Source: an uncultured Methanosarcinales archaeon (GTDB taxonomy: Archaea; Nanobdellota; Nanobdellia; Woesearchaeales; CAYVYK01). Taken from it: DNA of 48,248 nt. Below, piece after piece: positions 1 through 48,248 of the stretch. Numbering within the stretch: the first letter of the stretch is position 1; each line of letters opens with the position of its first letter. Made by a program: the position numbers and the translations under genes. The notes under the pieces are model-generated. The model was not told the DNA's origin and searched no databases. It was given only the letters and a program-made list of their open reading frames with translations. The DNA lies in contig CAYVYK010000013.1 of assembly GCA_964455675.1 (NCBI GenBank), positions 1 to 48,248 on the forward strand, written 5' to 3'.

Positions 1-1
1 C

Positions 2-9
2 TTATATAC
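2..9 (+). promoter_or_regulatory. Archaeal TATA box for the CBS-domain gene
   Basis: TTATATAC about 23-30 nt upstream of the ATG at 32, consistent with a leaderless archaeal transcript. The BRE would lie outside the window. Confidence 0.5.
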
Positions 10-31
10 TTTCTTCACATATATCCAGCAT

Positions 32-451
32 ATGACCCTCATCAAGGACGTGATGACAAAGGAAGTGAACACTATTCATCAGGGCGCAACCTTGCATGCC
101 GCAGCCCTTATGATGAATCGTCTTGACTGCGGTCTGTTGGTCGTTGTCGAGCATGAAGCTTCACGGAGGCCCGTCGGCGTCATTTCCGATACGGACATCA
201 TCAAGAAAGTTGTCTGCCCAAGGAAGGATCCTGGAGCGATGTGGGTGAAGGATTACATGACGCAGCGGATTATCTCAACGACCCCTGATGAGACAATCAC
301 GAATGCCGCGGACATGATGAAGCAATACAAGGTGAAGCGGTTGATCATCATCAAGGATGGTTTATTAGAAGGCATCCTGTCCATGACGGACATCGTCCCT
401 CACCTTATTAATTACAAGAAGAAGCTTCTTGATATCGCGCTTGATTTCTAG
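32..451 (+). CDS. CBS-domain pair protein
   Basis: Two CBS repeats (IKDVMTKEV...VGVISDTDI; VKDYMTQRI...LEGILSMTDI). Its stop overlaps the convergent NAD kinase stop at 448-451 (CTAG). Confidence 0.9.
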   Translation: MTLIKDVMTKEVNTIHQGATLHAAALMMNRLDCGLLVVVEHEASRRPVGVISDTDIIKKVVCPRKDPGAMWVKDYMTQRIISTTPDETITNAADMMKQYKVKRLIIIKDGLLEGILSMTDIVPHLINYKKKLLDIALDF

Positions 452-1221
452 ATCACGAGTTTTCGAAGATAGTGTTTCGATGCCGAGAGCTCAAGCACTC
501 GTCCTGTGGCGAGCTTGAATTCCGGAGCGATCGAGTCTGCAATAATGACGAGCGGCTTTCGCGAGGGTGTGATGGTGATCTTTTCGCCTGGCTGCAGTGT
601 GATATTGTTGATGCGCGCGCTTGATAGTCGGTGCGTGTAGGGCTCCCGCACTTTCACCGAGAGCGCGCGCGAGGTCAGTTTTCTTGGCGCAACTCCCGCA
701 GATCCCGCCCACGCATGCGTTCCTGCTGCCGTGCTGATGATGACGCCGCTGCTTCGGTGGAATTCCTCCTTCGTTCCATGATTGATGAAATATCTTGAGA
801 CGAGGTATGCTTTCTCGCTTCCCACGAAGAATTCGTTGAGTGCCATGACGGGAATGAGTTTTCCGCTGATGCGCGCTTCCACGCGCGTGAGTGGAATGAT
901 CCTTCCTTTTCCTCGGAACAGTTGATGAAACAAAGGTTCAAAACGCTTCCCAAAGTCTTGGAGGAAGTATCCTTCTTTCGTCGCAGGATCCGTGTTGATC
1001 CCGATGATGGGTGTTTCATCCACGATGTGCCGCGCAGCGCGCAGGAACGTTCCGTCCCCTCCAAGGGCGATCACAAGATCATACCCGCGGATGGGTTTTC
1101 TCTTTAGTGTTTCGCGCTGGATGATACGGTAGCGTACCCGCTGCTTCTTGAGCATCTGTTCAACGCGAATATTCCATGGGCTCCTATGCCCGTACACGAC
1201 AAGTACGTTGGTAATGTTCAT
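448..1221 (-). CDS. nadK: NAD(+)/NADH kinase
   Basis: LGGDGTFL signature, PIIGIN, ALNE motif and SSGVIISTAAGTHAW (variant of DG..STPTGSTAY). ATGA overlap with the upstream nnrE stop. Confidence 0.88.
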   Translation of the reverse strand: MNITNVLVVYGHRSPWNIRVEQMLKKQRVRYRIIQRETLKRKPIRGYDLVIALGGDGTFLRAARHIVDETPIIGINTDPATKEGYFLQDFGKRFEPLFHQLFRGKGRIIPLTRVEARISGKLIPVMALNEFFVGSEKAYLVSRYFINHGTKEEFHRSSGVIISTAAGTHAWAGSAGVAPRKLTSRALSVKVREPYTHRLSSARINNITLQPGEKITITPSRKPLVIIADSIAPEFKLATGRVLELSASKHYLRKLVI

Positions 1222-1895
1222 GATCTCACGGCCATTAGCGGTTCTCGATACACAAAGCTCGCGTCATGTTGTGCGAGGAGTTCTGGCACGATTCCAATGT
1301 CTGCAACGTACATGCTTCCTTTAAATGTTTCTAATCCTTTCTTTGGTAGGCCCATGCAGATGATTACGGATGGGTGCACGCACTCATTAAATGATGGACG
1401 ATCCAAATCAAGTCCTGAGGGCACATCAACAGAAAATATTCTTTTTCCTGATGTATTCATCTCTCGTATGATGGTAAGGTATGGTTCCTTCATTGGCGGG
1501 CGGTAATTGATGCCAAAGAGTCCGTCGATAACGATGCTCGCCCGCGCGAGATAGGTGTCATAGGATTTCAGAATAATGATTCCCGTCTTTTGAACAAAGC
1601 CAAGCTGCAGGAGTGCGTCTCCCTTGGGTGGTTCAGGGACATAACACCCGACTTGGTATCCAAAGTTATGCAGGTGCCGCGCCGCACACAGCGCATCTCC
1701 TCCGTTGTTTCCTTTTCCTGCAAACACGAGGACTTTAGTGTTGCCGCGCTCTTCAGGAGGTACATGAGTGTTCACGGCAAGCATCACTCCGTATCCTGCG
1801 TGTTCCATCATGATGTGTCCCCCCACCAAGAAATCTCGTATCATGCAGTGATCGATTGACTGCATGTCTTCCCGTGATACGAATGGTACGCGCAT
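1218..1895 (-). CDS. nnrE: NAD(P)H-hydrate epimerase (stand-alone YjeF_N domain)
   Basis: MEHAG, GKGNNGGD, IDGLFG, SVDVPSG and ADIGI motifs. The ATG at 1895 is preferred over the TTG at 1901. Confidence 0.9.
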   Translation of the reverse strand: MRVPFVSREDMQSIDHCMIRDFLVGGHIMMEHAGYGVMLAVNTHVPPEERGNTKVLVFAGKGNNGGDALCAARHLHNFGYQVGCYVPEPPKGDALLQLGFVQKTGIIILKSYDTYLARASIVIDGLFGINYRPPMKEPYLTIIREMNTSGKRIFSVDVPSGLDLDRPSFNECVHPSVIICMGLPKKGLETFKGSMYVADIGIVPELLAQHDASFVYREPLMAVRS

Positions 1896-1920
1896 CGTCA
1901 ATAGTAGGCATTCATTCTTT

Positions 1921-4900
1921 TTAAGTGTTGGGTTCCGTCACATTGTCAAGGAACGATATGGGGAACTTGATCGTTGACAGGTTGATGGGCTTGCTGCTTG
2001 CATTGGTAACATTGAGTGGCAGGCTTGTCATGTTGTACATGCAGCACACTTTGTCGTCATAGCATGCGATGTTCGGATTTACTGTCTGCATGGGCGGTAT
2101 GCAGAACTTCTGGCACCGTCCTCCCTCCTTTTTGCATTCGTCTTCCTTCTCGCTGCTTCCGCCGCCACCACCGCCACCACCACCGCCACCACCACCGCCA
2201 CTGCCGCCGCTTCTACCAGGTTGTGCAGTGCTTGGATTTGTTGGTGCCAAAGGCTGTTCTTCAGGAGTCCCTCCTGATCCGGCAGTAGGAGGAGCGGGTG
2301 TTCCAAGTGCTCCCGCAACGCTTTCAGGAGTATTCTGTGCAGTTGCTGACGACTCTACTGAGGTATATTCATCGGTATCATCAAGGAGGAAGAGGAAGAG
2401 TGTGCTGAGGAGTCCTGATACTCCGAGATATGGCAAGAGGTTTCTCGCTGGCTCGCTCATTCCACGTCCGCCGATCGTGTCGAGGTCTGGTGCTCGATAC
2501 ATTTCCATTTTGCGCATGGCGTTCTCGAGCATCGTCCTTGTTTCTGTACCTCCAAAGATACCGATGAGTTCCGTGAATGCTTCCGGTACGCGCGCGACGT
2601 AAAACGCCCGGAATGCTTCTGCTTCTTTTGTTGGCGTGTCATCTGCAACCCAGCCTCCCTCATAGTGGTATGCGATCACGTCTCCTGGCATTCCTTCAAG
2701 TCGGTACTCCATCGTTCCTGCCTCTGTTGTTACCCCGAACTCGATGGCGTTATCGTCGATCATTCGTATCGCAACGGGTGAGACTGGCACTTGGGGCGTC
2801 ACTCCAGGTTCCTGTTCGTCAGCTGGTGGTTCTGTCGCCTCAGTTTCTTCTGTGGGTGGCACTTCAGGTTGTTCTAGATCAATCGTAGGGAGGAGGTCGA
2901 TGACGTCATAGATCATCATCCATTCCTGTGCTGTGGTGTACGTCCCTGATGCCCTGCGCGCGCGTTCTTGAAGTCCTGCTTGCGCAAGGTCCTCGAGTTT
3001 TTTCGTTCGCTCGTCTCCACTGATCGGCGTATACGGACCCATCATGGTATCCGCGTATTCTAGTCGTAGCGCTTCGCCATCGCGCACGAGCTGGTACCAG
3101 GTGTACGCTCCGCTCACGTCTTTTGCTGGTACTGTTAAGCGCAGCGGCGTGACAAAGACGGTTCCGAGATGCTCGATAGCTTCTTCACTCCGCGTTGAGA
3201 TGCGCAGTCCTTCAGGAATGCGAAGGAGCGGGATGCTTCCGTCAAGGGGTACGCTGATCATTTCCCCGGTGATTCGTGCATCATCGCCCTTGCTTCGGAG
3301 TTTGGCGGCCGCTTCCTCCATTGCGCGGATGCTGAGCTCTTTCTCCGTTGCGTCGACGGTTGCTAACTGTTCATCTTGAGGTAGCTCGGATAGCGAGCGT
3401 CGATACTCTGAAAATCCATGGACGTAAGCAAGGATATCATCAAATGCAGGCGTATCCTTCATCGCGCCCCACACGAGATCTTCGGCAAGTTTTCGCTCCG
3501 TGCTAAATACGCTGTGGCTGCTGTGTCCTCCATAATGGAGGTATCCATCCCTTATGGCAATATTGTAGAGGAATCGTTGAGCCCTCAGTTGCCCGTGCTG
3601 TTTTTGGTAGAGGAATCCTTCCTCGCCAGGTTGTCCAATGAGATGTCCTGGTGCGTGGGTGACAAGGAGATAGGATCCCTCCTTCATGTGCTCCTGCAAA
3701 ATGCCTAATGCTTGGCGCTGTTGTTCAACGGTGTAGTGCGGAATGATGAGGTTGCTTACGCGTATGATGTTCGCTTGTGAAAGGAGGTTGATGGTTTCCT
3801 CATTTGGCGCGAGGATATCGCCAACAACGACGGATTGAAGATCTCGCGGTATGATGTCAGGATTGATCTCGACGGCGTGGACTTCTGCCTTTCCAGCAAG
3901 GACTGCTTGCAGCTCTCGGTATGTTGGCGCGCTCGTGCCTGCATCGCTGCCTCCGATTCCAACGTCAACGACTATTCCGTTCTCTGGAACGAGTTCCTTG
4001 ATGACGCTCTGGCTTGCGCTTAGGCGTCCCGCGTACGTATAAACAGGATTTTCGGCGATGATGTCTGGTTGAGACGTCGTAGTGCGTTTTCGTACAAAGT
4101 TGACCAGGTCTTTTTTGAGGAAGTCCCTCCAGATGATGCGCATGACTGCCGCGGCTCTTCCAATACCATTTGCGTCAAGCTGTCCGTAGAGTGTTGCATA
4201 GTCTTTTCTTCGCGCAATTTCCTCTGCGGAGAGTTCATCTGTTGCGCTAACGCCTGCAAGTTTTTGCGCGGTCTGCCGCAGCTTTCGGAATGCTCCGGTA
4301 TCTAGCGCTCCAAGTGCATCAATTCGTTCGTTGAGCATTTCAGGTGTTAACGAAAAGACTCCCTCTGGTGTGTTGAGCCGTACGCGTAGTGTGCTTATGG
4401 CGTTTTTCACGGCTTCATTGTCGTGCGCGCTCGAGAGGTCTGGCAGAAGGATGTCTTCGAATACGGGATCTGCAAGTTTCTCCTCGTCAAGTACTGACTT
4501 CATGTCCTCCATCATTCGTGCGATCTTGCCCACCTTTGCGTACGTCATGAGATCGGGAAGTACGTCGGGATTGACAGCGCTGTCAGAGAAGATGACGCGC
4601 GCGACCATTGCCTGCTCTTTTGTGAGTTGGTACTGCGCAATAAGCGCTTCTATGAGCGCTGCGCGCACGAGCGATTCAGGTGTCGCTCCAATGTCTTGTG
4701 CGGTCTCTTCCAGGGTTTTCCCCGTTTCCTCGACCCTGTTTATGAATTCGGAGATCTTTTCGCTGTACATGCCTGCAAGCATGAGGATATTGTCTGATGC
4801 GATGGGTCTATCCTGGATCAGGTTTTTGCTTCGGAAATCTTCACGCAGTGCCCGAACGCCAAGAATGTTTGGTGATGGTGACTGCTGTTTTCGCTTCGCA

Positions 4901-7900
4901 AGGTTGACGTCAATAACGTGGGGTTGATGCATTGCGTCAACCATGATGTTTTGCGCATGGAAATCAGTGAATTCGTATCCTGCTGCGTTGACACGACTCA
5001 CCATTTCCTCAAGTTCCGTGAATGTTTTTTCACGCAAGGGTATGCCGTTTTTTAGTGCCTGCTGTAAGGTGATTCCCTGGACTGTGCCCATGCGGATCCC
5101 AACCATGACGCCGTCTTTCACGATGATGCCTTTGAATTCTGGCGTGTTGTCCGGCAGTTTCTCGTTCGCGATCTGGATGCTGTTTGCTTCGTCAGTTATG
5201 ACTTTTGACGAGGCTTTTTGATGGATTGCGTAGTACACTTTGTATGTGTCTCCGTTTGTTGCGCGGAAGGTAACGCCGTACGCTCCCTGTCCGAGGATGA
5301 CTTCGAGTTCCGTCCCGTCTTCCGAAGCGATGCGGCGTGCCAGATCAAGGAAATTCTTTTTTGAGGCCGTCGATTCTTTGTAGGCTGGCTCGATGCTGTC
5401 AAGAGTTGCGGGAAGTGATGTTCCCTGCTGTTCTCGAAGGAGTCCGAGCCGTTCGTATCGCAGTCTCCATTGCCTGACGGTGTCGAGCATGCTGATTGGT
5501 CCTTTGTCAACGAGCTGGGTATCGATGAAGTAGGGATTTCCTTTGTAGTCGATCATGATGTTCCATTCGCCAAAGTCGCCAAATCTATAGCCTGCTTTTT
5601 CTACTGCCCTGACCATGTCTTCAAGCCTGGCAAAGGTGCTTTCGCCGATGGGCAGTCCCTTGTTCTCAGCCTCAAGGAGCGTGATTCCATCGATTTTCTT
5701 CATGCGGTATCCGGCGACGTCGCCGTCATGCTCGAGGAGTCCGAGGAATCGCGGAGTGTTTGAAGGAAGCATTTCGTTGAGGAATTTGAGTGTTTCTGCT
5801 TCGGGTACTACCTGGCGCGTGAAGTAGGGAGTTATTTTGTATGCTTCCCCATTTGCCGCTGCAAGAACGACTCCTGATCCTCCCTGTCCGATGATTCCTT
5901 CGATCGTTGTTCCCTGGCTTATCGCGATGGCGTTCGCCTGCTCGATGAACGCGGCCATGTCTCTTCGGTCAATGGTTGTTGGCTTGAGGTTTTCGGCCGT
6001 GAGGGGTATGGGCTGCCTGATGAACCGTCCTCGTTCGCTGACGATGAGCCCTCGTCGCAGGAATTGCTCCATGGTTTCCTCCACCTGGCGTCTCATGGCG
6101 TCATAGTCTTCGTCGTCCGAATCAGTATGGAGTCCAACATCAATGACGTAGGGTTTTCCTGTGCCGTCTTCGATCATGATGTTCACTGGCTGGAAATCTC
6201 GCAGTGCGTACGTTGCGTCCGCCATGGTTTCAACGATTTTTTCGAGCTGGCTGAACAGGGATTCTGGAACGTAGATGTTGTTGTCGAGCGCTTCCTGCAA
6301 GGTTATGCCTTTCACTTGGCTCATGCGGACTCCAACGGTCACGCCGTCAGCCACGAGTGCTTTTTTCATTCGTGGAGTATGTTCGGGAATGATATCATTT
6401 ACTATCGCGAGGTCGTTCACGGATGATTCTGCGTAGTCCATGCCGTGCGTGTAGTGGATCTTGTATGCGTCTCCGTTTGCCGCGGAGAACACGATCCCAT
6501 ACCCTCCAGATCCTATGATTCCCGTGAGCGTTGTGCCGTCTTCTTCTGCAAATCGCCTCGCGAGGGATAGCACTCGTTCCTTATCCGCCGGAAATACAGC
6601 AGACCGGATTGCGGGAAGTACTGGTGGCGGAATTTCTCCTGCATAATGGAGGTATCCGCGCTCGTAGTTTCGTTCGGCGTAGTCGTTTGCTTCTATGACA
6701 AGGAGCGAAACATCGTCATCAAATGGCCGTCCGTTGCAGAATGAGTTTAATCTCTCGATAAGCCTGCGCTGCAATTCATCCTTCCCAAATTTGTCTTCTG
6801 AGAGGATGAGTTCGTCAGCGATTTCCTGCACAACGGTTCTGATGTCCGTTGCCTGGTTGAACATGACGCCTTCCGGATTGCGTGCTTCCGTGATGCCATC
6901 TGAATAGAGGAGCACCATATCTCCAGGATCAAGTCTGTTCGTCTGCACGGTTGGTGGAATGTCCATAATGCCAAACGGCGTGTTTCCTCCTTCGTCTGCG
7001 TCATAGTATTCCACGCTTCCGCTTGCTCGGATGATAAGGAAGCTGTGTCCCATCGTCGCGTGCCGCAATTCTCCGGTTGATGGACTGTAGTCCATCACGA
7101 TTGCTGGTGTCATGAGGTCAAATGTTGGTGACGCCTGCACAAGATCCCGGTTTACCCTGTCGCTGAAGGTCTCAAGGTCCTCTCCCCTGTGGCGATCCAT
7201 GACCGCTACTCCGATGCTTTTTCGTCGTACGACCGCGTCCTTCCCGTGGTCCTTGAAGTCAAGGAGTCCAAAGCGTATGGTGCCGTCTTCCTGCTGCTGG
7301 ACGAACTGGTGGTCTGCGGAAAGTTTTGTTCCCCCAATTTCACCGAAAGGTTCTGAGTAGCCAGTGTACGTGATTCCGGGAAGTGATCCTTCGCCATGAT
7401 AATCGCGCTCCATGCTGATGATGTCTTCGAGTGTGGGATTGAGTTCCGCGCCGATTCGTGCGTTTGTAATGCGCGCATGCGTCCGCATGTCGATCGCCGC
7501 AGCTGCTTGCTGGAGCTCTGCTCTGCTCGTTCCGATGATGATGTCCTCATGCCCGTAAAGCTCTGGATCAATGATGCTGGTGATCTTCGCGTCGAGTGTT
7601 TTTTGTTCTGCGAGGAGTTCTTTCTTGATTAGCTCGAGTTCTTCGACCTGCAGCCTGAGCGTGGTAAGATCAACACTCTCGTGAATATTGGGCACCCGAA
7701 GCTTGTTTCGGACTGCTCCTTCGATGGAGAGGACCGCGGTGAGCATTGCGTAGTAGCGTGCGGCGTAGGGCATGAGCGCATTCATGTTCTCGTGGTAGTC
7801 GGAGGTGATGGGGACGCTGCCTGATCCCTTGATGCGTTCTAGTGTTGCCCTGAGCGTCTCAAGCATTTCTTTCATGTTCTCGATTTTGAACTGTCCCTCG

Positions 7901-10900
7901 ATCCTGAGCCCTTCTGTGTATGTACTCATTTTTTCGAACGGACTTTCATGGGCGGTATAATCATCAAGGCTCCATACCGTGAGTTCTGCTTCATAGGAGA
8001 GGACCGCGTTGTCGTTGAGCACCTTCTTCACGGCTTTGGTCTCCGCCTCCGCTCGTTGTTCTTTCAATTCAGCAAAGAGCAGCTGCGCTCCAAGGATTGG
8101 CACTTGAATGATCGGCAGGGGATTTGCGTACGTGGTTCCGCCGCCAAGGATCCCCATGATTTTTTTGCGGATTGCCGTGCTCTCCTTCTCGTACGTGTCG
8201 GTGCGTCCGGCGCGTGTCAGGGCTTCTCGGATCTTGGTATGGATCGCATCAAGCGTTTCCTCGTAGCGTTGTATCGCGTCGGGCCGTGGATTTCGGAGGA
8301 GGAAGATCGCCCCGCAGTCTTCAAATAGTGTAGCTATCGTGCTCTTCTCTTCTTCTTTCGTGTAGAGATCTGCCATGAATCCGGTTGTTGCATCATAATT
8401 CACGCTGTATGGATTGATGCGGATGCTATGTTCTTCCGCAAAGGTGTACATGCTGACAAGCTGATCCCATTGACTGTCCGATACTTTGCCAATTTTTTCC
8501 TGAATTCCAAGGAGTTCGTCATTCGAGAGCTGTTCTCGGTTGCTGAGGCTATCAGCATAGAAATGCTTGCGCGAAACTGATTCTGTGACAAGGAATCCGT
8601 ATCCCGGTCCATAATCCTTGTGCGCGATATAGCGTGTGAAGAGCGGATTGTCTTTTGTCTCGATGACTCCCTGAATTATCGGGTCCATCTGCTCTTGGGC
8701 ACTTTCGCTCCAGTATGTGAATGAGACAACACCGTTATTTGTACTGAGTAACAGGTTGCCATAATTATTGCCGCCTGTCAGGGGTTCGTTCTTCTCGTAA
8801 TGAGCAACTCGTTCGTTGACGATTGGTTCAAATTCGGCCCACAACAGGCGGTAGTGGGCTTCCCTGACTTTTCTTGCGGTATCAATAGCGTACTCTTCGC
8901 CGAGGTGCCGAACGGCGTAGAAATGCATGCGTTGGCGTACTCCGTAGTCCGCGATGCGTGTTCCGTCGTAGGCGTCGTAGGTTCTCTCTTTCCATGTCAG
9001 TTCATGGGTGTTCAGGAGACCAGAGATTTGCGTGAATTGTTCGCTCGATAGTACTGGCAGATTGGTGGGTAGTTCCCGGGTTGGGAGATAGTCCGATGGT
9101 ATTTTTGACGCATAGTCTGCCATGCCTGGTACGACGCTCTTCCATCGCTCTCGTTTCGTGATGATCGGTTTTCCACCGGAAAGGTAATTCTCCCATTCTT
9201 GTTTTGTAAAAGACATATGTGCGTGTTCTGGATAAAGTCCGTGCGTGACAACATCGACTTCTACTTTTTCTGTGGCGTCGTAGCTTGTTCTCCATGCATG
9301 GATGAGGAACGTTTCTGTTTTCGCATGATAGGCTGTATGAGGGGTGATCTTCGGATCAATCTCCCGTAGGTACTGCACAAATTCTGGGCTTGTATAGAAT
9401 GAGGGTGCTGCCTGTGCCGTCACATCAATCCTCGTACTTTGCTTCACTCGTTCCCCATCGGATGATAGAATGATTTTGTGGGTGGCGCTGCCTTGGTATG
9501 GTCCTTCATACTGCAAGTATTCTCCAAAAAAGCGGCCATTCACATCGAGTGCAAAGATATCCCTGTATTGATTTGACTTCAGGTAGAGTGTTGTCATTTC
9601 CTCGGAGATTCCCCGGATAAGCGGATCTACAGGCATGAGGAGGTCTGGATATGCATCTCCATGTCGTGCCCTCATGATTCTCGTTGTGAGTGTTCGGACG
9701 AGGAGTTCTTTCTGCGCATCGGAGTCCCAAGAATCAAACATGCCGGTATTTAACGCCTGTAAAGCCCAAGGTTCGAGCGCAGGAGTAATTGCTATACCAT
9801 TTATGCGTGCAACATGAGACCCCACCTCTGAATGAATCTGCTGATCCATAAGGACACGAATTCTGGCATAGGTTTGGAGTCCCTCTCGCACAAGCGCCTG
9901 CCGTGGAGTATCGAGCTGCCGGTATGATATCATATCGTCAAGGCCTGAGGGCATGATATCAATCGTGTGGATGGGGTTCATTCCCTTTTGGATTGAGTAG
10001 GTCGCAGCCTCAACAATCTGTTCTTCTTTTTGCGGGGTTTCCGTTGTGATTTCCAATGGTTCTGTCGCATCGCTCGTGAGTTTTTTATTCAGTATTTTTG
10101 TTCCCCAGTTCATCAGTTTGATGCCTTCAAGACTGTCGCTGATCTTGTGGCGCTGCGTGCTCAAATAGTCGCGTGCCGAGCGATAGCTGGTCTTGATGAT
10201 TCGTTCAGCATCTTGCAGCACTCCAGCAACGGAATTCTTCACGATCCCCCATGCGTGCGTCTTGATTGCCTCCATTCGCTCGCCTCGCATGCTAGCGAAC
10301 ATTCCCGTGCCTTTTTCAAGATTGGCTGCCTCTGCCATGGTGTGTAATGTGGGTACTGCCCCAAGTATTCCCGTCGGATAGAGCCACATTCCTTGCGTAA
10401 GGCCTTTGAGCAGCCTTGAGAAATCGTCCCTTCCGTTGCCAAGATTCCTGCGGAGGATGAATGCGGATAGTTCGCTGAACTCGTTTTTCACAGGTCCTCT
10501 CTTCGCGAAGATTTCGTTAGCTCCGGTAATGATTTCCTCGCGCTGTTCATCAAAAAGTTGTGCTACGGTTCCCTGTTCTTCTAAGGCAGTCCGTTCAGAG
10601 TTCATATAGACCCGGCGCACTCCTTCATAAAAGAGCTCCGCGTCATGCAGCATGACGGATTTCAGGATGTCTCGCGCGCCCTGCTTCTGTTCTTCGTTGA
10701 TCCGCCCGACGAGTCCAAGGTCGATAAGATAGGTGTCCCCATTTTCGCCGAGCATCGCATTTGAGCCGTGAAGATCCGCGTGGAATACTCCTCTCGTGAA
10801 AATTTGTTCTGTGAGCATGTCTCGCAATCCGAGTTTGAGTTTTCCTGAGAATAATCGCCGGAAGAATCCAAGCCTTCCGACTTCTGTTCCCTGCACTCGT

Positions 10901-13900
10901 TCCTCGATCATGATGTTGTCATGGTCACCGACGTAGACCGTTGGGACATGGATTGGCCGCCGTTCAGGATGCGCGGCATTGAACTCGGCGAGCATGTCTT
11001 GGATGTCTTGTGCGTTCTTCGCTTCGATCGTGAAGTGCCGTTCCTCAAGAAGCCATCCCTGGATCGTTCCTGCCATGTCTCCAACGTCCCATTCGGGGTT
11101 CTTCTCCTTGATTGCAGCAAGGACTTTGCGCAGCACGTTGAGGTCATCGTCGATGCTTCGCTCGATCTTTGGCCGCAGTACCTTGATGACGACCGGTTTC
11201 CATTCGCCTTCGGTATACCACCATCCCTCGTAGATTTGTTTCATTGATGCGCTTCTGAGCTGTTTTCCGATCCTGACACGGCTGATATCAATGCCTTCCA
11301 TCGCGAGCGTGTCAAGGACCGCGATCTTGCTGATTGGAGGGGCTGAGTCCTTGAGGCTGCCTAGGTCGCTGCGGAGACTTTCGTCGGGAATCAACTGGTT
11401 TTCGGAGAAGTACTGCCCGACTTTGACTCCGACTGGTCCGAGGTTGCCAAGGAGCACGGACAGTCGCTTTCCTTCCGACATGCGGTGGAGTTCTTTGTAG
11501 TTTTTGAGGAGTGCGATCGCGACGGCTGTTTGTTGTGCTGGTGAGTATTGTTTCATGAGGATTGGGAATATATCACGCATAGTGCCCTTGACTTTTGGAG
11601 TGAGCTGGCCTTTGTCTGTTTGTGGGAAGATGTAGTCAAAGAGCTCGTAGTAGAATTCGTCCATCATTTCCTTTTCGTCTTCTGCTGGCGGGGCAAAGAG
11701 CCCGTTTTCGTCAAGGAATAGCGCCTGCATGATGGATACTCTGTATGCCTCAGGAGCGAATGAGAAGTGGTGTGGCATCTCATCAAAGTTGATATTGCCT
11801 TTTGCCTGGAGTTCCGCAAGGACCTGGGGTTTAGGATACTTGGCGGGGTCAAGGATCCAAAGGAGCATTGCTTTGCGGTCTTTACGTGACGCTCCGGATA
11901 CGATTGACCTGAATACTTGTTCCATGTAATTTGCGTTGGATAGTTCTGCATCGTATTCAAGGTCTTGCCGCATGCGGTAGAGGCTGCGTACTTCTTCGAT
12001 ATCCTCTATGCTGATATCCTCGCTTGGTATTGTGTGCCGCTCAAGGAGCTCTGTGAGCTGTTCGTCGCGAAGCTCGCTTGCGAATGGGAAGAATGCTTGT
12101 ATAGCCGCGAGTTCCTCTGCGAATGTTGGATTCGTGTTTGCTCGAAGTATCTTTATCGCAGTCATGCCCATACGCAGCTGTCGCTGGGGATCAGCTACGA
12201 GTGGTATCGTCCTTGTATAGAATTGTATAGCCTTCTGTGATCGCGCTTTTCCCATCTTGAGGCTTTTTTTCGCAACAATCTCCCATTGGATGGGAGTGTC
12301 GAGCAGGTTGTTTTCAAGGAAAGAGTACTGTTGCATCTTCTCCTCTTGTTCTTGCTGATCAATTGTCAAATCCGTCCTTCGCACCTTCCCAATGGCTTTT
12401 GCGATGCCAATGATTTTTGGTGGAGCGATCTCTGGTACGAGTTCTCTCTCCCAGAGATCAATGAACCCGTCCCGGAAGAGCATTGCTTCGGGGAGGAGTT
12501 TTTCAAGTGTCGTGATTCGTTCATCAATGCCATGCTCCTTTGTGAGGAGGTGGGCATAGCGCTTATCGTAATCAGCCATGAGTTCTACTTTGGGGCCGGT
12601 AACTTGAATGGTTTCGCTGACTGCCTCAAGATATGTGCGTTCGTCATGGGTTTTTTTTGCTTCTTCCTCACTTATGCTCGGCAGCTGTGGGTCGCTGAGA
12701 TAGTCTGCGTACCAGGGGAAGAGCTCTAGTCCATAGTTGTATACGTTTTTCTCGGACGAATGTCTTAAAAATGCATAATCTAATTGGCTGTGTTTTCCGA
12801 TGATTCCGTTTGACAGTGCGAGCATGATTTGCAGCTGTACGGCACGTTCCTTGAGTGCCGCACTTCCTCCATCCGCGCGAGCGATAAGTTTTTCCGCCCG
12901 GCCTTTGACTTCTGGACTGGATGCAAGGAATGCGATAGCTTTTTGTATCCCCTCCATTGATGCGGGATCGCTCTCTCCAAGGGCCGTCCGGAATTGCTTC
13001 TCGATGTAGGAGGGGATTATGACTGAAAAGAACCGCGGATCCTGGACGCTCTCTGCATGGAGGCCATAATAGTCATGGTTGCTGCTGAATTTGTCAATTC
13101 GGAATTTTATAACTGCACCATAATCAACTGAGGATACACTTCTCGTTCCTCCATATTTTCCTCGTAGTTTGTTGATTATGGTGTTGTCGATGACCGATTG
13201 CATCTCAGTTGGGTATGGAAGTTCTACATACCTTCCTTTTCGGACAGCAAGATTATTGCGAAGTTCTGCCTGGTTTCGCGCAATGTCCTGGATTTGTTCG
13301 ACGGATAAATCAAAGAATGTCCTAAAGAATGTTTGATGCTCAGTGTTTGTTGCATACCTGCCATAAGCGGTAGCACCAAAGAGTATGATTGGAGCGTCAT
13401 TGCTTTTAAAACTGACTTCTCCTTTCCGAATTCGTTCTGCTTGAGACCTTGTTATGTATCCTTGGGAGATGGATGCTGGTGCACTCGTGCTTTCCGTTGT
13501 CTCTTTGAGTTTTGCGATGTCAAAGCTAAGTGATCCATGCCGTGAGAGCTTCTCGAGGACTTGATAGACCATGCCAGTCGTGATTTTCTCACCCCTCTTC
13601 TGAGACCGAAGGATGTGTGCCTGCACATATGCAAGCATGAATCCGTTGCTGAGTTCTTGCTTTCTTGGCCTGTGGTCCATCATCCAGTCCATGATGGTAA
13701 TCTCTTCCGTGATACTTTCTGGGGTCATCGCATTCCATACCATCGTGAGTGCATCAATTGAATAGATGACTTTCTCACTAGTAATGAATAATCTATCTTC
13801 GGGTCTGCTGATGCCGTTGTTGGTATACTCATTGTTCGTCAGACGCGTCAGGATCTGGTACCTGTCCGCGTCTGTCACAATTCCGTCGAGTACCTCTGTC

Positions 13901-16900
13901 ATCTGCTGGAATGTTGGGTGCTCTCCGATGGTGACCCGTTCAGCAATGAGGGAAAGCATGACTTTCTCAACGACTGTTCTGCGAAGGCTTAGCGAGGGTA
14001 TCTGCTGGATGTCCACCCTGATGACTTTTGCGATTTCCTCCCATGTTAGCCTCTTGCCGTTGACTTCAAGTCTGTTGAGATCCTGCATGATAAGCTTGCT
14101 TATGGCGTCAGAGTTGCCCGTGCGTGCAAGCTGGTTGATGCTTCGCGCGGCGGCGGACTTATCCGGTAGTGGATTGATGCTCTCAAGATCGCTCATTCCA
14201 TATTCTGTGGTAAACTCCTGTGACATGGTGTTCTGCACTTTTCCATAGAGAGTTGAGAACACATAGCTATCATACGTCTCAAGCAGTGACTTGTCATCAG
14301 AGCCAAGTGGGCTTTTTGACACTCGTGTGGCAAGCATGTCTTGGATTTTAGCATTCTCCGTCGCATGATGATACATGGTGAGCTCTTGTGGCAGCGCAGG
14401 AGCTGTTCGTAGTACAGCTTCATAGATCGCCTTTCGCACTCGTTCCTGGTACTTGAAGGGGATATGTACATTTTTGTTATTGATATCATCAGCCGCTACC
14501 TTGTGGTAATTCCAGCGCGAGGATCCTCCTTCATTATCTTGTACGTAGGAGTGTTGAATGACATATGATGGTAGCAGGTAGCGTATGAGAGCAGTACGGT
14601 CGAGAGGAGTCTGCACAGGCATCAGCCGGATATCTTGGATGTAGAGTGCGGGATCGTTTCTCGCAAGGCGCGCAGTACCTAGATTCATGCCTGAGATGCT
14701 GACGCCAAATCTCTCTTGAAGATTTGAGAGGTATGATGTGCTTGGGATTGATTCGTCGAGTGTTGTTTTTCCAAAGTCACGGTATATACTGTAGGGCTGT
14801 TCAAAGATCTGATCGAGATGCTCAAGATTTCCTTTGGATGCTTCCTCTACGATAGCATCAAACTCTTGTGGCGTATAGGGAGAGTTGACAAGTGCGTCTA
14901 GCGAGTTCTCGTCAGTGTCGGCAAGTTCTTCTTTCGTACGCGCCCCGATCTTCTCTGCAATCTCGATGAGCCGTTGCCGCTCCTCAAATGGAATGGCTAG
15001 TTGGCTGATCTCTGTTCGGAACGCATTGATAACCCTATCAACTTGTTGGGTGTAGTCCCCAAGATCGGTATTCTCGTTGAATGTGTACATTCGTTTTTCC
15101 AGAATTTCGCTGTCCGGCTCGCTCTCGTGCTCGTTCCATCGCAATATTGCTCCGCTTGTTCTATAGTACTGCATTGGGATATGGTGATTCGTGTTGTCAG
15201 CCATTTCGTGGAGACGGTCAATAAGCGACCGCATGGTATTAAGTTGGATTTCTCTTGCGAACGCTTGCCTCGCTTCTCTGGTACGTGTGGTGGGGAGTAC
15301 GTAAGAGGTGTACTCGATATACCACGCGATCTTCGTGAGGTCAAGGACTTCTTCGATCGTTTGCGCTTCCCCAAGCATTCGTACAACATCATCGATGGAG
15401 TGGATGTCATTTGCCTTGCTTCCCAGCCGTTTGTAGTCGAGGTGCTCGTAGCGTACAGGATCTAGTGGATGCTCAGGGTTTGTCCATCCTTCAATGACCT
15501 GTGATGGATTGTCGACATAGAGCATGATGTGTGCAAGTCGCTCGCGCGCGTGAGGGTGTGTGGATATGGCGGTTTCCGCGGTGGAGCTTGACGTTATGCG
15601 GTCAAGGAACCGCAGTAGCTCTATGGATCCTTGCGGTGAGTATCCACCTAATTCCGGATGTTCGGGGTCCCTGATTGCTTTTCCAATCATCACGAGTGAT
15701 CCTTCATCCGCGTTGTACTCTGCTTTTCGTTTGAGGTTCAGGATTTCCTGCACCCATGCGTCCGTTGCTTGGAGTTTTGGCCACGTGATGCCTTCAAATG
15801 CGGTGTGCTGCATGACGTGGGTGAGTTCGTGTGCAAGGAGTGCCGCGATCATGTCTTCCGTGAGCGGCCGATCCGCTTGCTGTGCATACCTCGCAATTTC
15901 CCGTATGAGTCCAAGATGCACGTATACTCTGTCGGTTTCCGCCGGAACGAACGCGTTCATCTCTGTTGAGTCAACGATGAACAGTTCTCCTGCAAAGTGT
16001 GGTAGTTTCGCCCCGCGTGCGTTTTCTTCGTCAATCATCGTGTTGTACCCGCGCACAACGTTGTCAAAAATTGTGTGGATCGTCTGTGTCTCTGTGTTGA
16101 AGTCGCGCGGTACGATTCCATTCATGTCTTTGAGCTTGGCATGAAGCATCTCAGCCTTATCTCGAGCTTCCTGCCGTACTTCTTCGAGCGGTTTGTTGTC
16201 ATGCTCGCTGATGGCTCCAAGGAATGGGTTCTCTTCAAGCATTGTTTGTGTTTTATCCTCGGGAGTTTCAATGAGGCCGCGTTCGCGAAGTATTTCCATA
16301 ATGCGCTGTGCATGCGCATTTCCTGCGACGGCGTAGAGTTCGATTTCATGCGCGGATGGAACCAAGTGCTCAGGATTGGTAGCGGCGAGCACCTTCATGA
16401 TGCGGAGCGCGGAGTCTGCTGCTGGTGTGTCGAGCTGTTTGGCAAGTACCGGAACAGTATCGGTTATCCGAGCAATGACTTCTTCTTCCCCGTACTCTGC
16501 TAGGGACGCAATGATGTCAAGCTTCGGAACCCGGCGTTCGTTTTCGGCGTTCCAAATTCCCTCCATGGTGATGTATCGATATGGCGCGAGAGCTTCTGGA
16601 TGCGCTCGTGCAACCTTCGCGAGTGCCTGAAGTATTTCTGCTTCGTTCGTTGTGACAAGTTCATTAACGTAAGGGAGGAGCGCGCTCAGATCATGCTGCG
16701 CGATGTTGTTGATGACATATTTCAGGGGGTTGTTAAAGACTGATGGATTCTTAAGGTATGCTTTAACAATGATTCCAGTTGATGGCGCGATGCGCGAAGG
16801 ATCCGTCGCACTGATGGAGAGGAGTATCTCTTCCGTCGCCATCGGGGTTGCCCTAAGCCATTCTGATGTCCTTCCTGCATTCAGTTCTTTGAGTACATTG

Positions 16901-19900
16901 ATGAATTGTTCCGATTCCAGAGCTAGTGTTCTTTTGAGCTCATCCGTCGGTTCGTTCTTCAGCATGCCGTAGAGAATGTCCATGGCAACATCGCCATTTT
17001 TCGTGAAGTGGTCCATGCGCGCAAGGACCGAGGCATACGCGTCAATATTCGCCGTCCTCTTAAGTGAGCGCAGAATGCTGATTGCATATTCTTCTGCAGG
17101 TGACGCATCACCTTTGAGGATTTGTGCCATAATCTCTGGGGTAAGTATCTCCAATGTTTTCGGGTAATGGTCAATAGAACTGAATGTGTAGAGATAGCGT
17201 GTCACTTCGCGGTTCGTTTCAGGATTAAGGGAGAGGCGCTGTAGTATGGGTATCGTCTGTTCTGGATAGATATTGATGTAGTCCGCGAGGGTCTTGTACG
17301 ATGGTTCATTCAGTTGTATTCCTCTGGTGGCGTAGAACGTGCGCGCAAGTTCTAGTACGCTCGCTTCGGTGATTTCGGGTGCGAGTCCGAGCGCGTCGGA
17401 CAGCAACCGTCGTGTGCGGTCAAGATGCTCAAAGTCAGCAGTTGATTGTTCGGTATACCGCAGCAGCATTTCCCGATGCTCTTCCACCTGTGTAAGGTAC
17501 TGCTGTATCTTGGCAGAATCACCGCTCGCAATGACGTTGGGCGCTTTTTCCTCATATTTTTCTGCGAGTGTCGGCGCGGTCTCTTTCCTCCTGATGTAGT
17601 TCTCAGGTATTCCTTGAAGGAATGTCACGCGGTAGCCTCGTCCGTTTGGCTCGACGAAAGCATACTGAGAGATATCTGAGCTTGGTATCCTGCCAAGCTT
17701 CAAGTTCTTTGGTATGATAGGTTTTCCTTGATTATCGTACGTGACGAGAATGACGTATTCTGCCGGTACCTCGATCTCAAGGACTACGCTCTGGAGTCCC
17801 GGGATTTTTGACGCAACTCCCTCAGCTGGCATACTGTATTGTGCTGTCACCGCAAGGCCCGGATCATCGTCCCGGTTCCATGAATCCCATAGGATCTCTT
17901 CCGCGCTCGCCTCGTTCTTGTCGATCCAATCTGGTCGTCGCTCGCTCTTGCGCGCTTGGACATACTTATCGATGGCTTCGTTCAGTGATCCGGTTGCAAG
18001 GTAGCTCGCGCGCACAGATCTTGATTCAAGCACTCGTTTCTTTTGCTCTGGTTTAAGGTTCTCAATGGACTTGACGAATGTTACCTTGTCGCCCGCGGCA
18101 TACACGAGCATTGGCTGCTCTCCTTCCTGCATGACATAGTGTTCCGGTTGCGTTCCATGGAATACGGTCCCATCGATGTCATGCGCGTCCCCTGCTAGCG
18201 GCAACATAAGGACGTCCTTGCCGCCCCATCGTTCCTTGATCTCCGGTAATATTTGGAATAATGGTTTTCGATTTATGGCATTTGTGCGCACTCCCTTCTC
18301 CTGCGCGATCCTTCTGATCATTTCGCTGTCCGCCCGCACAATGTCCGCGAGATCCAGTGGATCGAATTCTCCCTGCACGAGTTGCCGCGCGTAGCCGCGC
18401 GCAAGGAGGTGAGCTCCCATCTGGTCCATGAATGCCCTAATCAATTCTTTTTCTTCCTGCGTTTCGCGTATGCGCCCATACCCTATGTATGCCTGTCCGC
18501 GCGCAGCGCTTCTGATGCGCAGCGTCTCGTGCGTGAGGAATTTTGCGAGCATTTCTTCGACTTGCTCGTCTGTTCCCTTGGCCGCATATTCGGGGAATGC
18601 CTTCCTGAACGCATCTGCTACTGCGCTTCCTTCTGAGATCGATGCGAGGACTTGGTCAAGGAGGCCTTTGCGCATCTGCCCGTGATAGTATTCTTCGATG
18701 ATCGTGATTCTCCGTAATTCCCGGAGTGTTTCCGCATCCACCTGGTCTCGGAGCGATGCATAAAGCTCGCTGTCGATGAATATCTGTCCTCCCTGTTCAA
18801 GGCCAAAGAGCAGAGTTCCTGTGATCATTCCGCGCGCGGGTTCGTCGTCCTGGATATTTGCATCCATGCTTCGTAGCTTGTCGCGCATCTTGCGCTCCTC
18901 GAGGAGTTTTTGCGCGTACTTTTGCATTTCTTCCCGAATGATTCTCATCATGTCTGAATCGTCGATCTCGCAGACTTCGCATTCATACGGCTCGGCTTTT
19001 TGCTTCAGGGGCAGATCAATGCTCTTTGTGTTTCCGAATGCATCTGTAATGTGCGCCTCATTGCTAACGGTGAGGATCTCTCCCGTTCCTTCATAGCCAG
19101 GACTCATTCCAGTATCGACCACTATAAGGTGATCGTCGATGAGAATGTGCCCAGGCTGCAGTGCTCGTTCGTCCTTCGAAGTAGGCCAATGCCCAACAAC
19201 AAGGTAGTCAGCTCCGAGCATGCCAAGGTGCGCGGCAAGCGATTGCTGTCCGATTTCTGCTAGCCATCCAAGGTCTCGCCCATCTTTCGGCCTCGTGTAA
19301 TAGAAGTCGTAGTAATCAGTGCCATCAGATCGTGGCTGCTTTCGTGTTGTTGCAGGATTGTGGTAGTTGTACGTTTGCCCATGCCCCATGCGCTTCTCAA
19401 GGTACTGCTCGATGCTGTCAATATCCTTGAGCAGTATCGGTCCGCCATGGACGAAGAGATAATTGTTGACGAGGGCCATTTTCGGCAGCCTGGTGAGATA
19501 TGCGCGATACTTCTCGATGTATGCCGCCTTGATTTCCTCCCATGGCCTGCTGCTGATCGTGTCAGTAAGTCCTATTCGCTCGTCCTCAATGTTGAGATCG
19601 CGAGTGCCGCGCACAACAAGCTCTTCCATCCGCTCAAGAAACAGCGCTTCGTGGTTGCCCATGAGGAGTATGACTTCTGATCCTTTCGCGGCTGCTTCCT
19701 TCTGTAGTCTCATGACGAGATCAAGCACGTCAAAGCTTCGTGGTCCTCGGTCGATCAGGTCTCCAGTGAGCACGAGTTCAGTTCCAGGAGGAGCGATCCA
19801 TTCGAGGTTGTCATTGACAAGTCCGTCCTTCTTGAGGAGTGCGATAAAACTCTCATAGTCCCCGTGCACGTCCCCGATCATCGATATGCGTTTTGCGTTC

Positions 19901-22900
19901 TCGCGCACTATGAAGTGCTTATTGTTCTCGTAACGTTCAGGTATGGCAATGCTTGTTGGTGTTGTCTCTGAGGGCGTATCATCAACCACTTTGTCGAGCA
20001 CGGCAATGTTCCAGAGGCTTCCCTCATACCGTTTGCCGACCTCAAATGCCTCTCCCGCTCCTCGCGCAATATCTGCGATGGTGCGGTAGTGGAACGTTCC
20101 CCTTCCCTTTGCGGTTTCCAGAACTTCATATGATGGTAGCATTGTTTCGTCGTTCACTTCAGTTGCGTCCTTTGAGCGCACCGGCCAATTATCCGAAAAG
20201 ATCACTTTTCCGTTTGTCGCGGTGGATTTCCTCATTGTGGGATAGACTTCGGCAAGCGCCTGCGCCCCTCCAACGTCAGGGAAATACTCGAGGATTCCAA
20301 CGTATGTTTGGACATCATAAGTTCCTCGCGGCTCATCAAAAATGCTTTCTTTGTATGCCCGTGCATTCTGTATGCCAAGTGTCGTGATGAGTTGCTGCGC
20401 GATCGCAACATTCCGCGCTTCATAATCCGCGATATCGACGGTGATGGTTTTCCCTGGGAATTCTTCCATAAGGATGCTTGCGACCATGAGCATGTTGAGG
20501 CCTGCTCCCGCAGCATTTGCTTTCAGGTGGATTTCATCCTTGTCCGCAAGTATTTTCCGCGCTTCGGTGTATGTTGCGTGTGCTTCGAGGAGGAATCTGT
20601 TTCGTGCGGCAATGGATAGTGATCGCACACTGATGAAGTTGTCCTGCAGCCTCACATAGTCTTTCGCTTCCGGAACGAGTCCAAGGTACGGGACAAGCAT
20701 CTCGTATCCTGTGACATAGTTGCCCGTGGAAAGTCCGATAAGATAGTCATTTCCTGTTCGAGCGTAGAAATTGCGCAGTCGTTCTTGGGTCATCCTATTG
20801 AGGGGAATATTCATCACTCGCTCAATCCATCGCTGGAGGAAGTTCTGTCGTTCAATTCTTGGTTGCGCAATCTGCTCTTTGAGATGAGCGCGGAAGAGTG
20901 CTAGAGTGCCAGGTCTGCTAAGCATCACTTCCACTGCTTCCGTTCCTTTCAGTTTTTTTCCTTCCGAGAGTTCTTCCTGCGCGCGAAGTGTCATGTCCTC
21001 GCGCCCAAGATGTTTGCGCAGGAGTTCTGCGATACGTTTCGTGAGGAGTTCCATCTCTTCTGGTTGGGTGTAGAGTACGGCACGAAGTACTCGCTCTTGC
21101 GTGTCGTACCCGGGAGTGATTCCATCACGTGCTCTCGTGACGAGTGGTACGTAATAGTCATTCATGCTGTATTCATCCTTCGATGTATCTCTGCGGTAGT
21201 GCACATTGTATGTTGTTCCACCAACGGTTACCTCATATGCTGGGTGTCTATGCATGAAACTGAGAATTCCTTCAGGTTTCTTTTGCACATGCAGTGAATC
21301 GCCAAACACCTGAGCATGTTCTGATGCTGCGCGGATGAGATTCGTGACATGCATGCTGTATGCTTCGTTCACTCCCTCCTCAGGGAGAAGCAATGTGCCA
21401 AAACGGTTTCCATCTGGCTGGATCTGCACCCGCTGCATGCGCGGCACCGCAAAGTCTAAAGAAAGTGATTTCCCATCATAGTGTGCGAATCCCGAGAGGT
21501 ATGAATAGTAGTTGACATCTCTTGGGTCACGTGCCATCTGCGCGTGGGTAATTTTTGGGTGCCCGATGCTTATGACAAGGGATGGTACTCCTCCTTCAAT
21601 GATGCGCACAACGACTGGCATCTTCTTGTTTTGCGTAAGGAATGCAGGTATTGCTCCCTCTTTGCCAAGAAGCATGTTTCCATCCTCCCCGATAATCTCA
21701 ATACGTGGGTGAGCGCGCTCGAGGAGTGACGCTTGCCGTGTTATTGGGCCAAGGGAAGCGGGCGCAGTCGTATGTGTATAATCATTGAGGGTTTTTTTGG
21801 CCTTCTCAAGGTTTTCATCAAGATTCTGGATGGAGAGATATGGCTTTTCGTTAAGTCTGTAGGAGAGTCCGTATGATCTGCTTGAACCTTTTGTCTTATA
21901 CACCATGTTTGGAGCGATGCTTGTGAGGAGTGCGCTTCCATCCTTCATGAGTGTTAAGAGATCAGCATAGTCGTTGCCATTGAATTGTACGTTGTGCCTG
22001 ACGTGGTAATCATCGTCATCATACCGACCAAAGTAGGGTTCCACGCTCCATGCCATGGCGTACATGACTTGTTCTTCGGGTACGACAGCGGCTGGATCAT
22101 AGCTGAAGCGTATGCCGACGCGTTCTCCGTAGACATTCCCTTCCTGCACGGGTTCCCCATTCACGATGTTGAACGCTTTCTCAAGATCCCCGACAGTGTC
22201 CAATATGAGTTTTCTAAGGTGATAGTCCTCAAGGTTTGTCCCGCCAGGATTCTCACGTGTGTTTCCGAATACATTGAGGTATTTCAGCTCATCGGAGACG
22301 TGATCGTTCTGGATCATTCCTTCCTTCTTGCTGTTATACGCATTTGCGAGGAATACAATGACTTCCCCAGTAGACGGATCTTTCCACACCCTGCCAACCA
22401 TTATTCTGCCAGGATCAAATCCTGTCTGCTTGATGAGGCGTGCACTAGGTCGGAGCTTCGGGTATGAGTCCTTGATAAATTGGGCGATCTTACGTTCTGT
22501 TTCAGTCGTGATATACCCGTTTTCCTCAGCTTCCAAGAGTGCCGCCGCCGCTTGCGCAAGTTCTCCGTTCTGCACGTAGCGCAGCCCCGCGTTCGCCCAG
22601 TGCCAGTCAACGACGAGCACGAGTTCTGCATCGGTGAGCCCATACCTTCCTTGCAGTTCCGGTTTGTACAGATCCCAGTTCACGCAGTCCGAGCACGGGC
22701 TGTCCTTGGCAATGCTGTCAGCGTTTCGGATTCCTTGCGCAGCTAGTCCCGTTCGCTCTTCGGATCGGGTTTGCTCATGGAGTTCGTCTGCGGATACCGA
22801 GGGTAATGATTCAGCTTGCTCGATGCGTGGCGGTTGTGCCTCAAGTTCGGCCAGGATTTGGTCTCGTAGCTCGGATCCTTCTGCTTCAAATACTGCTTCG

Positions 22901-25900
22901 GCAATCGTTATTTGACGTGGAGCGTTCGCTTGAGCATCTGCTTCAAGATTCTTCATCGCGTCCTTGAGCGCGATTATCTGCGCACCTAGCGAGTCTTTCA
23001 TGGGTCCATTGGGAATACTCGCAATCGCTGCTTCCTTGTCTGCAAGGAGTTCCCTGACCGCGGTGAATTCTGCTGTTCGTTCCGTGTAAAGCTCGCTCAA
23101 TTGCTGCTGCTGTTCCGCGACCGATAGTGTATGGGCTGATGCTATTCCTCTCTCTTTTTCGATGGATGCCCTGATTATCATTTCAGCTTCCAGGAGTTCG
23201 GTTGAGAGCGTCGTAATCGTTTCTGATTGAAGTGAGCCATGCAATTCTGCAATGCGCGATCGTTCTTTCTTGATGGCGTCCTGCACGTATGTCGCTCGGT
23301 ATCCAGAGGTTGCTATTCCTCGAGGCATTCCCATGAGCGCGGAATATGTGTCAAGTGCTTTCTGTGCATACCGTTCTGTTTCAGGATTCGTTTTCCACTC
23401 TCGTGCGGTTTTCGCAATGTCTGCGAGGAACATGCCAAGGAGTGAGTCTGGCTCTGGCGCGTCCTGGTTCTTCCAGTGCGTTCCAAGGAGGTATTCCATC
23501 TCGCTTGCCGTGCTCTTCTCGGCGAGTGTATCAAGCTCTGTTTGCCATGTTGCGAGTGTTGCTTCTACGTCCTCAAGTGATTCTTGCGTCTCGAGGACTT
23601 GCGCTTGCGCGCTCGCCATAGCAAGCTCGGGCAGTTCTTCCGCTCCAAGAACGGCGAGGAGTTCCTCTGCATGCTGCATGCTTTCAGCTGTTCGTGTTGT
23701 GGCAAGGTCATTCTGGAGGATTGTTGCAAGAGGCACTGCGGCTTGGACAAGTTCTGCATTGAGTGCTTCCTTGTTCTTTTCATTCTTCATCTTGTCTTTC
23801 TGTTGCGAGATTTTCTCGATGAGTGCTGCTTCGCTTTCACGTGTTGCGCTGCGCGCGTCCGCGAGAATCTCTCTCATCTCCTCATGAAAGTTTTGCGGCT
23901 GCACGATGATGTTATCCTTGAGAGTCTGCATTTCCTTCTCAATTGCATTCTTCAATTCCTGGTTCGTGATATCCTCTGCCTTTCTGCTCTGATCGCCAAT
24001 TGCGTTCGTAAGTTCTGCAGCGTATGCTGGCTCGATCGAGGTTGTTTCAATCATTTCCCTGATGAAGTCGCTCTCTTCTCTGATCGTTTCTGCAGCCGTG
24101 ACGTCCATAGCTAATTCTGTTGCAGTATCATCAAGTTTTCTCGCTTGTTGATAGAATGTCTTCTTGAGGTACTGCAGGCTGTGCTTGTTTCGTGCGAGGT
24201 TTTGAGGGAATGCCATGAGGACCGATACAAGATCGTTTGCCTTCTGTGCGTACTGTTGCGTGAGCGTCTTTCCTGACCATGCCGCTTGCTGCGCGCGTAC
24301 CTCTTCCACGAACGTTCTCAGTTCATATCCTGGCTCGGGCTCTCCGCTGTTCTTCCAGTGCGGTCCCATGAGGGATTCCATATCTGTTGATGTCAATTCT
24401 CGCAGTCGTGCGCTCCATGTAGAGAGAGTATCTTTCGCATTCATGAGTTCTCGCAATGCTATGCGTGCATCCGTTCGTGCGAACTCCGCTTCCAGTTCTG
24501 CGCGTGTTTCGTCGTCAAACATGGAAAGGAGTTCTTGGTTCATCTCCACTTCGCTTCGAAGGTAGTCCAGGTCTTCCGTGGTCACAACGCTCTTTGTATC
24601 CATGGCAAGGTCCGCGGCAGTAGCTACTTCATCCTTGACGTATGATGCCTGTGGAGCAAGTATTGCCGCAAGTTCTGACCGAAGATTGCTGCGTTCATCC
24701 GGTGGCATCGAATTGATCTGCTGTTCCTGCTCTTTCGCAAGTTCCAGGTATGTCCTTACTTCTCCCGGCCGGATGTCCTTTCCGATCTCTCCAAGCGCAT
24801 CGAGATTCTTGTATGCTTGCTCAGTGCTTCCTCCTGGTTTCACGTCGCGAGCAGCTTGTTGTGAAACCGTCTCCGTCCTCTGTTCTGTCTTTGTCTCAAA
24901 TCCCCTCTGGCTGCTTTCTTTTAGCGCAGGCAATTCCTCGCGCCCCACGTATTGTTCTGTAAGACGCGCGGCTTCCTCTAGTGTCCGTGCTTTTCCAATG
25001 GGGAGCTTGACCTCTTCTGCCTTGCTGCCAATTTCAAGATTGAGCGTGATGGGTTTCCCCTCTCCCACACGTTCGGCGAGCAGGCGTATCGATTCGGCTG
25101 ATAGCTTGCCATTGTCAAGTAGTTGCTTCATGAACCCAAGGCCTCGATTCAGTTTGTTCTCGAGGTGCTTTTGGTAGTCCATTGGTTTTTGGCTTACGGA
25201 AATTTCGATGCTTGATGATGTCTGCCATTCGCGTAGGATTTCCTTTGCGGCTTGGAGATTCCTGCCGCCAAGGACGTCCCCGCCTTCGATAACGACGATT
25301 TCGCGCAGTGTGTTTGTCACAAGGTTTTCATATGATGTTTCAAGGCTTCTGCCGAGGAGTTCCTTTGTCCATCGCTTTTCGTTCGCCTCAAACGTATTCT
25401 TAAGTTCGCTAAACCGCTGTTCGAACTCCTTGCTTCCCGCGCGCAGTGTTCCACCTTCTTCTCCGATGACCATGAGTTCTGCGTCGCTGTATTGCCTTGG
25501 TGCATCGCGCGATAGCATCCGTGCGTTATTCCCTCGGTCGCGCAGGCGTGCCTGCACAAGGTCCGTGATCGTGCTCGCCCTGTCCGCAACGACGATGACG
25601 TTGTCTTCCGTCCGTATTGGGCTGTCAAATCCGACATCTTTTCCTTTCAGGTACACTTGGACGAGCCGTCTTTGCATATCGCCGCTTGCTATACTCTTTA
25701 AGCGAAGGGTGAGATAGTCATCGATGGCTTTTGACGTTTCGAACTTTGTGGCTATTCGTCGTCCATTCTCCATCCTAACGAGATATGTGCTTCCCTCGAT
25801 CGGATGGTGGAATACGATTTCCGTCCCTTCCTTGAGGAACTGCGCTTCCACACTGCTGATGATGAGGTCATTCGCTACGCTTCGCTGCGCGACAATAATG

Positions 25901-28900
25901 GCGAGGTCGCTCGCACTTTCCTTGTATGAGAAGTCAAGTGAGTTTGTCTCCCTGATGCTCTTGAATCGTGCGGCCCCATTCAGATCCATCACGACGCGTT
26001 CTGATTGCTTGGTAAGGACGGTAAGTCCTAGCATTTTCGCGTACGGACCAGCGACTGCTCCAGGTGTCCCCGTGACTCCGTGCACTTCGTCGAATACTGA
26101 TATGAGCACTTCCTGGAGTGATGCGCTTGCGGAGTCGCTCGTTGGTCCGAGTTTGCTCCAATCGGCTTTTTCTTGAACACGAGTATCCAAACCGCGTAGC
26201 AGTTCTCGCCCAAGGGTGTTGTATGCCACTATGTCTTCGACTCTTGAGTACTTGCGTCCCGTAACGCGTGAGTCGCTGAATGGTTCGACACTATCTCCAA
26301 CGATTCCATAATCGTTCTGCGGTGTTTCCCGTAGTATCTTTCGGTACCGGTTGAGCATGTCCACTTTTCTTCCGAGCATATTATTTTCGGTTGCAAATCG
26401 CTCGACGATGGTCTCAAGGTCTGATAGTCCTACGTTCTCTGGCACCTCGAGGCGCTCAGACGCAAGAATTTTTCGGAGCAGTGCCTCCTTTGCTGCAGGT
26501 GTATAGTCGTGATAGCTTAGTGATCCTTCAAGCAATCTTCGCTCGAGTGCCACGCCTCGCATCTGTTCAAGGGTCATGCCTTCTGCTGATGCTCCGCTGC
26601 GTTCGACGATGTCCTCGAGCACTTGCCGCTGGATGTGTTCTGGCATCTTCTCGAGTGTTGCGCGATCGAGTGTTGCTGGCTTCACAAGGTCCCGTTTTCC
26701 TTCTCTTCCGATTACATCAGTAAGATAGCGGTTGACTTCTTCGCCGATGCTCACCGTCTGCCTGCCATAAACTGACTCGCTGATGGCGTCGATCTTTCCG
26801 CCGCTGATGGAGTACTGTGTCTCAGCAAGCGTGCGCTGTGCTTCGTTCGCGATGAGTATGCTGCCTTGGATGTTTTTAATGAATTCTTTGCTCATCGGTG
26901 TATCTCGGATATATTCAAAAAAGATGTCAGGCTCGGCGATGATGATGTCCGCTGTCCCTTGTGTTTTTCCTGCTTCATATATTTCTGCGACGATCTTTCG
27001 TGTTTTTCCCGTGACCGGGTCGGTTACCTCAAGCTGGTTGAAGAATTCAAGATTCTGCCCTACTTCCTTGAGGAAGTCTCCTTGGATGCTTCCTTTCTCA
27101 AAGAGCAGAATGACTTTCTTACCGGTGAGCATGTGTTTGAGTGCCGCAGTGTAGGGCAGGATGATCGCGTCCTTTCCTCCACCTGCGATGAATTCCATAA
27201 TGGTTCCTTCATGCTGTATGATGTCAAGGATGCTTGATACCTGTTCTTCGATAGCTGCGTACTTCTCCTTTTCGGGGATCGTGCGCTTCGCGGCATCAAG
27301 CCTTTGAATAGCTTCGTTCGTGAATTCGACCATTTGTTTCACGCGTTCCGGCGCGGATTCAGGCACAGTCACCTCGACTTGTTTCGTGTCTGGATTCTTC
27401 ACGACGGTAACTCCTGCTTCCTTCATTTCCTTGATGATTGCAGCAGATTCTCCTCGTGTAACGCCAACGCTTGTGGGATTTCGTAGGTTGCCGACGATGC
27501 CGTCAGTCGCTATGCCGCTCTCCCGTACTGCCTGTCGTGCTCCTTCAGAATTCATCGAACGTATCCGGTCATGAAGTGCCGAAAGGTCTGCCGCATCTTT
27601 TTCCGCTCGCGCGGCAAGCGCAGTGAGCGCCGCCCGCTTTGATGTGTCTTTTTCCGCCAATGCCTGTCGCTTGAGGTTCTCTGCTTCCGCCGCCTTCATG
27701 TGCTGTCGTGATTCAATCACTTTTGTATAGTCTCGTGCAAGGAGTGCCTGCTCCATCGTGTTGAGTTCATTGATCTGTTTGACTTGGTACTCATATTCTT
27801 CCGCGGTGATGGATTCGCTCTCGCTCTGCCGTCGTAAAATCTCCCGCTGCGCGTTGCGCGACTCGGAAGTAAGTTCTATTAGGCGTTCTTCATACGTTTG
27901 CCCCCGTCCTCGTGATCCCTCGATTTGTTCTCCAAGAATTCGTAGCTCGGTATCGGGTGTTGTTGACTTCTGCTCAACTTCCGCAAGGATGTCGGTTCGT
28001 TCCTGCTCGATGTCCCGAAGGTGGTCCTGTGTTCGGGAGATTTGTACTTCTTCCTGTTGTTTCAGGAGATCTTCCTTGGTAATGTATCCTTTCTTCTGGA
28101 GTTGCTCTATGTTTCTCTGCTGTTGGATAAGGAGTTCATCGCGAGCGGTTTCGAGTTCTGCCCGTGCGGTGTCAACTGTTTCTCGCGCGGTTTCTATTTG
28201 TTGTTGTATCTGGTTTTTCTCTGCAGTATTGGTCGAGCGTTCGATTGATGCTTGCTTGTCTGCGATCTCCGCCCTTGCCTTGTTCACGATGAGTTCTTGC
28301 TCTTTTACCGCAACGTCCTTGTCGCGCGCAATGATTTCTCTCTGTTGTCGGTCGATCTCTCCGGTAAGGAGATAATTATCAGCTTTAAATGCGTCAAGCC
28401 AGCGTTGTTGTGCGGTACTCACTTCCCGTAGTGCACCGATCTGCTGTTCCCGAAGGGTAATCATCGCTGCGTCAGACTCCCCAGTAACTTTGCTGAGCTG
28501 TCCGATCTGCGCTTCAATCTGTGCTGCCTTGAGCTGTTTTGCCTCCAGTTCGTAGCGCCTGATGTTTTCGAGTGTTGCTCTCTGCTGCGTATTGTCAATT
28601 CTTCCCAGGGCAGTTCGCGGTGGATTGATGTGGTTATCCGCCCATAGGAGCGCGGATTCAGCTTCCGCTGCCTTTTGTCGTGCTGCTAGGTTTTCTTGCA
28701 GTGCCTGCTCAACAGTCCCTGGCTCTGCATCCTTGTATGCCTGTTCAGTAGCTTTCACTCGCGCTCTTGCTTGTTCAACGTCGCGCGCCAGGTCTTTCAG
28801 AACGATGCTGGACGCGGTGGTTGGCTCTGCGGCTAGCTCTCGCGCAACGAGAATCTCTGCTTGCTGTCTGAATTCTGATTCAACAGTCTCCATGGTGCGG

Positions 28901-31900
28901 GCGCGTTCCTCGATCTTGATGGCAACGTCGCCCGCCCGCGCAGTTTCTCGGAACCTTGCCGTGATTTCTTCTGCGGCAGCCTGCCGTCGCGCCGTCTGTT
29001 CGACAAGTGTTCGCGCTTCTGCGCGGGCTTGTTCTGCGCTGATGCTTCTCTGTGTGCTGATCAGCTGCGCAGTTCGTTCAATGAGTTCAGGTGCTGTTGC
29101 CTCCACTCGCTGCTGGACGTTTTGCCGAAATTCAGCATCTGTCGCGCGAGCTTCTGCGTGCTTCTCTAGCACTGCTTCCTTCTCTTTTGGCGTCGCTGAT
29201 TCGATTCTGATAGTGACGTCTCCAGGTTTGAAATCAGGTTTTGTCTCAGCCACTGCATAGTCAAGTGCTACGTCCCGCTCGGATTGGAGCGTTCTCGCTC
29301 GCGCATCAACCGCCTCTCGAAATTGTGGAACATTCCTGTTCGCATCTAGTGTAGTGCGTACTGCGGATTCAGGTGCTTCTCGCACAGTGGTTTCCGTCGC
29401 TGTCCGTGTTCGTTCGATCAATTTATCCACTTGCGCGGTATTTGGGCGAACATCCGCGCGGGTTGGTGTTCGTGCCACGCGGTACGCGCCGATTGCTGCG
29501 TCCATTGCGGCAAATGTGGCAAAGTTTGATGCAAAGTCCGTGCCGACGGCTCCGGCAAAATTCCACCATTCTTCACTTGTTAAGTCGTGGTTCGCGGCGC
29601 CGTCTGCCAGTTCATCAAGCGCCGCTTGGGTGTTTGGTGAGACGACGGTAAGTCCGGCGCTCGTCGTCGCGATTCGTCCTACCGCTCGCACGGTGTTTTG
29701 GGCCACTGCTCCGGTATTTGGCAGTTTCTCAAGCGGGCGAAGGAAGGAGAGTTTTGCCGGGACAGCGTGCATCCATCCAAGCATCGCCGCGGACTCTCCA
29801 AGGTTTAGGAGCGTGTTGCCCGCGACATCTCCAAGGGTCACGGCTTCCGGATGTGCGGTATCACCAAATGCGGAGAATCCGTGTTCTGCGATCGCTTCTC
29901 CGTTCTGGAGCAGGATTTTTGGGGCTGCAAATCCCGCTGATTCAACTGCAAATACCGCGAGTTTGGATTCTGTCTGAATTGCTTTAAGGCCGCCACTGAT
30001 TGATTTTCCCGCTTCCGCAAATTGTTTTGCCCTCTGGCTGATCTTCGCGGCAGTCTCTGCGACTGTTTTCATCTTACCAATATTGAGGAGCGCCGCTGGG
30101 GTCATGAGTGATATTGCCATCTCCGGCGTTGCGAACGCATCAAGGATGGCTAATGCCGCATGCTTCTGTGTGAGTGACTGCGTGTCCAAGAGTGCTTCAT
30201 CTGCGCTCTTGATCCGAGCGGCTCCATCATATGCGCTGTTTATCGTAAGCTCTTCTCCGTCGCGAACGAGCCTTCCGCTCGCTACGAGAATTTCCTCCTC
30301 GCGTTCGCTAAGGCCTCCGATACCCTTTGTTGCTAACGCGTAGTTGGCATTCGCTACTTGTGTCTCATCATTCGAAAGGGCGGTGAATTCATCAAATCGT
30401 GTCTCTTCACCTAGAGAACTTGATATACCGTCGTAGACGCCCTGTCCCCATGTGATGACTCCTGTTCCCCATCCCTGGAGCCATTGTCCGGCTGTGCTGT
30501 CCGCTTCGTTCGCAAATTCCGCTGCCTTCATTCCGCTCTGTTCTGCGGCGGTGATCATTGATGATGAGAATTCTGCCATCGCTGCTTCTCGCGCATCTCC
30601 AGTGTTCATCCGGTTCAAGAGCTCAGTATCGCTAATCGCGTACATGCGTGCTGCTTGGGTATCACTCTCGATGAGCGCGTTCCTGAATGCGAATGTTCTT
30701 CGTTCGAGTTCAGCGATGTCCGCTGCTTTCTCTGCTGTTATGCTTGGATCAGATATCGCCAGCTGCAATGCGCGGTGGCGCACGGCTGCCGTATACTGGT
30801 CCATCTCTCCTGTTGGACTATATCGTTCGGAGTTGAGACGCTGGAGTTCTGCGTTGAGCGCTGCAGGATCAGTATGTTCCGTGGTGAAGTCCTCTAGCCA
30901 TCCTGCTGTTGCTTGTATTTCCGCAACCCGCTGGACGTTGGGATAGATGGTTCCAAGGGATTCGAATGTACCTGTGACATAGTTGATTTCCGCAAGCTGT
31001 TCGTTTGATATTCCTCCTACGTCAATAAAGTTCGCGGCTCGTACTAAAAATCCGAGCTTTGACTGATCCGCCATTCGCGCTTGGGCTTCGGAATACTGCT
31101 TGAGCTTGTTGAGCGCAGTCACGCGATCTTCATCATTCTCTGCCGTGATGACTTTGGATAGATAACCGAGCGCGACACTCTGCTCTTTGTAGCGGTTGCC
31201 TTCCTGCTCATCCTTGGCATCGTGGGTTTGCATGTATCGCTGGTTTGCTTCTCGCATATGATCGCTGCTTTCTTTAACGAGTGCCTTGAGTTCTTCACTC
31301 GAGAATGATGCGAGTTCTCCCATGTTTCCGTCTTTAAGGAATGTTCCTGTCGATATTTGTTCTCGTGCCTTCTGTTTTGCCGCATTGGATGCGTGCATAG
31401 CAGTTCCGCGTTCGCGAAGGATCGTGCGCGCTTGCTCGACGGTGAGGTCTTGGAGTTTGATATCGCGTCCTTGAATGGTAACAGTCTCAGTTCCATCTGG
31501 GTACAGCATGCTTACTGCATACCTGAGTTTCTCAACGTCATTATTGCCGTCAATGAATGTGCTGTATGCTTGCAGTGCGCGCTCACTGCCGTCAATACCC
31601 TGAATGCTGCGGGTAAACTCCGTTGCGTATTCTTTGTATTCCTGTGCGTCGGTAAGCCGTTCAATCATGGTTTTGCTCGTCGCGTGGATCTCCTCATGTT
31701 CAAGTGAGTTCCTCGTGAGCTGCTCGATCCTGTTCCATGATTCCAGGGCTTTGTCGTATTCTCCCACAGCCTGGTGTAGAGCTGCCTGGTCTTTGAGCGC
31801 GAGAGTGTCATGTGCGTTCTTTGCCAGGGCTGCGCTGACGCGCTGCTCTGCTTTCGCGACTGCAACGTCGAGTTCCTGCTGTGTTGCTTCTTGGTTCTGT

Positions 31901-34900
31901 ACTGCGCTCGCTAGAGCCTGCACTTCCATGAGTGCCGCTTGTCGCAGGAGTTCTTCTGATGGCGGTGCCTCTTTTGCGTCTGCTTCCAATTGTGATAGCT
32001 TCGCTAGAGCGCTTTTAGTATCTCTATTGAGAAGGTATTGCGAAGCGATTTGGATGTCAATTTTGGTGATCTCGTCCCGGATTTTTTTCTCATTCTCCTC
32101 AGTAATCGTGTTGACTCCGTTCACGACTAATTTATCCTTAAGTTTAGTGTATGTCTCTCGTGCCTTTGCAAGGCCATCTTGTGCTTTTCTTGCCTCTGCT
32201 AGTTCATTTGCTGCTCGTATTCCTGCAGCGTCAACGGCTTGGCTCTGGAGTTTGCCGGCTTGTTCATCATCCGATGCAAGGCGTTCGTAGAGGCTTTTTG
32301 TTCCTGGAATGACCGGCTCAAATGTGTTATCCATCACTTGTGAGAGGTAGGCATTTGACGCTGCGTAGTTCTCTTCCGCTCGAGCGGCAAGTGCTCCGTT
32401 TCGTTGGATCGTGTTGCGCTCTAGTGTAGATGCGTAAGTGTTGCCTTCAAATCCGGTAAGGTGTCCCATCTCTTGGAGGATGAGCGCTTTCTCCTTTGTA
32501 AAGAAATCAAGGTCGGTTGCGAGTGCAAAGTCTGTTGCCAAATGTCCGCTTGAGCCATAGTCCTTTCGCGTGGCTCCCTCCGTTGTCGTGGCAAGTGCGA
32601 CTTGGATGCTGAGGTATTGCTGTGCAAGGGCATGCTGTTCCTCTGTGAAATCAAGGATCTTGTCCTTGAATTGTTCTTGTGCTGCAGATCTTGTGAGTTC
32701 TTGGAGCGCGTTTGCGGTGTACTCGTTTGCCATGCGCAGGTTCCCGTTTGCGGCATAGACGTTTCCGAGGAGTCCCCACGTTTGGGAACTGACGGCGTCT
32801 CCGGCTTCGCGTAGTGTCCGAAGCGCATTGTCAGCGTGCATTTGCGCGTCAGCCGCCATGTTGCTTGCGAGGAACGTTCGCGCTTCGCGTTCCTCGTTGA
32901 TGACATACGCCGCGCGCGCAATGCGTTCGGCATCCTTTCCATTGATGCTGTAGAGTGTCTGCAGCTGCTTCTTTGTTGCATCGATGTCTTGGACGTCCAT
33001 TTGGTCTGTTGCGGTGACTGCGATGATGAATCCTTCAAGCGCCTGTGCGCTTCGTCCTGGTGCGCTATAGATCTTATCGAGGAGCCCAAATCCTGTTTTC
33101 ATGAGTTCTTCATTCGGTTGTTTGCTGATCGCTTGTGTGATTTCACTTAGTTGTGCCAGCCGTACTTGGTTGATAAGTGACTGTCGTGACTCCGCAGAAA
33201 GTTTTGTGTCTTCGCTGATGCGTATAGCGAGCAGGGCAAGCTGCCCTGCTCCAGCCTCAGCATTCGCGGCTAATGTTGTTATGGCGAGCTGCTCTGTCTG
33301 GTATTGCTCGATCCTGCTTCGCAGGAGTTCCTGCTCGAGTCGTTCTTTTTCCTTTCCTGAAGATGTTGCGATCGCAGCTTCAAGGTCTGCTGTTCGTCGC
33401 TGCGCTAGCTCAAACTGCTCCTGTGCTTCTGCTTTCGCGTCTTCCTTTCGGCCTTGCCGCTCATAAAGATCGAGGATATTGCTTGTGATGCCGACGCGAT
33501 CGAGTGTCGTGCTTGCGCGTAGTTCCTTGTATGATTCGATTGCTTTCGCGTATTCGCGAGTGAGTGCATAGTCCACGGCGTCTCGTTGGAGCTTGAGGAT
33601 TGCTCCAACTTCTTTTCCGTTGATCGTTCCTCGTGCTTGCGCGAGTGCTTGCTCAATTATTGTTGTCGTGGATTTATCCGTCGGTAGGTTTCCAACGACA
33701 TCCTGGCTTACATCCACACTGCCAAGGGCAAATCCATGCTTGGTTTTCACGGCATCAGTCGCTTGTTTCACTGCTGCAGCATAGCGCTCTTCTTCTGCGT
33801 CCGTGAGCACCGTACCTGCCTGTTGTTTCTTCAGTATCTCTTGCAGTCCGGCATCTGCGCGGGCGATAGTTCCGAATGCCTCGGATATTTCTGTGCCGTG
33901 CTCCTTCATGAACTCCTGCTCGAGTTCTTCCGTTCGTTGCGCGAGTGCCTCCGATATAATGGGTGCTCTCTTCAGTCGGTCGAGCGTTTCTTGGAAGAAT
34001 GATGCATCAACGGTGCCGCCTTCGGCTTTCAGTTCATTTAGTTTTGTCAGGTCTTTTGCATAGTGTCCGCCGACGCCGGCGTAGAAAAGTGCTGTCGACT
34101 CATAGCTGCCAAGTTCCAGCATGTTTGGCACGCTTCGCGTAAGGAATGTGCTGCTGTCAAGGTCTGTCTTGTAGAAGACATGCGTGAGCCCGCGCTGGTC
34201 GATCGTGTATTTTCCGGGGTCAAATCCATATTTCTCATTCATGAGCCCTTCAATGGATAGGCCTAGCGCGCTAAGCTTTCCGCTGACGCTTCCATCCTGA
34301 CCTTTGAAGAATTCGATGCTCTTTTGGGGCAGGATGTAGTCTTTAGTGTTCGGTTCTACTCTTGTTACTTCCTCTCCTGTGAGGCTGTAGATTGTTCCCC
34401 CTTTGCGAACGTACAGTTTTCCCTCGCTAGGTGAGTAGACCACATAGCCTCCCTGTGCTGGTCCTTCTGCGGACTGCATGAGTGTTTTGCTCGTGATTTT
34501 GTAGAACGGCGTGTCTGAGGAGTAGGTTCCTTCGCGGCTGTCCACAAAGATAAGGTTTGCGGGGTTCTTTCCACTGATCGGGGAGTAATGGAATACTGCG
34601 ATGTCCTGCGTGGTATCAAGATCAGCAATAGGTGTCTCAAGGTGTATTCCTCCTCCCCAGCCGACGGATTCAGTGATTCCTTGCGTTCCTCGCGCAATGT
34701 GCAATTCTTTCCCTGTTGCGGCGGAAATGACTGCATCCATGTTCGCGCCATTGTAGTATGCGTCGACGAGCTCCTTCTTTTTTTCTGGCGTGCATCCCGC
34801 GCACTCGATTGTTTCCTGCTGTGGTAGTCCATTCACGTACGCGATGACGGATAGCTTATCAGTCGTGCGGATGCTGTTATACGCTTCCTGCCGTGCCTGC

Positions 34901-36135
34901 CGGTTCGCGACGGCATCCGCGATGACCCGTGCGCGGTCAGTGAGTGACGCGCTATCTTCAAGATGAATGGTTCCGCCGGGGAAGCGCACGGGCAGCGGTT
35001 GTCCAAATTGGTCAACATGCCCTGAGAGGTACAGGATTCCGTCGCTTCCCATGCTGACGCTTCGCGGTACATACCCTGAATCGCTTCGCTGCAGCAAAAG
35101 AGTGTACTCGTTGACGAATCGGTCTTCGAGTGGTTCTCCCCTATCGCTCTCTCCAGTATTCATGTGCCGGACGATGATGTCTCCGCGATTTGCAGAAACG
35201 GTAACTCCGCCTGGTGTGTAGCGGATGTTGATCGTATCAAAGTTTGTTCCTTCAACGCTTGGTTGATCTCCCACCATCTGCTCTGATCGGAATACCGAGG
35301 ATCCTCTGATGTCAAAGCCGTCCGACCTCAGATCAAGGACTGTTCCTTCAATTGACCGCTGCGCGACGACCCATCCATCAACGATGACCTGTCCGCTTTC
35401 GGACAGCCGTAGGGCCACTTTGTTGTCTCCAAACTGCAGGAATTCCGCTTGTCCCTGGCTGATTGTCGCGACCTCTTTTCCGTCTGCGGTCACGACGAGA
35501 TTCTTTGTTTCATCGATGGTTAGGCCGACGTTTGCGCTTCCTCCTTCTGGGATTGTAATGACGATTGGCGGCTTTGTGCTTTCAGCGGATTTGCGTTTCA
35601 GTACGAATCCTTCACTTGCGTCCTCTCCTGACTTAACCGCGAAGACTCCTTCGAGTGATGGATCATTCTTGAGGCTTTCAAGATCAAGGCCGCAGTCGGC
35701 GTTTCCATCCTTGCAGAATGCTCCATTGATCAGCCGTCCTTGGCTATATGTGACCTCGGCTCCTGTAAGGATGAGCTGGATGTTCTGCAGTGTGTGGCGT
35801 TCCTGTACTGCGAGCACGGCGTTCGGAACCTCACCAAGGTTTCCTGCGCGTTCCAGGAGACCTTCTTCTGAGAGCCACTGTTGTGCCGTCACGCGCTGCA
35901 TGAGTTCCCGAGAATTTTCTGGCGCGTTCTCCCCGTGCATTGTCGTAAGGAATTGGTCGAGCTGTTCTCCCTGTAAATTCTCAACCGTGCTTGGGTTGTT
36001 GTAGTCGAGTGGTTCTGGTGTTGGTTCAGGTGGTAGTGGCTCCTCAACTGCGTATACCACACTGCTTGAGATGATAAGATAGACCATGAATAGGCTGATC
36101 CATTGCGCTGTCCGTTGTTGTGTTCGATCGTTCAT
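1921..36135 (-). CDS. Giant (11,404 aa) multidomain membrane-associated protein with a SecA-like ATPase and a polyvalent enzyme cassette
   Basis: 34.2-kb stop-free frame with many recognisable catalytic motifs in order. Its start codon overlaps the upstream stop (ATGA at 36132-36135). Confidence 0.95.
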   Translation of the reverse strand: MNDRTQQRTAQWISLFMVYLIISSSVVYAVEEPLPPEPTPEPLDYNNPSTVENLQGEQLDQFLTTMHGENAPENSRELMQRVTAQQWLSEEGLLERAGNLGEVPNAVLAVQERHTLQNIQLILTGAEVTYSQGRLINGAFCKDGNADCGLDLESLKNDPSLEGVFAVKSGEDASEGFVLKRKSAESTKPPIVITIPEGGSANVGLTIDETKNLVVTADGKEVATISQGQAEFLQFGDNKVALRLSESGQVIVDGWVVAQRSIEGTVLDLRSDGFDIRGSSVFRSEQMVGDQPSVEGTNFDTINIRYTPGGVTVSANRGDIIVRHMNTGESDRGEPLEDRFVNEYTLLLQRSDSGYVPRSVSMGSDGILYLSGHVDQFGQPLPVRFPGGTIHLEDSASLTDRARVIADAVANRQARQEAYNSIRTTDKLSVIAYVNGLPQQETIECAGCTPEKKKELVDAYYNGANMDAVISAATGKELHIARGTQGITESVGWGGGIHLETPIADLDTTQDIAVFHYSPISGKNPANLIFVDSREGTYSSDTPFYKITSKTLMQSAEGPAQGGYVVYSPSEGKLYVRKGGTIYSLTGEEVTRVEPNTKDYILPQKSIEFFKGQDGSVSGKLSALGLSIEGLMNEKYGFDPGKYTIDQRGLTHVFYKTDLDSSTFLTRSVPNMLELGSYESTALFYAGVGGHYAKDLTKLNELKAEGGTVDASFFQETLDRLKRAPIISEALAQRTEELEQEFMKEHGTEISEAFGTIARADAGLQEILKKQQAGTVLTDAEEERYAAAVKQATDAVKTKHGFALGSVDVSQDVVGNLPTDKSTTTIIEQALAQARGTINGKEVGAILKLQRDAVDYALTREYAKAIESYKELRASTTLDRVGITSNILDLYERQGRKEDAKAEAQEQFELAQRRTADLEAAIATSSGKEKERLEQELLRSRIEQYQTEQLAITTLAANAEAGAGQLALLAIRISEDTKLSAESRQSLINQVRLAQLSEITQAISKQPNEELMKTGFGLLDKIYSAPGRSAQALEGFIIAVTATDQMDVQDIDATKKQLQTLYSINGKDAERIARAAYVINEEREARTFLASNMAADAQMHADNALRTLREAGDAVSSQTWGLLGNVYAANGNLRMANEYTANALQELTRSAAQEQFKDKILDFTEEQHALAQQYLSIQVALATTTEGATRKDYGSSGHLATDFALATDLDFFTKEKALILQEMGHLTGFEGNTYASTLERNTIQRNGALAARAEENYAASNAYLSQVMDNTFEPVIPGTKSLYERLASDDEQAGKLQSQAVDAAGIRAANELAEARKAQDGLAKARETYTKLKDKLVVNGVNTITEENEKKIRDEITKIDIQIASQYLLNRDTKSALAKLSQLEADAKEAPPSEELLRQAALMEVQALASAVQNQEATQQELDVAVAKAEQRVSAALAKNAHDTLALKDQAALHQAVGEYDKALESWNRIEQLTRNSLEHEEIHATSKTMIERLTDAQEYKEYATEFTRSIQGIDGSERALQAYSTFIDGNNDVEKLRYAVSMLYPDGTETVTIQGRDIKLQDLTVEQARTILRERGTAMHASNAAKQKAREQISTGTFLKDGNMGELASFSSEELKALVKESSDHMREANQRYMQTHDAKDEQEGNRYKEQSVALGYLSKVITAENDEDRVTALNKLKQYSEAQARMADQSKLGFLVRAANFIDVGGISNEQLAEINYVTGTFESLGTIYPNVQRVAEIQATAGWLEDFTTEHTDPAALNAELQRLNSERYSPTGEMDQYTAAVRHRALQLAISDPSITAEKAADIAELERRTFAFRNALIESDTQAARMYAISDTELLNRMNTGDAREAAMAEFSSSMITAAEQSGMKAAEFANEADSTAGQWLQGWGTGVITWGQGVYDGISSSLGEETRFDEFTALSNDETQVANANYALATKGIGGLSEREEEILVASGRLVRDGEELTINSAYDGAARIKSADEALLDTQSLTQKHAALAILDAFATPEMAISLMTPAALLNIGKMKTVAETAAKISQRAKQFAEAGKSISGGLKAIQTESKLAVFAVESAGFAAPKILLQNGEAIAEHGFSAFGDTAHPEAVTLGDVAGNTLLNLGESAAMLGWMHAVPAKLSFLRPLEKLPNTGAVAQNTVRAVGRIATTSAGLTVVSPNTQAALDELADGAANHDLTSEEWWNFAGAVGTDFASNFATFAAMDAAIGAYRVARTPTRADVRPNTAQVDKLIERTRTATETTVREAPESAVRTTLDANRNVPQFREAVDARARTLQSERDVALDYAVAETKPDFKPGDVTIRIESATPKEKEAVLEKHAEARATDAEFRQNVQQRVEATAPELIERTAQLISTQRSISAEQARAEARTLVEQTARRQAAAEEITARFRETARAGDVAIKIEERARTMETVESEFRQQAEILVARELAAEPTTASSIVLKDLARDVEQARARVKATEQAYKDAEPGTVEQALQENLAARQKAAEAESALLWADNHINPPRTALGRIDNTQQRATLENIRRYELEAKQLKAAQIEAQIGQLSKVTGESDAAMITLREQQIGALREVSTAQQRWLDAFKADNYLLTGEIDRQQREIIARDKDVAVKEQELIVNKARAEIADKQASIERSTNTAEKNQIQQQIETARETVDTARAELETARDELLIQQQRNIEQLQKKGYITKEDLLKQQEEVQISRTQDHLRDIEQERTDILAEVEQKSTTPDTELRILGEQIEGSRGRGQTYEERLIELTSESRNAQREILRRQSESESITAEEYEYQVKQINELNTMEQALLARDYTKVIESRQHMKAAEAENLKRQALAEKDTSKRAALTALAARAEKDAADLSALHDRIRSMNSEGARQAVRESGIATDGIVGNLRNPTSVGVTRGESAAIIKEMKEAGVTVVKNPDTKQVEVTVPESAPERVKQMVEFTNEAIQRLDAAKRTIPEKEKYAAIEEQVSSILDIIQHEGTIMEFIAGGGKDAIILPYTAALKHMLTGKKVILLFEKGSIQGDFLKEVGQNLEFFNQLEVTDPVTGKTRKIVAEIYEAGKTQGTADIIIAEPDIFFEYIRDTPMSKEFIKNIQGSILIANEAQRTLAETQYSISGGKIDAISESVYGRQTVSIGEEVNRYLTDVIGREGKRDLVKPATLDRATLEKMPEHIQRQVLEDIVERSGASAEGMTLEQMRGVALERRLLEGSLSYHDYTPAAKEALLRKILASERLEVPENVGLSDLETIVERFATENNMLGRKVDMLNRYRKILRETPQNDYGIVGDSVEPFSDSRVTGRKYSRVEDIVAYNTLGRELLRGLDTRVQEKADWSKLGPTSDSASASLQEVLISVFDEVHGVTGTPGAVAGPYAKMLGLTVLTKQSERVVMDLNGAARFKSIRETNSLDFSYKESASDLAIIVAQRSVANDLIISSVEAQFLKEGTEIVFHHPIEGSTYLVRMENGRRIATKFETSKAIDDYLTLRLKSIASGDMQRRLVQVYLKGKDVGFDSPIRTEDNVIVVADRASTITDLVQARLRDRGNNARMLSRDAPRQYSDAELMVIGEEGGTLRAGSKEFEQRFSELKNTFEANEKRWTKELLGRSLETSYENLVTNTLREIVVIEGGDVLGGRNLQAAKEILREWQTSSSIEISVSQKPMDYQKHLENKLNRGLGFMKQLLDNGKLSAESIRLLAERVGEGKPITLNLEIGSKAEEVKLPIGKARTLEEAARLTEQYVGREELPALKESSQRGFETKTEQRTETVSQQAARDVKPGGSTEQAYKNLDALGEIGKDIRPGEVRTYLELAKEQEQQINSMPPDERSNLRSELAAILAPQASYVKDEVATAADLAMDTKSVVTTEDLDYLRSEVEMNQELLSMFDDETRAELEAEFARTDARIALRELMNAKDTLSTWSARLRELTSTDMESLMGPHWKNSGEPEPGYELRTFVEEVRAQQAAWSGKTLTQQYAQKANDLVSVLMAFPQNLARNKHSLQYLKKTFYQQARKLDDTATELAMDVTAAETIREESDFIREMIETTSIEPAYAAELTNAIGDQSRKAEDITNQELKNAIEKEMQTLKDNIIVQPQNFHEEMREILADARSATRESEAALIEKISQQKDKMKNEKNKEALNAELVQAAVPLATILQNDLATTRTAESMQHAEELLAVLGAEELPELAMASAQAQVLETQESLEDVEATLATWQTELDTLAEKSTASEMEYLLGTHWKNQDAPEPDSLLGMFLADIAKTAREWKTNPETERYAQKALDTYSALMGMPRGIATSGYRATYVQDAIKKERSRIAELHGSLQSETITTLSTELLEAEMIIRASIEKERGIASAHTLSVAEQQQQLSELYTERTAEFTAVRELLADKEAAIASIPNGPMKDSLGAQIIALKDAMKNLEADAQANAPRQITIAEAVFEAEGSELRDQILAELEAQPPRIEQAESLPSVSADELHEQTRSEERTGLAAQGIRNADSIAKDSPCSDCVNWDLYKPELQGRYGLTDAELVLVVDWHWANAGLRYVQNGELAQAAAALLEAEENGYITTETERKIAQFIKDSYPKLRPSARLIKQTGFDPGRIMVGRVWKDPSTGEVIVFLANAYNSKKEGMIQNDHVSDELKYLNVFGNTRENPGGTNLEDYHLRKLILDTVGDLEKAFNIVNGEPVQEGNVYGERVGIRFSYDPAAVVPEEQVMYAMAWSVEPYFGRYDDDDYHVRHNVQFNGNDYADLLTLMKDGSALLTSIAPNMVYKTKGSSRSYGLSYRLNEKPYLSIQNLDENLEKAKKTLNDYTHTTAPASLGPITRQASLLERAHPRIEIIGEDGNMLLGKEGAIPAFLTQNKKMPVVVRIIEGGVPSLVISIGHPKITHAQMARDPRDVNYYSYLSGFAHYDGKSLSLDFAVPRMQRVQIQPDGNRFGTLLLPEEGVNEAYSMHVTNLIRAASEHAQVFGDSLHVQKKPEGILSFMHRHPAYEVTVGGTTYNVHYRRDTSKDEYSMNDYYVPLVTRARDGITPGYDTQERVLRAVLYTQPEEMELLTKRIAELLRKHLGREDMTLRAQEELSEGKKLKGTEAVEVMLSRPGTLALFRAHLKEQIAQPRIERQNFLQRWIERVMNIPLNRMTQERLRNFYARTGNDYLIGLSTGNYVTGYEMLVPYLGLVPEAKDYVRLQDNFISVRSLSIAARNRFLLEAHATYTEARKILADKDEIHLKANAAGAGLNMLMVASILMEEFPGKTITVDIADYEARNVAIAQQLITTLGIQNARAYKESIFDEPRGTYDVQTYVGILEYFPDVGGAQALAEVYPTMRKSTATNGKVIFSDNWPVRSKDATEVNDETMLPSYEVLETAKGRGTFHYRTIADIARGAGEAFEVGKRYEGSLWNIAVLDKVVDDTPSETTPTSIAIPERYENNKHFIVRENAKRISMIGDVHGDYESFIALLKKDGLVNDNLEWIAPPGTELVLTGDLIDRGPRSFDVLDLVMRLQKEAAAKGSEVILLMGNHEALFLERMEELVVRGTRDLNIEDERIGLTDTISSRPWEEIKAAYIEKYRAYLTRLPKMALVNNYLFVHGGPILLKDIDSIEQYLEKRMGHGQTYNYHNPATTRKQPRSDGTDYYDFYYTRPKDGRDLGWLAEIGQQSLAAHLGMLGADYLVVGHWPTSKDERALQPGHILIDDHLIVVDTGMSPGYEGTGEILTVSNEAHITDAFGNTKSIDLPLKQKAEPYECEVCEIDDSDMMRIIREEMQKYAQKLLEERKMRDKLRSMDANIQDDEPARGMITGTLLFGLEQGGQIFIDSELYASLRDQVDAETLRELRRITIIEEYYHGQMRKGLLDQVLASISEGSAVADAFRKAFPEYAAKGTDEQVEEMLAKFLTHETLRIRSAARGQAYIGYGRIRETQEEKELIRAFMDQMGAHLLARGYARQLVQGEFDPLDLADIVRADSEMIRRIAQEKGVRTNAINRKPLFQILPEIKERWGGKDVLMLPLAGDAHDIDGTVFHGTQPEHYVMQEGEQPMLVYAAGDKVTFVKSIENLKPEQKKRVLESRSVRASYLATGSLNEAIDKYVQARKSERRPDWIDKNEASAEEILWDSWNRDDDPGLAVTAQYSMPAEGVASKIPGLQSVVLEIEVPAEYVILVTYDNQGKPIIPKNLKLGRIPSSDISQYAFVEPNGRGYRVTFLQGIPENYIRRKETAPTLAEKYEEKAPNVIASGDSAKIQQYLTQVEEHREMLLRYTEQSTADFEHLDRTRRLLSDALGLAPEITEASVLELARTFYATRGIQLNEPSYKTLADYINIYPEQTIPILQRLSLNPETNREVTRYLYTFSSIDHYPKTLEILTPEIMAQILKGDASPAEEYAISILRSLKRTANIDAYASVLARMDHFTKNGDVAMDILYGMLKNEPTDELKRTLALESEQFINVLKELNAGRTSEWLRATPMATEEILLSISATDPSRIAPSTGIIVKAYLKNPSVFNNPLKYVINNIAQHDLSALLPYVNELVTTNEAEILQALAKVARAHPEALAPYRYITMEGIWNAENERRVPKLDIIASLAEYGEEEVIARITDTVPVLAKQLDTPAADSALRIMKVLAATNPEHLVPSAHEIELYAVAGNAHAQRIMEILRERGLIETPEDKTQTMLEENPFLGAISEHDNKPLEEVRQEARDKAEMLHAKLKDMNGIVPRDFNTETQTIHTIFDNVVRGYNTMIDEENARGAKLPHFAGELFIVDSTEMNAFVPAETDRVYVHLGLIREIARYAQQADRPLTEDMIAALLAHELTHVMQHTAFEGITWPKLQATDAWVQEILNLKRKAEYNADEGSLVMIGKAIRDPEHPELGGYSPQGSIELLRFLDRITSSSTAETAISTHPHARERLAHIMLYVDNPSQVIEGWTNPEHPLDPVRYEHLDYKRLGSKANDIHSIDDVVRMLGEAQTIEEVLDLTKIAWYIEYTSYVLPTTRTREARQAFAREIQLNTMRSLIDRLHEMADNTNHHIPMQYYRTSGAILRWNEHESEPDSEILEKRMYTFNENTDLGDYTQQVDRVINAFRTEISQLAIPFEERQRLIEIAEKIGARTKEELADTDENSLDALVNSPYTPQEFDAIVEEASKGNLEHLDQIFEQPYSIYRDFGKTTLDESIPSTSYLSNLQERFGVSISGMNLGTARLARNDPALYIQDIRLMPVQTPLDRTALIRYLLPSYVIQHSYVQDNEGGSSRWNYHKVAADDINNKNVHIPFKYQERVRKAIYEAVLRTAPALPQELTMYHHATENAKIQDMLATRVSKSPLGSDDKSLLETYDSYVFSTLYGKVQNTMSQEFTTEYGMSDLESINPLPDKSAAARSINQLARTGNSDAISKLIMQDLNRLEVNGKRLTWEEIAKVIRVDIQQIPSLSLRRTVVEKVMLSLIAERVTIGEHPTFQQMTEVLDGIVTDADRYQILTRLTNNEYTNNGISRPEDRLFITSEKVIYSIDALTMVWNAMTPESITEEITIMDWMMDHRPRKQELSNGFMLAYVQAHILRSQKRGEKITTGMVYQVLEKLSRHGSLSFDIAKLKETTESTSAPASISQGYITRSQAERIRKGEVSFKSNDAPIILFGATAYGRYATNTEHQTFFRTFFDLSVEQIQDIARNQAELRNNLAVRKGRYVELPYPTEMQSVIDNTIINKLRGKYGGTRSVSSVDYGAVIKFRIDKFSSNHDYYGLHAESVQDPRFFSVIIPSYIEKQFRTALGESDPASMEGIQKAIAFLASSPEVKGRAEKLIARADGGSAALKERAVQLQIMLALSNGIIGKHSQLDYAFLRHSSEKNVYNYGLELFPWYADYLSDPQLPSISEEEAKKTHDERTYLEAVSETIQVTGPKVELMADYDKRYAHLLTKEHGIDERITTLEKLLPEAMLFRDGFIDLWERELVPEIAPPKIIGIAKAIGKVRRTDLTIDQQEQEEKMQQYSFLENNLLDTPIQWEIVAKKSLKMGKARSQKAIQFYTRTIPLVADPQRQLRMGMTAIKILRANTNPTFAEELAAIQAFFPFASELRDEQLTELLERHTIPSEDISIEDIEEVRSLYRMRQDLEYDAELSNANYMEQVFRSIVSGASRKDRKAMLLWILDPAKYPKPQVLAELQAKGNINFDEMPHHFSFAPEAYRVSIMQALFLDENGLFAPPAEDEKEMMDEFYYELFDYIFPQTDKGQLTPKVKGTMRDIFPILMKQYSPAQQTAVAIALLKNYKELHRMSEGKRLSVLLGNLGPVGVKVGQYFSENQLIPDESLRSDLGSLKDSAPPISKIAVLDTLAMEGIDISRVRIGKQLRSASMKQIYEGWWYTEGEWKPVVIKVLRPKIERSIDDDLNVLRKVLAAIKEKNPEWDVGDMAGTIQGWLLEERHFTIEAKNAQDIQDMLAEFNAAHPERRPIHVPTVYVGDHDNIMIEERVQGTEVGRLGFFRRLFSGKLKLGLRDMLTEQIFTRGVFHADLHGSNAMLGENGDTYLIDLGLVGRINEEQKQGARDILKSVMLHDAELFYEGVRRVYMNSERTALEEQGTVAQLFDEQREEIITGANEIFAKRGPVKNEFSELSAFILRRNLGNGRDDFSRLLKGLTQGMWLYPTGILGAVPTLHTMAEAANLEKGTGMFASMRGERMEAIKTHAWGIVKNSVAGVLQDAERIIKTSYRSARDYLSTQRHKISDSLEGIKLMNWGTKILNKKLTSDATEPLEITTETPQKEEQIVEAATYSIQKGMNPIHTIDIMPSGLDDMISYRQLDTPRQALVREGLQTYARIRVLMDQQIHSEVGSHVARINGIAITPALEPWALQALNTGMFDSWDSDAQKELLVRTLTTRIMRARHGDAYPDLLMPVDPLIRGISEEMTTLYLKSNQYRDIFALDVNGRFFGEYLQYEGPYQGSATHKIILSSDGERVKQSTRIDVTAQAAPSFYTSPEFVQYLREIDPKITPHTAYHAKTETFLIHAWRTSYDATEKVEVDVVTHGLYPEHAHMSFTKQEWENYLSGGKPIITKRERWKSVVPGMADYASKIPSDYLPTRELPTNLPVLSSEQFTQISGLLNTHELTWKERTYDAYDGTRIADYGVRQRMHFYAVRHLGEEYAIDTARKVREAHYRLLWAEFEPIVNERVAHYEKNEPLTGGNNYGNLLLSTNNGVVSFTYWSESAQEQMDPIIQGVIETKDNPLFTRYIAHKDYGPGYGFLVTESVSRKHFYADSLSNREQLSNDELLGIQEKIGKVSDSQWDQLVSMYTFAEEHSIRINPYSVNYDATTGFMADLYTKEEEKSTIATLFEDCGAIFLLRNPRPDAIQRYEETLDAIHTKIREALTRAGRTDTYEKESTAIRKKIMGILGGGTTYANPLPIIQVPILGAQLLFAELKEQRAEAETKAVKKVLNDNAVLSYEAELTVWSLDDYTAHESPFEKMSTYTEGLRIEGQFKIENMKEMLETLRATLERIKGSGSVPITSDYHENMNALMPYAARYYAMLTAVLSIEGAVRNKLRVPNIHESVDLTTLRLQVEELELIKKELLAEQKTLDAKITSIIDPELYGHEDIIIGTSRAELQQAAAAIDMRTHARITNARIGAELNPTLEDIISMERDYHGEGSLPGITYTGYSEPFGEIGGTKLSADHQFVQQQEDGTIRFGLLDFKDHGKDAVVRRKSIGVAVMDRHRGEDLETFSDRVNRDLVQASPTFDLMTPAIVMDYSPSTGELRHATMGHSFLIIRASGSVEYYDADEGGNTPFGIMDIPPTVQTNRLDPGDMVLLYSDGITEARNPEGVMFNQATDIRTVVQEIADELILSEDKFGKDELQRRLIERLNSFCNGRPFDDDVSLLVIEANDYAERNYERGYLHYAGEIPPPVLPAIRSAVFPADKERVLSLARRFAEEDGTTLTGIIGSGGYGIVFSAANGDAYKIHYTHGMDYAESSVNDLAIVNDIIPEHTPRMKKALVADGVTVGVRMSQVKGITLQEALDNNIYVPESLFSQLEKIVETMADATYALRDFQPVNIMIEDGTGKPYVIDVGLHTDSDDEDYDAMRRQVEETMEQFLRRGLIVSERGRFIRQPIPLTAENLKPTTIDRRDMAAFIEQANAIAISQGTTIEGIIGQGGSGVVLAAANGEAYKITPYFTRQVVPEAETLKFLNEMLPSNTPRFLGLLEHDGDVAGYRMKKIDGITLLEAENKGLPIGESTFARLEDMVRAVEKAGYRFGDFGEWNIMIDYKGNPYFIDTQLVDKGPISMLDTVRQWRLRYERLGLLREQQGTSLPATLDSIEPAYKESTASKKNFLDLARRIASEDGTELEVILGQGAYGVTFRATNGDTYKVYYAIHQKASSKVITDEANSIQIANEKLPDNTPEFKGIIVKDGVMVGIRMGTVQGITLQQALKNGIPLREKTFTELEEMVSRVNAAGYEFTDFHAQNIMVDAMHQPHVIDVNLAKRKQQSPSPNILGVRALREDFRSKNLIQDRPIASDNILMLAGMYSEKISEFINRVEETGKTLEETAQDIGATPESLVRAALIEALIAQYQLTKEQAMVARVIFSDSAVNPDVLPDLMTYAKVGKIARMMEDMKSVLDEEKLADPVFEDILLPDLSSAHDNEAVKNAISTLRVRLNTPEGVFSLTPEMLNERIDALGALDTGAFRKLRQTAQKLAGVSATDELSAEEIARRKDYATLYGQLDANGIGRAAAVMRIIWRDFLKKDLVNFVRKRTTTSQPDIIAENPVYTYAGRLSASQSVIKELVPENGIVVDVGIGGSDAGTSAPTYRELQAVLAGKAEVHAVEINPDIIPRDLQSVVVGDILAPNEETINLLSQANIIRVSNLIIPHYTVEQQRQALGILQEHMKEGSYLLVTHAPGHLIGQPGEEGFLYQKQHGQLRAQRFLYNIAIRDGYLHYGGHSSHSVFSTERKLAEDLVWGAMKDTPAFDDILAYVHGFSEYRRSLSELPQDEQLATVDATEKELSIRAMEEAAAKLRSKGDDARITGEMISVPLDGSIPLLRIPEGLRISTRSEEAIEHLGTVFVTPLRLTVPAKDVSGAYTWYQLVRDGEALRLEYADTMMGPYTPISGDERTKKLEDLAQAGLQERARRASGTYTTAQEWMMIYDVIDLLPTIDLEQPEVPPTEETEATEPPADEQEPGVTPQVPVSPVAIRMIDDNAIEFGVTTEAGTMEYRLEGMPGDVIAYHYEGGWVADDTPTKEAEAFRAFYVARVPEAFTELIGIFGGTETRTMLENAMRKMEMYRAPDLDTIGGRGMSEPARNLLPYLGVSGLLSTLFLFLLDDTDEYTSVESSATAQNTPESVAGALGTPAPPTAGSGGTPEEQPLAPTNPSTAQPGRSGGSGGGGGGGGGGGGGGSSEKEDECKKEGGRCQKFCIPPMQTVNPNIACYDDKVCCMYNMTSLPLNVTNASSKPINLSTIKFPISFLDNVTEPNT
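2041..2136 (-). other. Giant protein: beta-defensin-like six-cysteine motif
   Basis: CKKEGGRCQKFCIPPMQTVNPNIACYDDKVCC = C-x6-C-x3-C-x12-C-x5-CC. Confidence 0.65.
2158..2215 (-). repeat. Poly-glycine linker (GGN codon run)
   Basis: (CCA/CCG)n on the plus strand encodes GRSGGSGGGGGGGGGGGGGGS. Confidence 0.9.
2383..2442 (-). other. Giant protein: C-terminal transmembrane helix
   Basis: NLLPYLGVSGLLSTLFLFLL, preceded by Arg and followed by acidic DDTDE. Confidence 0.75.
3560..4040 (-). other. Giant protein: class I SAM-dependent methyltransferase domain 2 (about aa 10700-10860)
   Basis: VVDVGIG (motif I), VHAVEIN (motif II), VVGDIL, ANIIRVSNLI...HY, MKEGSYLLV. Confidence 0.75.
4830..5370 (-). 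other. Giant protein: minimal protein-kinase-like domain, tandem copy 3
   Basis: ILGQGAYG, TYKV, FTDFHAQNIMV, VIDVN. Confidence 0.85.
5440..5960 (-). other. Giant protein: minimal protein-kinase-like domain, tandem copy 2
   Basis: IIGQGGSG, AYKI, FGDFGEWNIMI, FIDTQ. Confidence 0.8.
6040..6590 (-). other. Giant protein: minimal protein-kinase-like domain, tandem copy 1
   Basis: IIGSGGYG, AYKI, LRDFQPVNIMI, VIDVG. Confidence 0.87.
6690..7400 (-). other. Giant protein: SpoIIE/RsbU-type PP2C phosphatase domain
   Basis: LSADH, FGLLDFKDHG (variant of D.SGHG), ATMGH, PGDMVLLYSDGITEARNPEG, FDDDVSLLVI. Confidence 0.88.
10380..11480 (-). other. Giant protein: ABC1/AarF/UbiB atypical kinase domain
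   Basis: LGPVGVKVGQ (KxGQ), LKDSAPP, SASMKQ (A-rich loop), VVIKVLRP, FHADLHGSN, LIDLGLVG. Confidence 0.9.
15500..16130 (-). other. Giant protein: M48 (Ste24/HtpX/BepA) zinc metallopeptidase domain
   Basis: MNAF, VHLGLI, AALLAHELTH (HExxH at 15817-15831), EYNAD, STHPHARERL. Confidence 0.9.
16270..17340 (-). other. Giant protein: HEAT/ARM-like alpha-solenoid
   Basis: Repeating helical units such as ILQALAKVARAHPEALAPY, ALRIMKVLAATNPEHLVP and ILLSISATDPSRIAP. Confidence 0.55.
19020..19900 (-). other. Giant protein: calcineurin-like metallophosphoesterase (PPP/Shewanella-like) domain
   Basis: IGDVHGD, GDLIDRGP, MGNHE, FVHGG, VVGHWP and IVVDTG are all present in order. Confidence 0.93.
19990..20760 (-). 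other. Giant protein: class I SAM-dependent methyltransferase domain 1
   Basis: KANAAGAG (motif I variant), VDIADY (motif II), ESIFD, YDVQTYVGILEYFPD, NGKVIF. Confidence 0.7.
23270..24440 (-). repeat. Giant protein: two diverged copies of an approximately 100-aa HWKN repeat (about 24150-24440 and 23270-23570)
   Basis: TLSTW...MESLMGPHWKNSGEPEP...YAQKANDLVSVLMAFP versus TLATW...MEYLLGTHWKNQDAPEP...YAQKALDTYSALMGMP. Confidence 0.85.
25350..27260 (-). other. Giant protein: divergent SecA-like SF2 ATPase (about aa 2960-3590)
   Basis: MEFIAGGGKD (SecA EMxTGEGKT), LIANEAQRTL (IVDEVDSIL), NDYGIVGDSV...GRKYS (DYIV...GRRWS), SASLQ, VHGVTGT (LAGMTGT), GKDVGFD (GRGTD), QARLRDRG (QxxGRxGR). Confidence 0.65.
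29480..30490 (-). other. Giant protein: Ala/Gly-rich hydrophobic multi-helix segment
   Basis: GQWLQGWGTGVITWGQG; AALAILDAFATPEMAISLMTPAALLNIG; LAVFAVESAGFAAP; FAGAVGTDFASNFATFAAMDAAIGAY. Confidence 0.5.
31640..33600 (-). other. Giant protein: TPR-like helical repeats
   Basis: TPR-like helices such as WGLLGNVYAANGNLRMANEY, AALHQAVGEYDKALESW and LDLYERQGRKEDAKA. Confidence 0.55.
36049..36135 (-). other. Giant protein: N-terminal Sec signal peptide or signal anchor
   Basis: Arg-containing n-region, h-region WISLFMVYLIISSSVV and VYA|VE cleavage-like site, followed by a Pro/Glu linker. Confidence 0.7.
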
Positions 36136-37070
36136 CGTATCAGGAATTGTATGTTCTTCTCCGTTGTGGTATGGCCATCGTTCACGCTAATGATAGTGTC
36201 ATACGTCCCGCGTATCTCGGGCGTGAAGCTGATCGCGCCTTGCCTGATGTCAAAGAGCGGCGTGGTATCAGCAAACGTAAGGGTATCCATCTCGTCGTCC
36301 GTCACGTTAAGAATAATGGTGATGGGTTCTCCGACTCTGCCTTCATAGACCGCGGGCAGGTTATTGATGCGGGGCGGCGTGTTGATGACCAGTTTTGCTG
36401 CAAAGACGAATGTGATGTCCTGCCCTTTGACATCGAGGATGATAGTGCTTGGGTCATACGCGACGGTTTGGACGGTAAAGTCGGTTGATTGGAGCAGAGC
36501 GAGGTCGAGGTATCCGGTGTTGATTGTCTTGACAAGTTCGTGCGACTCTATGAGCGCGGCTTTGATCGGCTTGTCCACTTTGATGTTGAATGCACTGATG
36601 CGATGTTCCAGATTGTCCTTTGCAAGCAGCGTTCCTTCTGCATAATATAGAGTGATGGTGTTCGCATCAAGCGTAATCCCTTCGATTGTTCCTCCCGTGA
36701 TCGTGTAGCCTCGGAAAGGTTCGCCTGTGCAGTTATCAAGGGCAATACGTGCGAGTTCTTCAAGGGTGTGCTCAAGTTCTTGCTCGCTTGGGAGCACATC
36801 GCGATCGAGGTATCCATAGTTGATATGCCCCTCTTCCGCTTGGATTGCGCTCGCCTCGATGTTTGGTTTTCCTGCCTGAAGAGCGAGCCTATCCACAAGG
36901 CTGCCATAGTGTTCGGCAACGCAGGAGCGGATATAGTCCTCATATGCGGCAGTATCGCTTGGAGTGATGTTTAGCGTGTCATTGTCGCTCGTGTACTTCC
37001 AGATGAGAAGTGATGCTCCAAGCGCGACGATGAGAATGATGATCACGAAGATTGCCATTTGTCCTTTCAT
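36132..37070 (-). CDS. Class III signal peptide (archaeal pilin-like) protein with a C-terminal Ig/cadherin-like domain
   Basis: MKG|QMAIFVIIILIVALGASLLIW start. The C-terminus NTPPRI...LNVTDDEMDTLTF...ISFTP...GTYDTIISVNDG is Ig/cadherin-like. ATGA overlaps at both ends. Confidence 0.75.
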   Translation of the reverse strand: MKGQMAIFVIIILIVALGASLLIWKYTSDNDTLNITPSDTAAYEDYIRSCVAEHYGSLVDRLALQAGKPNIEASAIQAEEGHINYGYLDRDVLPSEQELEHTLEELARIALDNCTGEPFRGYTITGGTIEGITLDANTITLYYAEGTLLAKDNLEHRISAFNIKVDKPIKAALIESHELVKTINTGYLDLALLQSTDFTVQTVAYDPSTIILDVKGQDITFVFAAKLVINTPPRINNLPAVYEGRVGEPITIILNVTDDEMDTLTFADTTPLFDIRQGAISFTPEIRGTYDTIISVNDGHTTTEKNIQFLIR

Positions 37071-37315
37071 GCGAGCACCTTCCGCAGTTCATGGGCTTTT
37101 GCGTTCCGCAGCTTGTACAGCTTGAGCTTGCCAACAGTATGGATCTCGATGATGTTCAGCTTGACAAGCACGGGAAGAATCCGAAATGTCGTCGTTGCTG
37201 GCACTTTTGCCGCCGCGCTCAGCGTATGGATGTGGAAGAGCTCATCAGGTTTGCCTAGAAAAACGTCGAGAATACGTACAAGCTTAGCGTCTACCAGTTC
37301 CCGGAATAAAGACAT
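37067..37315 (-). CDS. Small winged helix-turn-helix transcription regulator
   Basis: RILDVFL...FHIHTLSAAAKVPATTTFRILPVLVKLNII...VGKLKLYKL (HTH plus wing). First gene after a TATA box. Confidence 0.8.
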   Translation of the reverse strand: MSLFRELVDAKLVRILDVFLGKPDELFHIHTLSAAAKVPATTTFRILPVLVKLNIIEIHTVGKLKLYKLRNAKAHELRKVLA

Positions 37316-37339
37316 TGGTATGGTCTTGCGGTTTCTCCC

Positions 37340-37357
37340 TATTTAAATATTTCTTAT
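37340..37357 (-). promoter_or_regulatory. BRE plus TATA box of the wHTH/pilin-like/giant protein operon
   Basis: The minus strand reads ATAAGAAA-TATTTAAATA, ending 25 nt upstream of the ATG at 37315. Confidence 0.75.
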
Positions 37358-37358
37358 T

Positions 37359-37386
37359 TGGAATAGATATTCCATTTTTGGAATAT
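37359..37386. promoter_or_regulatory. Candidate operator with three TGGAATA/TATTCCA half-sites
   Basis: TGGAATA-GA-TATTCCA-TTTT-TGGAATAT lies immediately upstream of the BRE. Confidence 0.55.
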
Positions 37387-37590
37387 TACACCAGTTACAC
37401 TGCTCCAATTATGAAGTGCTCGAATTTAATGATAATAGCGGGGAATACTGTACACTTGCCGTTCGGATGGACTGATAGTTCCCCAGCCCCTTCTGGATTT
37501 GTTCGCGTGTCGGCAGTAAATCAGTGCATGGTTGTGCAGCTCAGAGCAGCAATTGCCCCGTCCACTGATTGTTGTGAAGAGCGGACGGGG

Positions 37591-37709
37591 CGTGCCGTCA
37601 GGCCGTAATACTAAGTGAGTATTAACCTCCTTTGGGTGGAACGTGCTGTCAGGTCGTAATAATAAGTGAGTGTGTTATGCTCTTTTGGGCGGGTCGTGCC
37701 GTCAAGCCG
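37591..37709. repeat. Degenerate intergenic tandem repeat, about 52-bp period, 2.3 copies
   Basis: CGTGCCGTCAGGCCGTAATACTAAGTGAGT (37591), CGTGCTGTCAGGTCGTAATAATAAGTGAGT (37642; 27/30 identical) and CGTGCCGTCAAGCCG (37695). Confidence 0.8.
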
Positions 37710-37747
37710 CCAAGAAATACTCGTTATGGAACAATAACACTGCGTGA

Positions 37748-37762
37748 CGAAAGTTTATTAAA
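37748..37762 (+). promoter_or_regulatory. BRE plus TATA box for tRNA-His
   Basis: CGAAAG-TTTATTAAA about 27-35 nt upstream of the tRNA. Confidence 0.7.
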
Positions 37763-37788
37763 GCCTCTATAGCCTTCCGTCCCCTAAT

Positions 37789-37862
37789 GGTGGCAGTGGT
37801 GTAACCTGGCAGCACAGAGGACTGTGGATCCTCCAGACCGGGTTCAAATCCCGGCTGCCACC
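37789..37862 (+). tRNA. tRNA-His (GTG)
   Basis: Acceptor stem GTGGCAG/CTGCCAC, anticodon arm GAGGA-CTGTGGA-TCCTC and T-arm CCGGG-TTCAAAT-CCCGG. G-1 and C73 are encoded. No CCA and no intron. Confidence 0.95.
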
Positions 37863-37928
37863 TGCTTTCTTTAAGTGATAGGACCATCTTATTAAACGAC
37901 AGGTAGCGCGTTTGGCTGGGGTGAGACT

Positions 37929-38285
37929 ATGAAATATGTGGATGGATATGTGCTGCCTGTGCCGAAGAATAAGGTGTCCGCGTATCGTCGCATGGCTCTT
38001 CAGGGAAAAAAGATCTGGCAAAAGCACGGCGCCTTGGAATACTATGAGTGCGTCGGTGACGATTTGGATTCGAAATGGGCAATGGTTAAGTTTCCCAAGG
38101 CATTGAAGGCAAAGCCGGGTGAGACGATTGTGTTCTCATTCATTGTGTTTCGCTCGCGTGCGCACCGTGATCGCGTCAATGCGAAAGTGATGAACGACCC
38201 AATGATGAAGCAATCCGCAGAATCCATGCCCTTTGACATGAAGCGTATGGCGTATGGGGGATTCAAGGTTATTGTGGGATCATAA
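37929..38285 (+). CDS. DUF1428 (YbaA-like) protein
   Basis: YVDGYVLPVP...AY..MA, HGALEYYECVGDD, ETIVFSFI, MPFDMKRMAYGGF. Confidence 0.9.
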   Translation: MKYVDGYVLPVPKNKVSAYRRMALQGKKIWQKHGALEYYECVGDDLDSKWAMVKFPKALKAKPGETIVFSFIVFRSRAHRDRVNAKVMNDPMMKQSAESMPFDMKRMAYGGFKVIVGS

Positions 38286-39395
38286 GACAAGGTCTTCCTT
38301 GTTACGCCAGTATCCTCGGTTGGCGATCATGATTCCAGGCTGCCTTGTGATTTCGCCGCACACTTTTGCCCTGATACCGTGCTTACTTGCGACGTCGCAC
38401 ACTGCATAGGGGTGTGGTGTGATGATGAGCATGCCGTTTCCCATATTCCATGTGTGGTACGCTTCTTCATCGCTGACGTTTCCAAGTTCTTGGCAGTGGA
38501 TCATGAGGTGGCATGGATCAAAGAGGTTGTGAAGACGAGCTCCATAGCCGCTCGCTTTGAGCGCCCGTCCAAGCTTTCCTGGGATTCCTCCGCCTGTAAT
38601 GTGCGCAACTCCATGGATATCTGCAGACGGATCCTTATCAAAGTATCCGAACATGTCCGCAATGGCCTTTGCGTAAATGCGTGATGGGTGCAGGGCAAGA
38701 TCCCCTAGCGTTTTGTCGTCGAGTGTCATCGCATGCCAAGTGTTCCCATACGTCTCCGTCATTACTCGCCGGACAAGGGATAGACCGTTTGATCGAAGTC
38801 CCTCTTCCTGCAGTGTGACGACGTAGTCACCGGGTTTGATGGCTAATCCGCTGATCATGCGTGATTTTCGGGCAAGCCATACAACGCCCGCTCCCCAGTT
38901 ATAGTTGAACGCTCCATAGCCGTTAATACGCGCACCGAGTTCCGCTACTTCTCCGTTCACGACGGCAACGTTTGCCTCGCGCGCAGCATTTACATACCCT
39001 GTCGCGAGCTGCCGGACGAGATCGATGTGTGATCCGTCATTCGTGCCAAGGCTCTTTACGTCGAGAATGGAGCCGATGATCACGGGCTCCGCTCCGCGAA
39101 CGACGGCATCGTCGCACACCATCGCAAACAAATCAAATGCCACCGTGTCGTGCTTGCCCTGCCGTTCGGCAAGTTCCACTTTCGTTCCGATGCCGTCAAA
39201 ATTGATGCTCATGTACGTATCGTCCGGTAGCCCCCCGACTTTGATGGCGCGCAGTCCCGAGAAGTCCGAGAAGACTTCCACGACTTCTCCAAGTTTTCCC
39301 GCCCGGTTCTGCCACGTGAGCTTTGCTGCGTTGTAGAGAATCTTTGACGCGTCGTCGCCAAGATCGATGTTGACTCCAGAATCGCGATAATCCAT
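38280..39395 (-). CDS. purM: Phosphoribosylformylglycinamidine cyclo-ligase (AIR synthase)
   Basis: YRDSGVNID, DGIGTK, DLFAMVCDD, GEVAE, GLRSNGLSLVR, AHITGGG and WNMGNGM motifs. TATATAA box at about 39419-39425. Confidence 0.92.
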   Translation of the reverse strand: MDYRDSGVNIDLGDDASKILYNAAKLTWQNRAGKLGEVVEVFSDFSGLRAIKVGGLPDDTYMSINFDGIGTKVELAERQGKHDTVAFDLFAMVCDDAVVRGAEPVIIGSILDVKSLGTNDGSHIDLVRQLATGYVNAAREANVAVVNGEVAELGARINGYGAFNYNWGAGVVWLARKSRMISGLAIKPGDYVVTLQEEGLRSNGLSLVRRVMTETYGNTWHAMTLDDKTLGDLALHPSRIYAKAIADMFGYFDKDPSADIHGVAHITGGGIPGKLGRALKASGYGARLHNLFDPCHLMIHCQELGNVSDEEAYHTWNMGNGMLIITPHPYAVCDVASKHGIRAKVCGEITRQPGIMIANRGYWRNKEDLVL

Positions 39396-39454
39396 AATGA
39401 TAGAAATGGATATTCCGGTTATATAGGTTGGCTGTCCCTGGGAGTTGACGAATT

Positions 39455-40369
39455 CTATGATCCCTCATTAGGAAATTGTCCTCGAGCGACAAGGGTGATA
39501 GAGGGTATATGAGCCGCGCATGTGAATGCATACGCTACAGCCTTGCCTACGGATGATGGGGGTGCAACACAAAAATGGTCTCGATGAATCCCTCCGTATT
39601 CATCAGATATCTCATGAATCGCTGTCTGGACAATTCTGCTGTCGTAAAGGCCAGTGTCGATAGCTCCGGGCCTGATATCTGTCACGAATATTTTTTCCTT
39701 CCACAAGGCGATCATGGCAGAATTGGTGTACCTGCTGAGTGCTGCTTTCGCTGCGCAGTGCGTGCATCCGCGTGAGTACCCACGTATGGCTGACATTGAG
39801 CTGATGATCGCGACTTTTGTCTCAGCCTGTTTTCTGAAGATAGGCAGAATCCCCTGCATGAGGAGGTGTGTGCCTCGAAGCACGGTTCCCGTTTCCTGCT
39901 CGAGTAGTTCGATTGGTATCTGATCCACCTGTAGGTAGGGGTTGTCGTCCTGTACTTTGTACGCGCCTGATCCTAGACCGATGGATTGAACCCAGGAAAG
40001 AGGCATATCCATCGGAAGTCCCTTGATAAACTTCGTGACGTCCCCTTCATCGAGTAAGTCAACTGCAGAATATTCAATGTTGTCTGGTAGGGCCAGTCCC
40101 CAGAATTTTTTCTTGAGAGTCTCGAGCTTTTCCTCAGAACGAGATACCATATGGACAGTTGCCCCGTGCCGCAGTAGGACTCCCGCAGTTGCCGCCCCGA
40201 TATTGAGCTTCATTTCCACTCCACCGACGTACAAAGGATCATGACTTGGCTCGCCGCTTGCATAATCACGGAATGTTTCCAACAATGGTTTGTAGCCGCA
40301 CCCTGTGATGAGTATCCGAACGCCATTCAAATCTCGCATTGGTACAATCTCTTCCAAACGTCTCAACAT
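39455..40369 (-). CDS. Atypical short-chain dehydrogenase/reductase
   Basis: ILITG...NIGAATA, VSRSEEKL, VDL, ISSMSA, HCAAKAAL (HxxxK) and IRPGAIDT. The start is uncertain (40375 GTG, 40369 ATG or later). Confidence 0.8.
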   Translation of the reverse strand: MLRRLEEIVPMRDLNGVRILITGCGYKPLLETFRDYASGEPSHDPLYVGGVEMKLNIGAATAGVLLRHGATVHMVSRSEEKLETLKKKFWGLALPDNIEYSAVDLLDEGDVTKFIKGLPMDMPLSWVQSIGLGSGAYKVQDDNPYLQVDQIPIELLEQETGTVLRGTHLLMQGILPIFRKQAETKVAIISSMSAIRGYSRGCTHCAAKAALSRYTNSAMIALWKEKIFVTDIRPGAIDTGLYDSRIVQTAIHEISDEYGGIHRDHFCVAPPSSVGKAVAYAFTCAAHIPSITLVARGQFPNEGS

Positions 40370-40413
40370 AACCACCGATTGATGGTAATGAGTAAAGTGA
40401 TTTCAAGTTTTAC

Positions 40414-40427
40414 CCGATAATTATCGG
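40414..40427. promoter_or_regulatory. Palindromic operator copy upstream of the SDR gene
   Basis: CCGATAATTATCGG is a perfect palindrome with the same consensus as 41093-41106. Confidence 0.65.
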
Positions 40428-41089
40428 TACTGCAAGAAGTGTTCGACGAGCTTGTTCTCCGCTTTACGAAGATTCTCTTGGAATGTGGAATATGATTTTT
40501 TGACGGATCGGGCCATCTGCGGTATGGTAAGGTCCCGTGGATAGTTGTAGTAACCGCTGCCATATGCAAGGATCAGCGCCTCGAGCTGCTTTTCAGTTAG
40601 GCTGGGCGCGATTTCGAGGCTCGCAATGCTTTTGGTTTTTTCTTGTTTGAGGGAGAATAGCTTTCCATGGTAATGCCTGATTGCCGCTTGGACGAGGTTG
40701 TTGAGCTCTTCCCGCTGTAATGATGCGATTTCCCAGTATTCCCAGCCATCATTCCGAAGGTGCACTGGTTTTACTCGAAGAAACTGGGGATTGTAAAAAA
40801 TCTTGATGCTCGCCTCAGCTTCCCTTGATTTTGGGTGTTTGGCATGGACGAGGAGGAAATCATGGTGTCGCTGGATACTTTCGACGCGTGCATCTTTTGC
40901 CACTTCAGCTGTGAATTTTTTCTTGTTCTCTTCCGATCCGGTCAGGATACCGCCCACGAGGAGATGAATGCTGTTTTTTTTCGAAAAGTGAGTGTAGGGA
41001 TAGGCAAAAAATTCCACGTTGAGTTTCTTGCATAGGGGAGTGTAGATGTCTTTGTCATCTTTCAGTTTGAACTTGGCGACCCAGAGCAT
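40421..41089 (-). CDS. Bacterio-opsin activator-type (HTH_10) transcription regulator
   Basis: C-terminal LTEKQLEALILAYGSGYYNYPRDLTIPQMA...STFQENLRKAENKL is the HTH_10 signature. Confidence 0.9.
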   Translation of the reverse strand: MLWVAKFKLKDDKDIYTPLCKKLNVEFFAYPYTHFSKKNSIHLLVGGILTGSEENKKKFTAEVAKDARVESIQRHHDFLLVHAKHPKSREAEASIKIFYNPQFLRVKPVHLRNDGWEYWEIASLQREELNNLVQAAIRHYHGKLFSLKQEKTKSIASLEIAPSLTEKQLEALILAYGSGYYNYPRDLTIPQMARSVKKSYSTFQENLRKAENKLVEHFLQYR

Positions 41090-41090
41090 G

Positions 41091-41108
41091 ACCCGATATA
41101 TATCGGGT
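41091..41108. promoter_or_regulatory. Perfect 18-bp palindromic operator between the TATA box and the start of the HTH_10 gene
   Basis: ACCCGATATATATCGGGT. The minus-strand TATA (TTAATATA) is at 41113-41120 and the ATG at 41089. Confidence 0.75.
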
Positions 41109-41142
41109 GTAGTATATTAAGATTTCTAATGTGCTGCATTCT

Positions 41143-41892
41143 TCAGGGGTTCATTCTCTCCCCCATCTTCCTGCACACATGATCCGCGAGCGGCTGCAGG
41201 TTCACAACGTCCTCAGTGTTATACTCGACGAGCAGTTCGAGATAGTACGGATCGCGGCTCGCGTGGAACATTCTCCAGAGTGTATACGCATCTCCTCCGT
41301 GCATTCCATCGACAATTTTCGGCCGCCGCAATCCGAGCGTGTGCTCGATCTGCTTGAGGCCTCCAAAAAGTCCGATCTGTTGGCACGCGAACCGAACGTC
41401 AAAGTGCGCGACACCCTCGCATGCTCCCGGAAAGAACTTCTCAAGCATGGGCACGTCAAAGCACGCGCCGTTGAATGTCACGAGCAGTTTGTGCTTCTTG
41501 ATCTCTTTGCGCAGCAAGTCCGGATCAAGGTTCATAGAATGGATCAGTGTCTTCGTATCCGTTCCATCGTACATTCCGACGATTGTGATGAACGTCCGTC
41601 CGTTGATGCCGCTCGTCTCGATATCAAGGAACAGCGCGTCATCCCGCAGCCATGGATAGAGGAGGTGCATGTCGCGCTGGGGGAATGTGCGCATGAAGTA
41701 ACCCACGTCCTCCTCACGTTTTGCGCATCTTGCCTCGCGTATCTTCCGATCATAGTAGGGCTTTCGCGCTGATGATATGCCAGGTACGTGCTTTGCGGAA
41801 AGGAATTGATCCCATGTCCCAACCGTTTGCTGAAGTTCCGCTTCCTTGCGCGCTCCGATTCCTGGGAGGAATCGGAAGTACTGTTCCATCAT
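41143..41892 (-). CDS. YprB-like RNase H-fold (DEDD) exonuclease with an N-terminal HhH motif
   Basis: LPGIG (HhH), FLDIETSG, LVTFNGACFDVP, HFD, GGLKQIE and YNTEDV. The start at 41892 gives an ATGA overlap with the upstream gene. Confidence 0.88.
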   Translation of the reverse strand: MMEQYFRFLPGIGARKEAELQQTVGTWDQFLSAKHVPGISSARKPYYDRKIREARCAKREEDVGYFMRTFPQRDMHLLYPWLRDDALFLDIETSGINGRTFITIVGMYDGTDTKTLIHSMNLDPDLLRKEIKKHKLLVTFNGACFDVPMLEKFFPGACEGVAHFDVRFACQQIGLFGGLKQIEHTLGLRRPKIVDGMHGGDAYTLWRMFHASRDPYYLELLVEYNTEDVVNLQPLADHVCRKMGERMNP

Positions 41893-42278
41893 GTGTGCGC
41901 AATGGTGTGCTGTTGGAGCATGATTTGTGCCGGTTTCCATGCGCGCGCGAGGAGATTGTCAAGCATCGTTGGGCTGTAGTGTACGTGGGGCTTCTTTGCT
42001 CTGCTATAGAATGTTCCGCGCTTTGAACCCACAACGATGAGTTGTTCGGGGAACAGTCGCGCCAGTTTTCGTACGGCGAGTTCCTCAAGAGGATGCCTGC
42101 TCGTGATCCGAGTATAAAGGAATCCTTGCGATGATGAATGCAGGCTCACCGCGGCTGTAACGCGCGAAAGCTCATAGAGTACTTCTCGCGCCAGCCTTTC
42201 GGCTTGCTCTGGCCTACGGTGTGGGGGTAGTGCGGCGTAGTCTTTGTGGCATTGGGCAATGATGTGGGGGTCTTCCAT
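41889..42278 (-). CDS. Hypothetical protein
   Basis: GAGGTGA Shine-Dalgarno just upstream of the ATG. Its stop is coupled to the nuclease start. Confidence 0.6.
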   Translation of the reverse strand: MEDPHIIAQCHKDYAALPPHRRPEQAERLAREVLYELSRVTAAVSLHSSSQGFLYTRITSRHPLEELAVRKLARLFPEQLIVVGSKRGTFYSRAKKPHVHYSPTMLDNLLARAWKPAQIMLQQHTIAHT

Positions 42279-42344
42279 CGTTTCACCTCAATCAGAATTC
42301 TACAAAGAAGTCTTATTATGGCTTACCCTAGCATCTGTCCAGTG

Positions 42345-42611
42345 CTATTCAATCATGACCACGTTCGTCGTCTTGAACCGGACACCTGCCTTTTTGAGGT
42401 CAGCTGTCCGTTCGATATCCCGCCGTGTTACCCGCAGGTATTCTTCGAATGACTTGACAGGCAGTTTGCGCAAAAGGAATGAAAATGTGTCTTTGTGCGT
42501 TCGAAACACAAGCGCCATATCTTTGTTTTTCTTGAGGCAGTTGTGGCATGCCATGTCCTTTCCTATCATTTCAAGCCATGTTTCTTGGTTTTTGCAGATG
42601 TCACAGCGCAT
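42345..42611 (-). CDS. Small zinc-finger-like hypothetical protein
   Basis: CDIC...CHNC pairs. Overlaps the end of the GTPase gene on the same strand (alternative start 42617). Confidence 0.6.
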   Translation of the reverse strand: MRCDICKNQETWLEMIGKDMACHNCLKKNKDMALVFRTHKDTFSFLLRKLPVKSFEEYLRVTRRDIERTADLKKAGVRFKTTNVVMIE

Positions 42612-43347
42612 AGTCATCCTCGAGAATGGGGATTTTTCCGATTTGCCAATCCTTGATCAGCATGCGGGCCATCCGTTCTGTGTCAGGCGTCCCGCCTTTT
42701 TTAAGCTTTTTGGTGTGTACAGTGATGCGTTCCAGGAACTCATCCGGATCTTCGGATGCATCGACACCGTAGTGTTTAGCGATGGATTTGCCATACCTGC
42801 CAAAGAGTCCGTACACGATTCCCTCCGCGTCCCGGGCTTTTTCGGGATTGATTGCGCCGACCATGCCGAGGAATACCTCGTCATTCGTCCCGTAGGGGAG
42901 AACGCCTGGCGTGTCAAGGAGCATGATGGTAGGGTGGATCCTTATGCGCTGGATTGATCGAGTATATCCGCTCTTCGACGACACGGGCGCTGACTTCCTG
43001 CCGCGGAGTGCGTTGATGACTGAGCTTTTTCCGGTGTTCGGGTACCCAACAACACCCACCTTGACGGGTGCGTCTTTGAGAAGCATCTTCTTGAGGATGG
43101 TCATGCCATGATGCTCGTGTGCACTCACAAAAACGCATGGCTGCATTGCCTTCTTCCACTCCTCAAGCCGCTTTTTGGGGACAAGATCTGCTTTGTTGAT
43201 GACGTAGATGAGCTTCTTCCCGTACGTGGATATCTTCCATTCCAGCTCTTCGTTTCGTGTTTCCTCAACGAATCGGGCATCAAGAATCATGAGGAGGACG
43301 TCTGCCTTCTCGATGACTTCCTTGACGAGCCTCCAGTAGTTGACCAT
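42601..43347 (-). CDS. Circularly permuted ribosome-biogenesis GTPase (RbgA/YlqF family)
   Basis: DAR, NKADL (G4) before GYPNTGKSS (G1), GYT (G2) and DTPG (G3). TTATATA box about 25 nt upstream of ATG 43347. Confidence 0.92.
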   Translation of the reverse strand: MVNYWRLVKEVIEKADVLLMILDARFVEETRNEELEWKISTYGKKLIYVINKADLVPKKRLEEWKKAMQPCVFVSAHEHHGMTILKKMLLKDAPVKVGVVGYPNTGKSSVINALRGRKSAPVSSKSGYTRSIQRIRIHPTIMLLDTPGVLPYGTNDEVFLGMVGAINPEKARDAEGIVYGLFGRYGKSIAKHYGVDASEDPDEFLERITVHTKKLKKGGTPDTERMARMLIKDWQIGKIPILEDDYAL

Positions 43348-43484
43348 GGGCAAGAATGGTTGCCCGCGCTATATAAGGTTTGGGTACGTGGATGATTGCC
43401 GTCAGAACATTTATAAAATACTGAGCACTCCAAATCATGTATTAGGTCACTCCTTACAAGTAGACAATTATGGGGGATAGGATA

Positions 43485-44507
43485 ATGAAACATAGAAAGA
43501 CGCTCACTGCGATCGTTGCAGCCTGTCTTCTTGCCTCACCTGCGTGCTCTAAGTTCGATTCGCCCATGCGAACCCATATCAATTCTACAGAGTATCACCG
43601 CACGATTGTTGGTCTTGCTAAAGAATCTGAGACTGCATTGCATGGTAAGGATTATGGGATCGTGGGCAGGATGTTATTTGTCAGGATGCCAAAGCTCGCG
43701 GACGCCCTTGCAAAATATGGTCTTGACCTTTCGCACTTGTATAAGATGGATCTTGCGATTGGCGATAGTATTGTTATTTCCTATGCGGATCCTGCGACAA
43801 CGCAGCCAGTATCTCTTCAGCAATCGATTGCATGGGATGGAACGATTGATCTTCCCTGGCACCAGCGGATCACCGCTCATGGAAGAACAATCTCGGATGT
43901 TGATGCTGATATTGAGCGCATTGCAGGAATTCCCGTCATGGTGACCCAGCCGCCAAACGTCCTTCCGTACGGAGTCTTGCAGCCCTCACTCACGTTCCGT
44001 GAGGGTGGCCTCTATATCGCGGAGCATGGAGGCCAGCGCGTGACGGGAACGTTCTCTGCGCCTGTATACCTTACGCAGCTTATGAGTATGACAGGCATCG
44101 GCCAGAATGCGAAGACTGTTTCGGTCATAATTAATGATGGATTCAGTGGAGAGTTTGACAGTATCATCGTCGTGGGCAGTGCTCAGTACGCCGTGCTTGG
44201 TCTTGGGGGGAATGATATGCAGCTAGGTAAACGCATGATTGTCGCGACTGCTGAAAGCGATCCATGGAAGGACCTCAAGAGTTTTGTCGCTGAGACAAAA
44301 GAACTGGTCACAGGCGCAAGGGACAATACGGGCGGCGCTGCAGGGATCAAGCAAGACATTCGCGTGTTTCAGCATAGCGATGATTACATGCTGAATAAGG
44401 AACCCTACAATCTCAATCCGTTGCAGAAGGCTGGAGCGCGTCTTGGGGAGCTGAATACGATTCTGAACCAGACTCAAGATCTTACGACACCAAATACCAC
44501 ACCATAA
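43485..44507 (+). CDS. Predicted lipoprotein with a polysaccharide-export (Wza/Poly_export-like) domain
   Basis: MKHRK plus hydrophobic stretch ending LASPA-C. LAIGDSIVISY...IAWDGTIDLPWHQRITAHGRTISDVDADI matches the Poly_export pattern GD.L.I...DG.I.LP..G.V.A.G.T..E. Confidence 0.6.
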   Translation: MKHRKTLTAIVAACLLASPACSKFDSPMRTHINSTEYHRTIVGLAKESETALHGKDYGIVGRMLFVRMPKLADALAKYGLDLSHLYKMDLAIGDSIVISYADPATTQPVSLQQSIAWDGTIDLPWHQRITAHGRTISDVDADIERIAGIPVMVTQPPNVLPYGVLQPSLTFREGGLYIAEHGGQRVTGTFSAPVYLTQLMSMTGIGQNAKTVSVIINDGFSGEFDSIIVVGSAQYAVLGLGGNDMQLGKRMIVATAESDPWKDLKSFVAETKELVTGARDNTGGAAGIKQDIRVFQHSDDYMLNKEPYNLNPLQKAGARLGELNTILNQTQDLTTPNTTP

Positions 44508-44516
44508 CAGTCAGGG

Positions 44517-47500
44517 TTATTCAGCTGGTTCCCTTCGCACGTCGCGCAGGTACTTCTCGATTTCCTCTTCGCCTTGTCGGAATTTGAGGTCCTTGCATGC
44601 CCATGCGATGTCATCGTCCGTCCACCCTTTCGCCGAGCAGAGGTCGTACACCTGCTGGAACAGCATGGTTTTGTACGCATCATCGATGAACGTCCTGAGG
44701 TTCTCTAGTTCGGCTTTCTTGTGCATGAGGTGCTTGATGTGCGTGATCTCTTCGTGGAATTTGGGATCGATCTCCGCTTCATGCACCGCTTGCTCAATCG
44801 CATCGATCGTCCATCCCCGCTCGACAAGATGGTCTACGGCAACGTAGAGCTCATGTCCTGCGTCGAGGCTTTCGAGCACAAACCTTTTCAGGTTGTCGAG
44901 CTCCTCGCCGTGGATGTCGTCGTCATGCGTTTCGAAGAAGTGGATGTGCGGCAGGTGGTGGTGCTCGAACCATCCTGAGACAACGTCGCTGTGCACGGCC
45001 TCAAACCATACTTCCCGCCGCAGGTAGAGTTCTATGAGTAGCGCAAGGCTTCCGCCGATGTAGAGCGCGATATTGAAGACAAGGAAGATGATGAGGTATA
45101 CCGTGATGATGAGACTCTTCGCGAGGGTCGTGCTGATGATGGACTGGTACGTTCCGGCGACGCTCGTAAAGAAGAGCAGGAGGTAGTAGTATAAGGCGAC
45201 GATCGCCATGCTGTACACGAGTTTCTTCATCGCTTCATGGTACCGTCGCGAGAGCAGATACACGAATATTCCTATCACGATGGCAACAGATATCAGGATG
45301 GGGAGGTTCAATAGCGCTATTGGGTGTGTCACGATGTCAACGCCGTAGAGGAATTCGCGGTTGAGCGGTGCGATGGAGAATATTCCTCGCGCGACGAAGA
45401 TAATGACGCAGGCTACGAGAAGGCCGATGAACGAGTCCCGGAGCTGGATACGGGGTATTGCCGAGAGTGGTTTGTCCTGGTGCTTATACATGTGGGCCCA
45501 GAGGACGACGGGCAGCATCATGAGGGCAAGGAGCGCGACAAGGTTCATGATGTAGCCGATCAATATCGTGACTTGCGGTCCGATGGCCAGGCCATGCGCT
45601 TGTGTCGCGTAGAGCGTTTCGCTCCACGGCACGTCCCATGGCACGACGGTAAAGACGCTGCGTGGCGCTTCAACGACTTCGTCGAGGTAAATGTCTTCCC
45701 GCAGAGCGACCGCAAGGCCAAGGCCGCTTGATCCGATCTCGACGAGTAAATGGAGGATGAGCATGCCGCTGATGACGAGCAGTATTTTTTTGCGGTACGT
45801 CATCATTTCCATGAAGCTTGTGTAGAAGTGGTCGAGCCAGTCAAGGGGTTTTGCGATGACATCGATGGGTTTTACGTGGATATGCTTGTAAAGGATGTAG
45901 ACCGCAAATCCAAGGACCGCGAAACTTCCGAGTTTGTTGTCGAGCACCATCCCGATCCATTCGGCGACGAGGCTGAAGATGAGGATGAAGAAACCGACGA
46001 GCAGGAGGTGCACGGCTGTTATCCTGACGGGGATGTGCCATAGTTGTGTCATGCGCCCGCTCATACCAAAGACTCCCGCAACGCTTGGCTGCTTGATCTC
46101 CTTGAATGCGAGGAATGCTGTTGCGATCCAAAGGCCAAGGAGTCCGATGACAAAGAGATTTTTATCGATCCATTCTCCGTTCAGGATGAGGAAGTGGTAG
46201 AGGTCAAAGAATATCTGGAATACCTCACTCTCAAGCGCCATCGTTCGTGCGATGATGACGATGTTCTTGAACACCATGAGGAAGTAGGACACGACGATGA
46301 GGAGATCAAGCCACGGCTTGCGCTCTCCAAAGAGCAGCTTCGTCAAGCTTAGGTGGTAGAAGATATACCCGAGCGCCACCCATCCCATGACTTTCGCGAC
46401 GTAGAACATGTCTCCAGGGAGGAGGTTGATTGTCTCAAGGATGTTGAATCCAAAGACAAAGATGATGAGGAGGACTTTCTCCGCATTTGAGATGCGTTCG
46501 CTCTTCCTGCCAAGCCGTGCAGCGCCAAGGGAGATGAGCACGATGAGAGGTAGCACAGCGAGCCCAATGATGGCCTTCCAAAGGTCGTATCCTCCTTTGA
46601 CGACGATGATGTCTCGCGCGAGCGCAAGCGCTTTCGCTTGGTTAAGGCAGTCCTCATCTGCGACTGCCTTGATGCGGTAGCGCAGTTCCTCTCCCTTGAT
46701 GAGTTCGTCAAAGTGCCATGCGATGATGGGGTCTGCCGAGATGATCTCAAAAGGTCTATCGCTCTCGATGAGTTTTTCGTTGATGATCTCGATGAGGCAT
46801 TTGGGGATTTCTTCATAGATGATAACATCCTTGAGCACAGTCTGGTTGGAAAGATCAAGAGTGATGGTGTATTCTGTTTCATTCGTTGCATAGTCGATCG
46901 TGTAGTTGTGCGAAAGCTGGAGGACTTTGCTCGTATTCTCGAGCTGCTCCCTGATGGTTTCCATCTGTTCTGTTGATGGCTCGGTGTAGTTGATCGATAT
47001 GGTGATATTTTCCGTTTGCTCGACGGTAAGTTCTTTGTTGAATGCGTATTGCACACTTCGTTCTTTGAGCGGCCCGATGCCTGACAGGTTGAATGCGATG
47101 ACAGGATCAGCGAGTATCACAGTATAAGGCGTGATCTCAATGATTTCCCCATCGTTTGCCGCGATGCTTTTCGGAATCGTCGCGGTGATGATAACATTCT
47201 CAAGCTGCACAAGCCCCAGGTTTCGAAGGCGCTCCGTGATTTGCGTCCTGCCGCCGTACACTTGAACGTTTCTGATATGCCGCAGGTTCGATGTCAGGAT
47301 GCGCTCGCCAAGATCCTGGCTGATGTTGAGTGGCTGTTCTTCTTCTGGCGCCCCCCCTCCTTGTTCTGATGGTGGTTCTGCTTGCGGTTCATCCGTGCTT
47401 GGATCAGGTACTCCGCCACCGCCTCCTCCGCTTCCTCCGCTCCCGCCTACAGTGTCAATCACTGTTCCAGTTGCGCATCCCGAGAGGGGTTCGCAGATGG

Positions 47501-48248
47501 ACTGATTGGTGTAATAGAAGCATTGGTAGTGTGTTGTTCCTCCGTTCGTGCAGCTGCTCGCCCCGAACTTGACGTATCCTTCCGTGTCATCATCGCAGCT
47601 GCACGTGATTCCCGACTCATCGATGATCCCATCACAGTTGTTGTCAAGTGTGTCATAGATTTCCTCAGCGTCCGGACTGACGTTGATATTCGTATCATTG
47701 CAATCAAATCTCGGGTATCCTGTGCAGTTGTACGCGAAGTTCAGGAGGTCTTCTGGCGGATAACTGTCGCCGTCATAGTCATAGGTCTCATTGATGTCGA
47801 TCGTTCCGTTCATGTTCGTATCGTTACCCTCGTCGATAATAACGCAGAGTCCGTCCCCGCAGTCGCTGTCGAACATGCACAGGAGTCCGGCGTTCGTTCC
47901 GTTCCTGCAGTTCCCCGTGCAGTCATCGTCGTACGAATTGCACGTTTCCGGGAAGCTGATATTTCGTGCAGTGGTGTACGAGCTCTTTGCGAGGCCCGCA
48001 TCGATTGTCTGCACGCTCCACCACAAACACTGCTGCGGCGCGTACAGGTCATACCATCTCCTGCTCATCATGTTCCCAAGGTACCCGTTTGTCGGGTTGC
48101 TCGTCATTCCCCAAAGTCCGGAGATGATGTTGCCGCGCGTTGCGTTGCTTCCCGCGCGCAGATTGTAGTAAAGTCCATTCCGCGGCGTCTCATTATCCCA
48201 TCCCGGAGTCCACTCGAGGTGGAAGTGTGTGTTCACCCAGTCCGTCAC
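44517..48248 (-). CDS. Large multi-pass membrane/surface protein, 5'-truncated by the window edge
   Basis: FN3-like LEW...DNET...YYNL...WWSVQTIDAG, MopE-type DCND...SPDAEE..D.LDNNCDG.IDE motif, Gly linker, two IPK...ADP.IA repeats, many N-x-S/T sequons, about 13-14 TM helices and a His-rich cytoplasmic tail. Confidence 0.85.
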   Translation of the reverse strand: MTDWVNTHFHLEWTPGWDNETPRNGLYYNLRAGSNATRGNIISGLWGMTSNPTNGYLGNMMSRRWYDLYAPQQCLWWSVQTIDAGLAKSSYTTARNISFPETCNSYDDDCTGNCRNGTNAGLLCMFDSDCGDGLCVIIDEGNDTNMNGTIDINETYDYDGDSYPPEDLLNFAYNCTGYPRFDCNDTNINVSPDAEEIYDTLDNNCDGIIDESGITCSCDDDTEGYVKFGASSCTNGGTTHYQCFYYTNQSICEPLSGCATGTVIDTVGGSGGSGGGGGGVPDPSTDEPQAEPPSEQGGGAPEEEQPLNISQDLGERILTSNLRHIRNVQVYGGRTQITERLRNLGLVQLENVIITATIPKSIAANDGEIIEITPYTVILADPVIAFNLSGIGPLKERSVQYAFNKELTVEQTENITISINYTEPSTEQMETIREQLENTSKVLQLSHNYTIDYATNETEYTITLDLSNQTVLKDVIIYEEIPKCLIEIINEKLIESDRPFEIISADPIIAWHFDELIKGEELRYRIKAVADEDCLNQAKALALARDIIVVKGGYDLWKAIIGLAVLPLIVLISLGAARLGRKSERISNAEKVLLIIFVFGFNILETINLLPGDMFYVAKVMGWVALGYIFYHLSLTKLLFGERKPWLDLLIVVSYFLMVFKNIVIIARTMALESEVFQIFFDLYHFLILNGEWIDKNLFVIGLLGLWIATAFLAFKEIKQPSVAGVFGMSGRMTQLWHIPVRITAVHLLLVGFFILIFSLVAEWIGMVLDNKLGSFAVLGFAVYILYKHIHVKPIDVIAKPLDWLDHFYTSFMEMMTYRKKILLVISGMLILHLLVEIGSSGLGLAVALREDIYLDEVVEAPRSVFTVVPWDVPWSETLYATQAHGLAIGPQVTILIGYIMNLVALLALMMLPVVLWAHMYKHQDKPLSAIPRIQLRDSFIGLLVACVIIFVARGIFSIAPLNREFLYGVDIVTHPIALLNLPILISVAIVIGIFVYLLSRRYHEAMKKLVYSMAIVALYYYLLLFFTSVAGTYQSIISTTLAKSLIITVYLIIFLVFNIALYIGGSLALLIELYLRREVWFEAVHSDVVSGWFEHHHLPHIHFFETHDDDIHGEELDNLKRFVLESLDAGHELYVAVDHLVERGWTIDAIEQAVHEAEIDPKFHEEITHIKHLMHKKAELENLRTFIDDAYKTMLFQQVYDLCSAKGWTDDDIAWACKDLKFRQGEEEIEKYLRDVRREPAE

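Follow-up and report, generated by a model that had tools for sequence, protein, structure and literature searches.

The window analyzed here, a stretch of 48,248 nucleotides from an archaeal (DPANN) genome, raises the question of whether a giant protein can carry a SecA-like ATPase in an organism of this kind and, if so, whether this ATPase still operates as a motor. A single minus-strand ORF of 11,404 aa (positions 1921–36135) carries the module in question. To our knowledge archaea lack SecA, and the host genome, which is 99% complete and encodes SecY, presented no SecA_DEAD (PF07517) match anywhere, so the absence of SecA assumed in the original prediction holds for this host.

The giant protein presents strongly hydrophobic helices at its two ends only. 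These are an N-terminal signal or anchor helix (aa 12–30; 36046..36102, minus strand; Kyte-Doolittle 1.98) and a C-terminal transmembrane helix (aa 11233–11251; 2383..2439, minus strand; Kyte-Doolittle 2.0), which is followed by a tail with poly-Gly and six Cys. Cysteines occur mainly near the ends, with four in the first 600 aa, six from aa 10801 onwards (the C-terminal tail stretch), six scattered over aa 4201–10200 and none in aa 601–4200; because of this distribution a cytoplasmic location fits the middle part of the protein, and the SecA-like module would be cytoplasmic. C-terminal to the module, Pfam identified Metallophos (aa 5416–5594), Peptidase_M48 (aa 6703–6870), ABC1 kinase (aa 8295–8500), SpoIIE/PP2C (aa 9617–9815) and pieces of a RIO/APH-like kinase (near aa 10150–10210). 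On the N-terminal side there are two Ala/Gly-rich, weakly hydrophobic segments (aa 1993–2011 and 2059–2077; 29905..30159, minus strand), with 19-residue Kyte-Doolittle peaks of 1.46 and 1.33, about 900–990 aa before Walker A. The position of the module after a hydrophobic segment had been read as fitting a motor, and this argument is not supported, since the segment is weak (Kyte-Doolittle 1.3–1.5) and lies about 900 aa upstream.

The SecA-like SF2 ATPase module comprises aa 2956–3790 (24766..27270, minus strand), as delimited by the homology range, the models, the fold matches and the profile-profile comparison, and its 835-aa stretch is open throughout. BLAST similarity of the relatives reaches aa 3736–3933. 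The extent proposed earlier, 25350–27260, does include all six motifs, and falls short of the longer conserved module.

The SecA-type motifs were all located on the minus strand in the giant ORF, in the predicted order and with the predicted variants GGGKD, NEAQ and QARLRDRG. Q2965 (27241..27243), an invariant Gln in the family alignment located 23 residues before the P-loop Lys, would represent the Q-motif position. Walker A, AGGGKD (aa 2984–2989; 27169..27186), keeps the Lys and has Asp (codon GAC, 27169–27171) at the Ser/Thr position. Walker B or motif II, IANEAQ (aa 3095–3100; 26836..26853), keeps the catalytic Glu and has Asn (codon AAC, 26845–26847) in place of Asp; this residue, N3097, aligned to the Asp of V-D-E-V-D in E. 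coli SecA. The hairpin motif NDYGIVGDSVEPFSDSRVTGRKYS (NDYGIV...GRKYS; aa 3274–3297; 26245..26316) is colinear with the SecA pattern D-Y-I-V ... G-R-R-W-S, and it is followed by motif III, VTGTPG (aa 3354–3359; 26059..26076; MTGTA in SecA), and motif VI, QARLRDRG (aa 3528–3535; 25531..25554), with its arginines kept. The motifs are more than chance occurrences because they are located on conserved columns of an eight-sequence family alignment, whose invariant columns include Q2965, G2987, K2988, E3098, G3356 and P3358. The window copy retains 13 of 13 invariant columns, among them the Q, G-K, E, G-x-P and motif VI positions.

Two AlphaFold models, both built from 8–10 sequences and of moderate to low confidence (model 1: 701 aa, pLDDT 69, pTM 0.60), present two RecA-like alpha/beta lobes. 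Motifs Q, I, II, III and VI on two RecA lobes place the module in the SF2 helicase-like superfamily. The comparison of model 1 with the PDB in Foldseek revealed SecA or SecA2 at ranks 1–23 (E 1.7e-13 to 5.1e-9), and the next family was RIG-I-like, from 1.3e-8. SecA/SecA2 was the top fold match in three structural searches, and SecA was ahead by about 3 Z units in two structural searches of the module. SecA 6itc_A aligned over 288 residues across model residues 1–422, while SecA chains align to model 1 up to residues 622–666. The prediction of a SecA-like fold therefore stands, because SecA and SecA2, and no helicase acting on nucleic acids, gave the best structural matches, and the model has both RecA lobes.

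The models also show how the likeness to SecA is distributed along the module. Lobe 1 has an insert of some 235 aa between its motifs II and III (26101..26808, minus strand; model secondary structure) formed by six helices and then a beta-hairpin and helix, at the site occupied in SecA by the preprotein cross-linking domain. The hairpin-helix end of this insert aligned to SecA when its profile was compared alone in hhalign (SecA 321–411, E 0.04, with a single SecA sequence; SecA 320–412, E 0.003, with a 61-sequence SecA alignment), and the alignment is confined to this end. The insert that the original prediction likened to the cross-linking domain thus resembles it in the hairpin-helix part only, the remainder (the first ~150 aa) being helices for which no SecA counterpart was seen. 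The second RecA-like, NBD2-like lobe (aa 3375–3568; 25432..26013, minus strand; models) is directly followed by a helix of about 50 residues (aa 3569–3621; 25273..25431, minus strand; H630–682 in model 1 and H614–663 in model 2), which may correspond to the scaffold helix of SecA; the alignment of the E. coli SecA chain 2fsf_A extends as far as residue 666 of the model and residue 654 of the chain. In hhalign no sequence-profile similarity to SecA was seen for lobe 2 or the tail. Three more helices and one hairpin (aa 3627–3711; 25003..25257, minus strand) are conserved in relatives, present pLDDT of 47–74 by 10-residue block, falling below 40 beyond model residue 740, and had no SecA profile match. 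No wing domain or two-helix finger was identified in the module, in a part that has low pLDDT and lies beyond the reach of the fold search.

At the sequence level, the HMM comparison suggested with the original prediction was negative, as neither SecA_DEAD nor SecA_PP_bind matches the module. Searches of Pfam, NCBIfam and PDB sequences gave it no name, and an 850-aa piece of it searched against Pfam returned nothing relevant, SecA families included, up to an E value of 10. Of eight family members, none matched SecA_DEAD even with E values up to 1, seven matched ResIII and six DEAD, and the window copy itself matched no Pfam family, ResIII and DEAD included. On the other hand, the family profile aligned with 61 proteobacterial SecA sequences at 95.7% probability (E 9.7e-9, 289 columns, SecA 91–413), a comparison for which the SF2 controls were single helicase sequences; this alignment is in register at Walker A, Walker B, the Y-x-I-S-G strand, the hairpin motif and motif III. 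The closest ESM-Atlas cluster, which serves as a lead only, was a SecA_DEAD/SecA_PP_bind family (0.89, 182 shared features).

The family is very rare, with 11 matches among 1.84 billion representatives, and within the phylum 5 of 401 genomes contain the module, the host genome counted. Its full-length members are parts of proteins, either giant or truncated, from DPANN archaea and from Patescibacteria (source names Nanoarchaeota and Patescibacteria/Beckwithbacteria). Hydrophobic peaks lie 280–1300 aa upstream of the module in seven of the 11 remaining rows of the family; P0005 and P0013, two of these rows, fall into a single 90% cluster. Three relatives carry Ser/Thr-phosphorylation parts (kinase, PP2C, FHA) on the same chain, and one carries a metallophosphoesterase. 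The window copy is 35% identical to its nearest relative across the module, and the predicted changes of T to D in Walker A and D to N in Walker B are real: all nine relatives examined retain GK[S/T] and D-E, so that GKD and NE are unique to the window copy among ten members. Contigs from X2, another sample of the same study, span the stretch without indels and with both Walker codons unchanged; they present three differences from the window, all three synonymous and none in the Walker codons.

This analysis establishes the motifs, the two-lobe SF2 fold, SecA as the nearest known fold, the rarity of the family and the lineage-specific substitutions. In P-loop ATPases the Walker A Thr/Ser and the Walker B Asp hold Mg2+. 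We propose with modest confidence that the module is a highly divergent SecA-type SF2 clamp, which binds nucleotide, is impaired in hydrolysis ("locked" or very slow) and may have a role at the membrane. Binding with impaired hydrolysis would follow from the replacement of the two Mg2+-ligand positions together with the retention of the rest of the pocket (Q-motif Gln, P-loop Lys, catalytic Glu, motif III and motif VI arginines). Judged from these residues, the window copy probably binds ATP and scarcely hydrolyzes it, and the relatives with intact motifs are probably active ATPases. At the membrane the clamp may hold or guide the chain of the giant protein, and it would not be a processive motor. 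This part in handling the giant polypeptide, like any role in export or insertion, is an inference. The original prediction had favored a motor threading downstream domains across a membrane; with both Mg2+-ligand positions lost, the window copy is unlikely to work as a processive motor.

The kinship on which this proposal depends could be misread if the module were an SF2 helicase or translocase of the DinG/XPD, RIG-I or Cas3 kind that depends on nucleic acid, and whose likeness to SecA would come only from an accessory domain at the same lobe 1 site. In a search of PDB sequences the family HMM placed Cas3 (2.4e-4) and RIG-I (8.5e-4) above SecA (0.14) and also matched DDX39, and hhalign with the first family alignment scored SecA (46.4) no better than generic helicases (44.4–46.6). 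We nevertheless consider a helicase unlikely. SecA leads in the two structural searches and also when lobe 1 is compared alone (rmsd 2.7 against 3.8, identity 16–22% against 11%), and Rad3-type helicases (XPD, DinG, CasDinG; PDB 8e2w, 6fwr, 4a15) match lobe 1 less well in Z, rmsd and identity alike. Single-sequence profile scores were 55.0 for E. coli SecA (286 columns) against 46.1 (121 columns) for the best of seven SF2 helicases of the same genome, and the helicase control alignments end at Walker B, whereas the SecA alignment runs on across insert and hairpin as far as motif III. Lobe 1 of XPD/DinG (Rad3) helicases carries an Fe-S cluster domain with four cysteines; the module has no cysteines for such a cluster, which is impossible here because aa 601–4200 contain none. 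The location of the module in a membrane-anchored protein also argues against a helicase.

Other readings concern the two substitutions. An ATPase that remains active with re-wired metal binding, in which the new Walker A Asp binds Mg2+ and offsets the Asp-to-Asn change in Walker B, would fit the joint occurrence of both changes with the charge of the site conserved and with the catalytic Glu and arginine fingers kept; moreover, T to D takes two nucleotide substitutions, more in keeping with selection than with drift. Against it, neither change, single or paired, is found in any of the nine other family members, and the Asp-to-Asn change in Walker B of E. coli SecA (D209N) abolishes hydrolysis and not binding, so we regard this reading as rather improbable. 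More doubtful still is a decaying relic, an ATPase module without function in this lineage that is retained as a spacer of the giant protein. The window copy alone has lost both Mg2+-ligand positions and is no longer matched by the Pfam families DEAD and ResIII, which match most relatives, but every invariant family column is kept, the reading frame is open along the module, and its identity to the nearest relative persists over the whole module. The relic, which the original prediction had offered as the alternative to a motor, is further weakened since all the other nucleotide-pocket motifs are kept and the only three SNPs between the two samples are synonymous.

Least probable, in our estimation, is that the family serves ultra-small episymbionts among DPANN archaea and Patescibacteria as a device for export or injection, built into one polypeptide. 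A motor derived from SecA and tethered beside a hydrophobic, membrane-inserting region would thread its own kinases, phosphatases and protease across a membrane, possibly that of the host, and the paired Asp/Asn swap would have turned the motor of this archaeon into an ATP-locked clamp or switch. If this were true, archaea would have a translocation ATPase of the SecA type, acquired from or shared with another domain of life.

The clamp proposed here can be compared with two known systems. With canonical SecA and SecA2 (PDB 1tf2, 3jv2, 6itc, 4uaq, 2fsf, 3bxz) the module shares the two RecA lobes and the order of SF2 motifs, the site of an insert in lobe 1, flanked by motifs II and III, the x-I-S-G strand that comes after Walker B, the D-Y-x-[IV] ... 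G-R-[KR]-[YW]-S hairpin, the T-G-T of motif III and, as far as the models show, a long helix after lobe 2. SecA is a free-standing protein of about 900 aa, whereas the module is embedded in an 11,404-aa chain of an archaeon without SecA. The module also falls below every SecA Pfam threshold, has substitutions at the Thr of Walker A and the Asp of Walker B, and presents an insert that is mostly a helical bundle instead of the cross-linking-domain bulb, with wing domain and two-helix finger not found.

The second parallel is with the giant proteins of Omnitrophota and Actinobacteriota, in which a 2023 preprint described divergent SecA_DEAD and SecA preprotein-binding domains and proposed for them a role in the export of the giant protein itself (10.1101/2023.11.21.568195). 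Those domains likewise lie inside membrane-associated multi-enzyme giants with peptidase, methyltransferase-like and phosphatase parts, in organisms that have separate Sec components, as here, and the same embedding was found at aa 2956–3790, with weak nearest upstream hydrophobic segments. Compared by description, the bacterial domains are recognized by Pfam SecA_DEAD and their hosts have a normal SecA, whereas the present module is archaeal and Pfam-invisible, apparently keeps the scaffold-like helix in the model and has lost two catalytic residues. The consulted parts of 10.1101/2023.11.21.568195 make no mention of DPANN or archaeal giant proteins or of Walker changes. SecA-like domains in giant proteins, known from bacteria through that work, are thus represented here in an archaeon, with the GKD and NE substitutions.

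The window encodes a giant protein of 11,404 codons in a single unbroken ORF (1921–36135), which lies on the minus strand, as do all genes and features of the window treated here. Its SecA-like SF2 ATPase stretch, hereafter the module, occupies aa ~2956–3790 (24766–27270). The interval 25350–27260, for which a SecA-like translocase with altered Walker motifs had been predicted, corresponds to aa ~2959–3595, and all the motifs quoted in that original prediction were found in the stated order: Walker A, AGGGKD (aa 2984–2989); Walker B or motif II, IANEAQ (aa 3095–3100); the hairpin motif of the insert, NDYGIV...GRKYS (aa 3274–3297); motif III, VTGTPG (aa 3354–3359); and motif VI, QARLRDRG (aa 3528–3535). 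The unusual Walker residues are encoded by GAC (Asp, Walker A) and AAC (Asn, Walker B). The whole stretch is also covered, with no indels, by contigs of another sample from the same study, which show three differences from the window, all at synonymous third positions and none in these two codons. Since the same codons occur there in an indel-free stretch, assembly error does not account for the substitutions.

An AlphaFold model of aa 2940–3640 (model 1), obtained with an alignment of eight module sequences including the window copy, presented two alpha/beta lobes (pLDDT 69, pTM 0.60). Lobe 1 bears a large insert, formed by six helices followed by a hairpin and a helix, and a helix of about 50 residues comes directly after lobe 2. 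The Foldseek search of model 1 against the PDB returned only SecA or SecA2 at ranks 1–23 (E from 1.7e-13 to 5.1e-9, about 750 alignment columns), and the RIG-I-like receptors were next, from 1.3e-8. SecA and SecA2, and not a helicase, are thus the best matches of a two-lobed fold, in models which, for model 1 as for a second one of the module (model 2), were built on shallow alignments. In model 2 the pLDDT falls below 40 beyond model residue 740; the region where a wing domain or two-helix finger would lie is too uncertain and outside the coverage of the fold search.

Plain sequence searches gave a more general picture. An 850-aa piece of the module found nothing relevant in Pfam or NCBIfam and no match by phmmer among PDB sequences; the values for Adhesin_P1_N (0.47), MtaB (0.051) and a tape-measure protein (0.15) were judged unusable. 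A check with the SecA_DEAD and SecA_PP_bind models had been suggested with the prediction and did not bear it out, as none of the eight aligned members matched SecA_DEAD at E up to 1. ResIII matched seven of these eight and DEAD six (best 1.2e-10), with no Pfam family matched by the window copy in the same scan. The family HMM against PDB sequences ranked Cas3 (2.4e-4), RIG-I (8.5e-4), DDX39A (0.085) and SecA (0.14), all over lobe 1 only. Together with the ResIII and DEAD matches, this order means that plain HMM evidence indicates SF2 and not SecA; by its sequence, the family is one of SF2 ATPases. Among the control genomes, SecA_DEAD also had matches in Methanocaldococcus jannaschii and Sulfolobus acidocaldarius: 12 genomes matched, 11 of them over the cut-off, and only 10 are bacterial, so that at least one of the two archaea is over it. 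This model thus also picks up certain archaeal SF2 proteins, so that its failure to match the module family is all the more telling.

Profile–profile comparisons provided the more specific evidence. With the column setting -M 50, hhalign aligned the eight-sequence profile to E. coli SecA alone with 61% probability and E 8e-5; the alignment (286 columns) extends from Walker A across the insert as far as motif III. Default column handling gave only 10%. Seven SF2 helicases of the host genome, chosen via Helicase_C, served as controls; under the same settings the best three scored 44.4–46.6 against 46.4 for SecA, but covered only Walker A to Walker B (114–144 columns). The score against SecA alone therefore lacks specificity. 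The probability rose to 85% when the target was an alignment of 61 proteobacterial SecA sequences, and a profile cut from a longer family alignment reached 95.7% (E 9.7e-9, 289 columns, SecA 91–413), the SF2 controls for this value being single sequences rather than deep family alignments. The row of genome G043, a carrier of the module from the same phylum, is partly misaligned in the longer alignment and was excluded from the hhalign profiles; a further alignment, with one row misplaced, was set aside. In this register N3097 falls on the Walker B Asp of V-D-E-V-D, Y-S-I-S-G on L-I-I-S-G, N-D-Y-G-I-V...G-R-K-Y-S on D-Y-I-V...G-R-R-W-S, and V-T-G-T-P on M-T-G-T-A. Against single-sequence targets the longer profile scored 55.0 with SecA and 46.1 with the best helicase control.

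The insert profile alone also found the colinear SecA segment, weakly (E 0.04 with the single sequence, 0.003 with the alignment) and as the best of eight targets, and the profiles of lobe 2 and the tail gave no signal with either SecA target in hhalign. An ESM-Atlas look-up, taken as a lead only, placed a SecA_DEAD/SecA_PP_bind cluster first (0.89, 182 shared features), with SecA_DEAD in six of the ten rows shown. We consider it likely that the module is specifically kin to SecA, beyond the generic SF2 core. A helicase with an Fe-S domain was rejected, as aa 601–4200 contain no cysteine.

The positions invariant in the eight sequences include Q2965, G2987-K2988, E3098 and G3356-x-P3358. The window copy was compared with nine relatives, namely the seven others in that alignment and the modules of two carrier genomes of the phylum, G043 and G007. 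In all nine, the residue that follows the P-loop Lys is Ser or Thr and motif II reads Asp-Glu; the Asp in Walker A and the Asn in Walker B occur only in the window copy, which retains the Q-motif Gln, the P-loop Lys, the catalytic Glu, motif III and the arginines of motif VI. In P-loop NTPases the two replaced positions are the protein ligands of Mg2+, one direct and one via water. The Walker B Asp-to-Asn mutant of E. coli SecA (D209N) is reported to bind ATP without hydrolysing it. On these two grounds, the window module would be a nucleotide-binding form with impaired hydrolysis.

Both altered Walker residues foreseen in the original prediction are thus real, and the motor role proposed there is, in the sense of a processive ATPase, unlikely for the window copy. 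The relic offered as the alternative is weakened by the conservation of all the other motifs. There is room for a rival reading, a site that has been re-wired and is still active, because the Asp and Asn changes occur together and shift the acidic side chain instead of deleting it; the replacement of both metal ligands speaks for impairment. As the best composite explanation we propose a SecA-type nucleotide-binding clamp with impaired hydrolysis, carried in a giant protein, and give it somewhat better than an even chance.

The family is rare. An exhaustive phmmer search of the module against 1.84 billion representatives recovered 11 proteins, three below 1e-30. Seven, all of them giant or truncated chains (1,694–7,969 aa), cover the module wholly or for the most part; the other four (247–930 aa) cover only part of it. 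Source names, where given, are Nanoarchaeota archaeon (the nearest relative), Patescibacteria and Beckwithbacteria. Five of the 401 genomes sampled from the phylum carry the module, host genome counted; one is marginal (E 9.8e-6, 527-aa frame), and the other three hold it inside open frames of 6,471, 7,979 and 12,045 aa. In the host's order, which has many families and genomes of 0.6–2.7 Mb, it occurs in three of 61 genomes, again with the host. A single-module pattern search of genome contigs gave 64 pattern matches and no confirmed relative, and a DUF3638 protein from a search of longer proteins (1,228–3,505 aa scored) was disregarded as marginal, with 3% query coverage.

SecA counts as a motor of bacteria and plastids, and archaeal protein export proceeds without it. 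The host genome (1.72 Mb, 25 contigs, 99% complete) contains SecY and ribosomal protein S3Ae, the latter matched among the control genomes only in the four archaea. The Pfam SecA_DEAD model has no match in this assembly.

Only two segments of the giant protein are strongly hydrophobic (Kyte-Doolittle about 2.0), aa 12–30 and 11233–11251. The hydrophobic segment predicted before the module exists as an Ala/Gly-rich region (aa 1993–2011 and 2059–2077), but its peaks are weak (1.46 and 1.33) and lie 900–990 aa upstream; a highly charged stretch follows, with 41% E/K/R/D/Q in aa 2401–3000. Seven of the 11 other family rows have hydrophobic peaks 280–1300 aa upstream of the module (two of these seven, the relatives P0005 and P0013, share one 90% cluster), and five rows share a strongly hydrophobic N-terminus with the window protein. 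Cysteines are mainly terminal, four in the first 600 aa and six from aa 10801 on, in the C-terminal tail stretch; six more are scattered over aa 4201–10200, and aa 601–4200 have none. From the hydrophobic segments, the cysteines and the domain setting we infer that both ends are extracellular and the ATP-using central part is cytoplasmic. Such an arrangement would call for additional crossings of the membrane, odd in number, and the weak segments could serve as these. The tail (aa ~11230–11404, 1921–2440) has a membrane helix, then a run of 14 glycines, a short six-cysteine motif and several N-x-S/T sequons, and resembles a small part exposed outside the cell, glycosylated and held by disulfide bonds.

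After the module the chain continues with Metallophos, M48 peptidase, ABC1 kinase, PP2C (SpoIIE) and RIO/APH-like kinase pieces, and among the relatives FHA, Pkinase, SpoIIE and Metallophos domains occur. Two helical units of ~270 aa directly after the module (aa ~3850–4400, ~22900–24600) have a common H-W-K-N...E-P-E-P signature, suggesting an internal duplication. Three tandem kinase-like units of ~200 aa each (aa ~9850–10450, ~4800–6700), with G-x-G-x-x-G loops and weak RIO1/APH/Pkinase matches, are preceded by the PP2C (SpoIIE) and ABC1 kinase domains, which makes the C-terminal third a phospho-signalling cassette. The relative P0009 (930 aa, truncated contig) has a full Ser/Thr kinase domain (Pkinase 6e-42) ~440 aa before its SecA-like lobe 1, another link of the module to phospho-signalling parts. 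In G043 (C21, 1802–60521, L074–L077), giant frames of 7,533 and 12,045 aa adjoin each other in the same orientation, their ends overlapping; the second starts with masked letters and has the module near its start, with a large extra insert in lobe 2. This protein and the window protein have the module, the Metallophos region and one more segment in common, in different order.

Next to the giant gene, a 312-aa gene (36132–37070), whose product carries a membrane helix at its N-terminus and matches no Pfam family, overlaps the start of the giant gene by four bases (36132–36135). Given this stop/start overlap the two are probably translationally coupled, and the 312-aa product is a possible partner. 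An ORF of 1,243 aa (44517–48248) opens with GTG at the last bases of the window, where the contig ends and its 5' end may be cut; its MopE-type metal-binding motif, Gly-rich linker and many membrane helices mark it as a further large protein of the surface or membrane in the neighbourhood of the giant gene.

If archaeal giant proteins carry a SecA-type module, this fold has been recruited beyond Bacteria and for a use other than the Sec pathway, in the very organisms whose means of contacting a host have yet to be described; the same rare module is also present in Patescibacteria giant proteins. No paper describing a SecA-like domain in giant proteins of archaea or DPANN turned up in the literature collection searched. 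What is described for bacterial giant proteins tempers the interest: according to a 2023 preprint, most of those in Omnitrophota and some in Actinobacteriota contain divergent SecA_DEAD and SecA preprotein-binding domains, without scaffold and wing and near transmembrane regions, for which a role in exporting the giant protein itself was proposed (10.1101/2023.11.21.568195). The terms 'DPANN' and 'Walker' are absent from its text. The window module is therefore another member of a kind known from bacteria. As far as that text allows the comparison, three points set it apart from the bacterial domains: its family lies below Pfam detection, SecA is missing from its host, and the replacement of two catalytic residues is unique to the window copy. 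For the question of what embedded motors of this sort do, the natural double substitution at the metal site offers a ready comparison of active and 'locked' forms.
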